The notes under the pieces: model-generated | The model's database searches: none | The model's input: the letters and a program-made list of their open reading frames with translations, nothing else | Told to the model about the DNA's origin: nothing | NCBI GenBank assembly: GCA_036125855.1 | Contig: JAYZTT010000009.1 | Coordinates: forward strand, 7,194-71,193 | From: Planctomycetota bacterium | GTDB lineage: Bacteria > Planctomycetota > UBA8108 > UBA1146 | Length of the DNA: 64,000 bases | Direction of reading: 5' to 3' | Program-made: the position numbers and the translations under genes | Part shown: positions 1 through 64,000 of the stretch, in pieces | How the letters are laid out: each line of letters opens with the position of its first letter | Numbering within the stretch: the first letter of the stretch is position 1

Positions 1-144
1 GGCCAGCAGAAGGACGCAACGAGTCAGGAACTCGGCACTATCAGGTCATATCGACCTAAAGCGAGGCGTAGACAGGCCAAAATTGGCCCCTGAAGCGTGC
101 AGAAAGGGATAATTGCTATCGCTGCATCGCGGTCACCGGACGAC

Positions 145-1701
145 TCAATCGAGTTCGATTCCGTAACCCTTCAGAATCGTCCCTGTCGCGTTGCGATAGG
201 CAGCGATCGCCTTGCGCAGGCGAACCTGTGCCTGCAGTTCGGAGACCTGAGCCTGGAGCAGGCTGTTCTGCACCTGCAGAACCTGGTAGGCGGTCGACAC
301 CCCCACCTCCAACCGTCTCGTCTCGCCATCGAGTTCCTCGCGGCGCAGGTGAGTCGCGGCAGCGTTGGTCTCAACGCTCTGACGAGCACTCTGCAGCTCG
401 CGCACGGCCCGGGTCACTTCCAACACGATGCCATGGGATGCCTGGTCCCGTGAGATTTGAGCCATCCGCAGGTCTTCACGCGACTGCAACAGACGATTGC
501 GGGCAGCCCGGTTGCCGAGCGGAATTTCAAAGTTCAAACCGGCACTCCAGTTGTAATCCTCGCCAATGTTGGACCAGGAACCATCGAAGGAGATGTCGTT
601 ACCCGGTTGGGTCCAGCCCCCATCGAGAGTCAGGCTCGGCTTCAACTGGTCCTCACTGAGGCGCAGTTGATCCTCGCTGTTGGCAATCTGGAGGTCTTGC
701 TGAACCAGTTCCAGCCGACTCGCCAGCGCCATCTGCACCGCATCACTCATCTCCACCGGGAACTCCGCCAGCTCGAGGGGCGTGGTGGGCACCACCTCGA
801 CATCCCGAAACAGCGGGCCGGAGTCTCCTCCGACGCGGAATCCGGGGGCGTTGATCTTGTCGAGTAACACGTCCTGGATATCCCGCAGCTGATTGACGGA
901 ATCGATGATGCCCGCCTTCTGGGTCTCGATGTTGGCCTCGGCACTGATGACATCGATTTCAGTACCGGTCCCCACCTCCAGGCGCCGGCGATTGATCTCC
1001 AGCAGTTCCCTCGCCTCGGCCAGGGCACTCTCCTGCACGGCGACGTTGCGCCGCGTGTAGACCAGATCCCAGTAGGACCCCACCACCGAAGCGACGGTGG
1101 TTTCGACCGATCTGCGGGTCGCCAGACGGGACGCCAGGGCGTTTCGCACCGCCACTCGTAAGGAGGTCTCGGTGATATCGCGACCGAAGCCGCGCAGCAG
1201 CGGCTGGCTCAACGACAGCTGATAGGCGCCGCGGTAATTGAGCGGGCTGAAGAACTCACTGGTGGATGAGGATTCGAAGCGACTGCCATTGAGTCGAACG
1301 TTCCAGGTGGTGCCGTAACGAAGTTGCCCCGACAGGCCGAGGAAATAGTTGCGGTTATCCTGCTCGATCTGCTGCCCCACCTCGGCACCTTCGATGATGC
1401 TGGTCGAGGTGGTGCTCGACTTGCTGATGGTGTATCCGGTCCGAAACAGCGGATCAAACGCAGCTTCGGCGATGAGCGGATCCCACTGGTTGCGCCGCTC
1501 GCCGATGCGTTGGATCTCGAGATCGAGGTTGTGATCGAGAGCCAGGCCGATGGCATCGTCCAGACTCAAATCCAGCGATTCACTGCCGACCGATGTCGAC
1601 ACCTCACTGTCGACGATGGCGGAGATCGCATCTTTGTCCTGAGCGACAATTGCTGGACTGAAGATCATGAGTAGCAAGGCACAGCGAAACGAAACAACCA
1701 T
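145..1701 (-). CDS. TolC-family outer membrane efflux protein
   Basis: Signal peptide; LSLDDAIGLALDHNLDL N-terminal motif; two OEP-type helical repeats; LNFEIPL strand; ends with YRNATG. Confidence 0.9.
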   Translation of the reverse strand: MVVSFRCALLLMIFSPAIVAQDKDAISAIVDSEVSTSVGSESLDLSLDDAIGLALDHNLDLEIQRIGERRNQWDPLIAEAAFDPLFRTGYTISKSSTTSTSIIEGAEVGQQIEQDNRNYFLGLSGQLRYGTTWNVRLNGSRFESSSTSEFFSPLNYRGAYQLSLSQPLLRGFGRDITETSLRVAVRNALASRLATRRSVETTVASVVGSYWDLVYTRRNVAVQESALAEARELLEINRRRLEVGTGTEIDVISAEANIETQKAGIIDSVNQLRDIQDVLLDKINAPGFRVGGDSGPLFRDVEVVPTTPLELAEFPVEMSDAVQMALASRLELVQQDLQIANSEDQLRLSEDQLKPSLTLDGGWTQPGNDISFDGSWSNIGEDYNWSAGLNFEIPLGNRAARNRLLQSREDLRMAQISRDQASHGIVLEVTRAVRELQSARQSVETNAAATHLRREELDGETRRLEVGVSTAYQVLQVQNSLLQAQVSELQAQVRLRKAIAAYRNATGTILKGYGIELD

Positions 1702-1812
1702 GGTGAACTCCTGGACGAAAACCCCTCGCTACCGGCGAGGTCACAAGGACCACGATCACCGGTAGCGAGGGATGATAGGCCAGAAGCCCAATTGAGCAAG
1801 AGGTACGATCGA

Positions 1813-2589
1813 TCAGGAACCGATAACGATACGGTCTCGTTTCTGCTCGTCCCACCCGATGGGACGGGGTCGCATCCTCTGGACCACCATCGGAATCCAG
1901 TGCATTGCGGCCAGCACGCTCAACGTGATCAGCGATACGATCACCAGCAGGACCAGGGCTCTTCCCGCATCCGCCTCGTAGAAGCGCTGCAAGAACCAGC
2001 CATTGCTGAAGGCGCCGAACTTCAACCCGAGCCAGTGCGCTCCCTCGAGCAGGGCGATCACACCGCCACCGACCAGCAAGGCACAACCGGTCTCGCGAGG
2101 TCTGAGACCGGCGGCCAGGACCATCGATCCGAGCCAGGCCAGCGTCCACCAGGAGATCAATCCGGTACCGAGCCACGCAAAGGGGCTCACAAGAACCGTC
2201 GTCAGCAGGGTCCCGATGCCCTTCTCGTAGGCATGCGAGAGGGTTTCCGGATCGGGCACTGTCGCGGCCGCTACCGGCAACAACAACACCACCGAAACGA
2301 AAGCCGCGAACAGCACCAGCAGGCGAAACGCCGTCGCCAGCGGCACACCAATCCGTTTGACCGGGCATTCCCCTTCGACCAGAAAGGGCGTGTCATCACG
2401 CCACGGTGACAGCCGGATGATGGGTGTCGCCGTCGCCAGGCAGGCGAGGGTTCGGGCCAGGCTGTCGGGCAGCAAGCCCGGGGAAAGGGCCAGCTTGACC
2501 GGACCTCGGGTCAGCAGATCACCACGTAATCGACCGACTCCGTAGAGTGTCACCAGAAGTAGGAGCAGCAATATCGCCATCAGGATCAT
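1813..2589 (-). CDS. Hypothetical multi-pass membrane protein
   Basis: Several hydrophobic segments; GGAGG ribosome-binding site 6 nt upstream of ATG; co-oriented downstream of parB. Confidence 0.65.
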   Translation of the reverse strand: MILMAILLLLLLVTLYGVGRLRGDLLTRGPVKLALSPGLLPDSLARTLACLATATPIIRLSPWRDDTPFLVEGECPVKRIGVPLATAFRLLVLFAAFVSVVLLLPVAAATVPDPETLSHAYEKGIGTLLTTVLVSPFAWLGTGLISWWTLAWLGSMVLAAGLRPRETGCALLVGGGVIALLEGAHWLGLKFGAFSNGWFLQRFYEADAGRALVLLVIVSLITLSVLAAMHWIPMVVQRMRPRPIGWDEQKRDRIVIGS

Positions 2590-2673
2590 CGGAATCCTCC
2601 ATGTGGATGGAGTGCCCGGAAGAGGTTCTGAAGTATTTCATCTTCACCCCCATCCACGCCAATCCAGAAGCGA

Positions 2674-3603
2674 TCAGTTGCGCTTTCCCCCGACCACGAT
2701 GCGAGCGATCCGGTCATAATCTTCATGTGAGAAGAACTCGATGACGATCTTTCCGCGCCCTTTTGGGCCGGTATTCAGCACCGCCACCTTGGTACCCAGT
2801 ATCTGGCCAAGCCGTTCTTCTTCCGCGATTACGTGGGTTTCAGCCCCACTGGCGTTCTTTTTTCCTGCCTTTTTCTTTCCAGAAGGTGTCGAACCCTGGG
2901 ATTTTCCACCTCGAAGTGCTTCATCCAGATCTCGAACTGTCCATTTATTAGACAACACCTTCTTGAACCACTGCTTGCGCAACTTCGAGTCGCTCACGGA
3001 AAGCAACAGCTTGGCGTGACCGGCACTGATGATTCGTTGGATCAGGCTGTCCTGAATCTGCGGCTCCAGATCGAGGAAGCGCAGGGAATTGGCAATACTG
3101 GATCGCTTCTTCCGCACCTGCTTGGCCAGTTGCTCCTGGGTCCAGCCGAAGGACTCCTGCAAGGCACGATAGGCCCGCGCCAGTTCAATCGGATTGAGAT
3201 CCTCACGCTGGATATTTTCGGCCAGAGCCAACGGCAACATCTGATCGTCATCGATGTCCCGAACCAGCACTGGAACCTGGTCGAGGCCCGCCTGCTGGGC
3301 GGCCCGCAATCGTCGCTCTCCCGCCACCAACTCGAAACCACCCTTGCCGTCATCGCGAACCACCAGCGGCTGCAAGATGCCATCGGCAGAAACAGAGCGA
3401 GCCAGCTCCTCGATCGCCTCGTCATCAAAGTGACTACGCGGTTGATCCCGATTGGCATGGATCCGCGCTGGATCGATCAGAACCACCTCGGCGCGCTCCG
3501 CCATGCCCGCATCGGTCGAGCCGTCACCAGATCCGTCGGTCGGGGTCGCCTGGCTACGCCGAATCAGCGCTTCAAGCCCACGTCCCAGTTTCCGTCCACT
3601 CAT
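2674..3603 (-). CDS. parB: Chromosome partitioning protein ParB (Spo0J)
   Basis: LGRGLEALI N-terminus, QPRSHF, GILQPLVVR, AGERRLRAA CTP-binding motif, ENIQREDL, HTH region. Confidence 0.97.
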   Translation of the reverse strand: MSGRKLGRGLEALIRRSQATPTDGSGDGSTDAGMAERAEVVLIDPARIHANRDQPRSHFDDEAIEELARSVSADGILQPLVVRDDGKGGFELVAGERRLRAAQQAGLDQVPVLVRDIDDDQMLPLALAENIQREDLNPIELARAYRALQESFGWTQEQLAKQVRKKRSSIANSLRFLDLEPQIQDSLIQRIISAGHAKLLLSVSDSKLRKQWFKKVLSNKWTVRDLDEALRGGKSQGSTPSGKKKAGKKNASGAETHVIAEEERLGQILGTKVAVLNTGPKGRGKIVIEFFSHEDYDRIARIVVGGKRN

Positions 3604-4375
3604 GTTCGAGGACCTCCTTCGCGAGGTTTAAGTAGGACCAGGCTCCTGCAGAGCGCGGGTCATAGAGACAAATTGGTTGGCCATGACTCGAAGCCTCGGC
3701 CAGGGCTGGATCGCGGAGGATCGGTGTATTGAGGGTTTCGTCGGGAAAGAATCGACGCACCTCTTCGGCCACTTCGTGGCAAAGCTCGATTTCAGGGCTG
3801 AACAGGGTCAGCACCAGGCCCTCCAGGGGGATCTCCCGCTGATGGCTTTCCTGTGCCCGACGAACCGCCTCGAGCACCTGCGCCAGGCCTTCCATTGCGA
3901 AGTACTCGCACTGCACCGGAACCAGCACAGAATCCGCCAGCTGCAGCGCCAGATCGGTCAGAGGTCCAAGCGATGGGGGACAATCGAGGATCACCATCGC
4001 CAGTTCATCCTGGGCGACCTGTTTCCATGACTCCCGTAGCTGTCGGGCTCCCTGACCCCTAGCCATCGCCTGGGTCAAAGCGCTGATCGGGTGAGTGCTA
4101 CTCGGCAGGCAACTCAATCCATCGACCGAGGTTTCTGCCACGAGATCTTGCCATGCATGCGATCCATCGAGAATCGGTGGCAATGGCGAGTGGGGGGGAG
4201 GCTCAAGACCGAGACCGGAACTGGCATTGGCCTGAGGATCGAGATCGACCAGCAAGCAGCGCTGGCCCGCCCGGGCCAGGTAGGCGGCCAGATTGATGGC
4301 AGTCGTGGTCTTTCCCACTCCGCCTTTTTGACTGGCAATTGCCATGATTCTGGCCATCGGTGGCATTCTCCTCAT
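3572..4375 (-). CDS. parA: Chromosome partitioning ATPase ParA (Soj); true start may be a few codons downstream
   Basis: Deviant Walker A QKGGVGKTT, DLDPQANAS, DCPPSLG, PVQCEYFAMEG; overlaps parB start. Confidence 0.97.
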   Translation of the reverse strand: MRRMPPMARIMAIASQKGGVGKTTTAINLAAYLARAGQRCLLVDLDPQANASSGLGLEPPPHSPLPPILDGSHAWQDLVAETSVDGLSCLPSSTHPISALTQAMARGQGARQLRESWKQVAQDELAMVILDCPPSLGPLTDLALQLADSVLVPVQCEYFAMEGLAQVLEAVRRAQESHQREIPLEGLVLTLFSPEIELCHEVAEEVRRFFPDETLNTPILRDPALAEASSHGQPICLYDPRSAGAWSYLNLAKEVLEHEWTETGTWA

Positions 4376-4452
4376 CCCAGGGTCCGACCCAGGGGAGGGT
4401 ATACCTGTGGTCGCTCAGAGACAAGTCGCCCGACCCGGCCAGTGGCACAGAT

Positions 4453-4468
4453 TGTTCCCCGTGGAACC
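4453..4468. promoter_or_regulatory. parS-like site (TGTTCCCCGTGGAACC)
   Basis: 14/16 match to TGTTCCACGTGGAACA, directly upstream of parA. Confidence 0.75.
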
Positions 4469-4496
4469 TTTGGCGGCTCAGCTCCCTGGAAAACAC

Positions 4497-4512
4497 TGTT
4501 CCCCGTGGAACA
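4497..4512. promoter_or_regulatory. parS-like site (TGTTCCCCGTGGAACA)
   Basis: 15/16 match to TGTTCCACGTGGAACA, 44 bp from the first copy. Confidence 0.85.
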
Positions 4513-4629
4513 TAGTCCGATAATGTGTATTGGAAGGAAATTCTTCCAGGACCCTTCCTCCCCTTTTTCTTTTTCAGGAAGCCACTAGAATCCAGCGACG
4601 TCGAGGCAAACCGTACCGAGGGAATCGAA

Positions 4630-5352
4630 GTGCGAATCGCAGTCATTTCAGACATCCATGGCAATGAAGAGGCTCTCGATGCCGTCTTCGAGTTTCTCGA
4701 TGGCGCCGAGATTGACCGGACACTTTGTCTCGGCGATGTGGTGGGCTACGGTCCGGCACCTTCTCAATGCCTCGCCAAGGTCCAGGAACGGTGCGACGTC
4801 ATCGTCGCCGGCAATCACGAACATGCGATTCTTGATCTGCTCGATATCGATTACTTCAATCCGCTGGCGCGCCAGGCAACCCTCTGGACCCGATCCGTCC
4901 TGACCGAAGCCGAACTCGATTCCATCCGCAGCTGGCCGCTGGTTCATCACGAAGAGGACTTCAGCCTGGTTCACGGCAGCCTCGATCAACCGGACCTGTT
5001 CGATTACATCCAGACCACCTGGGATGCTCACCTGTCGTTTCAGCAGTTGCAGACGCCGATCTGCTTCATCGGCCACTCTCATGTCCCGATCGCATTCCTG
5101 CTCACCGACACGATTCACTACAACACAGAGGATACGATTCAGGTCCATGACGGACTGCAGGCGATCGTGAATGTCGGCAGTGTCGGTCAGCCGCGAGACG
5201 GCAACCCCGATTCCTGTACCGTCATCTATGACCTGGAAAAGAACCAAATCGAACGCCACCGGATCGCCTACGACATCGAAGCAGTACAGCAAAAGATCGC
5301 CGATTGTGGCTTGCCGGGATTCCTCGCCGAACGGCTATCTGAGGGTCGTTAA
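4630..5352 (+). CDS. Metallophosphoesterase (calcineurin-like) family protein
   Basis: SDIHGN, LGDVVGYG, GNHE, VHGS, GHSH, NVGSVGQPRDG motifs; GTG start at 4630 preferred over the ORF-track start at 4525. Confidence 0.92.
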   Translation: MRIAVISDIHGNEEALDAVFEFLDGAEIDRTLCLGDVVGYGPAPSQCLAKVQERCDVIVAGNHEHAILDLLDIDYFNPLARQATLWTRSVLTEAELDSIRSWPLVHHEEDFSLVHGSLDQPDLFDYIQTTWDAHLSFQQLQTPICFIGHSHVPIAFLLTDTIHYNTEDTIQVHDGLQAIVNVGSVGQPRDGNPDSCTVIYDLEKNQIERHRIAYDIEAVQQKIADCGLPGFLAERLSEGR

Positions 5353-5604
5353 CCGCCAGTAGATTCGTAGAAGCCGTAACTTGAGGGGTGATGGGTTCAC
5401 GGTTTCGTCTCGCCGGAGCCTGGTCGATGGGTGCCTGGTGGCCGCGGAAATCCCACGTTCTTCCACAGACGATCGGCATCACGTTCACGGGAATTCTCGG
5501 ATCGATATCTGCCAATTTGTACAGCGCCGGCAGGAGAAACGAAAGAGCGCTCGGGCACCGTTACCGATGACCTGACCAGGCTCGATCAAGTACCGGTCCG
5601 AAGA

Positions 5605-5847
5605 CTACTCTTCTGGTGTCTCGGTCCGCTCGGTGGGGGGGGTCGCCGGCGGCTCGATGGTCTTGTTGACCTCGTCCTCGGTGCTCTTGATGCCCTTTTT
5701 GAACTCGGTCACACCTCGACCCAGGTTCCTCATCACCGAGGGCAAACGACTGCCAAAGAGCAGCAGCATGATGAGCGCTATGACGACCATCTCCGTTGGT
5801 CCCAAGTTGAGGAACGCCGGTACCAGGAACGGGGCGGTGTATGTCAT
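5605..5847 (-). CDS. tatA: Twin-arginine translocase subunit TatA/E
   Basis: LGPTEMVVIALIMLLLFGSRLP helix, amphipathic LGRGVTEFKKG; GGAGG ribosome-binding site. Confidence 0.95.
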   Translation of the reverse strand: MTYTAPFLVPAFLNLGPTEMVVIALIMLLLFGSRLPSVMRNLGRGVTEFKKGIKSTEDEVNKTIEPPATPPTERTETPEE

Positions 5848-6013
5848 GTAGATCCTCCAGTGGAGTCCCCCTCAAATCACGATTGTCACCGCGATGAAAG
5901 CGACTTTGCGCCTGACGAAACTCGACGCCCTTTCGGGGCTCTACCCGATTCTAGTGGGGAGGAGAGGCCATGGGCAAGTCGAGCGAACGAAATATTAGCG
6001 GAGCGGAGCGGTC

Positions 6014-6634
6014 CTAGGGGGCAACCTGACCACACAAGATGGAGCTGATCTGCAGTGCCAGCTTGCCCAGCATCGCCCCTTCTAGCTCCTTTTCCGAGCT
6101 CTCAAAGGAGATAAAGATGCGCCCGGATTCCGGGTTTTCAGGCACCCTGATATCGAATTCTCGGCGCAGTACCGGGCGCCCCGCTGGCACCAGAAACAGC
6201 TCCCAGTAGCCCTGGATGCGCCCCTGTAGCATCCCGGGGCTGCGCGGATCCTGGAAGGTGATCCGATCGATCCGACCGGTCAACACATGGGATGCCCGCG
6301 CCTCGGTGCCGATCTCCCCCCACGGCACCTGATCGTCGTCGGTGTGGAACACCCGATCTGCAATCACCTGATCAGACACCACTGCAACCGCAGCACATTC
6401 ACTGGAAACCTGGAGGCGAATCGCCCGGGCCAGGGCGATCCCGGTCGGTGATTCGTAATGCCAGCGCAACACGCCACTGTTCGCTGGCCTGTGCTGAAAT
6501 GGAATGACCAGCAGCTGCGAGTGCCCGAGGTCATATTCTGGATCGAGACGTTGCTCGGGAGTACTGGAACATCCCGCGAGACAAACCAGCATCGCGAATC
6601 CACTGACCAGAATCCATCGGTTGGTAGCGCACAT
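6014..6634 (-). CDS. Hypothetical lipoprotein
   Basis: Start at MCATNRW (6634) gives a signal peptide with LAGC lipobox. Confidence 0.65.
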   Translation of the reverse strand: MCATNRWILVSGFAMLVCLAGCSSTPEQRLDPEYDLGHSQLLVIPFQHRPANSGVLRWHYESPTGIALARAIRLQVSSECAAVAVVSDQVIADRVFHTDDDQVPWGEIGTEARASHVLTGRIDRITFQDPRSPGMLQGRIQGYWELFLVPAGRPVLRREFDIRVPENPESGRIFISFESSEKELEGAMLGKLALQISSILCGQVAP

Positions 6635-6992
6635 CGGAAGAACCCTTTCCCGGTAGCTCAATGGCAGTAACAGCACCGCTGAATGATACGGCCTGAGGAG
6701 TGTCAGGAGCAGCAAAGAAAAGGCCCGACCCGGACAAATTCCAGCAACTCCAGAAGACAGGAGGCTACCTGCGACTCGCTGTAGATGGAACGTCATCGAC
6801 CATTCAGGCACCACAATCACCCCTCAACGGCTCTCTCTTGCCGTGGGTCCGACGGTCGCTCGAGGCAACCCATCGAAACTTCCTGGATTCCATTGCGCCA
6901 TTCCAGTACGGTGGCTCGGTGCACTTTGATTGTCCTGCCTGATTCTCTCGCTTCGTGTAATTTCCTGCAGTTCCCCGCAACTCCCAGAATGA

Positions 6993-8963
6993 GTGGTGGT
7001 CGTCATGTTTCCTGTAATTCACGCACTTTCCAACGTACGGGTCCTGATCCTGGTCTTCCTGCTGGTCGCCATGTCGGACTGGATCATGGAAAATATCGAT
7101 GTGATCCATGCCCAGGATCCTCCTGCCGACGCTCCGGCGGCTGGACAGGATCCTCCTGCGGATGCTCCTGCGGAGGGAAACGATCTGCTCGATGATGATC
7201 TGCTCGGTGATGATCTGCTCGGTGATGATCTGCTCGATGGATCGCCCGAGGACTCCGAGAGCGATGCGGATCCCTCCCCATCGACGGAGGAGATTCATGC
7301 GGAAATCTTCGCTGCGAGCAATTTTCCTTCTGCGGATGAATGCGCGCTCTGTCACCCCGTCCAGTACAAGCAATGGTCCGTCTCCCAGCATGCGTATTCA
7401 CAACTGAGCCCGCTGATGATGTCGATGCAAAATGCCATGAACGCCGGCACGAGCAGCACCAATGGTGATTTCTGCCTCCGCTGCCACGCCCCGGTAGGCT
7501 CCGACATGGGGGAGCCGTTCAGTATCTCGAACCTGGAGCGGCATCCTGCTTCGAGAGAGGGGATCACCTGTGTCACTTGCCACCGGATGAGTGCCCCTTA
7601 CCGCAAGGTCTCCGGCCGCCTCGGGATCGACAAGGGAGACATCTTCGACCCGATCAAGGGCCCCCTGGGAAATGATGAACTGAGCCGCATTCTCGACGAT
7701 CCCAGTACCTACAAGGTCAATACGGATCGCGAGGACGTCGGCCGTGCCATCCACGGCGAGGTCGAGAAGTTCCCGGAGATGTCAGATCCCACCTTCTGCG
7801 GCAGTTGCCACGAGGTGTTCGCTCCAAACGGACTGAGGGTCCATGAACTGCTCAGCGAATACCGAAATTCTCCTGCTGCCGAGCAAGGGATCACCTGTAA
7901 CGACTGCCACATGGGCCAGGAACAGGGAATCCCGAGCGGCTACGATGTCGGACCCGCAGCGGAGGTCGATGGAATTCCAACGGCCGATCGGAAACTGACC
8001 AATCACTTCTTTGCCGGTCCAGATTACTCGCTGATCCATCCGGGAATCTTCCCCGTCAACCGGGATGCCAACAAACTCAAGTCACTCTCCGAGTGGCTTC
8101 TGTTCGACGTCGAGGCCGGCTGGGGTACCCTGGAATTCGAGGACAACTGTCCAGAGGATTACGAGTTCCCCGAAGCGTGGACATCCATCGATGACAGGGA
8201 GGCTGCCCGGGCCATCATCGAGGAGCAACTGGGGTTGCTCGACTGGGCCAAGGAGCAACGAATCGCCGTCCTGAAGCGAGGTTTCGGACTGTCTGACATC
8301 CGGGTGACCTCCGCCAGCGCCGACGGCATCGACCTCGAGCTCGATGTCAAGAATTTGACGTCCGGCCACAACCTGCCGACCGGGTTTGATGCCGAGAGGC
8401 TTTTTGTCATCCAGATCGAGGTCAGGGATTCCCGTGGAGAGCTGGTGTTCGTCTCCGGGGATCGGGATCCCAATGGAGATGTCAGGGATAGCTTCTCGCT
8501 CTATGTCCGTAGTGGTGAGGTCGAGCTGGATGAACAGCTGTTCAACCTTCAATCCAAGTTCATGTCGAGAAATATCCGGGGTGGGGACCGAGAGCAGGTA
8601 TTGACCATCAACAGCTCCGTGTCGGCTCTTCCCTTCATCCGGCCCGCTTCGAGGCCCAACAACATCTACGGACATCCGAAGGGGATGAGAAAACACCGGA
8701 GAGGGATCGAGCCACTCGGTCACAGAACCGCTAGCTATCATGTCAGCGGCGAACAGCTCACCGGGCACGGCCCCTACTCTGTCGTTGCTCGTTTCATTTC
8801 CCAGGCGGTTCCCGTCAATCTGATCCATCAGACGATGCATGTCGGATTCGATTACGGCATCTCACCACGAGAACTGGCAAAGCGCCTCGTCGATGGTGCG
8901 GTGGTGGTGGCGGAAAAAACCACGGAAGTGATGGTTCCACAGGGCAAAGGTGATGGATCATGA
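6993..8963 (+). CDS. Pentaheme c-type cytochrome (c554/c552-like core with C-terminal beta-rich domain)
   Basis: Five CxxCH motifs (CALCH, CLRCH, CVTCH, CGSCH, CNDCH); N-terminal hydrophobic export segment; acidic repeat linker. Confidence 0.9.
   Translation: MVVVMFPVIHALSNVRVLILVFLLVAMSDWIMENIDVIHAQDPPADAPAAGQDPPADAPAEGNDLLDDDLLGDDLLGDDLLDGSPEDSESDADPSPSTEEIHAEIFAASNFPSADECALCHPVQYKQWSVSQHAYSQLSPLMMSMQNAMNAGTSSTNGDFCLRCHAPVGSDMGEPFSISNLERHPASREGITCVTCHRMSAPYRKVSGRLGIDKGDIFDPIKGPLGNDELSRILDDPSTYKVNTDREDVGRAIHGEVEKFPEMSDPTFCGSCHEVFAPNGLRVHELLSEYRNSPAAEQGITCNDCHMGQEQGIPSGYDVGPAAEVDGIPTADRKLTNHFFAGPDYSLIHPGIFPVNRDANKLKSLSEWLLFDVEAGWGTLEFEDNCPEDYEFPEAWTSIDDREAARAIIEEQLGLLDWAKEQRIAVLKRGFGLSDIRVTSASADGIDLELDVKNLTSGHNLPTGFDAERLFVIQIEVRDSRGELVFVSGDRDPNGDVRDSFSLYVRSGEVELDEQLFNLQSKFMSRNIRGGDREQVLTINSSVSALPFIRPASRPNNIYGHPKGMRKHRRGIEPLGHRTASYHVSGEQLTGHGPYSVVARFISQAVPVNLIHQTMHVGFDYGISPRELAKRLVDGAVVVAEKTTEVMVPQGKGDGS
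7113..7241 (+). repeat. Coding tandem repeats: 2 x 33 bp (QDPPADAPAxG) then 4 x 15 bp (DLL[D/G][D/G])
   Basis: caggatcctcctgc units at 7113 and 7146; gatctgctcg units at 7182, 7197, 7212, 7227. Confidence 0.9.
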
Positions 8964-10405
8964 ATCCATTCTCGAACGCCACATCGAGGCCAACATCTTC
9001 TCGACTCGTCGTCAGCACCACAGCTCTGAAGCAAGGGGCGATGCTGTGCATCGTCCTGATCCTGTTCAGCCAGCCGTGCTGGTCGCAGCAGGGGGAAAGC
9101 CCCAGCAGGCTACCGGATCAGCCAATTCCCCTGATTCCCGAGGATCAGATCAAGCCGACGCAACCGCTCCTGGAACTGGGGCCTGGATTTCTCGGAACCG
9201 GTCGACTGGGAAGAGGATTCGACATCCCAACGGGAGCCGTGTGGCGACCATCGTTGTGGGTCTATGGCAACCTGAGAAGCGGCATCAACGTGATCGATCC
9301 TGCCGGAAGCGATAACCGCACCATCGAGTGGGCCAATCGCATCGATCTGTTTGCAAACTTGCAGTTCACCGGTACCGAGCGAATTCTCCTGGGTTTGCAA
9401 CCGTTACAGGATCAGGGCCAGTTCACCCGCTACACCTTCGAACCGGAAGACAGCAAGGGCTGGTACGACAACACCAACCTCGAACTGACCACTTTTTTCT
9501 TCGAAGGTGAACTGACAGAGCTGTTCCCCGGCCTCGATCCAGCGGGAGACAAGAAACTGGATTACGGCTTCAGCATCGGCAGATGGACCGTCGACCTGCA
9601 GGATGGAATGCTGGTCAACGACAACGTGGATGCCTTTGGAGTCACTCGCTTCATCCCCTTTCCCGGGGCCTCCGGCATGCGATTGACGATGCTCTACGGC
9701 TGGGGCGAGCTCCATCGAGATGACAACAAATTATCGTTCGGTTCGAGGTTGTTCGGAATCTCGACCGAGACCGATACATACGCCCGGACGATAGACGCGG
9801 ACCTGATCGCTGTAACCGCGCCCAACGACCAGGGAGGCGATGGGATCTATGCTGGCCTCGGTTCCTCGCAACGCATCAAGAAGTGGGGGCGCACCTTCAA
9901 TACCACGATCCGCTGCTGTGTATCAGCGGCTACCGAACAGGACAATGATCAGGTCAGCGACGGCGTGCTGCTCTTTGCAGAAGCATCGACGACCCCATCG
10001 GGAACCGATGATAACGCCTATGGCACCCTGTTCCTCGGGATCGATGACTTCGCCTCGGCAGGACGAGCACCGGCCAAGGGAGGCCCCCTGGGAAAGGCGG
10101 GAATCCTCTTTGCGGCAGCGGGACTCGGTAGTTTCAAACCGGCTCTGGGTAACCGGGCGGATCGCTCCTTCGGCGGCGCCCTCGGCTACCAGTGGGTCCT
10201 CGATGGCGGTGAACAGAACTTCATCGTGGAGGTGGGCGGTCGAACACCCACCGAGGGGGACGATCCAGCTTCGGGAGCGATCGGAGTTCGCTTCCAGGAA
10301 AAGTTATCGCGCAGGGTCATGATCCAGTGTGACGGCTACACCAAGATGGATGAAGGCGGCGCAACCAACAATGGGATACGAACCGAATTTCTGGTTAGGT
10401 TTTGA
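8960..10405 (+). CDS. Putative outer-membrane beta-barrel (porin-like) protein
   Basis: Signal peptide; many alternating amphipathic strands rich in Gly and aromatics; C-terminal EFLVRF with terminal Phe; ATGA overlap with upstream cytochrome. Confidence 0.7.
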   Translation: MNPFSNATSRPTSSRLVVSTTALKQGAMLCIVLILFSQPCWSQQGESPSRLPDQPIPLIPEDQIKPTQPLLELGPGFLGTGRLGRGFDIPTGAVWRPSLWVYGNLRSGINVIDPAGSDNRTIEWANRIDLFANLQFTGTERILLGLQPLQDQGQFTRYTFEPEDSKGWYDNTNLELTTFFFEGELTELFPGLDPAGDKKLDYGFSIGRWTVDLQDGMLVNDNVDAFGVTRFIPFPGASGMRLTMLYGWGELHRDDNKLSFGSRLFGISTETDTYARTIDADLIAVTAPNDQGGDGIYAGLGSSQRIKKWGRTFNTTIRCCVSAATEQDNDQVSDGVLLFAEASTTPSGTDDNAYGTLFLGIDDFASAGRAPAKGGPLGKAGILFAAAGLGSFKPALGNRADRSFGGALGYQWVLDGGEQNFIVEVGGRTPTEGDDPASGAIGVRFQEKLSRRVMIQCDGYTKMDEGGATNNGIRTEFLVRF

Positions 10406-10408
10406 CGA

Positions 10409-11695
10409 TTGAACCCGACCGAAGTCATCTTCTGGATCGGCTCAGGAATCGTATTCTTGATCCTGATCGAGCTGATTCTCGCCGTGGCCCGGCACTTCAA
10501 TACGGCTCAGCGTGCGGCTCGAAGCATCGAGACCTCGAGCGCGAACCTGCAGCGAGAACTTGAGGAAGTCCCTGATCCTCCCGACCTCGCCACGTCCAGG
10601 CGAGCTTGGCGAGGATATCGGCGATTCATCCTGGAAAAAAAGGTCGAGGAGGCCAGAGACATCTGCTCCTTCTACCTCTCTCCGATAGACATGGAGCCGT
10701 TACCGACCTACAAACCGGGTCAACATCTCGGATTCCAGCTGCGCATCCCGGGCAGGTTGCGTCCTACCGTACGCAACTATTCCCTCTCCACCGCACCCGG
10801 CAACCCCAACCGCTACAAGATCACTGTGAAACAGCTGACAGCTCCACCAGAGAAACCGGATGCTCCACCGGGGCGAGGTTCCACATTCATGCACGAGAGC
10901 TTGTCGGCAGGAAACCTGGTGGAGGTGAGTTGCCCATCCGGAAAGTTCATCCTCGACCGAGAAGATTCGCGACCGGCTGTATTTGTCGCCGGTGGAATCG
11001 GTGTCACTCCACTGATGAGCATGATTGAGAGCATCTGTAACGAGAACATCGAACGCAGATGTTTTTTCATCCATGCGGTCCGAAACCGATCCGAACATGC
11101 ATTTCATGATCAGCTTCAGCAGATCGCGGAAGATCGAAGCAACATCGATCTTCATGTTTTCTACAGTCATCCAGAACAAGAAGACGATGATCTGATCTGC
11201 TCGAAACCCACATACCACTCCGGGTTTCTCGATGTTGAATCGCTCAACAAGATTACAGGTGGAGGGGATCTCCAGTACTACATCTGTGGACCTCCTCCGA
11301 TGATGTCCGCTCTGGTCCCGGCACTGGAATTAGCCGGTGTGAGTCCTGACGACCTCCTGACGGAAGCATTTGGACCGGCGTCCACCAGCAAGAAGGTCAA
11401 CACCCTCTCGACAGAGTCTGGTGACAACCTGGAGGAGACAGAGAGGTTCAAGGTATTTCTGGAGACCAGCAATCGAACCCTCAAATGGGATGGCAGTAGT
11501 TCCCTCCTGGAACTGGTAGAAGCCTCTGGAATCTTCATTGACAGTAGCTGCAGATCAGGAAATTGTGGGACCTGCGAGGCTCGCCTGCTCGACGGCCCCG
11601 TTCAATATGAAGAAGAACCGGGAGTGGATATCGCCTCTGGACATTGCCTGACATGCGTCGCCAGACCTGCTGGTGATGTAATTCTAGAACTCTGA
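10409..11695 (+). CDS. Membrane-anchored FAD/NAD(P)H oxidoreductase with C-terminal 2Fe-2S ferredoxin
   Basis: N-terminal TM helix; RNYSLS FAD motif; VAGGIGVTP; YICGPPPMM; EAFG; CRSGNCGTC...C ferredoxin motif. Confidence 0.92.
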   Translation: MNPTEVIFWIGSGIVFLILIELILAVARHFNTAQRAARSIETSSANLQRELEEVPDPPDLATSRRAWRGYRRFILEKKVEEARDICSFYLSPIDMEPLPTYKPGQHLGFQLRIPGRLRPTVRNYSLSTAPGNPNRYKITVKQLTAPPEKPDAPPGRGSTFMHESLSAGNLVEVSCPSGKFILDREDSRPAVFVAGGIGVTPLMSMIESICNENIERRCFFIHAVRNRSEHAFHDQLQQIAEDRSNIDLHVFYSHPEQEDDDLICSKPTYHSGFLDVESLNKITGGGDLQYYICGPPPMMSALVPALELAGVSPDDLLTEAFGPASTSKKVNTLSTESGDNLEETERFKVFLETSNRTLKWDGSSSLLELVEASGIFIDSSCRSGNCGTCEARLLDGPVQYEEEPGVDIASGHCLTCVARPAGDVILEL

Positions 11696-11714
11696 TATAC
11701 CAGAGCCAGATTCA

Positions 11715-12773
11715 ATGAATGGGAAACAGGGCATGCATAGTAAACATCTCTTGTTGTTCTTGCTGTCGATCGCTGTGACCGGTTGGGCCCTGGCTCTCCC
11801 TTCAGTCGATGACTCTGAACAGGTATTGCCAACCGGACCTGGCTTCGATCCGAAAGAAGTGATGGGGCCGGCTGATTGTATCGAATGCCACAAGCACTCC
11901 GGCAATATCTGGGAAAATACTCCTCACCATGAATCGATCACCGGTGTTCACAGGAGCAAAGAAGGCCAGGCCATCGCCAAGAAGATGAAAATCAAACGAA
12001 TCACCAGGGAGAGCCTGTGCATCGATTGCCACGGCACTGCACAACACTCCGGGGAAAAGACTTCATTGATATCCAACGGGATCTCCTGCGAGTCGTGTCA
12101 TGGTGCAGCAGCAAACTGGATGAAACGACACGGTGAATTCAGTGGCAAGGAAGAGGGACAGGAAACCGCTGAGGAGATCGCAGCACGCTGGAAGGAAGTG
12201 GAGGCGGCAGGAATGCTGCGTCCATCGATGGTTCTGGAAATCGCCAGAAATTGCGTCAGTTGTCATGTTGTTCCCCATGAAGAACTGGTCAATACCGGCG
12301 GACATTCCTCGGGAAGCGATTTTGAACTGCTCTCATGGAGTCAGGGCATGATCCGTCATAACAACTTTTATTCGAAGGGTAAGGAAAACAAGCCGGCACC
12401 CATCGAGAAACAGAGGCTATTCCACATCGTCGGCATCCTGGCAGAGATGGAACTTGTACTGAAAGCGGTTTCCACTGCCACGGCAACGGGCACCTATGCA
12501 GTCAAGAACGCAAGAAGATTCATGCTGTTGAAGGAAAAGCTCGAGGCGGTGAACGAGGCGATCGACAATCCGCAGATCAAGGAGGCAATGGCTGCCATCG
12601 GTGATCTGAAGATGAGCCTCAAAAACCAACCGGCGATCGGACAGGCCGCCGATCAGATCACCGCTTCCTTGAACGCATTCGCAGTTCTGAGTGATGGCAG
12701 CGACCTCGAAGGTGTCGATCCACTTCTTGTCGATGCAAAGAACTACAGGGGCGGCAACCCCGAACCAAAATAG
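11715..12773 (+). CDS. Tetraheme cytochrome c554-family protein
   Basis: Signal peptide; CIECH, CIDCH, GISCESCHG, CVSCH. Confidence 0.9.
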   Translation: MNGKQGMHSKHLLLFLLSIAVTGWALALPSVDDSEQVLPTGPGFDPKEVMGPADCIECHKHSGNIWENTPHHESITGVHRSKEGQAIAKKMKIKRITRESLCIDCHGTAQHSGEKTSLISNGISCESCHGAAANWMKRHGEFSGKEEGQETAEEIAARWKEVEAAGMLRPSMVLEIARNCVSCHVVPHEELVNTGGHSSGSDFELLSWSQGMIRHNNFYSKGKENKPAPIEKQRLFHIVGILAEMELVLKAVSTATATGTYAVKNARRFMLLKEKLEAVNEAIDNPQIKEAMAAIGDLKMSLKNQPAIGQAADQITASLNAFAVLSDGSDLEGVDPLLVDAKNYRGGNPEPK

Positions 12774-12797
12774 AACTTCATGAACGAGTGACCCATC

Positions 12798-14489
12798 ATG
12801 GATGATCAGGAACTCAGAATAGATCGACCGAAACGCTGGGACCAACCGTTCGGCGAGGACCTGCTCTCCGACGATTTCGTCGACAGAGCCCTGACCGAGA
12901 CTGTCCTGTCACTGGCCTGCAATGATTTCCAGCCCGGAGGGGCTTCGATCTCCGAAATCCTTCGTAACGATGCCCGCAAGGTTGATTATCAACCGGGTGA
13001 AATTCTCATCCGCAGGGGTGACTACGGTGGTTCCGTGTTTTTCGGCCTGTCAGGTTCGACCCACGTCTTGACCGATCCTGCCGGAGAAGAATTACTGCAA
13101 ACCAGAAAGATGCCTGGCAAGCGAACCTGGTGGCAAGCGCTCTCCCAGTTGTGGCAAAACTCGCAGTTCACCGAATCCAGACACCTGGCAGGCACGGACA
13201 TTCATTCCTACGATACAGAAGAAGTGCTCAAGCGATCACGTACCATTCCCTGCGATCTGGATCAGTTTATCAAGGACTTCAATTCGGTTGAGATTCCCAA
13301 TGGCAGGTCAATCGGTGAGATCGCAGCGCTCAGAAGATCTCCGAGAAGTGCTACCGTGTTCTCTGCATCTGAATCGGTCCTTCTTGAACTGCGCTGGCAG
13401 GCGATCCGTGATATCTGCAGAAAATCGCGGATGTTCAGGGAATATCTGGAGGAAGAGATTCGTACCAGATCGCCGGGCAACCTGTTCGCCAATCTACCGC
13501 TATTCGACGCGATTCCTGAAGAAGACCGGGCAAAACTGTTGCATGTCATCCAGTTCGAACGACAGGGCAACGAGAACTGGAATCAAGGGCTTCGGATTAC
13601 CCTGGAAAACCGAGAAGAAATCCTTTCCCAGGAAACCCTTGTCGTGAAGGCTGGTTGGAGGCTCGACGGCATCTTCGTGATGCTCAACGGGTTCGCACGA
13701 ATTTCCACGAACAGCCACGGTGTGACCGATACCGTCGATTATCTGCGTCCAGGGGATGTCTTCGGACTGGAGGAATTACTCGAGGCCATCGAATCCGGTG
13801 GTACCCCTTACGCTTCCCGCAGCATGCACTGCATCGGCACCACCGATCTGTTACTGATTTCCACCCCGGCAATCCAGAACTACATACTTCCCCACGTCAA
13901 GAAAGAAGATCTTCTCCGCAATTTCAGCTGGAGAGGTGGGAAAATGGAAGTCTCCAAGGGGCTGCTCGATTTTCTGGTCAATCACAGAACCATCAATGGC
14001 AACCAGACGATGATCATCGATCTCGATCGCTGCACCGATTGTGACGATTGTGTCAAGGCTTGCGCCATTACCCATGACGGCAATCCCAGATTCATTCGTG
14101 AAGGACACAGGTATGCCCAGTTGATGGTAGCCTCGGCTTGCATGCACTGCTGTGATCCCGTTTGTCTCATCGGGTGTCCAACGGGTTCCATCCACCGGGA
14201 GCCAGCCAGCGGAAACGTGATCATTCATGATGAGAGTTGCATCGGCTGTGCAACATGCGTCGAGGCGTGCCCCTACGACAACATCCGTACCGTCGAGATC
14301 AAGGATTCCAGCGGCCGGCCTCTCATCGACTCGAACTCGGGGAAACCGATCCTCCGAGCAACAAAATGCGACCTCTGCATCGATCAGCCGTCGGGGCCCG
14401 CCTGTGTCAACTCATGCCCTCACGATGCTCTGCATCGCGTTGACTTCGGAGAGCATGATCTCAGTGCTCCGCTGTGGAAAAGGTCCTGA
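12798..14489 (+). CDS. Cyclic nucleotide-binding domain protein fused to a DmsB/NrfC-type 4x[4Fe-4S] domain
   Basis: GEIAALRRSPRSATV phosphate-binding cassette; second degenerate cNMP domain (YLRPGDVFG); CTDCDDCVKAC, CMHCCDPVCLIGCP, CIGCATCVEACP, CDLC...PACVNSCP. Confidence 0.92.
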   Translation: MDDQELRIDRPKRWDQPFGEDLLSDDFVDRALTETVLSLACNDFQPGGASISEILRNDARKVDYQPGEILIRRGDYGGSVFFGLSGSTHVLTDPAGEELLQTRKMPGKRTWWQALSQLWQNSQFTESRHLAGTDIHSYDTEEVLKRSRTIPCDLDQFIKDFNSVEIPNGRSIGEIAALRRSPRSATVFSASESVLLELRWQAIRDICRKSRMFREYLEEEIRTRSPGNLFANLPLFDAIPEEDRAKLLHVIQFERQGNENWNQGLRITLENREEILSQETLVVKAGWRLDGIFVMLNGFARISTNSHGVTDTVDYLRPGDVFGLEELLEAIESGGTPYASRSMHCIGTTDLLLISTPAIQNYILPHVKKEDLLRNFSWRGGKMEVSKGLLDFLVNHRTINGNQTMIIDLDRCTDCDDCVKACAITHDGNPRFIREGHRYAQLMVASACMHCCDPVCLIGCPTGSIHREPASGNVIIHDESCIGCATCVEACPYDNIRTVEIKDSSGRPLIDSNSGKPILRATKCDLCIDQPSGPACVNSCPHDALHRVDFGEHDLSAPLWKRS

Positions 14490-15316
14490 TGAGAAACCTC
14501 AGAGCCCCTTCCTCCTCGATCTTCGTCGCAATCATTCTGGTTTTCATCTTCTTCAGATATTGCCTGCACATCACTGATCAATCCCTCGGTGATCTCGCGA
14601 AAACAAGTGGGTGGTTCCTGCTGGCCAGTTTCCTGCTCCTCTGCCTGTATGGCATTCGCAAGAAGTTCCCCTTCCTGCCGCTGGGAAAAACATCGACGTG
14701 GTTATTACTTCACCTGACCACCGGATTTCTCAGTGTTTATTTGTTCCTGGAACACACGGGTTTTCAAATCCCGACAGGGATCTTTGATCTCATTCTTGGC
14801 CTGGGATACTGGATCATCCTGCTCAGCGGAGTCGCTGGCTGGATTCTGATGAGATCGATCCCGATCCACCTGCGTGATTCGATGCATCTACTGCCAGGAA
14901 GGATTGCTGAAGAACGGTCACAGCTGATCCACCAGGCGGATGAAGAGATCAAGAACTGGAAACCGGATTCCACCGATCTCGGATATCAGGATGCATATCT
15001 CACGGTTCTGCGGCCATTTCTATTCCGGAGCCCGGGCCTTCTTCCCCGTGGCTCGAAGGAAAATCACTACCTGTCTCAGGAGTTTGCTGCTCAGTACGCC
15101 AGGTGTATCAACATCGTGTATCTCCAACCCAATAGTACCGAGGACAAGATCCATCAGCTGATTCTGCGCAAGGCGATACTGGATCGACAACTGCGTCTTC
15201 ATCGATGGATGCGAGGATGGATGCTGATTCATCTTCCCCTCACCGGAGCGATGGTGATGATGATCACCTTGCATGTGGTGGTGGTTCATGGCTTTGCGGC
15301 TGGATCGGCGCGCTGA
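14489..15316 (+). CDS. Integral membrane protein with intramembrane His residues (possible heme b carrier)
   Basis: About five TM segments; LLLHL, FLEH, LIHLP, TLHV; TGATG overlaps with both neighbours. Confidence 0.75.
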   Translation: MRNLRAPSSSIFVAIILVFIFFRYCLHITDQSLGDLAKTSGWFLLASFLLLCLYGIRKKFPFLPLGKTSTWLLLHLTTGFLSVYLFLEHTGFQIPTGIFDLILGLGYWIILLSGVAGWILMRSIPIHLRDSMHLLPGRIAEERSQLIHQADEEIKNWKPDSTDLGYQDAYLTVLRPFLFRSPGLLPRGSKENHYLSQEFAAQYARCINIVYLQPNSTEDKIHQLILRKAILDRQLRLHRWMRGWMLIHLPLTGAMVMMITLHVVVVHGFAAGSAR

Positions 15317-17268
15317 TGAAACGGAAGCAAAGCCCCTTCGATGCCAAGTCTGTGAAATACCTGCGCCCTGATCAACCCTATCAATGCGGACTGAACAACC
15401 TTCGTTGTGATGCTGGACCCACCGCCGATGGCAAGTGCTCCCGGCCCGATTCTCCCTGCACCCCGGTCGCCAGCGAAGGGCTGATCCGAAAACGTATCTT
15501 TCGAAGAGTGACGGTGCTGGCCCTTGGACTGAGTCTGCTCGCGCTGGCCGCAGATGACATTGCAGTCTTCGATCCGGGTACACATCGGTCATTTCATGCA
15601 CATCTCGATTGCTCCAGTTGCCATGCCCCACTGCAGTTGACTTCATTGACCTCCCTGCAACGTGGCTTGTGGGGCAGTGGAAGCCCACACGCATCGATGA
15701 AGTGCCTCAAGTGTCACGATATGGGAGAATTCGGAGATGATCCTCATTCGGTGTCCCCGGAGTACCTGCGTTTCCTCACCGATGATCGGTCATTGACGAG
15801 CAATCCGCTCGAGGATGTGTCCTGTGGTCAATGCCACCTGGAACACCGGATCCAGGATGAAATGGTGCATCTCAATGATGTGCGGTGTCAATCGTGTCAC
15901 CAGCAACGCTTTGCATCCTTTGATGATGGGCATCCGGAATTCAACAGTACCTACGGACAACCTGAACGGGCGATTGCATTCGATCATCGAGACCATGCGA
16001 GTAAGCACTTCAACGAGTTTCCTCAACATGCCCCTCAAACGTGCGACGATTGCCACAGCCTGGCACCTGATCGAAGCCGCATGATCTTGAAGCCATTTGC
16101 CGAATCCTGCGCACCCTGTCACAGCGATTCCATCAGTGGACACGCTGCCACCGGCAAACAGAAAGGAATCGAGTTCCTGTCGATTCCCTCCTTCGACCTC
16201 GAATCCCTCTCTCAGGCGGACAAGGATATCAAACCCTGGCCCGATATCGGATCCGACTTCCCCACAGCCTGGACTCTGCGCTGGCTCCGGGACCGTCTCG
16301 GCGGTGATTCGGATGTTGAACTGCTCTCGGGTGTCGAACTGTACGATCTGGAAGATCAATCGGAGCCGATCCTGGCTGCCTCGAAACGTGTGGCTCTGCG
16401 ATTCAAGGATCGACTGCAGAAAACTCTCGAATCGGACCTCGAGAGTTTCGTCAACTCCATCGTTTCCGGTTCCTCGACTCCGGGTCCTGACCTCGAGCAG
16501 ATCTCGCTGCTCTCGGGTCAACTACCCCGTTCCATCCTCGAGCAGGCATCGACACGCTGGTTCACGCCGGTGACGGAGAGCTCGGATTCAACGGAACTAC
16601 CAGAGCAGAGCAACTCGGCCAGCGAACAAGACGTTGATCTGAGCCTGCTGGAAGACGATCTGCTCGGCACCGAAGAGGAGGACGACCTCTCCCGGATGGA
16701 AGCCGATGATGCGAGCTCCGAGCCAACCGATCCCGACGACATCGATCTCGAGCTGTGGGCCAGTGCCGGGGGCTGGTACTTTGAACCTCCCTCAATCCGC
16801 TATCGCCCGGTTCAACATGCCGATCCGTTCATCAAAGCGTGGGTCAATCTGGAAGTGATGTCGACCATCGAAGACCCCGATTCAGAGTCCATCATCGAGC
16901 AGGTCTTCGGTCCCCTGGCAGCGGGAAACTGTGCCTCCTGCCACATCGGGATCAAGCGTGAGGAGGCCACGGCTCACTGGTCTCCGACATCGATGCGGCC
17001 TGAAACCTTTCCCCAGCCAACTCACTTCTCCCACGGCCCACATATCCTGCCGGGGTCCAGTGTCACTTGCCTCAATTGCCATCAACTGCTCGACGACAAC
17101 CAGCTGTCCAATGACTGGAAACCGATCACCAGGAGCAGTTGCACCTCATGCCATGGGCAAGAGGTTCAATCCAACTGCTCCACCTGCCATGACTATCATG
17201 TCGGGCCTCGAACTCGTCTGATCAATGCGGTCGACATCGACGGGCTGATTCAACCGCAAGAAGATTAG
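15316..17268 (+). CDS. Decaheme cytochrome c3-like protein, membrane anchored
   Basis: Ten CxxCH motifs (CSSCH, CLKCH, CGQCH, CQSCH, CDDCH, CAPCH, CASCH, CLNCH, CTSCH, CSTCH); FDHxxH and FSHxxH motifs; start at MKRKQ via TGATG overlap. Confidence 0.9.
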   Translation: MKRKQSPFDAKSVKYLRPDQPYQCGLNNLRCDAGPTADGKCSRPDSPCTPVASEGLIRKRIFRRVTVLALGLSLLALAADDIAVFDPGTHRSFHAHLDCSSCHAPLQLTSLTSLQRGLWGSGSPHASMKCLKCHDMGEFGDDPHSVSPEYLRFLTDDRSLTSNPLEDVSCGQCHLEHRIQDEMVHLNDVRCQSCHQQRFASFDDGHPEFNSTYGQPERAIAFDHRDHASKHFNEFPQHAPQTCDDCHSLAPDRSRMILKPFAESCAPCHSDSISGHAATGKQKGIEFLSIPSFDLESLSQADKDIKPWPDIGSDFPTAWTLRWLRDRLGGDSDVELLSGVELYDLEDQSEPILAASKRVALRFKDRLQKTLESDLESFVNSIVSGSSTPGPDLEQISLLSGQLPRSILEQASTRWFTPVTESSDSTELPEQSNSASEQDVDLSLLEDDLLGTEEEDDLSRMEADDASSEPTDPDDIDLELWASAGGWYFEPPSIRYRPVQHADPFIKAWVNLEVMSTIEDPDSESIIEQVFGPLAAGNCASCHIGIKREEATAHWSPTSMRPETFPQPTHFSHGPHILPGSSVTCLNCHQLLDDNQLSNDWKPITRSSCTSCHGQEVQSNCSTCHDYHVGPRTRLINAVDIDGLIQPQED

Positions 17269-17296
17269 ATTCCGGGGGAAGCAGATAAACTGCCGA

Positions 17297-20296
17297 TCAG
17301 GAAGCGGGACGGCGATCGCGCCGGCCCATCCGTTCGAGCGCTGCATCGATATCCGAAACGGACCAGCCGCCTCCCTTGGGCAGATTCTGGACCCGATATC
17401 CGCGCGGGCCCCAGGTCAGCTTGACCGACCGGGAGGGGGGAAGATCGGAGTTCCCTTCGCGGAACACCTGCACCGGTTGATGGTCACCACCGGTCAACTC
17501 GACGCTGCGATTGCGCGCCAGAACCCGTGCTTGCTCGGCCAGAATCCGGTAGGGGCCTCCCCGTAAATCGGTCGCACCCCAGGCCAGCGCCTCATGGGGT
17601 CTCAACGAGCCACTCTCTTCATCCTCGCGCAGCACCAGCAACAGCTCATCGGCACGCAATTCAAAGCTGCCGGTTTTCTGGTCACTGGTAGGCTCCAGCT
17701 GAATGACCGCACTCAGTACCGAAGAAAGCAGCACTTCCAGGCGCTCTCGGGCCTCCTTGCCCGGGGCGGTTGACCGTACCACCACCACTTCGCGGGCCAC
17801 CACCTCGTCGCGCGGCTCCTGACCGCGGACGAAGGTCTGTAACCCCTGGCCATCGGGGGAGGAGAGAGTCAAACGCTGATACTGATGATCCCAGTGGCAA
17901 TTTTGACCCCGGAACTCGATGCCCCCCTGCTCCTGGAGAAGACGTACCGACCCCTGCGCTTCCACTTCCGACAGACGGATTTGCCGGGCTCGAATGTCGA
18001 GCTTTGCATCGATTCGATCCGCTCTCAATTTCCAGGACAACAATTCGTCAGCATCCGGTTCGGCAGCGAGCCCTTCGATCTGCGGTCCCTTGGCCAGGTA
18101 CAGCAGTGCCCGGGCATCACCGACCAGTTCGACGGTCCCGGCGATGCGATCAAGGGAGATGGTGTCGGCCAGAACCAGATCGGGTTCCTCTGAACCGGAG
18201 AAGATCTGAACCTGCTGCAAACCGGGCCCCTGAAAACGGAACTGCTGACTCTGCGCGTTCCACAACAGCTCCTGGCCAGAAGCCCGAATCGTCCCGTCAT
18301 CAATCTGGACAGGTCGATCCTGATCTCCCAGGGCCCGCACTCCCTCGATGTTCCCCAGTGGATAATTCGAGGCGGAAGCGACCTCCTCCTCGGCGCTCTC
18401 AGAGGCCTCCTCACGAGCCAGAGAAACGACCAGAGATGAGCAATCGATGACCAGGGGAGGATCCTCCTCAGGGGCTCCTGGACGCTTCAGGGTGCCCTTT
18501 ACCGCCCCTTCTCCCATCGCCTGGCCTTCGACCATGGAGAGCCTCAAACGATCCGCCTCGAGCACCGCACGGTTACCGATCGACAGCTGCTGACGCCCTT
18601 CTCCCTCGATCCGGATGACGGCATCGGCGCCACGCCACTCAAGACGATTCCCGGTCAGCTGGACCGGTTCGTTGCCACGGATCGCCAGGCTCAAGGGCGT
18701 TGCGTCCGCGGTGGCTTCGAGCTGCTTGAGACGCTGCTTTCCATCCCAGAACAGGGTCAACTGTTCAGCCTCCAGCTCGCCGCTGGAATCCTCGCCGAGC
18801 CAGCGTGGCGAAGTGACCGATGGTCCTCGTGGCAATTCATGGAGCTCGGCTCCGACCCGCCCGCGAAAGACCAGTCGGGTCGGATCGACCGAGAGAGCCG
18901 CGGTATTGGCCTCGACCCGGTTCTTTCCATCGGTGAACAGAGCACGGCGACCGGAGCTGGAAAACACTTCCAGTTCCTTCTCGACGGCGCGCCAGCGCAA
19001 CTCATCTCCGATGATGGTCGCGCCTCCCTCACCGATTTCATTGATCGACACCGACTCGCCGTCGCGACCTCGCGCTGCCAGGGTCTTCAACCGACCGTCG
19101 GAAAATTCGAACTGGGCGGTCTCGGCGGTCACCCGCCAGTCCCCCTCGATGGGAACCGGCAGTGACGAGTTTTCGCCGGGCGAAGTTGGTTCCCCCTTGA
19201 GGGTGCCGGTCACCGATCCCTCCACGATGCAGCGCGAAGAACCGAGCTCGATCCGTGCCTCATCCGCCTGGAAGGTGCCCATTTCGCTGAATATGGCAAT
19301 TCCGCCGCTGAGCCGTACCTCCCGATCTCCATCTTTCCAGTCGAGCTGCTCCCCCTGCACACGAATGCCATCGCCGAGGTAGATGGTGATCGGATTCTCA
19401 CGCCTTTGAGAATGAATTCGCAACAATCGACGACTGATCGGTTCGAGATGCAGATCGAGAAAATCGGCCGCGATGTGCCGGGCAGGAACTGCCGCCAGCG
19501 GATCGAGTTGCGCTTCCACTTCCGATTCGAAGATGCGCACCCCTCCATCAAAGCGAGCTCCCTGCTCACTTCCAGCCAGGGTGATGGGGCCCTCGCAGAT
19601 GATTCTCACCTGCCTCGGCGTGGCAACTTCAGGGTCGGTAGTCTCACCCGGTGCTCCGGTGTCGTCGGAAACGACGTCTGCGGTCATCATCGCGACGATG
19701 ACGGGAGGAGCAAAACTCAACTCCTGCAGACCGGAAGAGGATCCGATGGAACCGGTAAGGCCGTTGGCGCTACGCAACTTCATGGCAGGCCATGCCACCT
19801 TCACCGGTGATTCACCTTCGATGCGAATGTCCTCGCCATCGGCCCAGCGGATCGACAGGTCACTGGTTTCCATCTGCGGGGCACCACCGGCTCCCTGGCC
19901 GCGCAACTCTCCGATGACTCGCGCCTCCTCACCGCTTGGATCCGTGATGATTTTCTCCGCCTCGAACAGGATCTGATCGACCGGCTCGGTGCGCCCGTCG
20001 GCATAAACCGGCAATTCGATGGTGGCATCGATCAGGGCCCGCTGGCTCACCAGATTCTCGGGAGAAAGCACCACGCCCGATGACAGATCCATCTCGCCAC
20101 GCAGGGTGAATCGAAGTCGCCCCAGGGTGTAATCGTAGGAGTGGTGGGTGACTCGGTTCTGTTTCACCTCGGGGAAGCGATCGGGTTCGGTCGAGCTGGA
20201 GGGGTCAATCTCGGGGCTGCCGAACTGTCCCGTCAGCAGCAGGAATGCGACGAGGCCGACCGAAAAAACACCCAGAAAGAAGGAGAGTCGCTTCAA
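17297..20296 (-). CDS. Large N-anchored beta-rich protein, putative extended LptC/LptA (OstA-like jellyroll repeats)
   Basis: TTG start overlapping the kdsC stop with AGGAG ribosome-binding site; single N-terminal TM; repeated short strand motifs (GEQLDW, GDELRW, GNRLEW, GQELLW); position after kdsC. Confidence 0.6.
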   Translation of the reverse strand: MKRLSFFLGVFSVGLVAFLLLTGQFGSPEIDPSSSTEPDRFPEVKQNRVTHHSYDYTLGRLRFTLRGEMDLSSGVVLSPENLVSQRALIDATIELPVYADGRTEPVDQILFEAEKIITDPSGEEARVIGELRGQGAGGAPQMETSDLSIRWADGEDIRIEGESPVKVAWPAMKLRSANGLTGSIGSSSGLQELSFAPPVIVAMMTADVVSDDTGAPGETTDPEVATPRQVRIICEGPITLAGSEQGARFDGGVRIFESEVEAQLDPLAAVPARHIAADFLDLHLEPISRRLLRIHSQRRENPITIYLGDGIRVQGEQLDWKDGDREVRLSGGIAIFSEMGTFQADEARIELGSSRCIVEGSVTGTLKGEPTSPGENSSLPVPIEGDWRVTAETAQFEFSDGRLKTLAARGRDGESVSINEIGEGGATIIGDELRWRAVEKELEVFSSSGRRALFTDGKNRVEANTAALSVDPTRLVFRGRVGAELHELPRGPSVTSPRWLGEDSSGELEAEQLTLFWDGKQRLKQLEATADATPLSLAIRGNEPVQLTGNRLEWRGADAVIRIEGEGRQQLSIGNRAVLEADRLRLSMVEGQAMGEGAVKGTLKRPGAPEEDPPLVIDCSSLVVSLAREEASESAEEEVASASNYPLGNIEGVRALGDQDRPVQIDDGTIRASGQELLWNAQSQQFRFQGPGLQQVQIFSGSEEPDLVLADTISLDRIAGTVELVGDARALLYLAKGPQIEGLAAEPDADELLSWKLRADRIDAKLDIRARQIRLSEVEAQGSVRLLQEQGGIEFRGQNCHWDHQYQRLTLSSPDGQGLQTFVRGQEPRDEVVAREVVVVRSTAPGKEARERLEVLLSSVLSAVIQLEPTSDQKTGSFELRADELLLVLREDEESGSLRPHEALAWGATDLRGGPYRILAEQARVLARNRSVELTGGDHQPVQVFREGNSDLPPSRSVKLTWGPRGYRVQNLPKGGGWSVSDIDAALERMGRRDRRPAS

Positions 20297-20838
20297 GGTT
20301 TTTCTCCTGCGACCGGCTGCTCGGAGCGCTGCTGCCACAGACCCCGAGCGACCAGGATCCACTCGCAGACCTCGCGAACCGCTCCCTGGCCTCCTGATCG
20401 ACCGGTCACCACGGTCGCCTGCTCGAGAACCTGCGGCCGCGAGTTGGCCACGGCAACCGAGACTCCGACCATCGACATCGGTGGTAGATCGATCAGATCA
20501 TCGCCGACATACACGGTGTTGCGGGCTGCCACGCCGGTGCGCTCCAGGAGCTGTTCGAGACAGGCAGCCTTATCAGCAATTCCCGTGTGAACCTCCTCGA
20601 TCCCCAGCTCGTGGGCACGTTGCCGGGTCACGGTAGATTCGCGACCGGAGATCAGAGCAACGCCAATTCCCGCTTCCAGCAACCAGCGGATTCCGGCCCC
20701 GTCTGGAACGTGAAACTGCTTCCATTCGGTGCCATCGGCACTCATCCACAGCGAGTTATCGGTGAGGACACCATCCACATCGAGCACTAGCAGCTGCGGC
20801 TGGCACACCTGGATCGGGTTCGGGATCTCGGGTTTCAT
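20293..20838 (-). CDS. kdsC: 3-deoxy-D-manno-octulosonate 8-phosphate phosphatase
   Basis: HAD motif DVDGVLTD, FHVPDGAGI, ISGRES, YVGDDLIDLP, GGQGAVREVCE. Confidence 0.93.
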   Translation of the reverse strand: MKPEIPNPIQVCQPQLLVLDVDGVLTDNSLWMSADGTEWKQFHVPDGAGIRWLLEAGIGVALISGRESTVTRQRAHELGIEEVHTGIADKAACLEQLLERTGVAARNTVYVGDDLIDLPPMSMVGVSVAVANSRPQVLEQATVVTGRSGGQGAVREVCEWILVARGLWQQRSEQPVAGEKP

Positions 20839-20984
20839 GGGTATCCAGTCTCGCTGCCGCCCTCTGGCAAGCAAGCGAGAATTCTGACCTTCCGGGGCAC
20901 CCGTCGGCTGCTTCTGCTATCCTAGAGCGCACTGGCTGCCGCCGGAGGGCAGCAGCAGAACGGCCCCAGATGGGATAGTGAAGC

Positions 20985-21845
20985 GTGATTCAGCGAACTC
21001 AGGACTTTCCGAACCAGAAGCCAGATGCCGATAGCGACACCCGACGGCGGGAAAACCGCTCTCCGGCGGCAAGAAATTCTGCGGTCAATCCGTGGGAGGA
21101 CGGCTTCTGTACCGAGCTGGATGACTACTCCGGCCCACTCGAATTGCTGCTTTACCTGATCCACAAAAACGAACTCGAAATTCTCGACATTCCCATCGCG
21201 ATGATCCTCGAACAGTTTCTGGCTCACGTCACCACAGCACACGAGAGCGGTACCCTCGACCTGAGACAGTCGGGGGATTACCTGGTGATGGGGGCACGAT
21301 TGATGGAGATCAAGGCGAGGATCCTCTCACCCAGCCTGATCGATGAGGAAGACGATCTGCTGGAGGAAGAGCTGGAGGATCCACGCCAGAATCTGGTCGA
21401 GCAGTTGCTCGAATATCGGGACTTCAAGGAGCGAGCTCAGCTGCTCGAAGAAGCGCACAGGATTCGCTCACTGGGATATGAAAGACTGCAGAGTGAAATG
21501 CCACCGCCTCCACCTGGCACGCTCGATCTTTCGGAAGTCTCCGGTCATGACGTGGCTTCTGCATTCCAGCGCATCCTCGATCTGTTGCGCGAACAGTCCT
21601 CCTTTCTCGTGGTGCCCGGTGAGGACATCCCGGTCGAGCAGGCGATGGCAGAAGTTCTCACGACCTTGCAAACGGCCACCGGTTCGGTTCTTCCCTTCGA
21701 GCAGCTATTCCCGCTGCACCGTGGCATTCCGGGTGCCATCAGCACCTTCCTGGCACTGCTCGAGCTGGCCCGTCTGAATCAATTGCATCTGGAGCAGAAG
21801 CACAAAGACGATCCGTTGCTCGTCCACCTACGCAAGGACCGGTGA
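20985..21845 (+). CDS. scpA: Segregation and condensation protein A
   Basis: YSGPLELLLYLI, DYLVMGARLMEIKAR, DPRQNLVEQLLEY, FLALLELAR. Confidence 0.92.
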   Translation: MIQRTQDFPNQKPDADSDTRRRENRSPAARNSAVNPWEDGFCTELDDYSGPLELLLYLIHKNELEILDIPIAMILEQFLAHVTTAHESGTLDLRQSGDYLVMGARLMEIKARILSPSLIDEEDDLLEEELEDPRQNLVEQLLEYRDFKERAQLLEEAHRIRSLGYERLQSEMPPPPPGTLDLSEVSGHDVASAFQRILDLLREQSSFLVVPGEDIPVEQAMAEVLTTLQTATGSVLPFEQLFPLHRGIPGAISTFLALLELARLNQLHLEQKHKDDPLLVHLRKDR

Positions 21846-21849
21846 TCCG

Positions 21850-22815
21850 ATGCGAATCCTGTTTCTGGGTTCCGGCCCGTTCGGCATTCCGACCCTGCAA
21901 AGACTCCATTCCCTGGGTGAGGAGCTGATCGTCACCACCGTTCCCGATGCGGCTCGCGGACGTCGCCGCACGCTGCAACCATCACCGATCAAGGAACAGG
22001 CAGTTGCACTCGGAATGGAGGTGCTAGAGAGCCAGCGCTTACGCGGCGAGCAGGGGCAACAGATTCTGCAACAGGCCAGCGCCGACCTGGTGATCACCTG
22101 CGACATCCGGTTAATCCTCGGTTCTCGCTTCCTCCAGGGGCCCGAGCTCGGCTGCTTCAACTTGCACGGTTCTCTACTACCACGGTGGCGGGGTGCCGCA
22201 CCGGTGGTTCGAGCACTGCTGGCCGGCGACCAGGAACTGGGTGTGACACTCTACCGGATGGTGCCCGCTCTCGATGCGGGCCCGGTCGTTGCCGCCAGCA
22301 GCTGGACCCCACCGGCAACGGTCACCACCGAACAGGCTGAACAGCACCTGTCGCAGCTAGCGGCGGACCTGCTGGAACAATCGCTGGAACTGCTGAAAAG
22401 TGGCGATGCACCGCAGATACCTCAGCAGGAGGAGCTGGTAACCCTGGCTCCACGGGTTGAAAAATCAGAGGGCTGGATCCACTGGCAGGGCAGCTCCAGT
22501 TTCATCGAACGCCAGGTCCGCGCCCTGCAACCGTGGCCACGAACTCGGACCCGAGTAACACGTCAGTCAAATGGCACAGATCGTCCCGAGGAGTTGATCT
22601 TGCACCAGGTGAGCCTGGTCAATCATGACTCCGATGCAGCGGCCGGCACCGTCATCGACGTGAGTTCCGATCGGCTGATCGTCACCTGTGGAGAGGGAGC
22701 CCTTTCCATCGACCGGGTGCAGCGTAGCGGCAAGAAACCGATGACGATGGCAGAACTGTTGCGTGGTATGCCACTGGTTGCAGGTGATCGATTCGAGAGT
22801 GGAGAAGTGGCATGA
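21850..22815 (+). CDS. fmt: Methionyl-tRNA formyltransferase
   Basis: MRILFLGS, NLHGSLLPRWRGAAP, LDAGP, VRALQPWP, GKKPM. Confidence 0.95.
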   Translation: MRILFLGSGPFGIPTLQRLHSLGEELIVTTVPDAARGRRRTLQPSPIKEQAVALGMEVLESQRLRGEQGQQILQQASADLVITCDIRLILGSRFLQGPELGCFNLHGSLLPRWRGAAPVVRALLAGDQELGVTLYRMVPALDAGPVVAASSWTPPATVTTEQAEQHLSQLAADLLEQSLELLKSGDAPQIPQQEELVTLAPRVEKSEGWIHWQGSSSFIERQVRALQPWPRTRTRVTRQSNGTDRPEELILHQVSLVNHDSDAAAGTVIDVSSDRLIVTCGEGALSIDRVQRSGKKPMTMAELLRGMPLVAGDRFESGEVA

Positions 22816-24344
22816 ATACCCAGCGCCCGGCTCACTACTCCGACCGCGACGACTCGATCAATCGGAGAGGCCACAATCCAGCAGATGACGGTGGAGAAGC
22901 GCCGCTCCTGGAGCCGCCGTACTCATTCCCGGTGGTCCGTCTGACCGACCAGGGCCAGCCCCTCTCCAGCCGGGCGGCGGCGATTCATCTGCTCACTCTG
23001 TGGGAGCAATCGTTCCACACCCCGATGGAACAACTGCTGGGAGAATATCTGGAGCAGAGCGATCTTGCTCCATCTGATCGAGGGTTTCTGACCGAGCTCT
23101 GCTATGGCAGCGTGCGAATGCGTGGCAGCGTCCAGTATCTGGCGCGCCAGTTCATGGACCGCCCCTTCAGCGAGGTCTCCCGCACCACTCGCTCGGCTCT
23201 CTATCTCGGCATCTATCAACGTACCTGGCTGCGGACCCCGGCCCATGCCGTGGTCTCGGAGACGGTCGATGCGTGGCGTCAGGTCAAGGATCCCGCCAAC
23301 GATTCCATCGACCGCACCGGCTACATCAATGCCTTGTTGCGCAACCTCTGCGAGACCATTGTAGATGTCGATGAAGAACTGGATGACCCGCGCAATGCGG
23401 TGCGAACTTCGAATGGCTGGGCACGCTTCCCTCAGCTCAAATTACAGGGCGGAGATGCGGGGCGGGTGCAGCGCTGGAGCGTCCAGTACAGCCATCCTCC
23501 GGAACTGGTCAGGCGCTGGTTAGAACGCTACCCTGCCGCGGAAATTCGTCCGATGCTGGCGCGAAATAACGAGGTTCCCTCGCTGTTTCTGGTGCTCAGA
23601 ACGGGTCGTGAAGTGGAGCACCAGATCCGGCTGCTCAAGCAAGCCGGTCTCGAAGCGACCGTCGCCCGCGGGGCAGCCCGCACACTGGAGGTCAAAGGGG
23701 CACGGCTGATCGAACAGATCCCCGGCTTCTACAGTGGCGACTTCTGGGTTCAAGATCTGACTGCCAGACGCCTCGCCCTGCACATGCCAGTCGAGGAAGG
23801 GGTTCAGCTACTCGACCTCTGTGCCGCTCCCGGAGGCAAGCTGATGACTCTGCTGGATCGTGGTGGCATCGCCCGGGCCACCGCCTGCGATATCAATGAG
23901 GGAAAGCTACAGAGAATCGCTGACAACCTCGAACGGTTGCGACTGCAGGATGATGCCAACATCCAGTTGCTCGAGGTTTCGCGCGATGCATCGCGCCTGC
24001 GTCTCGATGACAGTTACCAGCAGGTGCTGGTCGATGCGCCCTGTTCCAACAGTGGAGTTCTCAACCGCCGGCACGAGGCTCGCTGGCGCTTCTCCCCGGA
24101 GATCCTCTCCGACCTGGAACAGCAACAGATGGCCCTGTTGAAGGCCGGCGTTCGGCACCTGGCTCGAAATGGCCACCTGCTCTACACCACCTGCTCGGTC
24201 GAACCGCAGGAAAACCAGGACGTGATCCGCAGAACGCTCGAGCAAAATACCGAATTGCGCCTGATCGAGGAGATCGAAATCCTGCCCGGAGATCTCGGTG
24301 GTGACGGGGGCTACGGCGCCCTGCTGCAACGGGTGAATCGCTAA
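22812..24344 (+). CDS. rsmB: 16S rRNA m5C967 methyltransferase RsmB/Sun (NusB-like plus methyltransferase domains)
   Basis: DRGFLTELCYG, YSHP, DLCAAPGGK, DAPCS, YTTCS; follows fmt with ATGA overlap. Confidence 0.9.
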   Translation: MNTQRPAHYSDRDDSINRRGHNPADDGGEAPLLEPPYSFPVVRLTDQGQPLSSRAAAIHLLTLWEQSFHTPMEQLLGEYLEQSDLAPSDRGFLTELCYGSVRMRGSVQYLARQFMDRPFSEVSRTTRSALYLGIYQRTWLRTPAHAVVSETVDAWRQVKDPANDSIDRTGYINALLRNLCETIVDVDEELDDPRNAVRTSNGWARFPQLKLQGGDAGRVQRWSVQYSHPPELVRRWLERYPAAEIRPMLARNNEVPSLFLVLRTGREVEHQIRLLKQAGLEATVARGAARTLEVKGARLIEQIPGFYSGDFWVQDLTARRLALHMPVEEGVQLLDLCAAPGGKLMTLLDRGGIARATACDINEGKLQRIADNLERLRLQDDANIQLLEVSRDASRLRLDDSYQQVLVDAPCSNSGVLNRRHEARWRFSPEILSDLEQQQMALLKAGVRHLARNGHLLYTTCSVEPQENQDVIRRTLEQNTELRLIEEIEILPGDLGGDGGYGALLQRVNR

Positions 24345-24504
24345 TCAGGAGCCACAATTTGGCCTCCTATCGCCATATCTGGACGATTCCGGGCCAATTC
24401 GCCTGATATTGCGACAACCGCGGTCCGACCCACTCGAGATCTCGGATGGATGGGGTGAGAGAGCAATCCCCGCCCCTGGTGGGATCCGATGAAAAGGAGG
24501 ACCC

Positions 24505-25239
24505 ATGACCGTCCAATCAAAAGCAATCACACTACAGAGCCCCTTCGCCAGCTCGCTGGTTCGATTCCTCACCGTCGTACTGATGGTGTTCGTTGTCTCG
24601 TACCCGGCAGTCTCCGAGGCCAGTTCCGACAAGGTTCGTCGTCCGCTCGACCTGCCCGCCGGAGGCGGACCCGACGACGAGGATGAAGATGAGAGCATTC
24701 CCGACATGATCAGCTTCTACGGTGTTGATTACGAAGGCGATGCCTTCGTCTGGGTGCTCGACGTTTCCCTGAGCATGGGCGGCATCGGCCTGATTGATAC
24801 CCTGCGTAGCGAGTTCACCGGCGCGGTCTCGTCTCTGTCGAGAGATACCGATTTCGGAGCGGTCGCCTTCAGCACCAACATGAGATTCCTCGATCTGTTC
24901 TGCAAGGAAGCGGACAGTTCCCGGAAATCAACCGCCGCTGCCTGGATCGTCTCGATTGAGCCTGGTGGAGTCACTTGCCTGGCCCCGGCAGTGGTGAAGG
25001 GCCTGGAAATTGTCCGCAAGAGTCCTAACCAGCACCGTCGAGTGATCGTGGTCGGCGATGGAATGCCATACTGTGGAACGGCTGGACCGTCCCCGTCGGA
25101 TGTTCTGTCCGATATCAGTTTCAACAACTACGATCGGATTCCCATCGACACGGTATTTGTTGGCCTGGCTCCAGAGGGCTTCGAGTTCTTCCAGCAGCTG
25201 GCCAGTCAAAACTACGGCAGAGCCGTCGTGAGCCAGTAG
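24505..25239 (+). CDS. Secreted vWA-domain protein
   Basis: Signal or TM segment; MIDAS DVSLS motif; GGVT; IVVGDG; PIDTV. Confidence 0.75.
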   Translation: MTVQSKAITLQSPFASSLVRFLTVVLMVFVVSYPAVSEASSDKVRRPLDLPAGGGPDDEDEDESIPDMISFYGVDYEGDAFVWVLDVSLSMGGIGLIDTLRSEFTGAVSSLSRDTDFGAVAFSTNMRFLDLFCKEADSSRKSTAAAWIVSIEPGGVTCLAPAVVKGLEIVRKSPNQHRRVIVVGDGMPYCGTAGPSPSDVLSDISFNNYDRIPIDTVFVGLAPEGFEFFQQLASQNYGRAVVSQ

Positions 25240-25268
25240 ACTTGCTCGAAACCGTTCTGAACCGCCAG

Positions 25269-25308
25269 ACCCCGGGCACTTCGACAACGAAGTGCCCGGG
25301 GTTCTTTC
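25269..25308 (+). terminator. Rho-independent terminator
   Basis: 15-bp perfect stem accccgggcacttcg/cgaagtgcccggggt, 4-nt loop, followed by tctttc. Confidence 0.8.
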
Positions 25309-25380
25309 ATCCTGCCACTGCAGAATCATCCTTGACGAGTCGTCGCCTCGACCATCAGATGCAACCATGGAGGTTCAGGG

Positions 25381-26238
25381 ATGAAACGGCATTGCTGTCT
25401 GATCTGGAGCGTATTTGCGCTGGCACTGGCGGTCGGGACCGGGGTCACCGCCGGTTCGGTAACGATCCAGGATGACCACATCGAGCAACAGGTCATCGCC
25501 GAACTGGAGCGAGTCGCCAGCACCGAAAATAGTGTTCGCTATCGTGGTCAGTATGCCGCCCTGATTCCACTCGGCACCCCGGCCGCTCAGCTACTGCTGA
25601 AGATACTCCAGGATGAAGACAGGAACGTTGCGGTACGGCGACGAGCTGCCAATGCTCTCCATGATGTGATCACCCCGGAACTTCTCGAATCGCTCCACCA
25701 GGCGATGGACGACTTGCTCCTGGAACCGTGGGTGGAAACCGAGCTGGGGTTATTTCTGGCACAGCTTGGCCAGCGCCAGTTTCTCGATCGCTGGCTCAAG
25801 CAGTTGCAGCAAATCGGCCAGCAGATTCCGACCACCGGGAATCTGGCGGTGATTCTCGAAGCTCTTGGTCAGCTCGGAGATCTCCAATTTCGCAGCAATG
25901 ATCTGGCAACAGCCAGTGCCACGCACCGACGTCGAATCGCCTTGATGGAGGATTTGATCGTGCGAGTCCACCCCCAGTGGAAACAAGCCCTGTCCGATGA
26001 AATGCTGGCGATTCATTACAATCTGGCCTGCTGTCTGGCTCTGTCGGGGCAAACCGAGCAAGCCTTTGCGGCCATCGAAAAAAGCCTCCAGGCACCGACC
26101 ATTCACCTGTCGATGGTGCAGATCGATGGGGATCTGAGATCTCTGCGGGATGATCCCGGCTGGCCCACGTGGCTCGCGAAGCAGCAAAAGAAAAACGAGC
26201 CTCCGGAGCCAGCGACTCCACCGCAGGAGCCGCGTTGA
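25381..26238 (+). CDS. Secreted HEAT/TPR-like helical protein
   Basis: Signal peptide; HEAT-like VRRRAANAL; TPR-end motif HYNLACCLALSG...DGDLRSLR. Confidence 0.7.
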   Translation: MKRHCCLIWSVFALALAVGTGVTAGSVTIQDDHIEQQVIAELERVASTENSVRYRGQYAALIPLGTPAAQLLLKILQDEDRNVAVRRRAANALHDVITPELLESLHQAMDDLLLEPWVETELGLFLAQLGQRQFLDRWLKQLQQIGQQIPTTGNLAVILEALGQLGDLQFRSNDLATASATHRRRIALMEDLIVRVHPQWKQALSDEMLAIHYNLACCLALSGQTEQAFAAIEKSLQAPTIHLSMVQIDGDLRSLRDDPGWPTWLAKQQKKNEPPEPATPPQEPR

Positions 26239-26453
26239 ACCGTTCTGACGCGGCGCGCCGATCGATTCCGTGGGTACGCTGGATCTGTGCCATCGCATCG
26301 CTGTGTCTCCTGGCAGTGGCAATTCATCTGCTGTCGGGAGGAACCACCGGAGATCCTGGGCGAGATTCTCCCTGGCCCTATCTGGCACTGGGAGCCCTGC
26401 TGGCGATCCGTGCTCTGACCCAGCGGAACCCGCGCGGTGACGGTCATCCCTGA
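26235..26453 (+). CDS. Small two-TM membrane protein (72 aa)
   Basis: TTG start overlapping the upstream TGA, AGGAG 5 nt upstream, two hydrophobic helices. Confidence 0.5.
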   Translation: MNRSDAARRSIPWVRWICAIASLCLLAVAIHLLSGGTTGDPGRDSPWPYLALGALLAIRALTQRNPRGDGHP

Positions 26454-26486
26454 CGTCGAGTCGCCCCGGGTCGTAGACTGGCCAGC

Positions 26487-28010
26487 ATGAAATCTCTGAT
26501 GTTGTCCCTGGCTTGCTGTGTTCTCTGCTGTGGCGTGACTTGCGCCAGCGAGGAATCGCCCCCCAACATCCTGTTTTTCATCGTCGACGATCTCGGCTGG
26601 CAGGACACCTCCCTGCAAATGCACGCCGAAGGGCCGGCTCATCGTAATGCCTACCGAACCCCGCAGCTCGAGCAGCTCGCTGCAGAAGGCATCACCTTTA
26701 CCGATGCTTATGCCTCCTCTCCGGTGTGCACTCCGACGCGCACCAGCGTCATGACCGGACGAACGCCACAACAAAATCGCATCAGTTACTGGATCCTGCA
26801 CAAGGATCGCGACACCGGCTCGGGCCGTGAGGGAACCATGCCACCCCGGTGGAACGTCAATGGATTGCAACCGACGGACGTGACCTTGCCTCGACTGCTG
26901 CAAGCCGGTGGCTACCTGACCATTCACGCCGGGAAGGCACATCTCGGGGCCAAGGGGACCGCAGGAGAAAACCCCAGGAATCTCGGATTTGATATCAATA
27001 TCGGCGGTCACGGCGCCGGCGGGCCCGCCGATTATCGTGGCCATCGAAACTTCGCCAAGGACCCCGCCAGGCCCGGAAACTCGGTCTGGGACATCCCCGG
27101 CCTGGACAAGTACCACGGCCAGCAGATCTACCTGACCGAAGCTCTTGCGCTCGAATCGGTCGCCGCCATCAAGCAGGCCCAGCGCCTCGAGAAACCGTTC
27201 TTCCTGCACTTCTCACCCTATGCCGTTCACGCTCCCATCATCGCCAACCAGCGCTGGCTCGACCACTACTCCCAGCTCCCGAAAAAAGAAGCCGCCTACG
27301 CCACCATGATCGAGACGGTCGACCGAGCTCTGGGGACCCTGCGAAAAGCGCTCGAGGATTTGAAGATTCTCGACAACACCATCATCGTGTTCACCAGTGA
27401 CAATGGGGGCCTGTCGGCTCATGCCCGCGCCGGCACCGCTCATACTCACAATCATCCTCTGGCCAGTGGTAAGGGATCGGCGCTGGAGGGAGGCACCCGG
27501 GTCCCGCTGGTGGTCCGCTGGCCCGGAACCATCGAGGCAGGGCGACGAACCGACACTCCGGTGATCAGTCACGATCACTTTCCCACTCTGCTGGAGATCG
27601 CCGGGATCCAGTGCCCTGGCGACCATGCCGAGACGGTCGAGGGGGTCAGCCTGGTTTCCCTGTTGCGCGGTGATGATGACGCCATCGACCCGCAGCGTCC
27701 GTTGTACTGGCACATGCCACACTTCTGGGGACCGCGGGGACCAGGAATTCAGCCCTTCAGTTCGGTCCGCCGGGGATCCTGGAAGCTGATCTATTACCAC
27801 CATCCGCAGCCGCACCGGGTGCTCTTTGATCTGGACAAGGATCTCGGAGAAAAGAACGACCGCTCGGCGCAAAAGCCGAAGATCGTTGCACAGCTATCGC
27901 AATTACTCGGGGAACATCTGCGCGCGGTCAATGCCGGAATGCCGCAGCGCGATGGCACTCCGATTCCCTATCCTGACCGGATGAAGAAAGCGACCGACAA
28001 GCCGAACTGA
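26487..28010 (+). CDS. Sulfatase (S1, formylglycine-dependent)
   Basis: PNILFFIVDDLG, CTPTR signature, GKAH, FTSDNG, EGGTRVP. Confidence 0.95.
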   Translation: MKSLMLSLACCVLCCGVTCASEESPPNILFFIVDDLGWQDTSLQMHAEGPAHRNAYRTPQLEQLAAEGITFTDAYASSPVCTPTRTSVMTGRTPQQNRISYWILHKDRDTGSGREGTMPPRWNVNGLQPTDVTLPRLLQAGGYLTIHAGKAHLGAKGTAGENPRNLGFDINIGGHGAGGPADYRGHRNFAKDPARPGNSVWDIPGLDKYHGQQIYLTEALALESVAAIKQAQRLEKPFFLHFSPYAVHAPIIANQRWLDHYSQLPKKEAAYATMIETVDRALGTLRKALEDLKILDNTIIVFTSDNGGLSAHARAGTAHTHNHPLASGKGSALEGGTRVPLVVRWPGTIEAGRRTDTPVISHDHFPTLLEIAGIQCPGDHAETVEGVSLVSLLRGDDDAIDPQRPLYWHMPHFWGPRGPGIQPFSSVRRGSWKLIYYHHPQPHRVLFDLDKDLGEKNDRSAQKPKIVAQLSQLLGEHLRAVNAGMPQRDGTPIPYPDRMKKATDKPN

Positions 28011-28017
28011 CGGCGAT

Positions 28018-30057
28018 CTAGCCCTTCGCCTTGGCGAACTCCTTGGCCAGAGCTTGCTGATCGGTCGCAGGGATCGGCGCGTAGTGACTGAATCTCATCG
28101 TGAAGTCACCTTTACCACCCGACAGAGATTTGAGCCGTGAGTGGTAACCCTGAATCTCCTTCAGGGGAGCCTGGCCCGAAACCTCGGTGCGCCCGCCTGC
28201 CATGACGTTGGTTCCCTTGACGGAACCCCGCATCCCGGAGAGATCGCCAGCGACATCACCCATGCAATCCTCTGGAACCGTGATCGCCACGTCAACAATC
28301 GGCTCCATGACGATGGGCTTGGCCTTTTGCACCGCTTCGATGAATGCCTTCTTGCCCGCAGCGACGAAAGCAATCTCTTTCGAGTCGACGGGATGGTGCT
28401 TGCCGTCATAAACGGTGGCTCGCACATCCTGCAATTGATGTCCCGAGACGGGGCCGTGATCGAGTACCTCGCGAATTCCCTTTTCCACCGCAGGGATGTA
28501 CTGGGTCGGGATCGACCCGCCCACTACCTCGTTGACGAACTCGAAGCCGGCTCCACGCTCCAACGGCTCGATCCGCAGATAAACCTCACCGAACTGACCG
28601 GAACCACCCGATTGCTTCTTGTGTCGATGATGACCCTCAGCCTTACCGGTGATCGTTTCGCGATAAGCGATGGAGGGCAATGCCGTTTGCACCTCGACTC
28701 CATACTTTTCAGCAATCTCTTCCAGAGCTACCCGTAGATGCATCTCGCCGACTCCACGGAATACCGTTTCATTCATGACGGCAACATGCTCAACCTTCAG
28801 GGAAGGATCCTCAGCGCACAGGATATTGAGGGCTTCATTGGCTTTCTGAGTTGCGGCCACCGAATCGGCGGTAACAACTCGACCATACATCGGTTCCGGA
28901 AGATGGAAGGATTTCCTGTGAATACTGTCATCCTCGTGCGAGTCATGAAGTACGGCATCAAATATTACTTCTTCCGCGCGAGGGATGGCGCAGATGTCAC
29001 CCGGGATTGCAGAATCTGATTCCTCTTGATCGGCGCCGTTGAGTTTCAACAGGTGACTGACCTTCACTGGTTTCCGAGCCGAACCGACGAAGATCTGACC
29101 ACCTTTCTGGAGAGTCCCCTGATGCGTACGGAAAACAGCCATCCGTCCACGGAAGGGATCGATATCAACCTTGACGACGTGGGCGATGGCATGTTGATCG
29201 GGATCGGTAGTTACCGTGAATTCCTCGCCATCCTCTCCCTCACCCTTGACAAAAACGGGAGGGTTTCCTTCTGCCGGGTTCGGCATCAATTTCTCGAAGA
29301 TCTCGAGCAGTTCGGGGATGCCGGCATCGGTGTTGGCCGATGCAAAACAGATTGGAATCAGGTGACCATCACGAAGTGCTTTCTCGAAGGGAGCGTGAAG
29401 CTGGTCCGGTGAAAGTTCACCTTGCTCCAGATAAACCTCCATCAGATCTTCATCGACTTCGACCACCTGGTCGATGATCTGCTCGTGAGCGGCCTCGACG
29501 CTGCTGAAATCGGTGTCGCTACCCTCGGGGGCAAAGAAACAATCGACGACCTTGGAACCATTATCGGCGGGCAGATTGATCGGCAGACACTGGGATCCAA
29601 AAGAGTTCCTCAGCTGCTCCACAACCTCGGCCAGGTCAACACCAGAAGAATCAATCTTGTTGACGATAATCATGCGGCAGAGATTGCGTTCCTGGGCCGC
29701 TTCCATCATCTGCTGGGTCATCATCTCGACACCGGATTCTGCGTTGACGACGATCGCCACGGTTTCAGCAGCCGGCAACACCGACAGCGCACGCCCCTGG
29801 AAATCGGGGAATCCCGGTGTGTCGATGAGGTTGGCATGGACACCACCGTGGTCAAAGTGGCAGAAGCTGGATTTCAGCGAGTGCTTCAGTTTCTGCTCTC
29901 TCGGATCATAATCGGAAACAGTGTTACCAGCATCGACAGAGCCTTTACTGGCGATTTTTCCCGCGGCATGTAGGAGAGCTTCGGTAAGCATGGTCTTGCC
30001 AGAACCGGCATGTCCGACCAGGACGATATTACGAATTTCATTGGTGGTGTAAGCCAC
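28018..30057 (-). CDS. Elongation factor G-like protein (EF-G2 type)
   Basis: GHAGSGKT, DTPG, NKID, AYRETI, HKKQSGGSGQFG, DGKHHPVDS; lacks the canonical RGITI effector motif. Confidence 0.9.
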   Translation of the reverse strand: MAYTTNEIRNIVLVGHAGSGKTMLTEALLHAAGKIASKGSVDAGNTVSDYDPREQKLKHSLKSSFCHFDHGGVHANLIDTPGFPDFQGRALSVLPAAETVAIVVNAESGVEMMTQQMMEAAQERNLCRMIIVNKIDSSGVDLAEVVEQLRNSFGSQCLPINLPADNGSKVVDCFFAPEGSDTDFSSVEAAHEQIIDQVVEVDEDLMEVYLEQGELSPDQLHAPFEKALRDGHLIPICFASANTDAGIPELLEIFEKLMPNPAEGNPPVFVKGEGEDGEEFTVTTDPDQHAIAHVVKVDIDPFRGRMAVFRTHQGTLQKGGQIFVGSARKPVKVSHLLKLNGADQEESDSAIPGDICAIPRAEEVIFDAVLHDSHEDDSIHRKSFHLPEPMYGRVVTADSVAATQKANEALNILCAEDPSLKVEHVAVMNETVFRGVGEMHLRVALEEIAEKYGVEVQTALPSIAYRETITGKAEGHHRHKKQSGGSGQFGEVYLRIEPLERGAGFEFVNEVVGGSIPTQYIPAVEKGIREVLDHGPVSGHQLQDVRATVYDGKHHPVDSKEIAFVAAGKKAFIEAVQKAKPIVMEPIVDVAITVPEDCMGDVAGDLSGMRGSVKGTNVMAGGRTEVSGQAPLKEIQGYHSRLKSLSGGKGDFTMRFSHYAPIPATDQQALAKEFAKAKG

Positions 30058-30138
30058 GTCTTGAACCTCCCCTATGCTGCAGTGAACCTCGAATCAGCTC
30101 CTGAGTGGAGGCACCGCCTCCATCGGGACGCAACAGAG

Positions 30139-30414
30139 CTACTTCGGGGGCTGAAGGATGCCGGCGTCGATGAGAGTGCGGTAAGCACCCTTTTTCGAGA
30201 TGGTCTTGAGGGCCCGAGTACTGAGGCGCACTCGTACAAAACTATTCAGTTCCGGTACCCAGATACGCTTGCTCTGTAAATTGACCTTGAAACGCCGTTT
30301 GGTGAGACCGGTGATCTTGGTACCCACTCCGCCGAGGTACTTCGCCTTACCGCGAGTCTTCTTACGATTTCCGGATGCAGTTCTGGCTCCGGTGATCTGG
30401 CAGCGACGCGACAT
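30139..30414 (-). CDS. rpmB: 50S ribosomal protein L28
   Basis: MSRRCQITG...GN...TKRRFKVNLQ...WVPE...LSTRALKTI. Confidence 0.96.
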   Translation of the reverse strand: MSRRCQITGARTASGNRKKTRGKAKYLGGVGTKITGLTKRRFKVNLQSKRIWVPELNSFVRVRLSTRALKTISKKGAYRTLIDAGILQPPK

Positions 30415-30908
30415 GATCGTATTCCTGTTCCTACTCGTGGAGAATTTGAACCTTCTCCGACCAGTTGTTGTGATCCAGATGAGAGAGGAACTGACCCAAA
30501 CATCTCACCGAGACCAAGCGAGGAGAGTAACGACGGGGCCCTCGATGGTCAACCAAACCTGCTATCCGGATCGATTCGCAGCATCTCTTGATGGGAGCAC
30601 TTGGAGAATACCTCGACTCTCAGAGCACCCGTGGATGAGAGCGGAAGCGATCCTCAGCTCGATCTCGCCGAATTATCGTAACTCCTATCAGGTGAAAAAG
30701 TTACAGGAAAGTCAGGGGAGATCTCAGGGAATTTCTCGATATATTTAGGGGTGGAGATTGTGCCTGGAGGGCTCCTCTGCGACCACGGGAACGGCATCGA
30801 CATGACCCCTCCTGCACTTTCTCGCTTGATCTGAGAAACTCCCCTCCCTTATCTCTACACCCACCAGAAAATCCCTGACCTCTGGATCCTCCGTTTTCTT
30901 GCGACATC

Positions 30909-32141
30909 ATGCCGGTCCAGTCTGAAGAGGGGAGTGGTATGAACGAAACGTCGGTCCAACACAAATCTGCGAGCTGCTGGTTCCTGGTCGTTCTGGTGAT
31001 TTTTCTCGGTTGCCAGGGAACAACGGGAGCCTGGCTGACCAGTGCTGAAGGAGAAATGGGGCCTGCTGTGAAAAATGGCATCGTGATCGAGCCGTGGGGG
31101 GAAATAGACGGTAAAGCAGTCCATCGATACACCCTCGACAATGGGCGTATGCGGATCCGGATCAGCGACTACGGTGCCACCGTTACAGAGTGCCTGATAC
31201 CGGGGAACAACGGGAAATTTACCGATGTGGTTCTCGGTTTCGATTCGGTCGAGGACTACATCGAACGAAGTCCTTACTTTGGCTGTATCGTCGGTCGCTG
31301 TGCCAATCGCATCGCAGGAGGACGGTTCACCCTCGACGGCACCGAACAGGTGCTCGCGACCAACAACGGTGAGCATCATCTCCACGGTGGCGAAAACGGC
31401 TTCGACAAAAAAATCTGGGAGGCCAAACCGATCAGTACCGATGACGGAATGGGTGTCGAAATGGTACTGACCAGTGCCAGCGGAGAAGAGGGATACCCCG
31501 GAGAAGTGCAAGCAGCTGTCCGTTACATCCTGACCACCGAGGACACGCTACGGGTCGAGATGGCGGCCAGTTCTGATCGCGCAACCCCGGTCAATCTGGC
31601 TCATCATTCCTACTGGAATCTCGCCGGTCATGACTCGGGAACGGTTCTGGATCAGGAACTGACTCTCGCCTGTTCTCGCTACACCCCGGCTCAAAATCTC
31701 ATCCCCACCGGAGAAATCGCTGCGGTCAGCGGAACTCCCCTCGATTTCACCACCGGAAAGAAGATCGGGGCTTCCATCGATCAGCTGCCCGGAGACGGCG
31801 AAGGAGATCCCGGCGGCTTCGATCACAACTTCGTCATCGACGGAAATCCGGGAACACTTCGGTTCGCCGCACGTGCCATCGATCCAGCCAGCGGAACCAC
31901 CATGGAAGTGTGGACCGACCAGCCCGGTATCCAGTTCTACAGCGGCAATTTCCTCGACGGAGTCGCGGGAAAAAACGGCGCCATGTATCACAAACACGGC
32001 GGATTTTGCCTGGAGAGTCAAATCTGGCCCGACGCGATCAACAAGCAAGACAACGACTCATGGCCTTCGGTGGTGCTTCGTCCTGGCGAAATTTACACGC
32101 ATATCATGGAACATAGGTTTGATCTCGGGGGAGGGGCTTAA
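30909..32141 (+). CDS. galM: Aldose 1-epimerase (mutarotase), probably exported
   Basis: DVVLGFD, YFGCIVGRCANRI, HHLHGG, GYPG, NLAHHSYWNL, FDHNF, QFYSGNFL, FCLESQ; start codon uncertain. Confidence 0.92.
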   Translation: MPVQSEEGSGMNETSVQHKSASCWFLVVLVIFLGCQGTTGAWLTSAEGEMGPAVKNGIVIEPWGEIDGKAVHRYTLDNGRMRIRISDYGATVTECLIPGNNGKFTDVVLGFDSVEDYIERSPYFGCIVGRCANRIAGGRFTLDGTEQVLATNNGEHHLHGGENGFDKKIWEAKPISTDDGMGVEMVLTSASGEEGYPGEVQAAVRYILTTEDTLRVEMAASSDRATPVNLAHHSYWNLAGHDSGTVLDQELTLACSRYTPAQNLIPTGEIAAVSGTPLDFTTGKKIGASIDQLPGDGEGDPGGFDHNFVIDGNPGTLRFAARAIDPASGTTMEVWTDQPGIQFYSGNFLDGVAGKNGAMYHKHGGFCLESQIWPDAINKQDNDSWPSVVLRPGEIYTHIMEHRFDLGGGA

Positions 32142-32144
32142 CTC

Positions 32145-32600
32145 TTGGTTCGTTACCTACTGATCGTCTTTGCCTGTGCCAATATCGGATTCGGTGCCTG
32201 GATGATGTTTGATCCCTACGGGGTTCTCAATTGGATGCTGGAATTCCAGGGGAGCGATCGCTACCAGGGCACACTCCAGCCCGCATCCCTCGGCGAGTTT
32301 CGAGCGCTCAGCGGGCTCGTCACAATGCTCGGCGTAATCACCCTGAGAGCGCTCTGGACTCCCATCTACTCCTCGTGGCTGCAACCACTGGCCTGGTGTT
32401 TTCTGGGTGTCTCTCTGGCGCGACTGTCGAGCCTGTTCATCGATGGCTCCTTTTCCATCTATACTTTTGTTGCCGGACTGGTCGAGGCGACTTTTGCGTT
32501 CTTGCTCGGTATCCACTCGCAGAGGATGCAACGGGAACTGGACGAGGAAGAAATTGACGACGAAGAGTATGATGAGGAGTACGAAGAGGAGGCAGCATGA
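32145..32600 (+). CDS. DUF4345-like membrane protein with acidic tail
   Basis: Four TM segments, EFRA, ARLSSLFIDG, E/D-rich C-terminus. Confidence 0.6.
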   Translation: MVRYLLIVFACANIGFGAWMMFDPYGVLNWMLEFQGSDRYQGTLQPASLGEFRALSGLVTMLGVITLRALWTPIYSSWLQPLAWCFLGVSLARLSSLFIDGSFSIYTFVAGLVEATFAFLLGIHSQRMQRELDEEEIDDEEYDEEYEEEAA

Positions 32601-33919
32601 GCAACTCTGGTCGCGACCTGACCCGCCGAGAGATCTTGAAAAAGGGCGCTGCAGCAACGGCGGCCCTCGGTCTTTTTCACATCGTGCCGCCTCATGTTCT
32701 CGGAGGACCTGGAAGAACTCCCCCCAGTGAAAAGATCACTCATGGAGTCATCGGCTGCGGAGGCATCAGCTTCAACAAATCACACCTGCGTTCAAACATT
32801 TTCCCGGATAACCCCGAGACCCTGGCCATCTGCGATGTCGATTCCAAGCGACTCGCCGCTGCTCTCAAGCATGTAGGTCAGGGGTGTACGCCTTACCAGG
32901 ATTGGCGCCGACTCCTCGAAGAGCGCTCCGATATCGATGTCATCCACATCTGTACCCCGCCGCACTGGCACGCTCTGATGACGGTCGCCGCCGCCAGAGC
33001 TGGTTTCGATGTCTGGTGTGAAAAACCGATGAGTCGGACCATTTACGAAGGCATCCGGATGGTTGAGGAAGTCGAGCGTACCGGTGTCATGTTCCGCCTC
33101 AACACCTGGTTCCGTTTTCGCAGCACCCTCTACAGCCTGGGTGCCGATGCACAGTTGCTGAAAAAATTGGTTCTCTCTGGTCGCCTTGGCGGGCCACTTC
33201 GTGTTCGAGTCAGCCCCGATACTGGCTTTGCCTGGAAGATGTTCTGGACCGGCGATCCGGCCCTGCCTACTGCACCGATACCACCCGAACTCGACTACGA
33301 TTCCTGGCTCGGGCCGGCTCCCTACAAGCCCTATACCAAGAAACGTACTCATGGCAACTTCCGCGGCTACTGGGATTATGACGGTGGTGGACTGGCGGAT
33401 ATGGGTCAGCACTATCTCGATCCCGTGCAGTGGATCCTCGACAAGGATCACACATCCCCGACCGAGATTTCTGCCAAGGCTCCGTGGCCCCAACATCCCG
33501 ACGCTTGCGGCAAATGGGGCAAGGTCACGATGAAGTATGACGATGGCACGGAACTCATCCTGGAGTCCCGCGAATGGGGGCCCCTCGATCCGCCGAATCT
33601 TCCCTATCTGGAAGGTCCGAACGGCAAGGTGTTCCGCGGCATGAGGACCGAGCCGGCGGACCTACTCGAAGGACTGGCCGAGTTGCCCAATCCCCCTCAG
33701 GAAGGGTTGACCGATTTTGATGAATCGGTAAAAACCCGCCAGCGGTTCGCGCTGCACGAATCCAATGCGCATCGTTCCTGCACCCTGGTCAATCTGGCGA
33801 ACATCGCCATCCGTACCGGCAGGACCTTGCGATTCGACCCGATCCGTCAAACCTTCCCCGGCGATGATGAAGCCAATCGGATGGTTCGCGAACCGATGCG
33901 AGCCCCTTGGCGCATTTGA
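32597..33919 (+). CDS. Tat-exported Gfo/Idh/MocA oxidoreductase
   Basis: TRREILK twin-arginine signal; GVIGCG, AICDVD, TPPHWH, CEKP, WLGPAP, DMGQH. Confidence 0.93.
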   Translation: MSNSGRDLTRREILKKGAAATAALGLFHIVPPHVLGGPGRTPPSEKITHGVIGCGGISFNKSHLRSNIFPDNPETLAICDVDSKRLAAALKHVGQGCTPYQDWRRLLEERSDIDVIHICTPPHWHALMTVAAARAGFDVWCEKPMSRTIYEGIRMVEEVERTGVMFRLNTWFRFRSTLYSLGADAQLLKKLVLSGRLGGPLRVRVSPDTGFAWKMFWTGDPALPTAPIPPELDYDSWLGPAPYKPYTKKRTHGNFRGYWDYDGGGLADMGQHYLDPVQWILDKDHTSPTEISAKAPWPQHPDACGKWGKVTMKYDDGTELILESREWGPLDPPNLPYLEGPNGKVFRGMRTEPADLLEGLAELPNPPQEGLTDFDESVKTRQRFALHESNAHRSCTLVNLANIAIRTGRTLRFDPIRQTFPGDDEANRMVREPMRAPWRI

Positions 33920-33940
33920 TCGTCTCCAGGTGAAGCACGG

Positions 33941-35566
33941 CTAGCGATTCAGGGGCCAGGGACGGACCTGGGCTCGCAGTGCCCATTGCTGATAGGTCGC
34001 CTGAAGAGCTCTGGTCAGTTGCGGCCTGGTGGCTGCCAGATCGTTCAGTTCGGTTCGATCGGTCACCATGTCGAATAGTTTCCACGGCTGCTTGTGACGC
34101 GCGACCAGCTTCCATCTTCCGAGGCGCATCGCCCGGTTTCCTTCGTGTTCCCAGAAAATCGGGCGGTCGGTGGCCGGTTCTCCGCGCAGTATCGGTAACA
34201 AGCTGATGCCCTCGATCGGCATCAGCGAAACCCCTGCCATCTCTCGAACCGGTTGGGCACCAGCTGCATCGAGACAGGTCGAAACCAGATCGATGACATG
34301 ACCGGGGCCTTCATGAATCACACCCCTGCCTGACAAACCGACCGGCCAGTGCGCGATCAACGGAGAAGCGATTCCTCCTTCATGAACATGGTGCTTGTAG
34401 AGAAGAAATGGCGTGTTGGAGGCGTTCGCCCACGGCAAACCGTAACTCTGATAAGTCACCTCCGGTCCCGGCATCATCTTCGGGTTGTTGCCATTTTTCA
34501 CTTCTCGACCATCCCGGGTCTTCTCCGGAATCGTCAGACTCTTCCAGTTCGAAGTGATCTCCTCGGCACAACCACCATTGTCGGCCAGGAACATCAACAA
34601 GGTGTTCTGCAGACGACCACTCTCCTTCAATGCCTTCACGATTCGACCGATCCCTCGATCGAGTTGTTCGACCTGAGCGGCGTAGACCTCCATCCGCCTC
34701 TCCTGCCACGGATGATTTGGTGTCTGGTCCCAGGCCTTGATCCGAGAATCTCGAGGCGAGAGATCCCAGGCCTCATCGATCAATCCCATTTCACGTAAGC
34801 GTTTGAAGCGCGCTTCTCGCATCGCATCCCACCCGTCTCGATAACGTCCCTCGACCCTCTCGATATCGGCGGGACGAGCGTGGAGCGGCCAGTGAGGAGC
34901 GGTGTAGGACACGTACATGAACATCGGATCTGCGGCTGCCTGTTCGGCATGTTGCTCGATAAATCGCACCGCTTCTTCACTGATGGCATCGGTGTAGTGG
35001 TAGTCACCTTCAGGAGCTGGAAGATAACGGTCCTGGCGGGTCAGGGTGACCGGATCGTAATAGGAACCACCACCATGAATGGTGCCAAAGAAGTGCTGAA
35101 AGCCGCGATCAATCGGCCAGTTGGTACGCTTTTTCGGCTCGATACGTTGCTTCCCCTTACCCTTGTTGCGAGTGACGTGCCACTTGCCTGACATGTAGGT
35201 ATGGTACCCCGCGCCACTCAGGTGTTCGGCGATGGTTGCGGTCTTGCGGGATAGCTCACCTCGATAGCCATCAGATCCGCCGTCGTAATCCATGTGACCG
35301 ACTCCAGCCTGGTGAGCATAGAGACCGGTCAACAGGGAAGCACGCGTCGGACAGCAACGAGCCGTGTTGTAGAACTGGCTCAGTCGAACACCCTCGGCGG
35401 CCAGTGCGTCGAGATGGGGAGTCTTGATCTCGCCGCCATAACAACCGATATCAGACCAACCCATGTCATCGGCCATGATGATGATGAGGTCGGGACGTGG
35501 CGAATCTCCGTACCCAGCAGAAGCAACCACAGAAAGAACCATGACGACGACCACTCGAAATAACAT
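33941..35566 (-). CDS. Arylsulfatase (S1 family)
   Basis: ADDMGWSD, CCPTRASLLTG, GKWH, APHWPL, FLADNG, HEGG. Confidence 0.95.
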   Translation of the reverse strand: MLFRVVVVMVLSVVASAGYGDSPRPDLIIIMADDMGWSDIGCYGGEIKTPHLDALAAEGVRLSQFYNTARCCPTRASLLTGLYAHQAGVGHMDYDGGSDGYRGELSRKTATIAEHLSGAGYHTYMSGKWHVTRNKGKGKQRIEPKKRTNWPIDRGFQHFFGTIHGGGSYYDPVTLTRQDRYLPAPEGDYHYTDAISEEAVRFIEQHAEQAAADPMFMYVSYTAPHWPLHARPADIERVEGRYRDGWDAMREARFKRLREMGLIDEAWDLSPRDSRIKAWDQTPNHPWQERRMEVYAAQVEQLDRGIGRIVKALKESGRLQNTLLMFLADNGGCAEEITSNWKSLTIPEKTRDGREVKNGNNPKMMPGPEVTYQSYGLPWANASNTPFLLYKHHVHEGGIASPLIAHWPVGLSGRGVIHEGPGHVIDLVSTCLDAAGAQPVREMAGVSLMPIEGISLLPILRGEPATDRPIFWEHEGNRAMRLGRWKLVARHKQPWKLFDMVTDRTELNDLAATRPQLTRALQATYQQWALRAQVRPWPLNR

Positions 35567-35588
35567 CAGACCTCCTCTTGTGCCTCGA

Positions 35589-36779
35589 TCATCCCCGAGC
35601 GATCACCTGTTCGATACGGCCAAGTGCCTCATCGAGAATTTCCTCCGTGGTGGCGAAGGAGATTCTCAGATGACCCTCGGCAGCGGGCCCAAACCACTCG
35701 CTCAAACCGGGAACCACGGCGACTCGCGCCTGATCGAGCAGCTTCTGGGCAAGTTCCTGTTCACCGAGGCCGGTCTGTCGGATATCCGGATACAACAGAT
35801 AGGTCCCCTCCGGCGCAGTGCAGGAAAAACCCGCCAGAGCATCGAGGCGCGGAACCGCCATCGCACGCATCATTCGTAGATGATCAAGAAATCCCGCCAG
35901 CCATCGATCGCAGTGCAAGATTGCCGCCTCCGCGGCGATCTGAGACAGCACCGAGGCACCAAAGGTGGTACGGGGAGCTCCCGAGGCGGCCAGAATCTTG
36001 CGGTGCAGGGACTCGTTTCCACTATGGATATAACCGATGCGCAAGCCGGCCAATCCATAGCTCTTGGAGAATCCGGAGATGGTGATGGTACGCTCGGCAA
36101 TCGGCCCGGAAAGGGCCGCGAGACTGGTCATTTCGACCGTGCCGAGGATGATGTCTGACCACACCTCATCATTGATGATGACGAGGTCATGTTCGATGGC
36201 GACTTCACCGATCCGAAGCAACTCATCTGTTCGCAGTACTCGACCGGTAGGGTTATGCGGATTGCAGACCAGGATCGCTCTGGTTCGATCGGTAATCCGC
36301 TGTTCCAGTGCCCCTTCAGGAATCGCCCCGCTGTCTCGCTCAAGGGGGCAACGCACCACCGTGGCGCCAGCTCGTTCAGAACAGTGAGGCAACAAGAAAT
36401 CGACCGGATCAAATGTCAGGGCCTCATCACCGGGAGACAGGACCGCCTGACAGGCTGCCCACAGTGCCGAGGCAGCTCCGTCGGTGGCGAGGACTCGATC
36501 GGCTTCAGCTGTCACCCCACGAGACTTCAGCCTGTTGGCTACCGCCTGACGAAAGCCACTGAATCCTTCCGTCGGGCCGTACCCGAGAACACCATCCGCG
36601 GTGTAGTCCCTGACCGCCTCGCGAATTTTTGGAGCCACCGAAAAATCAGGATCAGCCGCGGTCAGGGGAATCACATCGTCATCGACGGTTGCCCAGCGTA
36701 AATTGAAAGCGCGCTGTCGAAGTAGTTCCTGATCGATGTGAAATCGATCGAAATCTTCGGCGTGAGAGTTTGCGGGCAC
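35589..36779 (-). CDS. PLP-dependent aminotransferase class I/II (MalY/PatB-like C-S lyase possible)
   Basis: DVIPLTAADPDF, CNPHNPTG, NDEVW, SKSYGLAGLRIG, PEGTY, LRISFA. Confidence 0.9.
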   Translation of the reverse strand: MPANSHAEDFDRFHIDQELLRQRAFNLRWATVDDDVIPLTAADPDFSVAPKIREAVRDYTADGVLGYGPTEGFSGFRQAVANRLKSRGVTAEADRVLATDGAASALWAACQAVLSPGDEALTFDPVDFLLPHCSERAGATVVRCPLERDSGAIPEGALEQRITDRTRAILVCNPHNPTGRVLRTDELLRIGEVAIEHDLVIINDEVWSDIILGTVEMTSLAALSGPIAERTITISGFSKSYGLAGLRIGYIHSGNESLHRKILAASGAPRTTFGASVLSQIAAEAAILHCDRWLAGFLDHLRMMRAMAVPRLDALAGFSCTAPEGTYLLYPDIRQTGLGEQELAQKLLDQARVAVVPGLSEWFGPAAEGHLRISFATTEEILDEALGRIEQVIARG

Positions 36780-36812
36780 GGATCTGTTCTCCTGTATTCC
36801 CGGTCCAGGCCA

Positions 36813-37901
36813 TCAGGAACCGATCGGAACCTCGTGGCGACAACGACGAGAAGCATGCAAGAACTGATGCTGCAGCCGTCGACCCATCTGTAACCGCTCC
36901 TGCAGGACCGGCCGACGAAGTCGTGCGAACCCACCCAGGGCGTGATCCAGCTGCGCTTCATCGGCGAGGTCATGATCATCCAGGATGTCGCCGATGGCGA
37001 GAGCATCCTCGATGGCGGAGCCTGTCCCCTGGCTGGTGAAGGTCAGCAATGGATGAGCCGCATCTCCGATCAACAGGATATTCTTGCGATGGAAGGTGTC
37101 AGGGATTTCACGATCCGTCGTTCGCCACAGATGGACCTGCCGGGCATCGCTTCGAGCAATGACGTCCTGGATCGCAGGCGTCCAGTCGCCCAGTTCATCG
37201 ATTAACCAGCGATGGCGCTTTTCTGGCGTCAGAAATGCCTGAGGCCAACGCCTCGGGTCGAGCTGGACGTACCAGACGATGGAATTGTCCGAGGCGGGAA
37301 CCAGACCGATGGCCATCCCCTGTCCAGGCCGAACCGCTTTCAGAAAACGACCTCGCAGAGTCTCGGGAATCTGGTCACCGTGGCAGATTCCTACCAGTTC
37401 CACTGTACGAACCGGGGACAGAGCTGCCCCGCCAATGTAATTGCGGCGAATCCGGGAACGAACTCCATCGGCGGCGACAAACAGATCCGCCTCGATCGAA
37501 GTCCCATCGCTGAAATGGGCAGCGCGAGCGATTCCTCGCTCGTCTCGTTCAAAACCGACAAAAGTCGTTCCGCAGTGAACTGTGCCTGGAGCCAGAGAAC
37601 TGCCCAGTCCCTCGACCAGATCTGTCCTTCGCACTCCGGAGGTTTGTCGCAAAGGTCGCGACATAACGGATGAGCCGTTTTCATCGAGCATTTCATACTG
37701 TTCGATCGGATGGATTCGAGCGGAAAGATCGACCCCGAGACGTTCCAGAATGTGATGAACTGATGGAGTTAAAAGCAGACCGAAGCCACCGGAAGGGGCA
37801 CCTGACCGGCGCTCCCAGACCGACACGTCATGACCTGACTGCTGTAGTCGCAGTGCAGTGGCCAATCCTGCCGTACTTCCTCCGATGACTGCGATCCGCA
37901 T
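36813..37901 (-). CDS. FAD-dependent monooxygenase
   Basis: MRIAVIGGSTAG Rossmann motif, ADGVRS, LIGDAAH...QG...AIEDA. Confidence 0.9.
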   Translation of the reverse strand: MRIAVIGGSTAGLATALRLQQSGHDVSVWERRSGAPSGGFGLLLTPSVHHILERLGVDLSARIHPIEQYEMLDENGSSVMSRPLRQTSGVRRTDLVEGLGSSLAPGTVHCGTTFVGFERDERGIARAAHFSDGTSIEADLFVAADGVRSRIRRNYIGGAALSPVRTVELVGICHGDQIPETLRGRFLKAVRPGQGMAIGLVPASDNSIVWYVQLDPRRWPQAFLTPEKRHRWLIDELGDWTPAIQDVIARSDARQVHLWRTTDREIPDTFHRKNILLIGDAAHPLLTFTSQGTGSAIEDALAIGDILDDHDLADEAQLDHALGGFARLRRPVLQERLQMGRRLQHQFLHASRRCRHEVPIGS

Positions 37902-38047
37902 GGGCTCACCCTGGCTTCTTTGTCTTGCCTCAGGTTCTCTTTCCATCAGATGAATCCGGAATTGGGAGGGCTCGGGACCATCTGTTCCTGCGGTATATCA
38001 GCGCAAAAGGGCCAATTTTCGCCAAATTGGTGAGTCGAAAGGGGGCT

Positions 38048-38716
38048 TCAGAAACCGACGGATACCGACAGGGTCGGATCTTCCGCTCCCAGCATGATGA
38101 AGGAAAAACTGAACTGGTTGCTGCGCCATGTCACCAGAGGATGGAGATCATCCCCGTCATAAATCAACGTCGCCTCCAGGTCAGGAGCGATGCCGTACCG
38201 GAGACTGGCGGGGATCCGCCACTCGGAATTATCAGGGATATAGGCCAGACTCAAAGAACCACTCAGCCGGGGTCCAAGTACCTGCGCTGCTGTCACGGAA
38301 AACGCATTGCCATCGACCTCGTCTGAAGGCCATGCGGAACTGGTACCCAACACCACGGCCGGATGATCCTCCGTGGCATCCAGGATTCGATAGTTCACCA
38401 ACGGATAGTATTCGTTGGAATCAACTCCCACTTCGATGCCCACCTGAAGGTCTTCTCGAAGGCGATGCACCAGACTCACTTCGAGAGGCTCTCGATTGGT
38501 CTCTTCCGTCAATATGGTACGGGTGGTGAAGTTCCAGCCGCCCTGCTGCATCTCTCCTGCACCCCAGACCGAGGCGCCTTCTCCTGGTCAGCCGACTCAC
38601 ATCGGAACAGCAGGACCACGTGCCAGAAAACTGTCATCGAGGCTGGCACAGCCCGCTCCCAGCAATAGAAGCAAAAGAAAAAGAAGTGGCGAAAGGAAGT
38701 GGCTGCTCATGTTCAT
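38048..38716 (-). CDS. Candidate selenoprotein with UxxU motif; secreted, beta-barrel-like (222 aa with two TGA read-throughs)
   Basis: ATG 38716 gives a signal peptide ending GAGC, in frame with the 38551 ORF through TGA at 38599-38597 and 38590-38588; SECIS-like hairpin follows; C-terminus SVSVGF. Confidence 0.72.
38559..38577 (-). promoter_or_regulatory. Putative bacterial SECIS element
   Basis: mRNA GCGCCUC-GGUCU-GGGGUGC hairpin; stem begins 10 nt and loop 17 nt after the second UGA. Confidence 0.65.
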
Positions 38717-38897
38717 GGCTAGAGTTTATCCCTTCGGAGTCAAAATCTACCGGAAATAATTCATCTCGTCAAAAAGAAGCCGACTAGCACACCATTTGCC
38801 CGTTGACCGCTCTGTAGCGCCCTCTACCCTGATGGTCGTGGATTGAGGTCTCAATCAACAGAAAATGATTGTTCTTTTCAGGTGGATGGATTTCAAA

Positions 38898-39659
38898 ATG
38901 ACCCAGGATTTTTCACTGGAGGGGCGTACCGCTCTGGTTACCGGTTCCAGTACCGGACTTGGCAAGGCGATGGCCCACTCACTCGGAGCCGCTGGTGCCC
39001 GTGTCGCCATCAACTACCAGAATAATGTCGAACGTGCCGAACAGACCCTGGCCGGTTTCCAGGATGCTGGTCACGAAGGTGCATTGTTTCGAGGCGACGT
39101 CACCGACGAGGCCGAAGTGAACCGACTGTGTGCCGAGATCTCGGAGACCCTCGGTCCCATCGATATCCTGGTCGTGAACGCCACCCCGGCCCAACCACTC
39201 AAGCCGATCGAGGAGTACGACTGGGAATTTTACCAGTCGATGATCGACTTCTTCATCAAGAGTCCGTACCTGTTGGCGCGAGCCACGCTTGCCCACATGA
39301 AGAGTCAGAAGTGGGGGAGGATCATCAACATCGCCAGCGAGGTTTATACCCGCGGGCTCTCCCCCTTCAGTGCCTATGTCGCGGCCAAGGGTGGCCAGAT
39401 AGGCTGGACCCGCAGCATGGCCAACGAACTGGCCCCCGACGGCATCACCGTCAACGCCATCGCTCCCGGCTGGATACCGGTCGAGCGTCATGAAAACGAC
39501 CCGGAAGAGGAGAAGCAGGCCTACCTGGACGTCATTCCGATGCAGCGCTGGGGAGTCCCATCCGATGTCGGAGGAGCTGCGGTATTTCTTGCCAGCGATT
39601 CCGCTGGTTTCATCACCGGACAGAACATCCATGTCAATGGCGGCGTATGTCTGCCCTAA
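38898..39659 (+). CDS. SDR family oxidoreductase (FabG-like)
   Basis: TGSSTGLG, GRIINIAS, YVAAK, VNAIAPG, ITGQ. Confidence 0.93.
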   Translation: MTQDFSLEGRTALVTGSSTGLGKAMAHSLGAAGARVAINYQNNVERAEQTLAGFQDAGHEGALFRGDVTDEAEVNRLCAEISETLGPIDILVVNATPAQPLKPIEEYDWEFYQSMIDFFIKSPYLLARATLAHMKSQKWGRIINIASEVYTRGLSPFSAYVAAKGGQIGWTRSMANELAPDGITVNAIAPGWIPVERHENDPEEEKQAYLDVIPMQRWGVPSDVGGAAVFLASDSAGFITGQNIHVNGGVCLP

Positions 39660-39682
39660 ACCAATCGTTGAGGAGACCTACC

Positions 39683-40687
39683 ATGAGAACTTCGATCGCC
39701 ATCATCTGCCTGCTGCTTTCGTCCCTGGTCGGCTGCACCGCCAAGGTAGAAAATTCAGCGACAGCCGCACCCAGGCTCGCTTTCGTCACCAATGGAGTCG
39801 CTGATTTCTGGGTTCTCGCCGGAAAAGGGGTGGAAGACACCGCCTCCGATATCGGTGTCGATGCGTCCTTCCACATGCCGCCCGATGGACTGGCCGATCA
39901 AAAGCGCATCATCGAGGACTTGATGGTCAAGGGTGTCGATGGAATCGCTGTCAGTCCCATCGACCCGGCCAATCAAACACCTTTCCTCGACCGCATCGCC
40001 GGCCAGACTCTGCTGATCACTCATGATTCAGACGCTCCCGGCTCGCAACGGATCTGCTTCGTCGGGGTCGATAATTACGAAGCGGGCAGGATGTGCGGAG
40101 AACTGGTCCAGGAGGCGCTACCCGATGGCGGCAAGGTCGCCATCTTCGTCGGTCGCCTCGAACAGGATAATGCGCGTCTTCGTCGCCAGGGTGTGATCGA
40201 TCAGATGCTCGGCAGATCCTGGGATTCGAGCCGCCATGACAAACCGGGAAAGGTGGTCTCCGGTAACGGCTTCGAGGTGGTGGCCACTCTCACAGACCAG
40301 TTCGACATGGCCAAGGGCAAGGCCAATGTCGAGGATATCCTTTCGCGCCATGATGATATCGCCGGCTGCATCGGACTGTTTGCCTATAACACTCCACTGA
40401 TCCTCGAAGCACTGGAACAGTCGGGCCGGATCGGCAAGGTCCAGGTGATCAGCTTTGATGAAGATGAGCGCACTCTGCAGGGAATCATCGATGGCACTGT
40501 TCACGGCACCATCGTGCAGAATCCCTATGAATACGGTGCCACCTCGATGCGCCTGTTGAAAGCGCTGGCGGCAGGAGATCGTTCAGGAATTCCTGCCAAC
40601 GGAATTCTCAAGGTTCCGGCCCGCATCATCCGCAAACAGGAAGTCGAATCATTCCGTCGGGACATGCACAAGAAACTGGGAAAGTGA
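39683..40687 (+). CDS. Sugar ABC transporter substrate-binding lipoprotein (RbsB-like)
   Basis: LVGC lipobox; GVDGIAVSP, GVDNYEAG, SFDE, VQNPYEYG. Confidence 0.92.
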   Translation: MRTSIAIICLLLSSLVGCTAKVENSATAAPRLAFVTNGVADFWVLAGKGVEDTASDIGVDASFHMPPDGLADQKRIIEDLMVKGVDGIAVSPIDPANQTPFLDRIAGQTLLITHDSDAPGSQRICFVGVDNYEAGRMCGELVQEALPDGGKVAIFVGRLEQDNARLRRQGVIDQMLGRSWDSSRHDKPGKVVSGNGFEVVATLTDQFDMAKGKANVEDILSRHDDIAGCIGLFAYNTPLILEALEQSGRIGKVQVISFDEDERTLQGIIDGTVHGTIVQNPYEYGATSMRLLKALAAGDRSGIPANGILKVPARIIRKQEVESFRRDMHKKLGK

Positions 40688-42183
40688 ACCGATCGCAGGG
40701 GGTCATCGAAGCACGGTCCGTTTCCAAGCGGTTCGGTGGCGTCGTGGCCCTCGACTCGGTTTCGCTGGCCATCGAACCCGGCGAGATCGTCGCCGTCATC
40801 GGTGAAAACGGTGCCGGGAAGAGTACCCTTGCGAAGATCCTGTGTGGGGTTCACCAGGCGGATGACGGCCAGGTCGTCATCGATGGAACCCCGGTCCTGT
40901 TGACCGGCCCCGCAGATGCCTTTGCTCACGGAATCGCCCGCATTCCCCAGGAACTACAGCTGTGCGATACGATGACCGTGGCGGAGAATCTGCTGCTGGG
41001 TCGAGAACCGGTCGGTCGCTATCGACTCATCGACAACAACGCCTGTCGTCTCCAGGCACAAAGTGCTCTCGAAAAAGTAGCTCTGCACGTGGACCTCGAC
41101 ATCCCGGTCAGTGAACTGGGCCATGGTCAGAGGCAACTGGTCGCCATCGCACGGGCTCTCGATGGTCAGGCGCGAACCCTGCTTCTCGATGAACCCACCG
41201 CCACTCTTTCTCCAGCGGAAACAAAAATACTCCTCGATCGTATCCTGACGATGAAAAACTCGGGAGCCGCCATCGTCCTGATCACCCATCGGCTCGGCGA
41301 GGTGGTACAGATCGCTGACCGCGTGGTAGTACTTCGCGATGGCCATCATGTCGCGACTCTCGAAAGCGATCAGATCGACCGTGATGAGATGGTACGGCAG
41401 ATGGTGGGGCGAGATCTGGACCCTCCGGTCCGCGAAACCGATCCAGCCGGGTCGGTACGCCTGGCGGTGAATGGCCTGCGCAGCAGCCACCATCCCGAAC
41501 CGATCCACTTCGAGGTGAATGCCGGAGAGCGGGTTGCTCTGGCAGGACTGGTCGGCGCCGGTAGGAGCGAGCTGCTGGAGGCGCTCTTTGGCTTGCGAGA
41601 ACGCCAGGGACAGGTCCAGATCGACCAGAAACCGCTCCCAGCCTCGAACCCCGGCCTGTGCGTCGAGGCCGGGCTAGCTCTGGTTCCCGAAGAACGAGCG
41701 GCTCAGGGGCTGGCCCTGCAACGGACCGTCGCCGAGAACGCGATGCTACCGGGTTTGCATCGAGAAGCCGGCACCGGAGGCTGGCTACCGAAGGGTGCTG
41801 GTGAGAACACCGCCAACGAGCTGGTAGAGCGCCTCGATGTCCGTCCGGGCCGTACCGACATCGCCGCCGGAGATCTATCGGGAGGAAACCAGCAGAAGGT
41901 CGTGATCGGAAAGTGGCTTGCGCTCGATCCGAGCATCTTGCTGCTCGATGAACCGACCCGAGGAGTCGATGTCGGTGCTCGCGAGGAGATTCACCAGCGG
42001 CTGCACGAGCTCTCTGCTCAAGGGGTCGCCATCCTGTTTGCCTCGAGTGAGATGGAGGAGGTACTGGCACTGTCTCACCGCATCATCGTGATGCACGAAG
42101 GACGGGTCACGGGTACCCTCAGCAGCAGCGAAACCACCGAGGAACAGATCCTGGCACTGGCCACCGGAGGGAACGTGGCATGA
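40684..42183 (+). CDS. Sugar ABC transporter ATP-binding protein (CUT2)
   Basis: GENGAGKST, LLDEPT twice, GLVGAGRSE, LSGGNQQKV. Confidence 0.95.
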   Translation: MNRSQGVIEARSVSKRFGGVVALDSVSLAIEPGEIVAVIGENGAGKSTLAKILCGVHQADDGQVVIDGTPVLLTGPADAFAHGIARIPQELQLCDTMTVAENLLLGREPVGRYRLIDNNACRLQAQSALEKVALHVDLDIPVSELGHGQRQLVAIARALDGQARTLLLDEPTATLSPAETKILLDRILTMKNSGAAIVLITHRLGEVVQIADRVVVLRDGHHVATLESDQIDRDEMVRQMVGRDLDPPVRETDPAGSVRLAVNGLRSSHHPEPIHFEVNAGERVALAGLVGAGRSELLEALFGLRERQGQVQIDQKPLPASNPGLCVEAGLALVPEERAAQGLALQRTVAENAMLPGLHREAGTGGWLPKGAGENTANELVERLDVRPGRTDIAAGDLSGGNQQKVVIGKWLALDPSILLLDEPTRGVDVGAREEIHQRLHELSAQGVAILFASSEMEEVLALSHRIIVMHEGRVTGTLSSSETTEEQILALATGGNVA

Positions 42184-43145
42184 AAAAAGTACTGGGCATC
42201 CTGGCGGTACTGGCGGTGGTATCGATCATCACGGCTTCCATCAGCCCCTCCTTTTTTAGCTCCTACAACATCGAGAACTTGCTGCGGCGCAGTGCCTTGT
42301 TCGGCATCATCGGGATCGGTGCATCACTGGTCATCATCACCGGCGGTATCGATCTCTCCATCGGTTCGATGGTTTGCCTCATCGGCTGCCTCACTCCCTG
42401 GCTCATCACCCAGGCAGGTCTGTCTGCATGGCTGGTGGTACCGGGCCTGTTGATCCTGGCAGCCGCACTGGGGCTCACTCATGGCGTGTTGGTGACCAAG
42501 CTGAGGCTCCAGCCGTTTCTCGTGACTCTATGTGGGCTATTCATCTACAGGGGAATCACTCGCGGCATCCTGGCCGACAACACGGTCGGATTCGGGACCA
42601 CCGAGAGCGGACTGCGAACCCTTGGAAATGGTCGCATTCCCATCACCGAGAACTTCGCACTGCCGGCACCACTGCTGATTCTGATCGTGGTCGCGGTGCT
42701 GGCTTCCCTGCTGTTACGACGCACTGTCTGGGGTCGCCATCTGCTGGCGATCGGCAGCAATGAAACCGCCGCACGCCATTGCGGTATCGCGGTGGATCGG
42801 GTCAAGATCGGTGCCTATGCCCTGTGCGGATTACTCAGCGGAATCGGCGGTTTGCTGTTCGTGCTCGACACAGGTTCTGCCCAACCATCGAACTTCGGCA
42901 ACTTCTATGAACTGTATGCGATCGCTGCTGCGGTGCTGGGCGGCTGCTCTCTTCGTGGTGGCGAGGGCACCATCATCGGGGTCCTGATCGGTGCCACGCT
43001 GGTCCAGGTACTACGCAATTCCATCGTCCTGATCGATGACATCCCCGACTCCATCGAGTTCGCGGTCATCGGCGGTATCATCTTGCTGGCAGTGATCGCC
43101 GACGAGGCGATTCGACGAACCGTCGCTCGCCGCAAGAGCTCATGA
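42180..43145 (+). CDS. Sugar ABC transporter permease (RbsC-like)
   Basis: GGIDLSIG, GRHLLAIGSN, YELYAIAAAVLGG. Confidence 0.95.
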   Translation: MKKVLGILAVLAVVSIITASISPSFFSSYNIENLLRRSALFGIIGIGASLVIITGGIDLSIGSMVCLIGCLTPWLITQAGLSAWLVVPGLLILAAALGLTHGVLVTKLRLQPFLVTLCGLFIYRGITRGILADNTVGFGTTESGLRTLGNGRIPITENFALPAPLLILIVVAVLASLLLRRTVWGRHLLAIGSNETAARHCGIAVDRVKIGAYALCGLLSGIGGLLFVLDTGSAQPSNFGNFYELYAIAAAVLGGCSLRGGEGTIIGVLIGATLVQVLRNSIVLIDDIPDSIEFAVIGGIILLAVIADEAIRRTVARRKSS

Positions 43146-43190
43146 AAAAGGGCTGACGCGGAGTGACGCGCCAGCCCTTCTTGTCACCTC
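43088..43190 (+). repeat. Direct repeat copy 1: permease 3' end plus terminator
   Basis: Aligns with 48319-48422. Confidence 0.9.
43148..43182. terminator. Bidirectional terminator between convergent genes
   Basis: aagggctgacgcg/cgcgccagccctt stem flanked by A and T runs. Confidence 0.75.
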
Positions 43191-43208
43191 AAGTTATCTC
43201 ACGGCAAT

Positions 43209-46200
43209 CTACGGACAGCCGCCGTCATCACATCCGAGAGAGCTACTATCAGGGCTACAAGGACCTCCTCCGACTGGAGTTTGTCCACCTGTGAAAAGGT
43301 ATGCCAGCACGTAGATTGGATCGCTAATATCGGTCGTCCCATCGCCGTTGACATCCATCGCAGCGAGGCAATTGATGGCCTCCTGGCTGAACAGATACCC
43401 CAGCATGTTGACGGCATCGCCGATGTCGATGGCTCCATCGCCGTTGGGATCGCCAGCGGTGACGGGAGGATTACCCGGACCACCCGTACTGACGGTGCAA
43501 CAGGCCGAATCGGTCGCCACACCTCCGATGATCCCGATAACGCAGATCTCTCTCGTACCGACAACTCCTGTCACCGTGGTGAAGGTATCGGTTCCAGATA
43601 GTGTCTGCACCAAGGTGCCGTTGAGAGTGACTTCGATGCTGTCGTAGACGATCGGGTTGCTCCAGGCAACGGCCACGTCGGTGGTACCAAGGATCGGATC
43701 ACAGTTGAGATCGCCGACTCCAGGTGGAGTCCCGGTATTGTCACAACACTTCAACTCAGACCAGCAGTTGGCGACGAGACCTCGCACGCAGATCTCACGA
43801 CCGGCACCCAAGGCCACAAGGAAATTGGTGGCGGTTCCGGGCAGAGTTGTTTCCATCACACCATTGACCCACACCTCGATGGCGTCATAAGACACCGGAT
43901 TGTTCCAGGCGACTGCCACATTGGTGGTGCCAAAGATAGGATCGCAACTGACGTTCTCTGGTGGTGGCGTCAGGCCGAAGACTTCACAACAAACCTGCGG
44001 TCCAACCAATCCACCGGCCACTGGCTCGAGGCAGATGATTCGTGTTCCGGTGATGCCGGTCGCGGTGTAACTGGTATCAGCACCACCGAGAGTAGCAACC
44101 GCCGCACCATTGACGAGCACGGTGATGGAGTCATAGGCACCGCCATTGACCCACGTGATGGAGGCGGTATCAGCGCAATCGGATTCACAGATCAACTCCT
44201 GGACCTCCGGAGGTGGTGGGGTCCCGGTATCGTCACAGCACTTCAAATCTGACCAGCAGTTGGCCAGGAGACCGCGCACACAGATCTCACGACCGGCACC
44301 ACCCACCACAACAAAATTGGTGTCGGTTCCGGGCAGAGTGGCTTCCATCACACCATTGACCCACACCTCGACGGCGTTATAGGCGACTGGATTGTTCCAG
44401 GCGATCACAACATCGGTGGTGGCTGCACTGGGATCGCAATTGACGTTCTCTGGTGGGGGCGTCAGGCCGAAGACTTCACAACAAACCTGTGGTCCAACCA
44501 TTCCACCGGCCACAGGTTCGAGGCAGATGGTTCGTGTTCCGGTGATGCCGGTCGCGGTGTAACTGGTATCAGCACCACCGAGAGTAGCAACCACCGTACC
44601 ATTGACGAGGACGGTGATGGAATCATAGGCACCGCCATTGACCCACGTGATGGTGGCGGTATCGGCGCAATCGGAACTACAGGTCAACTGCTCGATGGCC
44701 GGTGGTGTAGTGGCTTGACGGTACTCCAGGTCGAGCAAGCCCTTGCCCGACTGCCCATCCTCCCAACCTCCTACCCGGATATAGATCGGCTCTCCGGCAA
44801 AGATGGGAACATCTTCGACTGCGGAACTGAATCCGGCACAGACGGCACCAGTAGCCGGATCGACGCCATCCCCGTTGCAGGCAATTTGCTCCAGATCGGT
44901 ACAGTTACCCTTGTAAATCACGAGGTCGGAGTCGAAATCGATCCTGTCACAGGTCCGCACATTGAGCAGACCGTCCAGATCCGGCGTGTAGACATACCAG
45001 ACATCCTGAACCATGGCACCGAGCGCCGTATTGGCACACTGCGCATCGCCATAGGCATCCAGGCTGTCGGTGGCACAGCTGGTATCGAGCCAGTTGGCGC
45101 CCAGCGATGCACTGATGGCATCGACACACTCATCTCCGATGGTGCTGTCTGGAACCAACTCGAGACGCATCTCACCGTTTCCGAAGGCATTCGCATCCCA
45201 GCCGCCGAGACGGATCAGATACTTGTTGCCGGCGGTGACAGGGAACTGCATCTCGGATGTGAAGTTGGCGCAGCCAAGCGCATCACCATTGCAGGCGATC
45301 TGTATCTTCTCACTGCAAGAGATGGCGTGGTACCCGACCAGATCGGTATCGAAGGATGAAGTACTACAAGTACTCGCCTTCAGCACCCCACAAACCTCGG
45401 GAGTGTAGGTGAACCAGATGTCCTGGTTCATCTCTCCGAGTACTGTGCCCAAACATAGCGCATCGTCATAGGGATCGGGGCTATCGGTGCAATCGGTTGT
45501 ATCGAAGCCATTGAAACCTTCAACCGCGGGAATCGGATCATCACACTCATCACCAGGACACACACCCCCAGGTGGGAACAGTGGGAAGGGTAGAGGTAAC
45601 GGCATGGGGGTGATGACGATGTTGGGATTCGACGGTAAGAAAACGGTATTACAGGGACCTGATCCGATGATGCTCAACAGTCCCGAGTTGTACTCCCGGG
45701 CAATGGCACGCATCCAGGGACGCGCCTGGAAGTAACTGCTATCGTTCAAGCCATCGGCGATGGCCTGAGCGATGACGAACCCACTGCCTGTCGACACCGC
45801 AGGAACGTCGACCCGTACAAGATCATTACCAAACAGAACTCCAACATTGCTACCAGTGGTATTATTGCCGGTCTTCTCGACCGATCCGTGCCAACTGGTC
45901 AGCATGAATTTCATCGCGTTGATGTTGTCTTCGCCGGTCAGATCCAGGTCTGCTGCCTGGTGCAAACGCATGAAGGTGCCATTGAAGTTGGTCACGAACA
46001 CATCGGCAGCGGTATAACCCAGCGGTCCACCAAGACTGGCGCTATCTCTCGACAATGAGAAGAAGGCCAGATCCCATGAAAGACCTCCCGCGGGAATATT
46101 GATTTCCCCCTGGGCATTGAGGGGAGTTTCATTTTTTGGAGCCGGGGTGATCTGGGGAGGATTGCCGGAGTCCCAGCTGATCAAGGGCATCATGACGACA

Positions 46201-47945
46201 GCGTCGATGTCATCGGTGAGCCCGTTAGGACCGCTGCCATCGAAGAGTCCGATGTCAACCCGGCCACTGGCATAGATGTTCGGGCCTCCCGGTACGGCTC
46301 CTGACGGTATAAAAACCGCGATATCGTCGGCGGTGAGAATTCCATCCGGGGGCAATCCTGCACGAGGAGCCTCGGGTCTTGGAGATCCTATACTTGCCGA
46401 GGGTTCACTCAGTGAGTACCAGGCTGGTCGATCAGGTTCACCATTTCCATCGAAGTCGGAAAAGTTGGGTGCAAAGTTATCGAGCGCATCGAGATCATCT
46501 GCCGGATTTAAAACAAAACTACTATGGGGAAGTACCAGTGTGTTGTGAGGAGGAGCACCGGTTGTAACTCCCGTCGATCCGAACTCAGAAGATGATGCCG
46601 TTGGAGGAAAGGCGGTCGCCGCCAGGTTTACCGCAGAACCGGGAGCACCAAAACTGCTGCGATCGACGGAAAAGTAAATATTTCGACCCGGATCAGTAAC
46701 ACTGACACCGTGGCAGAACGCATCAACATCATCCTCAAAGGGAAGCACTCCCAACACCGTCAAACCTGGAGTAGGGGGAGCTCCCATGCCGTAAATAACT
46801 GAGGGGCCCTGCACAGGAGAACTGCCCGGCCCGACCGAAAAAGAAGGATTCTGGATGATCGAGACCTCGGGGACATCGGGATTTGGTTCCAGGATGATCG
46901 AAGATCCATTGGGGTCGTCGAGGATCACCGTGTCGGCAAGGTCAAGGTGCCAATCAACCACGGGAACCAGCAGATCATTACCCTGTGGAAAGTTCGAAGA
47001 AGGAGTCAGTGGCACACCGGAGGCAGATCCAAGCACGGCACCATTTCCATTCCGAAGGAGCATATCAACCAAGTAAATTGGCGGATTATTTGTCGGCTGA
47101 GGAACCGCCATCCAGGGTGCCTCCGGAGAAGTCTTGATGCTCAACTGCATATCGAAAAACGAATTTGATAACTCAGCGCCGATGACTTCCATCGGATAAG
47201 CAATCTCACCGGAACTATTGGTCACGGCTTCTCCGCGATTGATAGAGATGACACCACGAAATGTAACGGTTTGAGAATTACTGCTATTGGAACCATCTGT
47301 CATCGTGAACTGGGCTGTCATCAACGCATTATCAACGCTTGGAGGAACTGGAGAATCGACAGGCGGCGGAGGAGGCGGAGGGAAACACGGACCGACAGCG
47401 GTGGGAAGATTGTTCGCATTTGAATCTCCGAAAATGGGATCCACGATGCAAATCTCTGGAGGTGTAAGAGGACAGTTCGTGCAAGAAAAACCGACAACCA
47501 CCAGAGTCGCCAGTGCGGGTTGCGGGGAAATCGTAGCCCCTGTCATACTGAAGCCGATCACCATCGAATCAGTATGATCCAACGAAAATCCTGCATCCCC
47601 CGCAAGGCCATCGCTAGCGTTTGTGATGACCATATCTGGACTGAAAATCAGGCCGAACTGAAAGCCCGCAACGGAAACATTACTGGCCATCATGATATTG
47701 ATGATTCCGCCACCATTAGACGGGAAGTACTGAACAGTCCCCACCTCCAGAAGAACATCGAAACCAGGAGGAACCGGCGAAGGATTCTGCGCCTGCAAAG
47801 GGCCAGCCAGAAGCGATAAGGTGATGGTGAAGAAGAACAACTTCATCACGAACCCCACAAAGCGCGACTGAGCCAGATCTACTGGAGCAATGGAATCAAC
47901 TTGTTGGGTCGACATGGGAGCATTGGTGACGGACGGGAACGGCAT
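43209..47945 (-). CDS. Large secreted modular protein: cohesin-like N-domain, propeller-like core, 2 Cys-rich PPC-like repeats, 5 Ig/FN3-like repeats, C-terminal dockerin
   Basis: AGGAGGT ribosome-binding site before ATG 47945; signal segment ending LQA-Q; GDPNGDGAIDIGD and DVNGDGTTDISD duplicated Ca-binding loops. Confidence 0.8.
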   Translation of the reverse strand: MPFPSVTNAPMSTQQVDSIAPVDLAQSRFVGFVMKLFFFTITLSLLAGPLQAQNPSPVPPGFDVLLEVGTVQYFPSNGGGIINIMMASNVSVAGFQFGLIFSPDMVITNASDGLAGDAGFSLDHTDSMVIGFSMTGATISPQPALATLVVVGFSCTNCPLTPPEICIVDPIFGDSNANNLPTAVGPCFPPPPPPPVDSPVPPSVDNALMTAQFTMTDGSNSSNSQTVTFRGVISINRGEAVTNSSGEIAYPMEVIGAELSNSFFDMQLSIKTSPEAPWMAVPQPTNNPPIYLVDMLLRNGNGAVLGSASGVPLTPSSNFPQGNDLLVPVVDWHLDLADTVILDDPNGSSIILEPNPDVPEVSIIQNPSFSVGPGSSPVQGPSVIYGMGAPPTPGLTVLGVLPFEDDVDAFCHGVSVTDPGRNIYFSVDRSSFGAPGSAVNLAATAFPPTASSSEFGSTGVTTGAPPHNTLVLPHSSFVLNPADDLDALDNFAPNFSDFDGNGEPDRPAWYSLSEPSASIGSPRPEAPRAGLPPDGILTADDIAVFIPSGAVPGGPNIYASGRVDIGLFDGSGPNGLTDDIDAVVMMPLISWDSGNPPQITPAPKNETPLNAQGEINIPAGGLSWDLAFFSLSRDSASLGGPLGYTAADVFVTNFNGTFMRLHQAADLDLTGEDNINAMKFMLTSWHGSVEKTGNNTTGSNVGVLFGNDLVRVDVPAVSTGSGFVIAQAIADGLNDSSYFQARPWMRAIAREYNSGLLSIIGSGPCNTVFLPSNPNIVITPMPLPLPFPLFPPGGVCPGDECDDPIPAVEGFNGFDTTDCTDSPDPYDDALCLGTVLGEMNQDIWFTYTPEVCGVLKASTCSTSSFDTDLVGYHAISCSEKIQIACNGDALGCANFTSEMQFPVTAGNKYLIRLGGWDANAFGNGEMRLELVPDSTIGDECVDAISASLGANWLDTSCATDSLDAYGDAQCANTALGAMVQDVWYVYTPDLDGLLNVRTCDRIDFDSDLVIYKGNCTDLEQIACNGDGVDPATGAVCAGFSSAVEDVPIFAGEPIYIRVGGWEDGQSGKGLLDLEYRQATTPPAIEQLTCSSDCADTATITWVNGGAYDSITVLVNGTVVATLGGADTSYTATGITGTRTICLEPVAGGMVGPQVCCEVFGLTPPPENVNCDPSAATTDVVIAWNNPVAYNAVEVWVNGVMEATLPGTDTNFVVVGGAGREICVRGLLANCWSDLKCCDDTGTPPPPEVQELICESDCADTASITWVNGGAYDSITVLVNGAAVATLGGADTSYTATGITGTRIICLEPVAGGLVGPQVCCEVFGLTPPPENVSCDPIFGTTNVAVAWNNPVSYDAIEVWVNGVMETTLPGTATNFLVALGAGREICVRGLVANCWSELKCCDNTGTPPGVGDLNCDPILGTTDVAVAWSNPIVYDSIEVTLNGTLVQTLSGTDTFTTVTGVVGTREICVIGIIGGVATDSACCTVSTGGPGNPPVTAGDPNGDGAIDIGDAVNMLGYLFSQEAINCLAAMDVNGDGTTDISDPIYVLAYLFTGGQTPVGGGPCSPDSSSLGCDDGGCP
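43722..44700 (-). repeat. 492-bp intragenic tandem duplication (two Ig-like modules per unit)
   Basis: Matching words recur at a 492-bp offset (43741/44233 and 44141/44633); ends approximate. Confidence 0.85.
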
Positions 47946-48318
47946 CGAGCACCTCCTGGATAGGAAGACAATTGAACAAATCTCATAGGGACCGATGAAG
48001 AGCAGAGCTATCACCTGACTCATGAAATAACGAACTGGTAAATTGACAGGGAAAATTCCCTCGCTTACATGCGATGAAATCAAAGGAAAGACCAAGTAGC
48101 TAGCAATGCAGTACACACGTAGCACATGTGTAGTAACAATTACTTGCTCACTCTATGCCGGATCTGAAAGGTCAGTCAGATTAGCCTCCACCTGGAATCC
48201 AATAAAATTGGATGATGAACAGGTAGGGGATATTCAATGAACAGCTTCAGCTCGAATAGCAGCCCTCGATAGGTGCTCGTCAGTGGGGCCAATAGGAATC
48301 CAACTGCTCCAAAATACA

Positions 48319-48422
48319 GGCAGTGATCGCCGACGAGGCGATCCGACGAATCGTCGCTCTCCGATTATGTTCATGAAAAAAGGGCTGACGCGTAGTTCCG
48401 CGCCAGCCCTTCTTATCATCTT
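48319..48422 (+). pseudogene. Direct repeat copy 2: decayed fragment of permease C-terminus plus terminator
   Basis: Encodes AVIADEAIRRIVALRLCS* versus AVIADEAIRRTVARRKSS* in the intact permease; same hairpin follows. Confidence 0.85.
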
Positions 48423-48432
48423 GCAGCTTCGA

Positions 48433-51400
48433 TCAGGGACACGGTGTGTAGACACACAATGGCAAGGCATCGACGGTCGGATCGGGACCACAGTTGACGG
48501 GACCAGGAGCCGGAATCGACCCGCCAAGGAATAGGTAACCCAGAGCCTTGATCGCATCGGCAATGTCGATGGTCCCATCGTCATTCACATCTCGGGCATC
48601 TTCACATCCGAATGTCGCACCGCCCGAGAATAACTGACCCAACAGGGCAATCGCATCGGCGATGTCAACGCCTGCATCGTGATTGATATCTCCCCGGCGG
48701 AAGGTTGGTTCGGTGGGACCACCGACATCCACGATGCAACACGCCGGCTCCGTGGGCGCGCCGGTCACCAAAATTCCAGTCACGCAGATCTCACGTGTAC
48801 CGGTCACTCCGGAGACGGTTGTGAAATCCGCCGTGCCGGAAAGGGTCTGCACCAGAACTCCATTGAGTGTGACCTCGATGGAAGAGTAGAAACCAGGATT
48901 GGTCCAGGAGACTGCGACCTCGCCATTCGTTTGATTAGGATCGCAACTGATCTCGCCGATTCCAGGTGTCGTTCCAGTATCGTCACAACACTTCAACTCG
49001 GACCAGCAGTTGGCGATGAGGCCACGTACGCAGATCACACGCCCGACACCACCCACCACAACGAAGTTGGTTTCGGTTCCGGGCAGAGTGGCTACCGCCA
49101 CACCATTGACCCACACCTCGATGGCGTTATAGACAACTGGATTGGTCCAGGCGACCACAACATCGGTGGAGGCCGCACCAGGATCACAGTTGACGTTCTC
49201 TGGTGGTGGCGTCAGGCCGAACACTTCACAACAAGCCTGCGGTGCCACCAAACCACCGGCGACCGGTTCGACACACATCGTCCGGGCACCAGAGATCCCG
49301 GTGTAGGAATAACTGGTATCGGATCCGCCGAGCGTATCGACCAGCGTGCCGTTGACGTAGATGTTGATGGCGTCATAGGTGCCAGCATTGCTCCAGGTGA
49401 GGGTCGTGATCTCCGTGCAGTCGGAGCTACAGTCCAGTTCCTCGACCGCTGCCGGAGCATTATTCTGACGATACTCCAGCTCGAGCAATCCCTTGCCCCT
49501 CGAATCGGGAAAGTAACCTCCGACACGAATGAAAATGGTATCACCATTGATGATGGGAATGTCTTCAGCGGCGGATGTGAAACCTAAACAATCGTTGCCC
49601 GCAGAATCGACTCCGTCACCGTTACAACCGATCTGAATCAAACCATCGCAGGCCCCTGTGTACACGACGATACTTGAATCGAAATCGACCGTATTACAGG
49701 TGCGAACATTGATCGAACCATCCGCATCCGGGGTGTAGACATACCAAACGTCATTCGCCACCGCGCCGAGGAAAGTTCCAGGGCACTGGTCTTCGTTGAA
49801 CGCATCGGCACTGGTAGTCGCACAGGTGGTATCGACCCAGTTGAAACCCAGGGATGCCGGGATGGCATCGACACATTCATCGCCCAAGGTGGTCGCTGGA
49901 GCCAGATCGAGGAATAACTCGCCGTTGCCAAACGCACCGTCATCGAACCCACCCAGACGAATCAGATACTTGTTCCCCGCTGACACCGGGAACTCCATCT
50001 CGGAGGTAAAGTCGGGACAGTTGGGTCCATCACCATTGCAAGCGATCTGATACTTGTCGGTACAGGAGAAGGCGTAATAGCCGACCAGATCGGTATCGAA
50101 GGAGGCGAATCCACAGGTACTCACCCTCAGTACCCCACACTCATCAGCCGTGTAGGTGAACCAGATGTCCTGATTCATATTGCCAAGGAAAGTATTGGGA
50201 CATTGCGTATCGTCGTACGGATCAGTGCTGTTGGTGCAATCGGTCGTATCGAATGGATTGAATCCGAGAACCGCGGGAATCGGATCATCGCATTCATCGC
50301 CGGGACAACCTCCAGCAGCTGGAATCAGCGGGAACGGTAGCGGCACCGGAATCGGCTCGATAACGATCCCTGGATCACTGACCGTTATGATCGTATTGCA
50401 GGGGCCAGCGCCGATGATGGTCAGCAACCCCGAATTGAAATAGTGAGCCGAGGCGCGCAACCAGGATCTCGCCTGGAAGAAGCTACTGTTGTTGAGGGCA
50501 TCGGCCACCGTCTCAGCAACGGTGAAACCGCCACCGGTCGCTACCGTCGGTAAATCAACGGCAACAACGCCGTCTCCGATGGTGACTGTCACGATCGAAC
50601 CACCGGTTGGCGGCGGATTACCAGGCACATCGACGGAACCGTGCCAGCTACTGAGCATGAACTTCATGGCATTGAGATTATCTTCAGCGGTCAGTCCGAT
50701 GTTGGCCGCAGGAATCATCAAGGCAAAGGAGCCATTAAAGTTGGTGACAAAGATATCGGCAGCATTAAAACCACCGGCAGCCAGCGATGGCGAACCGGGT
50801 GCCAGGGAAAAGAACGCCAGATCGGTAGTAATCGGCGTGATCAGATTGCCCTGAGCATCGAGCGGTTGCTCCTGGCCGGGCAAAAGGAAAGGTTGAGCTC
50901 CCTGTTCCCAGGTTCGAAACGTCATCATCACCAGCGCATCGAGATCATCACCAACGTCGACACCGTTAGCAGGATCCGCGCTGATCAAACCGATATCCTG
51001 GTTACCGCTGCCGTAAATGGCAGGGCCAACTCCTGGTGCAAAGACCAATATGTCATCGGCAGAAATGGAGCCGTCAGGAACACCAGGTCGCAAATCTGGT
51101 ACGAGTTGTCCGATGGAAGGATCTCCGGCACTCAAGGAGTAATAAACCGGACGTTCTGGAAACAAATCACCGGGGTTGTCGAAATCGACAAAATTGGGTG
51201 GGAAGTTATCGAGTGCATCCAGGTCATCGGCGGGAGCCAGCACCAGATCGGTGTTCGGCACCACCAGAGAATTGCTACCGGGGCCACCGAGACCGATTCC
51301 GGCGAACTCGGATGATGACTGGTAAGGGGTCGGGGCACTCGCCGCAGCTCGTACTGCTGTTCCCGCGGCACCTGGCGATCCTGGCGCAACCGAGAAGATC

Positions 51401-52209
51401 ACGTTTCGACCCGGATCGGTCACACTCACGCCGTAGCACAGAGCATCAATATTATCCCTGGGACTGATTTCCAGACCGGGAACTGGCGGGTTGCCACGGC
51501 GGTAGATGGTTGCCGCACTGAGCAAACCCACGGTACCAAAATCGACCGAGAAGGACGGATTCTGTCTCGATTCCATCTCTCTATCATCAGGATCTGGCAC
51601 CAGGGTTCCCACTTCAATACCGCTACTGGGATCGACAAAGATCATTTCATTTTCAAATTCGAATTTCCAGTTGGCGATGGGCAAGGTGCGAGCATCTTCG
51701 ACGATCACAACCGTGTGACTCTGAGACTCGACCGCCAGGTTGCCGATGGTTCCCACCAGACCCAGTTCGAAGGTGGCTGTTGCCCCCAACGGACTCTGCG
51801 GATTCGAACCACGCTCGATGATTCCCGCAAAAGTGGTGTTCGGGTCGGCTTCCAAGGAGACGGGCCCCAGTACTGGATGATCTCCCCAAAGGTCGAGGGC
51901 GACGATTTCCAGTTCGATTCGTTCGCCGCCGTTGGGATCGACTTGAGGATCTGTGCGGTTGACCGACAGGATTCCGTCTAAACCCACATCCAGCGCCGCG
52001 CCGGTTGGTCCCACCAAAGTGAAATAGGCCCGCACCTGCACGTTGTCGACACTACCTTCTGGAAATGAAACGGGGCCTCCCGGTTGTGCCAGCAGCACCC
52101 TCTGACCCATGGGCACCGTCAAAAAAAGTATCAGTCCCAGTACTAATGGGACATATCGCTGCAGCGGAATAATAGATTCGGGACCATTAGCAACGGGCTG
52201 GATTCGCAT
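48433..52209 (-). CDS. Paralog of the 43209-47945 protein: secreted, 2 PPC-like repeats, 3 Ig-like repeats, C-terminal dockerin, no cohesin-like domain
   Basis: AGGAGGT ribosome-binding site before ATG 52209; long near-identical blocks (QNPSFSV, GVSVTDPGRN, NAMKFML, CPGDECDDPIPAV); FRRGDINHDAGVDIAD. Confidence 0.85.
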   Translation of the reverse strand: MRIQPVANGPESIIPLQRYVPLVLGLILFLTVPMGQRVLLAQPGGPVSFPEGSVDNVQVRAYFTLVGPTGAALDVGLDGILSVNRTDPQVDPNGGERIELEIVALDLWGDHPVLGPVSLEADPNTTFAGIIERGSNPQSPLGATATFELGLVGTIGNLAVESQSHTVVIVEDARTLPIANWKFEFENEMIFVDPSSGIEVGTLVPDPDDREMESRQNPSFSVDFGTVGLLSAATIYRRGNPPVPGLEISPRDNIDALCYGVSVTDPGRNVIFSVAPGSPGAAGTAVRAAASAPTPYQSSSEFAGIGLGGPGSNSLVVPNTDLVLAPADDLDALDNFPPNFVDFDNPGDLFPERPVYYSLSAGDPSIGQLVPDLRPGVPDGSISADDILVFAPGVGPAIYGSGNQDIGLISADPANGVDVGDDLDALVMMTFRTWEQGAQPFLLPGQEQPLDAQGNLITPITTDLAFFSLAPGSPSLAAGGFNAADIFVTNFNGSFALMIPAANIGLTAEDNLNAMKFMLSSWHGSVDVPGNPPPTGGSIVTVTIGDGVVAVDLPTVATGGGFTVAETVADALNNSSFFQARSWLRASAHYFNSGLLTIIGAGPCNTIITVSDPGIVIEPIPVPLPFPLIPAAGGCPGDECDDPIPAVLGFNPFDTTDCTNSTDPYDDTQCPNTFLGNMNQDIWFTYTADECGVLRVSTCGFASFDTDLVGYYAFSCTDKYQIACNGDGPNCPDFTSEMEFPVSAGNKYLIRLGGFDDGAFGNGELFLDLAPATTLGDECVDAIPASLGFNWVDTTCATTSADAFNEDQCPGTFLGAVANDVWYVYTPDADGSINVRTCNTVDFDSSIVVYTGACDGLIQIGCNGDGVDSAGNDCLGFTSAAEDIPIINGDTIFIRVGGYFPDSRGKGLLELEYRQNNAPAAVEELDCSSDCTEITTLTWSNAGTYDAINIYVNGTLVDTLGGSDTSYSYTGISGARTMCVEPVAGGLVAPQACCEVFGLTPPPENVNCDPGAASTDVVVAWTNPVVYNAIEVWVNGVAVATLPGTETNFVVVGGVGRVICVRGLIANCWSELKCCDDTGTTPGIGEISCDPNQTNGEVAVSWTNPGFYSSIEVTLNGVLVQTLSGTADFTTVSGVTGTREICVTGILVTGAPTEPACCIVDVGGPTEPTFRRGDINHDAGVDIADAIALLGQLFSGGATFGCEDARDVNDDGTIDIADAIKALGYLFLGGSIPAPGPVNCGPDPTVDALPLCVYTPCP

Positions 52210-52490
52210 CAAACACCTCCTGAGTGATAATAAATCCATCAAATTTAGACCTATGAGTCGTTATTCTCAGACGTTATCGGTAGTGGCGCAAGTGCGCTCA
52301 ATAGGAATCCCGCAGGGGATCCTGCATTCGTCACAACACAGCCCAAACCGATACACCGAAGCTCTAAGATTCAAAAAGAGGGGAAACTCTGGCACGGAAA
52401 TACCAAATGAATGTCTATCCGTGACCTGCCGGGGCAGTTATCCCAGTGATTCAGCAACGGCCTTTTTTTCACAGATCAGGAAGATTTTGT

Positions 52491-53990
52491 ATGAAACACA
52501 AATACTCCAAGTCGCTAATGATTCTCTTTCTACTTGCTGCGACGAATACAGGTGTTTGCCAGGACAATCCTAAGGAAAAATCCGCTGCAGAAATATTGCT
52601 CTCGCAACTGAGTGGAACCGATGCCACTGGTAAACAGGAAGTTTTGAAATCAGCCCTCAGCGAAGATGGTCAGCAGATCCGGGCGGTGATTGTTTATATC
52701 AAAGACCGCAGTCAGGTCGCTGGTGACCGGGAGGAAAAAAAACTCATCCTTCAGCGTGACGCCAGCGCCAGGAGCGCCATCTTCGGGCTCGTCATGCTTG
52801 CCGCGGCTCCCGGCAATAAAACGCAGAGTACACAACTGGCAAAAATCCTGGTGTCAGTGACCGGCAATACTCATGGCGAAGGAGTCGACAGGTTTCTGAC
52901 CCGGATGCTGGGGGATCTTGGAAATCCGATCGGCGTGGTGCCGATGTTAGAAGCCGTCATCTCCGACCAGAACTGGTCCGACGAATCGATCCGCAGTCTC
53001 GGATCGATCCCTGGATTGGCTGCCCAGCAAGCGCTCCTCGAAATCCTCCAGAAGGGGCCCGGTCGCTGGAAACCTGCCGCCGCCACTTCCCTGGCAATGA
53101 GGGGAGAGGCAGAGGGGGTGATTCCAGCCTTGCTCGCGTTACTGACCGAGGAGGATACTGCCATCACCGAATCCGCTCTCGATGCTCTGGTCGCCCTCGG
53201 TTCACCACAGGCGATGAAACCGGCCGTCGACCGCCTGGTCGCCGCCCCTGACAGCAACAAGAGCAAGCATGCCGATCAGGTTCTGGAACTCGCTGAGCGG
53301 CTTGAAGCTGGCCGATACGAGTCCTACAGCATCAATCTGCTCGACGCCCTGTTGCTCAGTAAGGGAGTTCCTGAAAATCGTCGCCGAAGTGCCAGCAAGC
53401 TGCGTCAGCGCTGCGCCTCATGGACGAGCATCTTTGATGGCAAGAGCTCGGAGGGCTGGATCGGCCAGACGGACGGATATCAATTTGCTGACGGTGAAAT
53501 TCGTTGTGAACCAGGTAATGGTGGCAACATCTACACTGCAGATGAATATTCCGATTTCATTTTCCGTTTCGAATTCAAACTATCCCCTGGCTCAAACAAC
53601 GGCGTTGGCATTCGCGCCCCAGCGGAGGGAAACGCCGCTTTCGAGGGGATGGAAGTGCAAATCATTGACAATAGCGCCGAGAAGTATGCCACGCTGAAGC
53701 CCTATCAGATGCATGGCAGCATCTATGGCGTTGCTCCTGCCCAGGTCGGGCATCTACTACCAGTGGGACAGTGGAATTTTCAGGAGATACGTTGTGATGG
53801 TCGAAGGGTCACCGTCAGCCTGAACGGAACGACCATCCTCGATACCGATCTGGATGTCGTTAGCCGTGGTGGAACTGTCGACGGAGTCGATCATCCAGGA
53901 TTAAAAAGGAAGTCGGGACACATCGGATTCCTCGGTCACGGTGACGCGGTAGCATTTCGTAATCTACGGGTTCGTTCCCTTTCCGAATAA
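52491..53990 (+). CDS. HEAT-repeat protein with C-terminal DUF1080 (3-keto-disaccharide hydrolase-like) domain
   Basis: Signal peptide; helical repeats; IFDGKS.EGW, YSDFIFRFEFK, NNGVGIR, EVQIID, GHIGFLGHG, FRNLRV. Confidence 0.88.
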   Translation: MKHKYSKSLMILFLLAATNTGVCQDNPKEKSAAEILLSQLSGTDATGKQEVLKSALSEDGQQIRAVIVYIKDRSQVAGDREEKKLILQRDASARSAIFGLVMLAAAPGNKTQSTQLAKILVSVTGNTHGEGVDRFLTRMLGDLGNPIGVVPMLEAVISDQNWSDESIRSLGSIPGLAAQQALLEILQKGPGRWKPAAATSLAMRGEAEGVIPALLALLTEEDTAITESALDALVALGSPQAMKPAVDRLVAAPDSNKSKHADQVLELAERLEAGRYESYSINLLDALLLSKGVPENRRRSASKLRQRCASWTSIFDGKSSEGWIGQTDGYQFADGEIRCEPGNGGNIYTADEYSDFIFRFEFKLSPGSNNGVGIRAPAEGNAAFEGMEVQIIDNSAEKYATLKPYQMHGSIYGVAPAQVGHLLPVGQWNFQEIRCDGRRVTVSLNGTTILDTDLDVVSRGGTVDGVDHPGLKRKSGHIGFLGHGDAVAFRNLRVRSLSE

Positions 53991-54017
53991 CTGGAATCCA
54001 ATCGATCAGAACCAAAA

Positions 54018-54052
54018 AAAGGGCCCTGCATTTTCGTAATGCAGGGCCCTTT
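54018..54052. terminator. Bidirectional rho-independent terminator
   Basis: 15-bp perfect stem aaagggccctgcatt/aatgcagggcccttt between convergent genes; upstream A run. Confidence 0.88.
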
Positions 54053-54072
54053 GAAAACTCTAATTATCAGGC

Positions 54073-56568
54073 TCAAGGACAGGAAACTGGCTGCCCGCAA
54101 TCGAGCTGGTCATGACCGACATCCGAACCACACTGTGGATATGGAAGTGCTGGAGGGGAGCCCCCTGCGAACAGGTAACTCAACGCGCAGATGGGGTCAG
54201 AAACGTCAACCGCTCCGTCGTCATTCCAATCTGCTGCATCATGACAAGCCATCAAACCGCCACTGAAAATCCCCTGAAGGCTATCGATGGCATCGGCGAG
54301 ATCGATGACACCATCCTGGTTCATATCACCTCGTAGGAAGTGTGGAATCTGACCGGGGAAAACGCCGCGACGGATGAAACAGCCACCCGATTTCAATTCG
54401 ACGCCCTGGTAGTACGGAGTGAGCACGTATCCGGTTACATTCGGGCGGAAAAGCGGGTCTACATAGGTAGTAACATCGCCACTCAAAACAATCATCTGCG
54501 CGCCGAAGAAACCACCGTGATCAATCTCCAGGGAGATCATGCTCAAAACGGTGTTGTTGTTCCAGGAAAGGGTCACACCCTCGGACGTTTCAAAACAAGC
54601 AACATCGGTAATCGGATCATCATCGGTTCCACCCAGAGGTCCTGCACCACTTCCGTCATCCCCATTGAGGAAACCTTTCACCGGTCCCATCTCGGCAGTT
54701 CTGCCCGTCGCTCCGACAGCAGGAAGTGTAAACATGTTGTCGGCAGATTCAGTGGGATCTTGATCGTCAGTTTCGACGATCAAGGAACTACCAACCGCAC
54801 CGTTGGGAAGACTCAATTCCGGATGATCGAATGGGGCCCGCTCCCAGCGGACGCGCTCGTCGGTCAATGACTTGAGGAATGCCACCATCGCCATCTGCCT
54901 CGGTAGCTTGTTCCGCAACTTACCGATGGGATCGATGTAGGTGCTCACAGAATCTGGATTCAGATGACCAAAATCACCTCCACGAGTATAGAACTGGATG
55001 ACCTGAAGCAAGGTCGCAGCACTACCATTGTGGAAATAAGGACCATTCAGCTCGACACAACGAAGACCTGGTGTCTTGAATGCGCCAACGTTTTTATCGG
55101 GACCAATTTCTAATTCCGGATCGATGAGCCCACTCGGCAGTGCAGCGCTGTTTCCTGAAAGCCAGGAGTTGGTCCAGGTCATGGCTCCAACGTTTGCGCG
55201 ACCTCCATCTTCACTGTTTGGACGCAAACCAATGTTGAAGAAACCCTTATCGCCGATTCCGCTCTGTCCATTGGTATCGACTTCTACTACGGGTCCTGCA
55301 CCACCACCTTCATCACTGTTGAGCTCTCCCCAGGTGGCAGAACTCAAAAGTGGCCCGGTATGACATTCAGCACACTTTGTGCCGCCGCTGTAAAATGCGT
55401 CCATCCCATTTTCTTCTTCAGGGGATAGAGCATTTTCATTTCCAGCCAACCATTCATCGAAACGAGTTTGGTCGGAAACAAGCGTACTTTCATAGAGCAT
55501 CACGGATAATCCCCAGAAGAGAGAAAAGTTAGCTTCCATCTGAGCAAACTCATCGGGACCACTCGGTGTTCCCGTTCCGATCAACTCACCAGCTTCATTG
55601 AAAATACCTTCAGATGCCCAGTACGCCGGTCGGAATGCCGCCTCGATCAGCTCGACATAAGATGTACTGAGTCCAGGGCCTCCATCAATTCCTGACATGG
55701 CAAGGCCACCAAGAACGCTGTCATCCGTAGCAACCATCTGACCTGCCAGTGGCATCAGGTTACAAACCTTTTTGCCCAGGTCACAAAATTGACGACCCGA
55801 ACCGGACATCTCCACACCACTGAGAGGAGGGCCTACAGATTGAGAAGCAAGAGCCGCTCGATCCATCGTGATACCACAAGCGCAAATTGATCCATCCAGT
55901 GAGATCTTCTGAACCACGGCATCGGGATTTCCCTGACCATGTGGATCATTGCCATTAAAATCAGATCGAGCTCGTCCATCCCAGAAAGCATCCACATAGT
56001 GAATCGCGTTAAGAGCTGAGGGAGCATTCCGTCCGGTCGTTTGACGTACATTTACGCCATTGACATGATTCAAGAAATCGGGCTCGCCAGTACAGTCATC
56101 CTCATCATCCGCACCATCCAGACCGAGGGCAACTCCATCAAAGGTCACCTTATGAATACCCTGTGATCCGACCACTTCAGTTGAGTCTCTCAAAACGGCA
56201 GAAGTGGCAACATCCGGATCGGATAGCTTGCGCAGCGGAAAATCGTCGTGAGTTAACTGTTTATTGGGAGCAAGATTTTGAAATAGGCCCAGGGCACCTG
56301 GATGACCCTGGCCTCGGTCTCGAGTGTCAGAACCACCTGAGTAGTGACAAGTCGCACAAGCCGTCAATCCATCGGAACCCACCTGCATATCCCAGAAGAG
56401 AGCCTTGCCCAACTGGATGGCCTTTGTATTGTCCTGAACGAATTCACTGATATTTCCCGGAAGGGGAGTGGGTAAAGTCCACATTGGTGCAAAGTCTTGT
56501 GCTCCAAGTCCCGTGAAGGAAATTAGCACCAAACAAGTGCCCAGGACTAACGATGCTGTTGTCCGCAT
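54073..56568 (-). CDS. Di-heme cytochrome c peroxidase (bCcP/MauG superfamily) with C-terminal dockerin
   Basis: LGKALFWD, CATCH, FWDGRA, CAECH, FKTPGLR, PYFHNG; FLRGDMNQDGVIDLAD. Confidence 0.88.
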   Translation of the reverse strand: MRTTASLVLGTCLVLISFTGLGAQDFAPMWTLPTPLPGNISEFVQDNTKAIQLGKALFWDMQVGSDGLTACATCHYSGGSDTRDRGQGHPGALGLFQNLAPNKQLTHDDFPLRKLSDPDVATSAVLRDSTEVVGSQGIHKVTFDGVALGLDGADDEDDCTGEPDFLNHVNGVNVRQTTGRNAPSALNAIHYVDAFWDGRARSDFNGNDPHGQGNPDAVVQKISLDGSICACGITMDRAALASQSVGPPLSGVEMSGSGRQFCDLGKKVCNLMPLAGQMVATDDSVLGGLAMSGIDGGPGLSTSYVELIEAAFRPAYWASEGIFNEAGELIGTGTPSGPDEFAQMEANFSLFWGLSVMLYESTLVSDQTRFDEWLAGNENALSPEEENGMDAFYSGGTKCAECHTGPLLSSATWGELNSDEGGGAGPVVEVDTNGQSGIGDKGFFNIGLRPNSEDGGRANVGAMTWTNSWLSGNSAALPSGLIDPELEIGPDKNVGAFKTPGLRCVELNGPYFHNGSAATLLQVIQFYTRGGDFGHLNPDSVSTYIDPIGKLRNKLPRQMAMVAFLKSLTDERVRWERAPFDHPELSLPNGAVGSSLIVETDDQDPTESADNMFTLPAVGATGRTAEMGPVKGFLNGDDGSGAGPLGGTDDDPITDVACFETSEGVTLSWNNNTVLSMISLEIDHGGFFGAQMIVLSGDVTTYVDPLFRPNVTGYVLTPYYQGVELKSGGCFIRRGVFPGQIPHFLRGDMNQDGVIDLADAIDSLQGIFSGGLMACHDAADWNDDGAVDVSDPICALSYLFAGGSPPALPYPQCGSDVGHDQLDCGQPVSCP

Positions 56569-56790
56569 TAATCCACCTAACCTCTGTTACCCGCAGTCTC
56601 TTAAATAAGGTAAAGCACACGGCAAGACGCAGAGTCACCGCCATACATCTTTCCACGGGATCAATCTTTCTATGTCGAGTTAACAAACACAAGTTGTGGA
56701 TAGGACAGTTCTAAATGACTCAAAAGTCATGAAATAAATTATTTAGACGTCAGCTGGTGGTAGCTGAGGGCAATCTGGCGAAACAGATAT

Positions 56791-56830
56791 AAAAAAAGAG
56801 CCCCGCACCATCAAGGTGCGAGGCTCTCTT
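56791..56830 (-). terminator. Rho-independent terminator of the upstream peroxidase paralog
   Basis: On the minus strand agagcctcgcacc/ggtgcggggctct stem followed by a T run. Confidence 0.82.
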
Positions 56831-56853
56831 GCAAACAAAAGAACTCTGAAAAG

Positions 56854-59358
56854 TTACTGACAGATATTCACCTGTTCACATCCAAGCGAATCGAAACTCG
56901 GATCTGAACCACACATTGGGAATGGAAGTGCCGGAGCAACTCCACCACCAAATAGATAACTCAGAGTGCCGATTGGATCTGAAATGTCAACTTGAGCGTC
57001 ATCATTCCAGTCAGCTGCGTCTTCACAAGGAATCAGGCCACCGAGGAAAATGCCTTGAAGCGATTCAATAGCATCCGCAATGTCGATGACACCATCGGAG
57101 TTCATATCACCACGCAAGAAGTGAGGAATCTGTCCTTCAACTTCTCCACGACGGATGTAACAAGCCGAAGACTTCAGCTCAGACCCAAGAGAGAAAGGAG
57201 TGATCAAATATCCGGTAACTCCTGGACGGAATGTCGGATCTTCAAAACTCAGTTCTGCTCCAGTGAGAGAAATGACCTCAGCGCCAAAGATACCGCCATG
57301 ATCAATTTCAATCACGTAGGAATCGATGGGTGTCGTGGTCGACCAGGATACGGATACGCCGTTGGTGGTCTCGAAACAAACAACATTGGTTACCGGGTCG
57401 GTGTCTCCACCCAGAGTTCCGGCACCATCGTCGTCATCTGCAAGGAATCCTTTGACCGGACCATCCAGTGCTGTACGTCCACCAGCTCCTGTGGCTGGAA
57501 GAGTGACCATGTTGTCGCTCGACTCGCCAGCGAGAATACCAGCTGTGCCATCACCTACGTCAATGTCATCGCCGATTGCACCATTCGGAATATCCAGTGA
57601 CGGATGATCGAAAGGAGCACTTTCCCAGCGGACACGTTCATCAGTAAGAGCCTTCAAGAATGCCACAACAGCTTCCTGACGTGGCTCTTTACCGCGAAGT
57701 TTTCCGATAGGATTGACGTGCTTATGGACATTCGTTCCATCGCCACCGAAGTCACCACCGCGGGTGTAGAACTCAACAACCTGCTTCAGGGTTCCCTGGC
57801 TTCCATTGTGGAAGAAGGGGCCCGTCAATTCGACGTTGCGAAGTGTAGGAGTCTTGAACGCACCCTCATTCATGTTGGTCGCACCGGTATCTACACTTTC
57901 AACCTGTGCAGTTGGAAGCATACCTGTGTTGCCAGATGCGAGAGCTGAACGCCAGGTGTTCGCACCGACATTCGCACGTCCTCCATCTTCAGCTACTGGA
58001 CGAACGCCAATATTGAAGAAGCCTTTGTCACCAACACCAGAGTCGTCTTGACCATCAACCTCTACGACGGGTCCTTCGCCAACACTGCCGGGCTCATTGA
58101 TCTGATCCCAGGAAGCAGCACTCAGAAGAGGTCCGGAGTGGCACTCCGAGCACTTGGTGCCACCGCTATAAAATGCATCCATACCTGCTTCAGCTTCCGG
58201 AGAAAGCGCATTGTCGTCTCCAGCAAGCCAGCGGTCAAAAGGAGTGTCATCAGAGACCAAGCTGGCCTCATAGAGCATCACTGAGATTCCCCAGAACAGT
58301 GTGAAATTGACTTCCATCAGGCTGTATTCATGTTCACCCTGAGGGACATTGAGGCCGTCCGGATTCGCATCAATTACGGTGCCAGCGGCATCCATGATCG
58401 CACTCGAATTCCAGTACTCAGGACGATAAGCCGCCTGGATCATCTCCACGTAAGAAGTACTGAGACCACCACCAGCAGCTGCCATTGAACCAAGCACTCC
58501 GTCGTCACCGGCCACAACCTGATTGGCCAACGGCGTAAGAGTCATCACCTTTTTGCCCAGAGCAATATTCGGCTGTCCAGCACCGGTCATCTCTACGTCA
58601 CTACCGATAGGGCCGGTCGCCTGAGAAGCGAGAGCAGCCTTTTCCATGGTAACTCCGCAAGCACAGATATTACCGTCGGCATCGACCTTACGAATCACTG
58701 CGTCTGCATCGCCCTGTCCACCAGGATTCAATCCATTGAAGTCAGAGCGTGCACGGCCATCCCAGAAGGAGTCGACACTGTGAACCGCATTGACAGCTGA
58801 TGGCGCATTACGACCAGTAGTCTGGCGAACGTTGACACCACCGACACTGTGAGTCGCGTTGATGATGGGAAGACCATCTTGGTCCACGTTGTCACAATCA
58901 ACCTGGCTACCGCCGGCACCAAGAAGACCAGAGATTCCCACGAAATCGAAGTCGTGTACTCCCTGAGAGCCGCCTACCTCGGTCGAATCTCTTTCGACAG
59001 CCGATTCCGCGTCATCCGGATCCGCTAGCTTGCGGAACGGGAAGTCGGCGCGAGTCCACTGACCGTTTGCAGAGTTATTGGTGAAAACTCCAGCAGCTCC
59101 TGGATGCGCTTGGTTCTTATCACGGGTGTCAGATCCTCCCGAGAAGTGGCAGGTCGCGCACGCGGTAACACCATCTCCACCGATCTGGGCATCCCAGAAC
59201 AGTGCTTTACCGAGTGCGATTGCCGCAGCTTCGTTCTCGACAAACTCGGAGATGTTACCCGGAAGGGGAGTTGTCAATTCCGACATTGGGCCGAAATCCT
59301 GCGCAGGAACAAATCCACTGACACAGAAGACAAATAAAAGCACCACAGTAAAGCGCAT
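56854..59358 (-). CDS. Di-heme cytochrome c peroxidase paralog with C-terminal dockerin
   Basis: Start MRFTVVLLF; CATCH, CSECH, FKTPTLRNVELTGPFFHNG; FLRGDMNSDGVIDIAD. Confidence 0.88.
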   Translation of the reverse strand: MRFTVVLLFVFCVSGFVPAQDFGPMSELTTPLPGNISEFVENEAAAIALGKALFWDAQIGGDGVTACATCHFSGGSDTRDKNQAHPGAAGVFTNNSANGQWTRADFPFRKLADPDDAESAVERDSTEVGGSQGVHDFDFVGISGLLGAGGSQVDCDNVDQDGLPIINATHSVGGVNVRQTTGRNAPSAVNAVHSVDSFWDGRARSDFNGLNPGGQGDADAVIRKVDADGNICACGVTMEKAALASQATGPIGSDVEMTGAGQPNIALGKKVMTLTPLANQVVAGDDGVLGSMAAAGGGLSTSYVEMIQAAYRPEYWNSSAIMDAAGTVIDANPDGLNVPQGEHEYSLMEVNFTLFWGISVMLYEASLVSDDTPFDRWLAGDDNALSPEAEAGMDAFYSGGTKCSECHSGPLLSAASWDQINEPGSVGEGPVVEVDGQDDSGVGDKGFFNIGVRPVAEDGGRANVGANTWRSALASGNTGMLPTAQVESVDTGATNMNEGAFKTPTLRNVELTGPFFHNGSQGTLKQVVEFYTRGGDFGGDGTNVHKHVNPIGKLRGKEPRQEAVVAFLKALTDERVRWESAPFDHPSLDIPNGAIGDDIDVGDGTAGILAGESSDNMVTLPATGAGGRTALDGPVKGFLADDDDGAGTLGGDTDPVTNVVCFETTNGVSVSWSTTTPIDSYVIEIDHGGIFGAEVISLTGAELSFEDPTFRPGVTGYLITPFSLGSELKSSACYIRRGEVEGQIPHFLRGDMNSDGVIDIADAIESLQGIFLGGLIPCEDAADWNDDAQVDISDPIGTLSYLFGGGVAPALPFPMCGSDPSFDSLGCEQVNICQ

Positions 59359-59917
59359 AAAGCACCTTCCCTCACATTTTGTGGGAACATGACACCGCGT
59401 CGGGGAATAATGTGTCCCTAAAAATAATAGACATGCAGCGAACAACGATCCAATAACTGTCTCGTCATACTAATATGTTACCGCTGCAATCCAACCTTAA
59501 CCTTCACCACTTTGGATCAACGTCCAAACTTGTCTCAAATACACAACTATTAATACATAAACTTGTTTCGAGCTTTCTGATTCAATCAAAGTTCAAAGAT
59601 GATGCAAGAAGTAATTTTCAGACCATTGCTGACAGGCGACGTCGCACTTAAATGCTACATGAGTTCTTCTCTCTAACGGATCCGAAGGTCGAGAACTATT
59701 GATACATGTTTATGTCGGTCAAATTCGGTTGGAACACACAACGGGTTATGCAATCTAGGATGACTGCAGATATCTGGATAACACTGAACTTGTAGTTCGG
59801 TGTTCGCGGAACCATGATCCCAGCTACAGCTATTGCGCAAGAAATTGGATTCTCTTTCACAGCCATTTTCGAACACCAAAACAGATGGAAATCAGGTTCA
59901 CCATGAGGCTTGTGTCA

Positions 59918-59933
59918 TGTTCCCCGTGGACAA
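59918..59933. promoter_or_regulatory. Degenerate parS-like site (TGTTCCCCGTGGACAA)
   Basis: First 13 nt identical to the sites upstream of parA; intergenic. Confidence 0.45.
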
Positions 59934-60046
59934 TGATGAGATAGTCGACTTGATTTGGGTTCTATTATCGCTGAAAGTCCCTCCCTGACGGCTCTACCGG
60001 AGCAGAGAACTGTCCACTGGAATCGAACTTTCATGGGGAGGAATCA

Positions 60047-60565
60047 ATGGTCGAAACGAGAACCGATGCCATCACACTCAAAGGCACTCCATTTGACGTA
60101 ACCGGGCCTCAGCTGCTTGTAGGAGCGGCTGCGCCTGATTTCCTGCTGCAAAACTCTAGCATGGAAGAAGTCTCCCTGGCGTCCTTTGCTGGTAAGGCGA
60201 GAATCATAGCAACGGTTCCTTCCCTGGATACCCCTGTTTGCCAGGAGGAAACCAGGCTATTCAACAACCGTGTTGCTGATAACGACGCCGTGGAGGTCCT
60301 GGTTGTCAGCGCAGATCTCCCCTTCGCTCAAAAACGCTGGTGTGGCTCAGAAGGTGTCGAGAATGTCACGACCTTGAGCTGCCACCGCTCTAGCGCTTTT
60401 GGTGAATCGTACGGAGTCCACATTGCCAATGGCCCCCTCGAGTGTTGCCTGGCCAGAGCTGTCTTCGTCGTCGATCCAGCGGGTATCTTGACCCACGTCG
60501 AGTACGTGACCGAAGTGGCGGATCAGCCTGACTATGATGCGATCCTGGGGGCCATCACCGCCTGA
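60047..60565 (+). CDS. tpx: Thiol peroxidase (atypical 2-Cys peroxiredoxin)
   Basis: TLKG, VPSLDTPVC, SADLPFAQKRWC, LARAVFV, YVTEV...PDY. Confidence 0.95.
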   Translation: MVETRTDAITLKGTPFDVTGPQLLVGAAAPDFLLQNSSMEEVSLASFAGKARIIATVPSLDTPVCQEETRLFNNRVADNDAVEVLVVSADLPFAQKRWCGSEGVENVTTLSCHRSSAFGESYGVHIANGPLECCLARAVFVVDPAGILTHVEYVTEVADQPDYDAILGAITA

Positions 60566-60712
60566 GATAGGAAATGCCAAACGATCTCAAATCGGTACCG
60601 TCAGGGAAATTCGAATTGAACTCCCCAGTGGGAACCGAGGGGACGTTACCTCTTCTTCGGAAGAGTCTGGATTGGCACTGCTTGAATTCGATCCTGGTGA
60701 TCGCCTTTCATC

Positions 60713-61534
60713 TCAGGTCGATTGCACCGGTGCCTCTGATGAATCCCTGAATGAAGAGCCTTGCGCTGCGACGATCGATCTTCTCAATGACGAGGGGATC
60801 AGCCCCAGGATGCACAGCAGTAACCGGTAAACGATTCCCGGAACGCAATAGACCTTTCCCAGGTCACAGCAATCCAGAGCCTCACGCGCCACTCGATCTG
60901 GATGGAGCCACAGAATACCCGGCATCCGTGACATCATCTGCCGGGTTCCATTCACATCATGAAACTCCGTATGGGTGAATCCCGGACACAACGATGTGAC
61001 GTTTACACCACTGCCTCGACATTCGAGGGACAGGCACTCCGTGAATAAATTGAGGGCTGCTTTCACTGCACCATAAAGGGTATGTCCTGCAGTTCCTGGT
61101 AGAAAGCCAGCCACTGAAGAGACCTGGATGATCCGGCCCTTACCTCTCTTCTTCATTGACGGCAATAATCGGTAGGTCAGTTCGCAAACTGCTGTGAGCA
61201 TCACGCGGATGAAATCTTCATGGCGCTGCCAGGGCTGGGATAGGAAAGAACCGGCCAGGCCGTACCCTGCGTTATTGATGAGGACCTCGACCTCGACTTG
61301 GTCTCGGTCCAGAACCATCACAAGATCCCTGATCGAATCGGGATCGGCAAGATCCCTCGGCTCTACTCGACAATCGATGGAGTGGTCTTGCTTCAGCTGT
61401 TGAGCGACCTGCTCAAGACGGTCAACCCTTCTGGCGACCAGCACCAGATCATATCCCCGCCGAGCCAATTCCTGGGCAAAGCTGAGACCAATCCCTGAAC
61501 TGGCTCCGGTCACCAGGGCCACGGGGCGACTCAT
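60713..61534 (-). CDS. SDR family oxidoreductase
   Basis: TGASSGIG, LVARR, INNAG, YGAVK, CPGFTHTEF. Confidence 0.93.
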   Translation of the reverse strand: MSRPVALVTGASSGIGLSFAQELARRGYDLVLVARRVDRLEQVAQQLKQDHSIDCRVEPRDLADPDSIRDLVMVLDRDQVEVEVLINNAGYGLAGSFLSQPWQRHEDFIRVMLTAVCELTYRLLPSMKKRGKGRIIQVSSVAGFLPGTAGHTLYGAVKAALNLFTECLSLECRGSGVNVTSLCPGFTHTEFHDVNGTRQMMSRMPGILWLHPDRVAREALDCCDLGKVYCVPGIVYRLLLCILGLIPSSLRRSIVAAQGSSFRDSSEAPVQST

Positions 61535-62442
61535 CGTTCCTGCTTTCCATCATTCCCGCTGTCTTTTTTCACATCCACCGCAGCAGGAGCATAATGGCCG
61601 TCTGGAAGCACACGAGCCCAGCGGTATTGAGGATCTTCTAGCAATGCTGTGATCCAGGGATCCTTTTCTCGCACCGATTCTGCTGTAGCCAGTTCCCATT
61701 CGTGGGCAATCTGTCGAGCTCGCTCCGGTTGATCCTGTGCTCCCAGTAACGAGGTGAGTCCCCAGTAGAGATATTCGACCCCCATGCACGAATAATCACA
61801 TGTTCGATCATCGTAATGAAACCACGCTTTCTCTGGGTATCGTCTCGGAACGGAACCGAAACGACCTCCCCGTGCCCGATCGAGACAATCCGCGAGAGCG
61901 GTTCCTGGAACCGTGCCAAATATCCTCGGGTAAGCCTCTGAGTATCCAGCCGTAACCAGATGGAGAACTTCCTCAAGGGTCGCATCAAATCCCCCAGAGG
62001 GGGCGGTCTCACCGGCAAACTGGCCCTGCAGATACCTGTATCCGTACTGCTCGATTTCTGAGCGCTCCAGTCGCTCCATCTCTCTCTCGCTACGGAACAG
62101 AACCATCGCCATCGCCCGCGATGTCATCGCCTCGACAACCTGAGGATTGTCCACCTTGCCATCTTCATCATTGTCGAGATATTCGGCGAGTACTGCCCCA
62201 ACATGGCGAACCTTCGCGGCAGGGACCGCCCTGGTCGCCAGAACGTGCACCCCGAAGACGGAGAGATACTGCTGAAAGGTGCCACTCATGCCTGGAAGAT
62301 GATCTGGCACCTTGCCGATGACCAGATCGGGCGTTTTCAGCTCAACCGTCTGACGAGACCCAGTTCTGGTGATCGCGAGCACACTCGAGTCAGGGTGGTG
62401 AACCAACGCCAGGATCAGCAATCCAGTCGAGATCATATTCAT
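61531..62442 (-). CDS. Secreted hypothetical protein with zincin-like EExxH motif
   Basis: Signal peptide; YLDNDEDGKVDN; DATLEEVLH; CDYSCMGVEYLYW. Confidence 0.65.
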   Translation of the reverse strand: MNMISTGLLILALVHHPDSSVLAITRTGSRQTVELKTPDLVIGKVPDHLPGMSGTFQQYLSVFGVHVLATRAVPAAKVRHVGAVLAEYLDNDEDGKVDNPQVVEAMTSRAMAMVLFRSEREMERLERSEIEQYGYRYLQGQFAGETAPSGGFDATLEEVLHLVTAGYSEAYPRIFGTVPGTALADCLDRARGGRFGSVPRRYPEKAWFHYDDRTCDYSCMGVEYLYWGLTSLLGAQDQPERARQIAHEWELATAESVREKDPWITALLEDPQYRWARVLPDGHYAPAAVDVKKDSGNDGKQER

Positions 62443-62575
62443 TTCCTCTCCACCGTGAGAAATCGCCCTGACATCGTAACCGAACTGCCGAGAACCGGTA
62501 TCGGGAAGCCTTCCCGTCTCCCGCCTACTCGATTATCCTCTTGCTCGAGGGGGGTTCTGGATGCCATGGGGATTC

Positions 62576-63205
62576 ATGAATAACTGGTATCAAAAACTGC
62601 GGTGGAATCTACATCCGCTCGATCCTCCTCAGGCGTGGCGAATCGCGCGGGGGTCGTGCCCCTCCCTTCATTTCCAGTCGATCCTTCTTGATCTGGGCAT
62701 TCGCAGCGCCATCGACTTGCGAAGAACCAGTTCCTCCGACCAGGAAGCCCGATTGAGCAATTTTGGCTGCCTGGGAATCGAGTATCACAATATCCACCTT
62801 CGCTCCTCCGATTTACCCCATCCTCGATCACTGCAAAGGTTTGTCCACATTCTCGATCATGCTCCAAGGCCGCTGTTGCTCTATTGCAAGCGAGGTAAAG
62901 ATAAAACCGGTTTCGGCTCAGCTCTCTATCGCCATCTCATCTGTGGAGATTCTATTGAAGAGGCATGGCAGCAGCTTCGTTTCATCCCCTACGGACACCG
63001 TCGTAGAAAACATGAAGGTCCATACTGGTTCCGAAATCTGATCGAACAGTCAGCGCCAGCAGACCTGCGCACCTGGATCGATGAGGAGTATCCTCGCATT
63101 TTTGCTGAAAGAATCGCGGCGGGAGAAGTGGTTCCCATCACCTCTTTTGGTGAAAACCTACCTCTCGGGGCGAAAGAAACGAATTTCAAAGCCCCAACGC
63201 GTTGA
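62576..63205 (+). CDS. Protein tyrosine/dual-specificity phosphatase-like protein
   Basis: GIRSAIDLR, PLLLYCKRGKDKTG P-loop variant. Confidence 0.75.
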   Translation: MNNWYQKLRWNLHPLDPPQAWRIARGSCPSLHFQSILLDLGIRSAIDLRRTSSSDQEARLSNFGCLGIEYHNIHLRSSDLPHPRSLQRFVHILDHAPRPLLLYCKRGKDKTGFGSALYRHLICGDSIEEAWQQLRFIPYGHRRRKHEGPYWFRNLIEQSAPADLRTWIDEEYPRIFAERIAAGEVVPITSFGENLPLGAKETNFKAPTR

Positions 63206-63236
63206 GCCCGATCCCGTCGTTTGAAATTGAAAGACG

Positions 63237-63270
63237 CGGAGCCCCCAAAAGATAAAATTTGGGGGCTCCG
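63237..63270. terminator. Inverted repeat, probable terminator between convergent genes
   Basis: 13-bp perfect stem cggagcccccaaa/tttgggggctccg. Confidence 0.6.
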
Positions 63271-63426
63271 GTGAGGAGGTGTTCTGGTTTTAAGCCAGGG
63301 TCGGGGGGGATCGCCAGCCCGCCTTCGGCGCCCCCCCTTCCCATGCCAACTGATCCGGGTTGGACAGAAGGTCGGACATGGAATTTTAAAGAAATATGGA
63401 AATTGACGGATCTTGTGACGATTTGG

Positions 63427-63999
63427 CTATTTGAGGGGATTTGGAATCGGTTCTGTCGCACAAGAACGGCACTGGAATCCAAAAAAACCGCCGATGGCGC
63501 ACTCACTGCAGCCCGGCAAACGCTCCAGGGCGACCAGCAGCCGTCGATATTGCTGCTCGGCTCGACGGCCATCTTGCGTCGAAATGAAGCACACGGTCCC
63601 CACCCAGTACCTGTGACAATCCTTGCAATCACCGAGTCCACCGACATGTTCTCTGCAACCGCTACAGCTGAGATCGGTCGGAGCTGAATCGCCTCGTGCC
63701 AGAGACCAGGTCAATTCCGAGAAATACAGCTGACCTGCCACGAATCCATGACGACAGCGAGGACAGAACTGATCCTGCCGGGCCACTTCCCGACACAGAT
63801 TACACAGAATCGTCTCTGTATCGACCTCGTGACCATGGGCATCGAGTGCTTCGTGAAATTGCCGTGAGGGGATCACCAGACCTGCCACGAGTCCATGAGA
63901 ACAGGACTCACACCATCCGTTGATGGGCAGGGCTTCTATGCAACCTTCGCAACTGAAAGCACCATACTGAATGGACTTCTCACCTCCCAGCTGGCAACC
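63427..63999 (-). CDS. Cys-rich protein with four CxxC-x9-CxxC repeats (5' end outside the window)
   Basis: Frame of the 63427..63888 ORF stays open to the window edge and adds CEGC...CESC. Confidence 0.7.
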   Translation of the reverse strand, partial: GCQLGGEKSIQYGAFSCEGCIEALPINGWCESCSHGLVAGLVIPSRQFHEALDAHGHEVDTETILCNLCREVARQDQFCPRCRHGFVAGQLYFSELTWSLARGDSAPTDLSCSGCREHVGGLGDCKDCHRYWVGTVCFISTQDGRRAEQQYRRLLVALERLPGCSECAIGGFFGFQCRSCATEPIPNPLK

Positions 64000-64000
64000 G

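Follow-up and report, generated by a model that had tools for sequence, protein, structure and literature searches.

A planctomycete copy of the ptdABCDEFG operon and its putative NAD(P)H-fed electron export chain

Described systems and the identity of the locus

The closest described system is the ptdABCDEFG operon, which was named in a 2023/24 preprint and proposed to encode a porin-cytochrome complex (bioRxiv 10.1101/2023.11.21.568154). The available part of that preprint places the operon in members of the Alphaproteobacteria, Gammaproteobacteria, Nitrospirales, and Planctomycetes from saline habitats, calls the function of Ptd "completely unknown", and reports high ptdAB transcription in oxygen-deficient seawater, with iron reduction noted at the depth of this transcription. 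The extHIJKLMNOPQS genes of Geobacter sulfurreducens are similar in that porin-like ExtI lies beside the pentaheme ExtKL/MccSep, which belongs to the structural family of PtdA (PMC5877670, PMC6148476, 10.1101/2025.11.18.688581), and in that they also include ten-heme and four-heme cytochromes, a membrane cytochrome b, and an Fe-S protein (PMC5877670, PMC6148476). In the available portions of these sources, however, ExtKL, a selenoenzyme, has a His/Cys heme that is missing from PtdA, Ext is fed by a Rieske/cytochrome b pair whereas in Ptd an NAD(P)H reductase, a four-cluster ferredoxin, and PtdF would do so, and Ext has a rhodanese lipoprotein, unlike Ptd.

Two further groups of systems were compared with Ptd. 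The MtrCAB/Pcc complexes likewise combine a periplasmic multiheme cytochrome with an outer-membrane barrel, although the complex of the Ptd pair is a predicted one; the Ptd barrel is smaller, its modelled lumen holds a non-heme loop rather than hemes, and Ptd possesses neither an extracellular cytochrome nor a feed from a CymA/NapC-type quinol dehydrogenase. The NADPH oxidase/ferric reductase proteins (NOX, FRE, and STEAP) and the Fre-MsrQ pair pass electrons from NAD(P)H through a flavin to two b hemes across the membrane, with the hemes held by two His pairs on two helices, whereas Ptd would distribute these parts among three proteins and add an Fe-S relay.

We found that the seven genes at positions 6993-17268 of the window (the whole 64,000-nt stretch of Planctomycetota DNA that was analysed) match ptdABCDEFG gene for gene and in order, with no essential difference from the operon as given in the available part of the preprint, whose stated taxa and habitats also agree with the loci collected here (bioRxiv 10.1101/2023.11.21.568154). 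The region is a planctomycete copy of this operon and is not undescribed; an earlier note on this DNA had not recognised it as a known system, and in this respect it is corrected by the preprint's naming of a presumed porin-cytochrome complex. Our description refines the available preprint text in the number of PtdE clusters, in Nitrospirales loci that lack ptdC and ptdE, and in a barrel of the 18-strand class with a predicted PtdA plug.

The operon consists of seven plus-strand ORFs: ptdA (6993-8963), ptdB (8960-10405), ptdC (10409-11695), ptdD (11715-12773), ptdE (12798-14489), ptdF (14489-15316, with a GTG at 14474 as another possible start), and ptdG (15316-17268, or from 15205). Starts and stops overlap in ATGA at 8960-8963 and in TGATG at 14487-14491 and 15314-15318, and 19 CxxCH motifs are encoded (5 in ptdA, 4 in ptdD, and 10 in ptdG), so that the ORF coordinates and motif counts confirm the co-oriented, abutting arrangement first described in the earlier note. 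On the left, intergenic DNA (6821-6992) separates ptdA from a minus-strand orf (6014-6820), and on the right a 28-bp gap (17269-17296) separates ptdG from a convergent orf of 1021 aa (17297-20362). Homologues of these two flanking orfs are direct neighbours, about 180 bp apart, in two genomes of sister species in the same genus, and the ptd operon is placed exactly between them.

The seven-gene set was found to recur widely. Of 14 loci from two sister genera, 12 show the full set in unchanged order, and one lacks ptdC. Among 80 loci collected with a PtdB profile, 42 carry all seven genes and 78 have ptdA adjoining ptdB, the two exceptions being short contigs. When only uncut loci were considered (at least 9 kb on each side of PtdB; n = 46, many phyla), all seven genes were present in 34 and the order A-B-C-D-E-F-G was kept in 32. 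This recurrence in a fixed order is far above chance and bears out the co-conservation for which the earlier note had proposed a synteny search. In six uncut Nitrospirales loci both ptdC and ptdE are missing and a gene for a small Fer2 protein stands in their place, and five further uncut loci hold ptdAB, ptdABD, or ptdABDG only. Because the Nitrospirales loci and one sister-genus locus are without ptdC, NAD(P)H is not the universal donor.

Cofactor-bearing proteins of the operon

The domain assignments of the earlier note for the third to fifth genes agree with Pfam and NCBIfam. PtdC (428 aa, TTG start) has a hydrophobic N-terminus (residues 2-33) followed by FAD_binding_6, NAD_binding_1, and Fer2 domains; its residues 65-326 match a flavohaemoprotein reductase module (2.6e-68, under the family cut-off), and the 2Fe-2S cysteines Cys381, 386, 389, and 416 are invariant in 50 sequences. 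PtdD (352 aa), a periplasmic c554-like tetraheme cytochrome, matches Pfam Cytochrome_C554 (1.7e-12) and PDB 1bvb (1.5e-7), with four CxxCH motifs in 56/56 sequences and four invariant non-motif His. PtdE (563 aa) is a cytoplasmic protein with cNMP_binding (7e-20) and Fer4_11 (1.1e-10) domains, and neither a signal peptide nor a Tat motif was visible at its N-terminus. Its 16 Cys form four cluster motifs that are invariant in 38/38 sequences, compared to two 4Fe-4S clusters in the available description (bioRxiv 10.1101/2023.11.21.568154). The phosphate-binding cassette is kept in the first cNMP domain (G173 and E174 100%, R183 97%), while in the second the window copy has His-Cys against a family consensus of Arg-Ala.

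PtdF (275 aa from the ATG at 14489) is an inner-membrane protein with five predicted TM helices, belonging to a family of 4513 representatives (E <= 0.001). Across 72 diverse sequences His75, 89, 248, and 262 do not vary, and they form pairs spaced i, i+14 on helices 68-90 and 217-273 (model pLDDT 90.2). Neither a Pfam nor an NCBIfam family scored above threshold; the members had sub-threshold Pfam matches to DUF4405 (43/72), Ni_hydr_CYTB (21/72), and Ferric_reduct (12/72). A Foldseek search returned nothing at E <= 0.001, and the best VIA score (Z 8.8) lay in the noise range for helical bundles. Sequence and model together make PtdF a likely di-heme b transmembrane relay, which would differ from NOX/FRE/STEAP in its five helices, its roughly 100-residue cytoplasmic insert, and the sub-threshold level of its Ferric_reduct matches.

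PtdG (650 aa from the ATG at 15316) is a membrane-anchored decaheme cytochrome in which a TM-like window, read as one TM helix, precedes the ten-heme domain. All 40 sequences carry ten CxxCH motifs and ten invariant non-motif His. The N-terminal Cys24, 31, 41, and 48 are 88-90% conserved, and this Cys module is doubled in most homologues. We infer that the four-Cys segment is cytoplasmic and the ten-heme domain periplasmic.

In PtdA (656 aa), a secreted pentaheme cytochrome, a signal peptide and an acidic (D/E)(D/E)LL repeat tail are accompanied by a five-heme domain, an Ig-like domain that carries a GHxxPTG motif, and a C-terminal region. Among solved proteins, significant sequence similarity to PtdA was seen only for the pentaheme c552 of Thermochromatium tepidum (PDB 5ze8; E 1.7e-11 with a single sequence, 3.1e-16 with a profile). 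The match spans the five heme motifs and the H-x-x-P-T-G of the Ig-like domain; 5ze8 has 435 residues, and PtdA residues 500-656, including the predicted plug, lie beyond the aligned part. His133, 254, 338, and 459 are invariant and His102 is at least 90% conserved in 35 sequences. The conserved non-motif His of PtdA, PtdD, and PtdG thus number 5, 4, and 10, one per heme, and no catalytic-type heme ligand was found in the three alignments. Judged from these sequences, bis-His ligation, as in electron-transfer hemes, appears to hold for all 19 c-hemes. The cofactor chain envisaged in the earlier note is plausible in its parts (FAD, a 2Fe-2S cluster, four motifs for 4Fe-4S clusters, two membrane hemes, and 19 c-hemes), and its statement that a quinol dehydrogenase and a molybdopterin subunit are lacking fits with Pfam and NCBIfam, where no such match was found.

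The PtdB barrel and its predicted complex with PtdA

PtdB (481 aa) begins with a signal peptide and ends in Phe. It belongs to no Pfam or NCBIfam family, and every one of its 413 homologues is named hypothetical. The AlphaFold2 model (pLDDT 86.8, pTM 0.79) consists of beta structure throughout, with 18 long strands by our reading, and its best Foldseek matches were MOMP (5ldt; E 2e-11), Occ/OprD porins (OpdO), chitoporin, and AlgE, porins which we take to be 18-stranded. PtdB is accordingly predicted to be an outer-membrane barrel of the 18-strand porin class, like OprD and AlgE, and the earlier impression of a barrel-like product is supported at the level of this model. MtrB has 26 strands, and no MtrB-type barrel was found among the Foldseek matches listed for PtdB.

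A PtdA-PtdB complex, suggested previously as a pairing to be checked by structure prediction, was predicted with ipSAE values of 0.91, 0.90, and 0.90 in three runs, compared to 0.00 for the best of three controls; the ipSAE mark was calibrated on 80 solved complexes, of which 58 reached it, and on 110 mismatched pairs, of which 2 did. Contact agreement between runs was 88% or more and partner pLDDT at least 89, for models built without hemes and without PtdA residues 1-99. In these models PtdA contacts alternate lumen-facing residues of nearly every PtdB strand, the short turns, and the N-terminal segment, and from the inferred periplasmic side a conserved, Arg/Pro-rich, non-heme loop in its C-terminal region (about residues 541-578, with no CxxCH) would fill the lumen as a plug. 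Conserved residues were not enriched at the predicted interface on either PtdB (odds ratio 1.64, p = 0.06) or PtdA (odds ratio 0.80, p = 0.41).

The complete cytoplasm-to-surface conduit envisaged in the earlier note thus holds for its gene set, its predicted barrel and docking, and the plausibility of its cofactor chain, but neither for its novelty nor for an extension as far as the cell exterior. In its predicted fold the barrel is similar to substrate porins of 18 strands, the operon lacks a gene for an extracellular cytochrome, and the modelled lumen is occupied by a non-heme loop; a heme wire to the cell surface is not supported.

Readings of the electron path

Gene content, conservation, cofactor motifs, barrel fold, and the PtdA-PtdB interface were computed, and from these we infer the carrier order, topologies, and direction of flow. 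The best reading of this ptd operon copy, which we hold with about even confidence, is an export chain that takes electrons from NAD(P)H outward as far as the PtdA-PtdB junction. PtdC, anchored in the inner membrane and facing the cytoplasm, would oxidise NAD(P)H at its FAD and release single electrons to its 2Fe-2S cluster. The cytoplasmic four-cluster ferredoxin PtdE, probably gated by its cyclic-nucleotide-binding domains, would carry them to PtdF, in which two b-type hemes, each ligated by two of the four invariant His, may take them across the inner membrane. Membrane-anchored PtdG and soluble PtdD would then bridge the periplasm to PtdA, seated on the periplasmic mouth of the PtdB barrel with its loop inserted in the lumen. 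Because every one of the 19 c-hemes looks like a bis-His heme for electron transfer, the chain probably ends with the outer-sphere reduction of an oxidant, which would gain access to the junction through or at the barrel and for which a metal chelate, a redox shuttle, or oxygen are candidates. Such outward flow would move negative charge to the positive side of the membrane, so that the chain would serve to discard reducing power and not to conserve energy.

A true MtrCAB-like conduit, in which hemes inside PtdB span the outer membrane and pass electrons at the surface to insoluble Fe(III)/Mn(IV) minerals or to electrodes, is the analogy favoured in the available preprint text, which also notes iron reduction at the depth of ptdAB transcription (bioRxiv 10.1101/2023.11.21.568154). 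The adjacency of the cytochrome and barrel genes in nearly all loci, the tight predicted binding with part of PtdA inside the barrel, and the apparent bis-His hemes are all consistent with it. We nevertheless consider it unlikely: the best PtdB matches are to the presumably 18-stranded porins rather than to MtrB-type barrels among the matches listed, the lumen segment carries no heme motif, the operon encodes no lipoprotein or extracellular cytochrome, and the NCBIfam DmsE/MtrA model, whose cut-off is 192 bits, gave scores of 30.4 and 19.1. It also appears doubtful that PtdA is a periplasmic enzyme for one particular small N or S oxyanion, like NrfA or the polysulfide reductase MccSep/ExtKL, with PtdB as a dedicated substrate porin only, in which case the catalysis of the system would lie wholly within the periplasm. 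PtdA does group with the T. tepidum c552, which two papers, in their available parts, place structurally beside ExtKL/MccSep; Geobacter ExtKL adjoins porin-like ExtI, which is required for selenite and tellurite reduction, and MccSep is a periplasmic polysulfide reductase (10.1101/2025.11.18.688581). An Arg-rich loop in the barrel could, moreover, select anions. Against this, no conserved non-motif Cys was found among the 35 PtdA sequences and no in-frame stop codon was present, so PtdA lacks both defining features of MccSep, the His/Cys heme and the Sec/Cys site. No CxxCK motif was found in PtdA, Pfam Cytochrom_C552 reached 17.8 bits (cut-off 24.1), the PtdA profile matched MccSep at E 0.58, and the five conserved spare His equal the five hemes.

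The export reading also fixes a direction, and an inward chain that draws electrons from Fe(II), sulfide, or nitrite outside the cell or in the periplasm and delivers them to ferredoxin or NAD(P)+ was judged very improbable. Electron-transfer chains are reversible in principle, and nitrite-oxidising Nitrospirales are among the carriers of the operon, with a small 2Fe-2S protein in place of PtdC. On thermodynamic grounds, however, inward flow would be opposed by the membrane potential and, for such donors, by the redox gradient to NAD(P)+, and the operon has no genes for a proton pump, a Rieske/bc complex, or another coupling module.

A cytochrome c assembly protein and a single heme-copper oxidase were found among the products of the host genome. 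Within ptdA lies a tandem repeat with a 15-nt unit (7182-7239, plus strand; repeat family D1) that specifies DDLLGDDLLGDDLL. A related copy of this repeat lies within ptdG (16642-16669), and PtdA homologues from several phyla possess acidic (D/E)LL repeats after the signal peptide.

Identity of the gene cluster with a previously named operon

We examined seven co-oriented genes on the forward strand of the window: ptdA (6993-8963), ptdB (8960-10405), ptdC (10409-11695), ptdD (11715-12773), ptdE (12798-14489), ptdF (14474 or 14489 to 15316) and ptdG (15205 or 15316 to 17268). Start and stop codons were found to overlap as ATGA at 8960 (ptdA/ptdB) and as TGATG at 14487 and 15314, and the latter two overlaps make 14489 and 15316 the likely starts of ptdF and ptdG. 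The products contain 5 (PtdA), 4 (PtdD) and 10 (PtdG) CxxCH motifs, giving the sum of 19 that an earlier note had counted; the seven co-oriented genes and the overlaps named there were likewise confirmed. PtdC has a hydrophobic N-terminus followed by FAD_binding_6, NAD_binding_1 and Fer2 domains, PtdD matched Cytochrome_C554, and PtdE matched cNMP_binding and Fer4_11 (Pfam/NCBIfam), in agreement with the domains read in the earlier note. No Pfam or NCBIfam family was matched by PtdB or PtdF.

This gene set has been described in a preprint, where it was named ptdABCDEFG after its penta-, tetra- and deca-heme proteins (bioRxiv 10.1101/2023.11.21.568154). There PtdB is a porin, PtdC an FAD/NAD(P) oxidoreductase, PtdD the tetra-heme protein, PtdE a protein with cNMP-binding domains and 4Fe-4S clusters, PtdF a ferric-reductase-like membrane protein and PtdG the deca-heme protein. 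The hosts reported by the same source are Alpha- and Gammaproteobacteria, Nitrospirales and Planctomycetes from saline environments, with ptdAB strongly transcribed in an oxygen-deficient zone; a porin-cytochrome complex for extracellular electron transfer is proposed, and the function is said to be one that "remains completely unknown" (bioRxiv 10.1101/2023.11.21.568154). The described features of ptdA-ptdB were found here, namely a pentaheme protein with homology to 5ze8 (the pentaheme cytochrome c552 of Thermochromatium tepidum) that includes the Ig-domain motif, a porin-like barrel and the ATGA overlap, and ptdC-ptdG follow in the published order of oxidoreductase, tetraheme, cNMP plus 4Fe-4S, membrane and decaheme proteins. 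By gene content and order, the cluster in the window is a copy of ptdABCDEFG. The earlier note had not recognised it as a characterised system; the same gene set had already been named, though it is functionally uncharacterised, so that the note rediscovered a described system and the present finding is one more copy of a known, functionally uncharacterised operon. In the paper library searched, the operon names returned the preprint alone and no later work on ptd.

The predicted PtdA-PtdB junction and its relation to known systems

A word-based search gave 413 homologues of PtdB; each was named hypothetical and none had a Pfam domain. A model built from a 57-sequence alignment was all-beta (pLDDT 86.8, pTM 0.79) and was read as 18 long strands, and the C-terminal Phe was nearly invariant in that alignment. 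The best PDB fold match was the C. jejuni MOMP (E 2e-11, TM 0.55/0.65), with further matches to Occ/OprD porins, chitoporin and AlgE; the predicted structure is thus in keeping with the barrel that the earlier note had proposed for the 8960-10405 product. For PtdA, the only solved protein matched significantly was 5ze8 (E 1.7e-11 with the single sequence, 3.1e-16 with a profile), and this match takes in all five heme motifs as well as H-x-x-P-T-G in the Ig-like domain. Among 35 PtdA sequences, the spare His133, His254, His338 and His459 were invariant and His102 was at least 90% conserved, which suggests one such His for each of the five hemes.

We assessed the pair by modelling PtdA(100-656) with PtdB(55-481) as protein without hemes. 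The predicted complex reached ipSAE values of 0.91, 0.90 and 0.90 in three runs, while the best of three controls gave 0.00; this score is the model's own confidence, and its calibrated mark was reached by 58 of 80 solved complexes and by 2 of 110 mismatched pairs. The runs had at least 88% of contacts in common, with a partner pLDDT of at least 89. It was noted that the PtdB contact residues alternate along nearly every strand, with additional contacts in short turns and in the N-terminal segment ahead of the barrel; the alternation indicates residues facing the lumen. These lumen contacts come from a heme-free segment of PtdA, and the tightest of them involve PtdA 551-569, a conserved loop without a heme motif in which R550 and P551 are invariant, G560, P562 and R566 are kept in 34/35 sequences, K567 in 30/35 and H568 in 31/35. 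Conserved residues were not significantly enriched across the predicted interface. Barrel termini are usually periplasmic, and from this we infer that PtdA would cap the periplasmic mouth of PtdB in the modelled arrangement.

Several characterised systems were weighed as possible homes for these proteins. Membership in MtrCAB was considered for the porin-cytochrome pairing; the Pfam MtrC/MtrF domain gave marginal scores against a cut-off of 30 (PtdG 34.1 bits, PtdA 29.3 bits). The MtrA/DmsE family model TIGR03508 scored 30.4 bits on PtdA and 19.1 on PtdG against a cut-off of 192.2. MtrB barrels have 26 strands, and no MtrB entry occurred among the PtdB fold matches listed, the best of which were OprD/Occ, AlgE, chitoporin and MOMP. 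None of the operon's three cytochromes is an extracellular lipoprotein cytochrome of the MtrC/OmcA type, and reading their sequences revealed no N-terminal Cys lipobox. Because the family models fall far below cut-off and no extracellular cytochrome is encoded, we rejected Ptd as a member of MtrCAB. The interpretation of the earlier note, a possible conduit from the cytoplasm to the surface that it did not recognise as a characterised system, accordingly stands in part: beyond the prior naming of the cluster, its step "to the surface" found no support, given the porin-class barrel matches, the heme-free loop in the lumen and the lack of an encoded extracellular cytochrome.

A role for PtdA in polysulfide reduction was also considered, since published work places the T. 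tepidum pentaheme c552 and Geobacter ExtKL in one pentaheme family. ExtKL has since been described as MccSep, which reduces polysulfide in the periplasm and has a His/Cys heme and a selenocysteine (10.1101/2025.11.18.688581). Its marks are a strictly conserved Cys that is the distal ligand of heme 2 and a Sec or Cys supplied by the Ig-like domain, and PtdA differs in lacking both: no non-motif Cys was conserved in the 35 sequences and the ORF has no internal stop codon. The NCBIfam ExtKL model scored 32.1 bits on PtdA against a cut-off of 250, and the PtdA profile matched MccSep (9wt8) at E 0.58, so this assignment was rejected. NrfA was rejected as well, as no CxxCK motif was found in PtdA and PF02335 (Cytochrom_C552) aligned to just 20 residues, at 17.8 bits (cut-off 24.1). 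By analogy, the closest characterised relative in logic is the Geobacter extHIJKLMNOPQS cluster, in which the porin-like ExtI stands beside the pentaheme ExtKL, together with 12-, 10- and 4-heme cytochromes, a Rieske protein and a cytochrome b (PMC5877670, PMC6148476). Ptd differs from it in that the Sec and Cys marks of catalysis are missing from PtdA, in that input would run via NAD(P)H, Fe-S clusters and PtdF, and in that the rhodanese lipoprotein is absent.

Acidic (D/E)(D/E)LL repeats were also observed behind the PtdA signal peptide (7113-7239, residues about 41-83). PtdA homologues from Planctomycetota, Alphaproteobacteria, Phycisphaerae, Verrucomicrobiota and others have similar (D/E)LL repeats after their signal peptides, in a region that does not align, and a related motif lies in PtdG at 16642-16669.

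Inner-membrane and cytoplasmic components and a proposed electron chain

PtdF belongs to a very large, unannotated family, with 4513 representatives found at E<=0.001 and 754 at the stricter E<=1e-30. Its model (pLDDT 90.2) is a five-helix membrane protein with a helical insert of about 100 residues. His75, His89, His248 and His262 were invariant in 72 diverse members, and in the model 14 residues separate His75 from His89 on helix 68-90 and His248 from His262 on helix 217-273. With two His pairs on two transmembrane helices, PtdF resembles ferric-reductase-like and other two-heme transmembrane cytochromes, and the positive-inside rule applied to the model would place one heme near each membrane face. 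The window copy had no Pfam match at E<=0.01, and matches below cut-off across the 72 members were to DUF4405 (43/72), Ni_hydr_CYTB (21/72) and Ferric_reduct (12/72). Foldseek returned no PDB match at E<=0.001. In a wide VIA search the best Z was 8.8, and a designed di-heme bundle, hydrogenase cytochrome b, cytochrome b561 and STEAP4 appeared at Z 7.2-8.5, within noise; since unrelated helical proteins stood alongside these heme-binding bundles, no family could be named. The nearest Atlas cluster is automatically labelled "Ferric reductase like".

On the cytoplasmic side, the 2Fe-2S cysteines of PtdC were invariant, as were the 16 Cys of PtdE, which form four cluster motifs in 38/38 sequences, compared with the two clusters given in the preprint (bioRxiv 10.1101/2023.11.21.568154). 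The four Cys groups and the Fer4_11 match (42 bits, cut-off 26.2) liken the C-terminal domain of PtdE to four-cluster ferredoxins of the DmsB/NrfC/HybA type; every NCBIfam equivalog model scored below cut-off. The phosphate-binding cassette is conserved in the first cNMP domain. In the second (residues 343-346; 13824-13835), the family consensus Leu-Arg-Ala (Arg 95%, Ala 92%) is replaced by Met-His-Cys in the window copy, so nucleotide binding may be impaired in this copy. Four invariant spare His accompany the four CxxCH of PtdD (56 sequences), and ten accompany the ten CxxCH of PtdG (40 sequences); PtdG matched no PDB sequence better than E 0.041. Ahead of its transmembrane helix, PtdG carries a four-Cys segment (residues 1-60; 15316-15500) that is 88-90% conserved and probably cytoplasmic. 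This module is doubled in most homologues (W-x-C-G ... G-x-P-C ... G-x-C ... C-x-P), and it may serve as a metal- or cluster-binding site oriented towards PtdE or PtdF.

From these parts, a chain may be proposed in which NAD(P)H is oxidised at the PtdC FAD and electrons pass to the PtdC 2Fe-2S, through the four PtdE clusters, across the inner membrane on two PtdF b hemes, and then by way of PtdG and PtdD to PtdA, ending at its junction with PtdB. An outward direction would be expected on thermodynamic grounds: electrons moving inward would have to overcome the membrane potential as well as the redox gradient, and no coupling module is encoded. Since all c-hemes appear to be bis-His, the last step that we favour, judged from heme-ligand conservation, would be outer-sphere electron transfer that reduces an oxidant arriving at the PtdA-PtdB junction. 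The genome contains one heme-copper oxidase and a cytochrome c assembly gene.

A wider reading, which we put forward tentatively and hold to be rather doubtful, is that Ptd is a widespread two-membrane electron exporter, cyclic-nucleotide-gated and NAD(P)H-fed, a bacterial counterpart of the NADPH oxidase/ferric reductase with 19 c-hemes added. Its outer end would be a new porin-cytochrome junction, with a bis-His pentaheme capping an 18-strand barrel and an Arg/Pro-rich loop as the plug, and many marine bacteria, aerobes included, would by this means pass electrons to an external oxidant (chelated Fe(III), Mn(III), iodate or O2, for example) without drawing on the quinone pool. If Ptd exports cytoplasmic reducing power over both membranes, it would constitute an unrecognised route for metal, iodine or oxygen redox chemistry in seawater and a second architecture for bringing electrons to the outer membrane.

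Conservation, distribution and local history of the operon

The earlier note had made its reading depend on co-conservation of the genes, and they were found to co-occur. A PtdF query against genomes of the same family gave full-length matches in 14 genomes of three other genera and in 0/5 genomes of the window genus. Twelve of the 14 loci fetched carry the seven genes in order; one is cut by a contig end and one is without ptdC. A PtdB profile scan of a one-genome-per-species collection confirmed at least 424 relatives among 599 candidate stretches, and of the 80 loci kept, 42 contain all seven genes. Among the 46 uncut loci (9 kb or more to either side of PtdB), which belong to phyla that the preprint names, all seven genes are present in 34 and the A-G order is kept in 32. 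Six others, all from Nitrospirales, hold A, B, D, F and G only, with a 163-aa Fer2 protein in the place of ptdC. The remaining six comprise two with A, B and D, two with A and B, one with A, B, D and G, and one with A to F. PtdA-PtdB(-PtdD) thus forms a constant core, with a variable electron-input module. Synteny across the sister-genera loci and the 46 uncut loci rules out chance ORFs, and clustering of 650 flanking ORFs from the 80 loci gave lineage-specific neighbours only, with no universal eighth gene.

The operon has a wide distribution, with PtdB relatives (at least 424 stretches) in Planctomycetota, Alpha- and Gammaproteobacteria, Nitrospirales, Verrucomicrobiota, Binatia and others. 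All seven genes stand in order in three cultured strains, Ferruginivarius sediminum WD2A32, Tistlia consotensis USBA 355 and Nisaea nitritireducens DSM 19540 (loci L043, L050 and L080), which are possible hosts for genetics and make ptd function directly testable. DNA datasets listed as containing the window organism were marine or seawater metagenomes from 11 studies, and the listing included no RNA dataset.

Some variants were noted among the compared loci. In 7/8 loci of the Nitrospirales form without ptdC and ptdE (L079, L081, L082, L085, L091, L094, L099, L105), a 156-163-aa protein stands between ptdB and ptdD, its Fer2 domain having been demonstrated for L081, and downstream of ptdG there is a P-type ATPase that contains YHS and HMBD metal-binding domains. 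In the closest sister genus, a second, tandem ptdA paralogue lies upstream of ptdA (L027, L029, L030, L039, L041; also L014, L016-L018) and is 70-75% identical to PtdA of the window, which has a single ptdA. PtdA-PtdB pairs also occurred on contigs of MAGs labelled Bacillota and Polaribacter (L046, L093), unexpected hosts whose placement may reflect binning errors.

Regulation was assessed with a crude 19-nt Fur-box consensus upstream of ptdA in 71 loci, against matched random windows. The best match had at least 6 mismatches in 71/71 loci and outscored the random windows in no more than one (L084, with a fraction of 0.02, among the loci listed) and in 0/8 gammaproteobacterial loci; at the level of this consensus, the scan offers no support for iron regulation of ptd. 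A promoter and terminator scan was at or below shuffle level (1 vs 4.7 and 10 vs 8.4).

The operon is flanked by unrelated housekeeping genes (parA/parB, tatA, scpA, fmt, rsmB), and the parB-to-fmt block is otherwise collinear with two same-genus genomes. In these, homologues of the flanking ORFs at 6014-6820 and 17297-20362 adjoin, about 180 bp apart; the slot corresponds to 6821-6992 and 17269-17296 in the window, to 6620-6798 in L107 and to 4829-5011 in L108. A PtdB profile found no match in five same-genus genomes (80-94% complete), which together with the adjoining flank genes indicates a clean 10.3-kb presence/absence difference at this site. The operon ends showed no mobile genes and no terminal direct or inverted repeats beyond chance-like short matches, and the junction alignment was uninformative. 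Identity to the sister genus g5 was 64-66% for two housekeeping proteins and 52-86% for the Ptd proteins, values that do not prove a recent transfer of ptd. G+C was 0.51-0.55 across 11-16 kb, from the 3' part of ptdC to the 5' part of ptdG, compared with 0.57-0.62 in the flanks and ptdA-ptdB. The ORF beside the slot on the reverse strand (17297-20362) encodes 1021 aa without a Pfam family and is 72-78% identical in the two same-genus genomes.

Follow-up and report, generated by a model that had tools for sequence, protein, structure and literature searches.

Analysis of a 64,000-nucleotide stretch of Planctomycetota DNA (hereafter the window) indicates, with a probability of roughly 85%, that positions 38716..38048 on the reverse strand constitute one gene for an exported 222-residue protein containing two selenocysteines, U40 and U43. 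Judged by comparative sequence evidence, the selenoprotein reading is strongly supported: the selenocysteine machinery of the genome, the conservation of the locus, a SECIS-type hairpin and the existence of cysteine homologs all speak for the central claim of an earlier sequence-only reading, which had proposed an exported, non-thioredoxin protein with two UGA-encoded selenocysteines. As far as sequence data can tell, the locus also accords with all the computational criteria applied to bacterial selenoproteins. The frame runs from an ATG at 38716-38714 to a terminal TGA at 38050-38048, contains in-frame TGAs at 38599-38597 (codon 40) and 38590-38588 (codon 43), and is open elsewhere; its product begins with a hydrophobic leader ending in LLLGAGC, reads PM-U-VG-U-PGEG across the two TGAs and terminates in SVSVGF. 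The open reading frame list generated with translation table 11 holds only 38048..38551 (reverse strand, 167 aa) at this locus, and the upstream extension through two TGAs to ATG 38716, as first proposed from the letters alone, was confirmed in its coordinates and in its 222-residue product. Assembly error had been raised as a possible source of the TGAs; contigs from four runs in four different studies span 38588-38599 with no difference listed, and because they agree there the TGAs are not assembly errors. Including its two putative selenocysteine UGA codons the gene comprises 222 codons, and 14 further genomes from the same family harbor full-length homologs. In the public records examined, the gene is always N-terminally cut and entered as a "hypothetical protein" of 111-172 aa, leaving these records without the signal peptide and without the only likely active site. 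Re-annotation would thus change both the predicted location and the predicted chemistry of the protein.

Among 24 distinct windows of 72 nt, taken from homologous loci, TGA is present in 24/24 both at UGA1 (38597..38599, reverse strand, codon 40) and at UGA2 (38588..38590, reverse strand, codon 43), each of which is predicted to be read as selenocysteine; this count, like the others given here, overstates independence because the compared sequences are kin. Both TGAs were kept in five further, more distant loci, and distant homologs carry cysteine, so that each position holds either of the two residues named beforehand in the sequence-only reading. The gene was found in 15 of 61 related genomes, with two TGAs in all 15 main matches, and in 16 of 401 genomes sampled across the phylum, where 17 of 18 matches had two TGAs and the remaining one had a single TGA. 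Twenty of 23 metagenome loci harbor both TGAs, one begins at the second and two stop short of the site. The TGA pair and the open frame are retained down to ~41% identity and across six families of the phylum. In the PGEGASVWGA block, entropy is 0.025 at codon position 2 versus 0.93 at codon position 3, and the P-M codons upstream remain conserved while varying at the wobble position. Leader, lipobox and motif align in 13/13 full-length sequences, and amino acid conservation peaks exactly between and around the two TGAs. Codon-position variation of this kind shows translation that, by all appearances, runs straight across both TGAs.

The distant homologs, from Armatimonadota, have cysteine at both positions, within motifs such as PTCAGCAGEA and GCPLCPGGG, and comprise eight Cys/Cys proteins (P0046, P0060-P0063, P0077, P0088 and P0070) plus 18 genome loci (L052-L069). 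Alignment of the Sec-type with the Cys-type family by hhalign gave 99.5% and an E of 1.9e-22 over 206 columns, with the U columns falling on the C columns, and the Cys-type sequences formed a separate clade in a quick tree. One tandem paralog is an intermediate form, U-L-G-C, with TGT (Cys) at the UGA2 site. Like the Sec-type proteins, the members of this unnamed Armatimonadota family carry the pair in front of the same beta domain, with x-G between the pair residues and G-E after them; unlike the Sec-type proteins, they have Cys in place of Sec and two or three N-terminal YHS domains. The YHS domain (TRASH-type metal-binding) is encoded by a separate adjacent gene in two loci (L062 and L067), and a gene for an exported, ResA/TlpA-like thioredoxin-fold protein overlaps the 3' end of the gene in 11 of the 18 Cys-type loci. 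No YHS domain was found by Pfam in the read-through protein, and tblastn revealed no YHS or thioredoxin genes beside the Sec-type loci examined. Across 20 Sec-type loci no neighbor was universal, the most frequent being an SDR (11/20) and an FAD monooxygenase (7/20). A scan of the genome contigs with the read-through protein yielded no relative, and a genome-wide homolog search found relatives.

[quoted passage not shown] A hairpin of this type lies at 38559..38577 on the reverse strand, with a 5' arm at 38577-38571 (GCGCCUC), a loop at 38570-38566 (GGUCU) and a 3' arm at 38565-38559 (GGGGUGC), forming a 7-bp stem and a 5-nt loop that begins 17 nt downstream of UGA2 and 26 nt downstream of UGA1. 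RNAalifold recovered the hairpin unaided, and G occupies loop position 1 or 2 in 24/24 sequences. The stem is paired in 98.2% of 168 cells (24 distinct sequences), compared to 26-57% with a slid partner, a value reached by 0/500 shuffles; four of the seven stem pairs show no variation at all, and one pair covaries (CG 11, AU 6, UG 4, GU 1, broken 2). In a distant Sec-type subfamily (n=5) the hairpin is shifted and has two compensatory pairs. The genome itself provides two calibrators: fdhA (TIGR01591, 782 bits, one TGA) has a 7-bp stem with loop GGUCU at 18 nt, and selD has an 8-bp stem with loop GGUCG at 26 nt. Given these two spacings, one hairpin plausibly serves the ribosome twice, advancing 9 nt in between, and we propose that a single SECIS located inside the coding sequence, over codons G-A-S-V-W-G-A, would serve both UGAs. 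In the U-x-G-C paralog the equivalent of UGA1 is the only UGA, and the hairpin loop again lies 26 nt downstream of it. The 2.81-Mb genome contains 122 hairpins of at least 6 bp with a GGUCN loop on both strands, from which we calculate a chance of about 4e-4 that such a hairpin starts 14-32 nt downstream of a given TGA.

As an alignment-level control, the consensus hairpin was absent downstream of the site in 18/18 Cys-type genes. Folding of the single sequence at 38530-38602 was no more stable than that of shuffles (z = +0.80), and for 37500-39500 Rfam returned, at E <= 10, no SECIS family and only three chance snoRNA-like matches. In windows of equal GC content, minimum free energies were about the same for Cys-type (-15.7) and Sec-type (-14.6) sequences, and stems of at least 6 bp occurred in 11/18 Cys-type versus 29/29 Sec-type windows. 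Thermodynamic stability thus does not set the two types apart and was dropped as an argument for a SECIS, for which the grounds are position, conservation and the one covarying pair.

The sequence-only reading had made its proposal depend on the genome encoding the selenocysteine machinery, and selA, selB, selD (itself with one TGA) and a tRNA-Sec are all present; the last scored 67.9 bits and was called SeC with anticodon tca by ARAGORN. Both UGAs would accordingly be recoded by the SelB/tRNA-Sec system of the organism. SelA was found in 14 of the 15 genomes that hold the gene; in the fifteenth (G008, 82% complete) SelB was found, but no SelA, SelD or tRNA-Sec. Co-occurrence of the gene with SelA is uninformative, because SelA is present in 58 of the 61 relatives.

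The same machinery bears on the possibility that one or both UGAs receive cysteine, via a SelC*-like tRNA (tRNA-ReC) or a Cys-charged tRNA-Sec, which would yield a C-x-x-C or mixed product. Such decoding has precedent: tRNA-ReC can decode UGA as Cys with a SECIS downstream, and tRNA-ReC-like genes were reported in ~56% of genomes with UXXU hydrogenases versus ~2.3% of other Sec-type genomes (PMC13582414). The presence of Cys at both positions in the relatives would also suit a cysteine product. Nonetheless, across the whole assembly ARAGORN called 29 tRNAs, among them a single tRNA-SeC (98 nt, tca) and a single tRNA-Cys, of ordinary type and 74 nt long, and the seven next-best matches to the tRNA-Sec model were Ser, Leu, Tyr and Gly tRNAs. 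No second Sec-like tRNA was thus seen in an assembly that is 79% complete and may lack one that the organism has. A further argument is economy, since TGT or TGC would be a cheaper way to encode cysteine and TGA is nevertheless invariant at both sites. We consider cysteine insertion improbable.

Selenocysteine insertion competes with RF2. The UGA pair could therefore act mainly as a selenium-dependent gate, at which termination at UGA1 or UGA2 would release a 39-42-aa lipopeptide and leave the full-length protein a minor product. A recoding efficiency of 30-40% has been reported for one UGA in E. coli (PMC4513850), and losses at two sites would multiply. However, purifying selection acts strongly, in the same frame, on the 165-aa domain that follows, and this domain is homologous to full-length Cys proteins, so the full-length product would be the selected one; moreover, partial read-through concerns the yield of the protein and not its identity. 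As the main role of the UGA pair, such a gate appears very improbable.

That the TGAs are true stops, with translation starting at ATG 38551 as in the public annotation and a separate 39-codon ORF upstream, or with the locus being a pseudogene, is favored by the gene callers, which give cut products of 131-172 aa in 20/20 database matches, and fits the thermodynamically unexceptional hairpin. It is already contradicted by the comparative data and in our view hardly credible. The codon at 38551 is ATG in only 3/24 distinct sequences, and a start shared by homologs at this point, which would have counted against the sequence-only reading, is thus not what is seen. The region between and around the TGAs is the most conserved in amino acids; the product starting at Met56 would be without a signal peptide; and no break occurs at the site in the Cys homologs. 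A pseudogene, for its part, would have lost the open frame or the pair of TGAs over the range of identities and families given above. A genome-wide reassignment of TGA to a sense codon has nothing in its favor beyond the two in-frame TGAs and can be dismissed, since TGA is also the terminal stop of this gene in 10 of 14 homologs (TAA in the other four), selA and selB have no internal stops, selD and fdhA have exactly one TGA each, at the known Sec position, and the W printed at the U positions of one database protein (P0029) is the gene caller's choice, the matching locus (L042) having TGA. Another database protein (P0033) is printed with C-V-G-W and may represent a C-x-x-U form.

The selenoprotein reading assigns to the gene product a modular architecture. 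Residues 1-22 (38648..38716, reverse strand) form a predicted signal peptide ending in the lipobox L-G-A-G-C, in which G22 and C23 are invariant in 13/13 sequences and the rest of the leader varies; the extension had been expected to supply a signal peptide, and the leader it supplies is of the lipoprotein type. The mature protein would begin with a lipidated Cys23 (38650-38648, reverse strand). The PROSITE lipobox pattern fits 24 of 36 distinct Sec-type N-termini and misses 12, and the distant Sec-type clades have ordinary signal peptides; we infer that the lipid anchor holds for the clade of the window gene and not for the whole family. The lipobox is followed by a short variable linker and then by the invariant site V-P-M-U-x-G-U-P-G-E-G-A-S-V-W-G. 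The remainder, at about residues 58-222 (38051..38545, reverse strand), is a putative beta-rich C-terminal domain with an invariant GTSSAWPS block, a terminal Phe and no other Cys. After cleavage at the lipobox and anchoring via Cys23, the U-x-G-U site would stand at the entrance of this domain of ~165 aa.

The alternating-hydrophobicity score of the C-terminal domain is 0.80 versus 0.38 for residues 1-59, and the terminal F is found in 26 of 33 complete sequences, the others ending in Q, E, D or P. A C-terminal aromatic residue, the beta-signal, is characteristic of outer-membrane beta-barrels, along with amphipathic strands; strand alternation together with a terminal F fits a soluble beta-sandwich as well as a barrel. 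With U read as C, the read-through protein matched no family in Pfam or NCBIfam at E <= 1, in agreement with the earlier description of the protein as non-thioredoxin, and a profile search of the PDB returned only two antibody chains (E 0.83). The beta-rich domain therefore appears to belong to no named family. Small outer-membrane beta-barrels of the DUF5777, DUF3570 and YjbH/BcsS kinds resemble the gene product in size and in their beta-rich alternating pattern, and clusters of these kinds had language-model feature scores of 0.95-0.97 in the ESM-Atlas with two database homologs as query. Together with the alternation score, these look-alikes are the leads behind the possible outer-membrane barrel-like fold suggested in the sequence-only reading. 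Profile comparison of the gene family with the curated families DUF5777, DUF3570 and YjbH gave no significant match. DUF5777 matches were faint (3/46 members, best E 0.025) and this assignment was rejected, its HMM having no match at E <= 10 anywhere in the genome; DUF3570 was likewise rejected, hhalign against the DUF3570 proteins of the relatives giving 0.3% probability.

The sequence-only reading had regarded UxxU motifs as rare and best known from selenoprotein L (SelL). SelL has a thioredoxin fold and occurs in aquatic animals. Such motifs are not confined to SelL: a table in a 2026 review gives three prokaryotic UxxU families, a Prx-like thiol:disulfide oxidoreductase (PF00578), the metal-binding NF041115 and the FmdB-family TIGR02605 (PMC13188914), and UXXU-type Group 4 [NiFeSe] hydrogenases are also on record, for which one SECIS has been proposed to serve both UGAs (PMC13582414, 2026). 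In common with these prokaryotic proteins, the window gene has UGAs three codons apart replacing a CxxC, a SECIS after the second UGA, and Cys forms in relatives; in contrast to them, its product is a predicted exported, beta-rich lipoprotein and not a thioredoxin fold, HMA-like domain, zinc ribbon or hydrogenase. Membership in NF041115, PF00578 or TIGR02605 was rejected on the grounds of the same Pfam/NCBIfam result. With SelL the gene product shares a UxxU motif that may form a diselenide, whereas SelL has a 3'-UTR SECIS and a thioredoxin fold and the window gene has an in-frame bacterial SECIS and encodes a predicted exported lipoprotein in which no thioredoxin-like domain was detected. Selenocysteine-containing envelope proteins are likewise on record, namely the GSU2204 family MtrB/PioB-type barrel (NF041027) and the FCYXU-type TonB-dependent receptor (NF049945) (PMC13188914). 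These outer-membrane barrels are large, have one Sec each and belong to other families; the gene product matched no NCBIfam model. None of the 119 selenoprotein families in the table of the 2026 review corresponds to the gene (PMC13188914), and we found no description of the family in the literature covered, to which supplementary family lists of surveys (e.g., BSepDB) that may bear on novelty did not belong. On the basis of the missing Pfam/NCBIfam model and of the 119 tabulated families we class the gene as a putative new selenoprotein family, as the sequence-only reading had surmised in calling it a type not recognized as described, and one that would lie outside all curated selenoprotein models.

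The relatives offer a clue to function. Since the Cys-type proteins are fused to YHS domains and neighbor a ResA/TlpA-like gene, the pair is most likely a soft-metal and/or redox site, and the analogy suggests an envelope soft-metal or redox function for the Sec-type protein, in which the U-x-x-U chalcogen pair may act in extracytoplasmic soft-metal binding and/or dithiol-diselenide redox chemistry. The Sec version would be independent of a dedicated adjacent reductase. If so, both selenocysteines would sit on a lipoprotein and beyond the cytoplasm, and the different companions of the two types (none versus YHS plus a TlpA-like reductase) lead to a testable idea of the benefit of selenium in the oxidizing envelope. 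More tentatively, we envisage a so far unrecorded exported double-Sec family of marine Planctomycetota, in which one SECIS would serve two UGAs at 26 and 17 nt, the UxxU at the opening of a small beta-domain associated with the outer membrane would form a selenolate/diselenide site for Cu(I)/Hg(II) capture or hand-over, and the two seleniums would replace the YHS domain and the TlpA-like reductase of Cys-type ancestors; taken as a whole, this scenario is possible and rather doubtful. The locus would also constitute a natural test case for one bacterial SECIS acting on two UGAs nine nucleotides apart, for which the same genome offers single-UGA calibrators at both spacings and nature a U-x-x-C paralog.

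No terminator-like site was found at the gene locus, and none of the sequencing runs listed as containing the gene stretch is an RNA run. A consensus scan of the region retrieved two promoter-like sites versus 0.6 expected from shuffles; one of them, TTGACG-17-TAGATT at 38744..38772 (reverse strand), lies 28 nt upstream of the ATG and hints weakly at a promoter. The source is a marine bacterium, and seawater metagenomes widely contain the family: the stretch is present, in whole or in part, in 20 runs from nine studies.

The minus-strand frame of the window running from ATG 38716 through to the terminal TGA at 38050-38048 was re-read, and the 222-aa read-through product (P0001, gene 38716..38048) that had been proposed from the sequence alone was recovered unchanged, with in-frame TGA codons at codon 40 (UGA1, 38599-38597) and codon 43 (UGA2, 38590-38588); the table-11 ORF list holds only 38048..38551 (minus strand, 167 aa) at this gene. 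Alignment of 24 distinct 72-nt windows revealed TGA at both sites in 24/24, and codon position 3 varies freely while position 2 barely does (in the PGEGASVWGA block, entropy of 0.93 at position 3 vs 0.025 at position 2). Homologs starting at the equivalent of the annotated start, a pattern that would contradict the read-through product, were not seen: the codon at 38551 is ATG in only 3/24 windows, encoding Ile, Val, Leu or Ser in the rest, and a product begun at Met56 is without a signal peptide. Judged by these codon patterns, the frame is translated across both TGAs.

The gene is present in 15 of 61 related genomes, all of one family (14 of the 27 there besides the window's own genome, G000), and two TGAs occur in 15/15 main matches among them at 53-99% identity. 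All translated relatives have one layout: a hydrophobic leader with ...G/S-C at its end, then a variable linker and then the motif V-P-M-U-x-G-U-P-G-E-G-A-S-V-W-G (U, selenocysteine). Among metagenome loci, where identity falls to 41%, both TGAs are found in 20/23, one further locus beginning at the second TGA and two stopping short of the site. An even phylum sample of 401 genomes yielded the gene in 16, spread over six families, with two TGAs in 17/18 matches and one TGA in 1/18; a distant subfamily reads V-P-S-U-P-V/L-U-P-G-E-G. Four sequencing runs, each of a different study, have contigs that span both TGAs with no listed difference there. Two runs (X2 and X6) hold extra short contigs of 157 and 195 nt that match only a 45-nt stretch within window 38555-38601, with 4 differences and divergence on both sides; the block of motif plus hairpin is the gene's most conserved DNA among co-occurring relatives. 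The public protein records found are all truncated (111-172 aa) and, where named, titled "hypothetical protein [Planctomycetota bacterium]", and one (P0029) prints W at both U positions where its DNA (L042) has TGA. The gene is a real one, mis-annotated in all public records found.

The machinery for selenocysteine insertion was located in full in G000 (2.81 Mb, 29 contigs, 79% complete), in which the window occupies C9:7194-71193: selA, selD and tRNA-Sec (for selC) lie side by side at G000:C1:253366-255791 (loci L001, L009, L011) and selB is on contig C2. The tRNA scores 67.9 bits and is called tRNA-SeC, anticodon tca, by ARAGORN. SelD is itself a selenoprotein with one in-frame TGA (...CAG-U-AAKL...), as is the formate dehydrogenase alpha gene, fdhA (G000:C27:2719-5619; TIGR01591, 782 bits; ...NCSRG-U-HSPTVAG...). 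On this gene content, the organism can be predicted to make selenoproteins.

A SECIS-type hairpin of 7 bp (38577-38559, minus strand; GCGCCUC-GGUCU-GGGGUGC) was found unaided by RNAalifold, its loop starting 17 nt past UGA2 and 26 nt past UGA1. Across the 24 distinct sequences, 98.2% of 168 stem cells are paired, vs 26-57% with the 3' partner slid by 1-3 columns, and 0/500 shuffles matched the real alignment in pairing or in covariation score. One pair varies on both sides (CG 11, AU 6, UG 4, GU 1, broken 2), the Gly wobble base tracking an Ala/Ser change, while two others vary one-sidedly, three are invariant and one departs by a single unpaired cell only. The loops (GGUCU 16, AGUCU 2, AGUUU 2, GAUCU 1, CGUGC 3) have G at position 1 or 2 in 24/24, the position of G in the bacterial SECIS consensus as stated in the part of PMC13582414 covered. 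A scan of both strands of G000 for stems of at least 6 bp with a GGUCN loop gave 122 hairpins; the subset preceded by an in-frame TGA and set in long open frames to either side includes selD (8-bp stem, GGUCG loop, 26 nt past its UGA) and fdhA (7-bp stem, GGUCU loop, 18 nt past its UGA), so both spacings needed are already used in this organism. Other candidates behind an in-frame TGA translate into Arg-rich nonsense. The single-sequence fold is no more stable than shuffles (z = +0.80), Cys-type windows at equal GC fold equally stably and no Rfam family matched; what supports the SECIS assignment is thus where the hairpin lies, how well it is conserved, its one covarying pair and its resemblance to the SECIS elements already in the genome, and stability plays no part. 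In the distant subfamily, a shifted hairpin (...GGUCC-GUG-GGACC...) with differing flanking pairs, two of them compensatory, is 85% paired, its covariation score being reached by 29/500 shuffles; with n=5, it is only suggestive.

Homologs with TGA (Sec-type) and with Cys at both motif positions (Cys-type, C-x-G-C) were both found. A profile run against 1.84 billion representatives returned 74 matches, among them the distant full-length homologs P0046, P0060-P0063, P0077 and P0088 (P-T-C-A-G-C-A-G-E-A) and P0070 (G-C-P-L-C-P-G-G-G), and profile-profile alignment of the two types places U columns on C columns (99.5% probability, E 1.9e-22, 206 columns). No consensus hairpin lies downstream of the second Cys codon in 18 Cys-type genes. 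A tandem paralog in the phylum sample reads F-V-P-M-U-L-G-C-P-G-E, TGA followed by TGT, with the loop again 26 nt past its single UGA. The tandem copies (L075, G344:C13, about 1516 and 2210) read U-P-G-U and U-L-G-C, and the pair is a naturally occurring replacement of Sec by Cys in the second motif position following duplication. P0033 (209 aa) prints P-A-C-V-G-W-P-G-E-G, where W may stand for a TGA translated with table 4, as for P0029, which would make this a C-x-x-U form. A quick tree of 57 rows of known motif state (31 UU, 1 UC, 25 CC) places the Cys forms in a single clade, whose record titles are those of Armatimonadota, and the Sec forms in two Planctomycetota clades, the UC copy standing next to the UU copy from the same genome. 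Nearly identical Cys-type genes are shared between Armatimonadota records and records titled Methyloversatilis and Synechococcus (L063 vs L065, L067 vs L062; branch lengths about 0.01-0.06), and the latter look like mis-binned MAG contigs rather than gene transfer.

The most serious rival is SECIS-dependent insertion of cysteine by a tRNA-ReC-like tRNA; against it, none was found among the 29 tRNAs of the incomplete G000 assembly, which include a single tRNA-SeC and a single ordinary tRNA-Cys. If some ribosomes terminated at either UGA, less protein would be made and the identity of the gene would be unchanged. TGA conservation, the coding signal across the TGAs, the SECIS and the Sec/Cys pairs contradict three further readings: true stops, a pseudogene and an alternative genetic code. 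Recoding of UGA1 and UGA2 is well supported by computation, and with it the two-UGA selenoprotein of the sequence-only reading, given the Sec machinery, TGA in 24/24, the conserved hairpin and the Cys homologs.

We class the gene as a putative new selenoprotein family. Table 1 of PMC13188914, in the part covered, lists 119 prokaryotic selenoprotein families, three of them with UxxU (Prx-like, NF041115, FmdB), and nearly all bear an identifier from Pfam, TIGRFAM, NCBIfam or CDD. P0001 has no Pfam or NCBIfam match at E <= 1, nor any PDB sequence match. UXXU-type Group 4 hydrogenases are a further case, for which the portion of PMC13582414 covered proposes one SECIS for two UGAs. The literature search found no description of the family, and the BSepDB, deep-Sep and GOS papers, in the parts covered, mention no such family.

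The upstream extension indeed supplies a signal peptide (residues 1-22), with a lipobox L-G-A-G-C whose G22 and C23 are invariant in 13/13 sequences. The lipobox pattern fits 24/36 distinct Sec-type N-termini, and some of the non-fitting ones belong to distant clades whose signal peptides are of the ordinary kind; export would thus be general and a lipid anchor clade-specific. The lipobox Cys precedes the first U by 12-37 residues, and C23 is the sole Cys of the mature protein; this leaves the two Sec no partner but each other or a ligand. The beta-rich remainder (alternating-hydrophobicity score 0.80 vs 0.38 in the N-terminal part) ends in Phe in 26/33 complete sequences, and its language-model look-alikes are outer-membrane-barrel-type clusters (scores 0.95-0.97). 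Profile tests ruled out membership in DUF5777 and DUF3570. An outer-membrane barrel is a lead, not a finding.

In the 18 Cys-type loci examined for context, two or three YHS domains precede the C-x-G-C beta domain in a fusion protein, or, in L062 and L067, a separate YHS protein is encoded next to it; in 11/18 the overlapping next gene encodes an exported thioredoxin-fold protein with W-C-T-T-C, whose nearest models are ResA, TlpA and DsbE at scores below their cut-offs. YHS/TRASH domains are metal-binding modules, and in the periplasm TlpA-type reductases maintain copper proteins with their Cys pairs in reduced form. By the context of these relatives, the motif pair may serve outside the cytoplasm as a site for soft metals and/or redox chemistry. 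None of the Sec-type genes examined has a YHS or thioredoxin gene as a neighbour, which fits, and does not show, replacement of these helpers by selenium. The selenoprotein gene is flanked by an FAD-dependent monooxygenase-like gene on the same strand (36813-37946, minus) and, on its other side, by a divergent SDR gene (38865-39659), beyond which come a sugar-type binding protein and an ABC ATPase. SDR occurs in 11/20 and the monooxygenase in 7/20 Sec-type loci, with no neighbour common to all 20; their occurrence simply tracks relatedness. In the same-genus genome G003 (L082, C8; 91% complete) the gene is absent and about 250 bp separate the FAD-monooxygenase gene from the SDR gene, which marks the selenoprotein gene as an accessory one. 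In another genome of the genus (L083, G001:C146) the syntenic site likewise lacks the gene, and only short monooxygenase fragments lie beside SDR. Ordinary neighbours in the window are a sulfatase (541 aa) and a class I/II aminotransferase (396 aa) at 33941-36779, and the periplasmic sugar-type binding protein (346 aa) and two-cassette ABC ATPase (499 aa) at 39647-42183.
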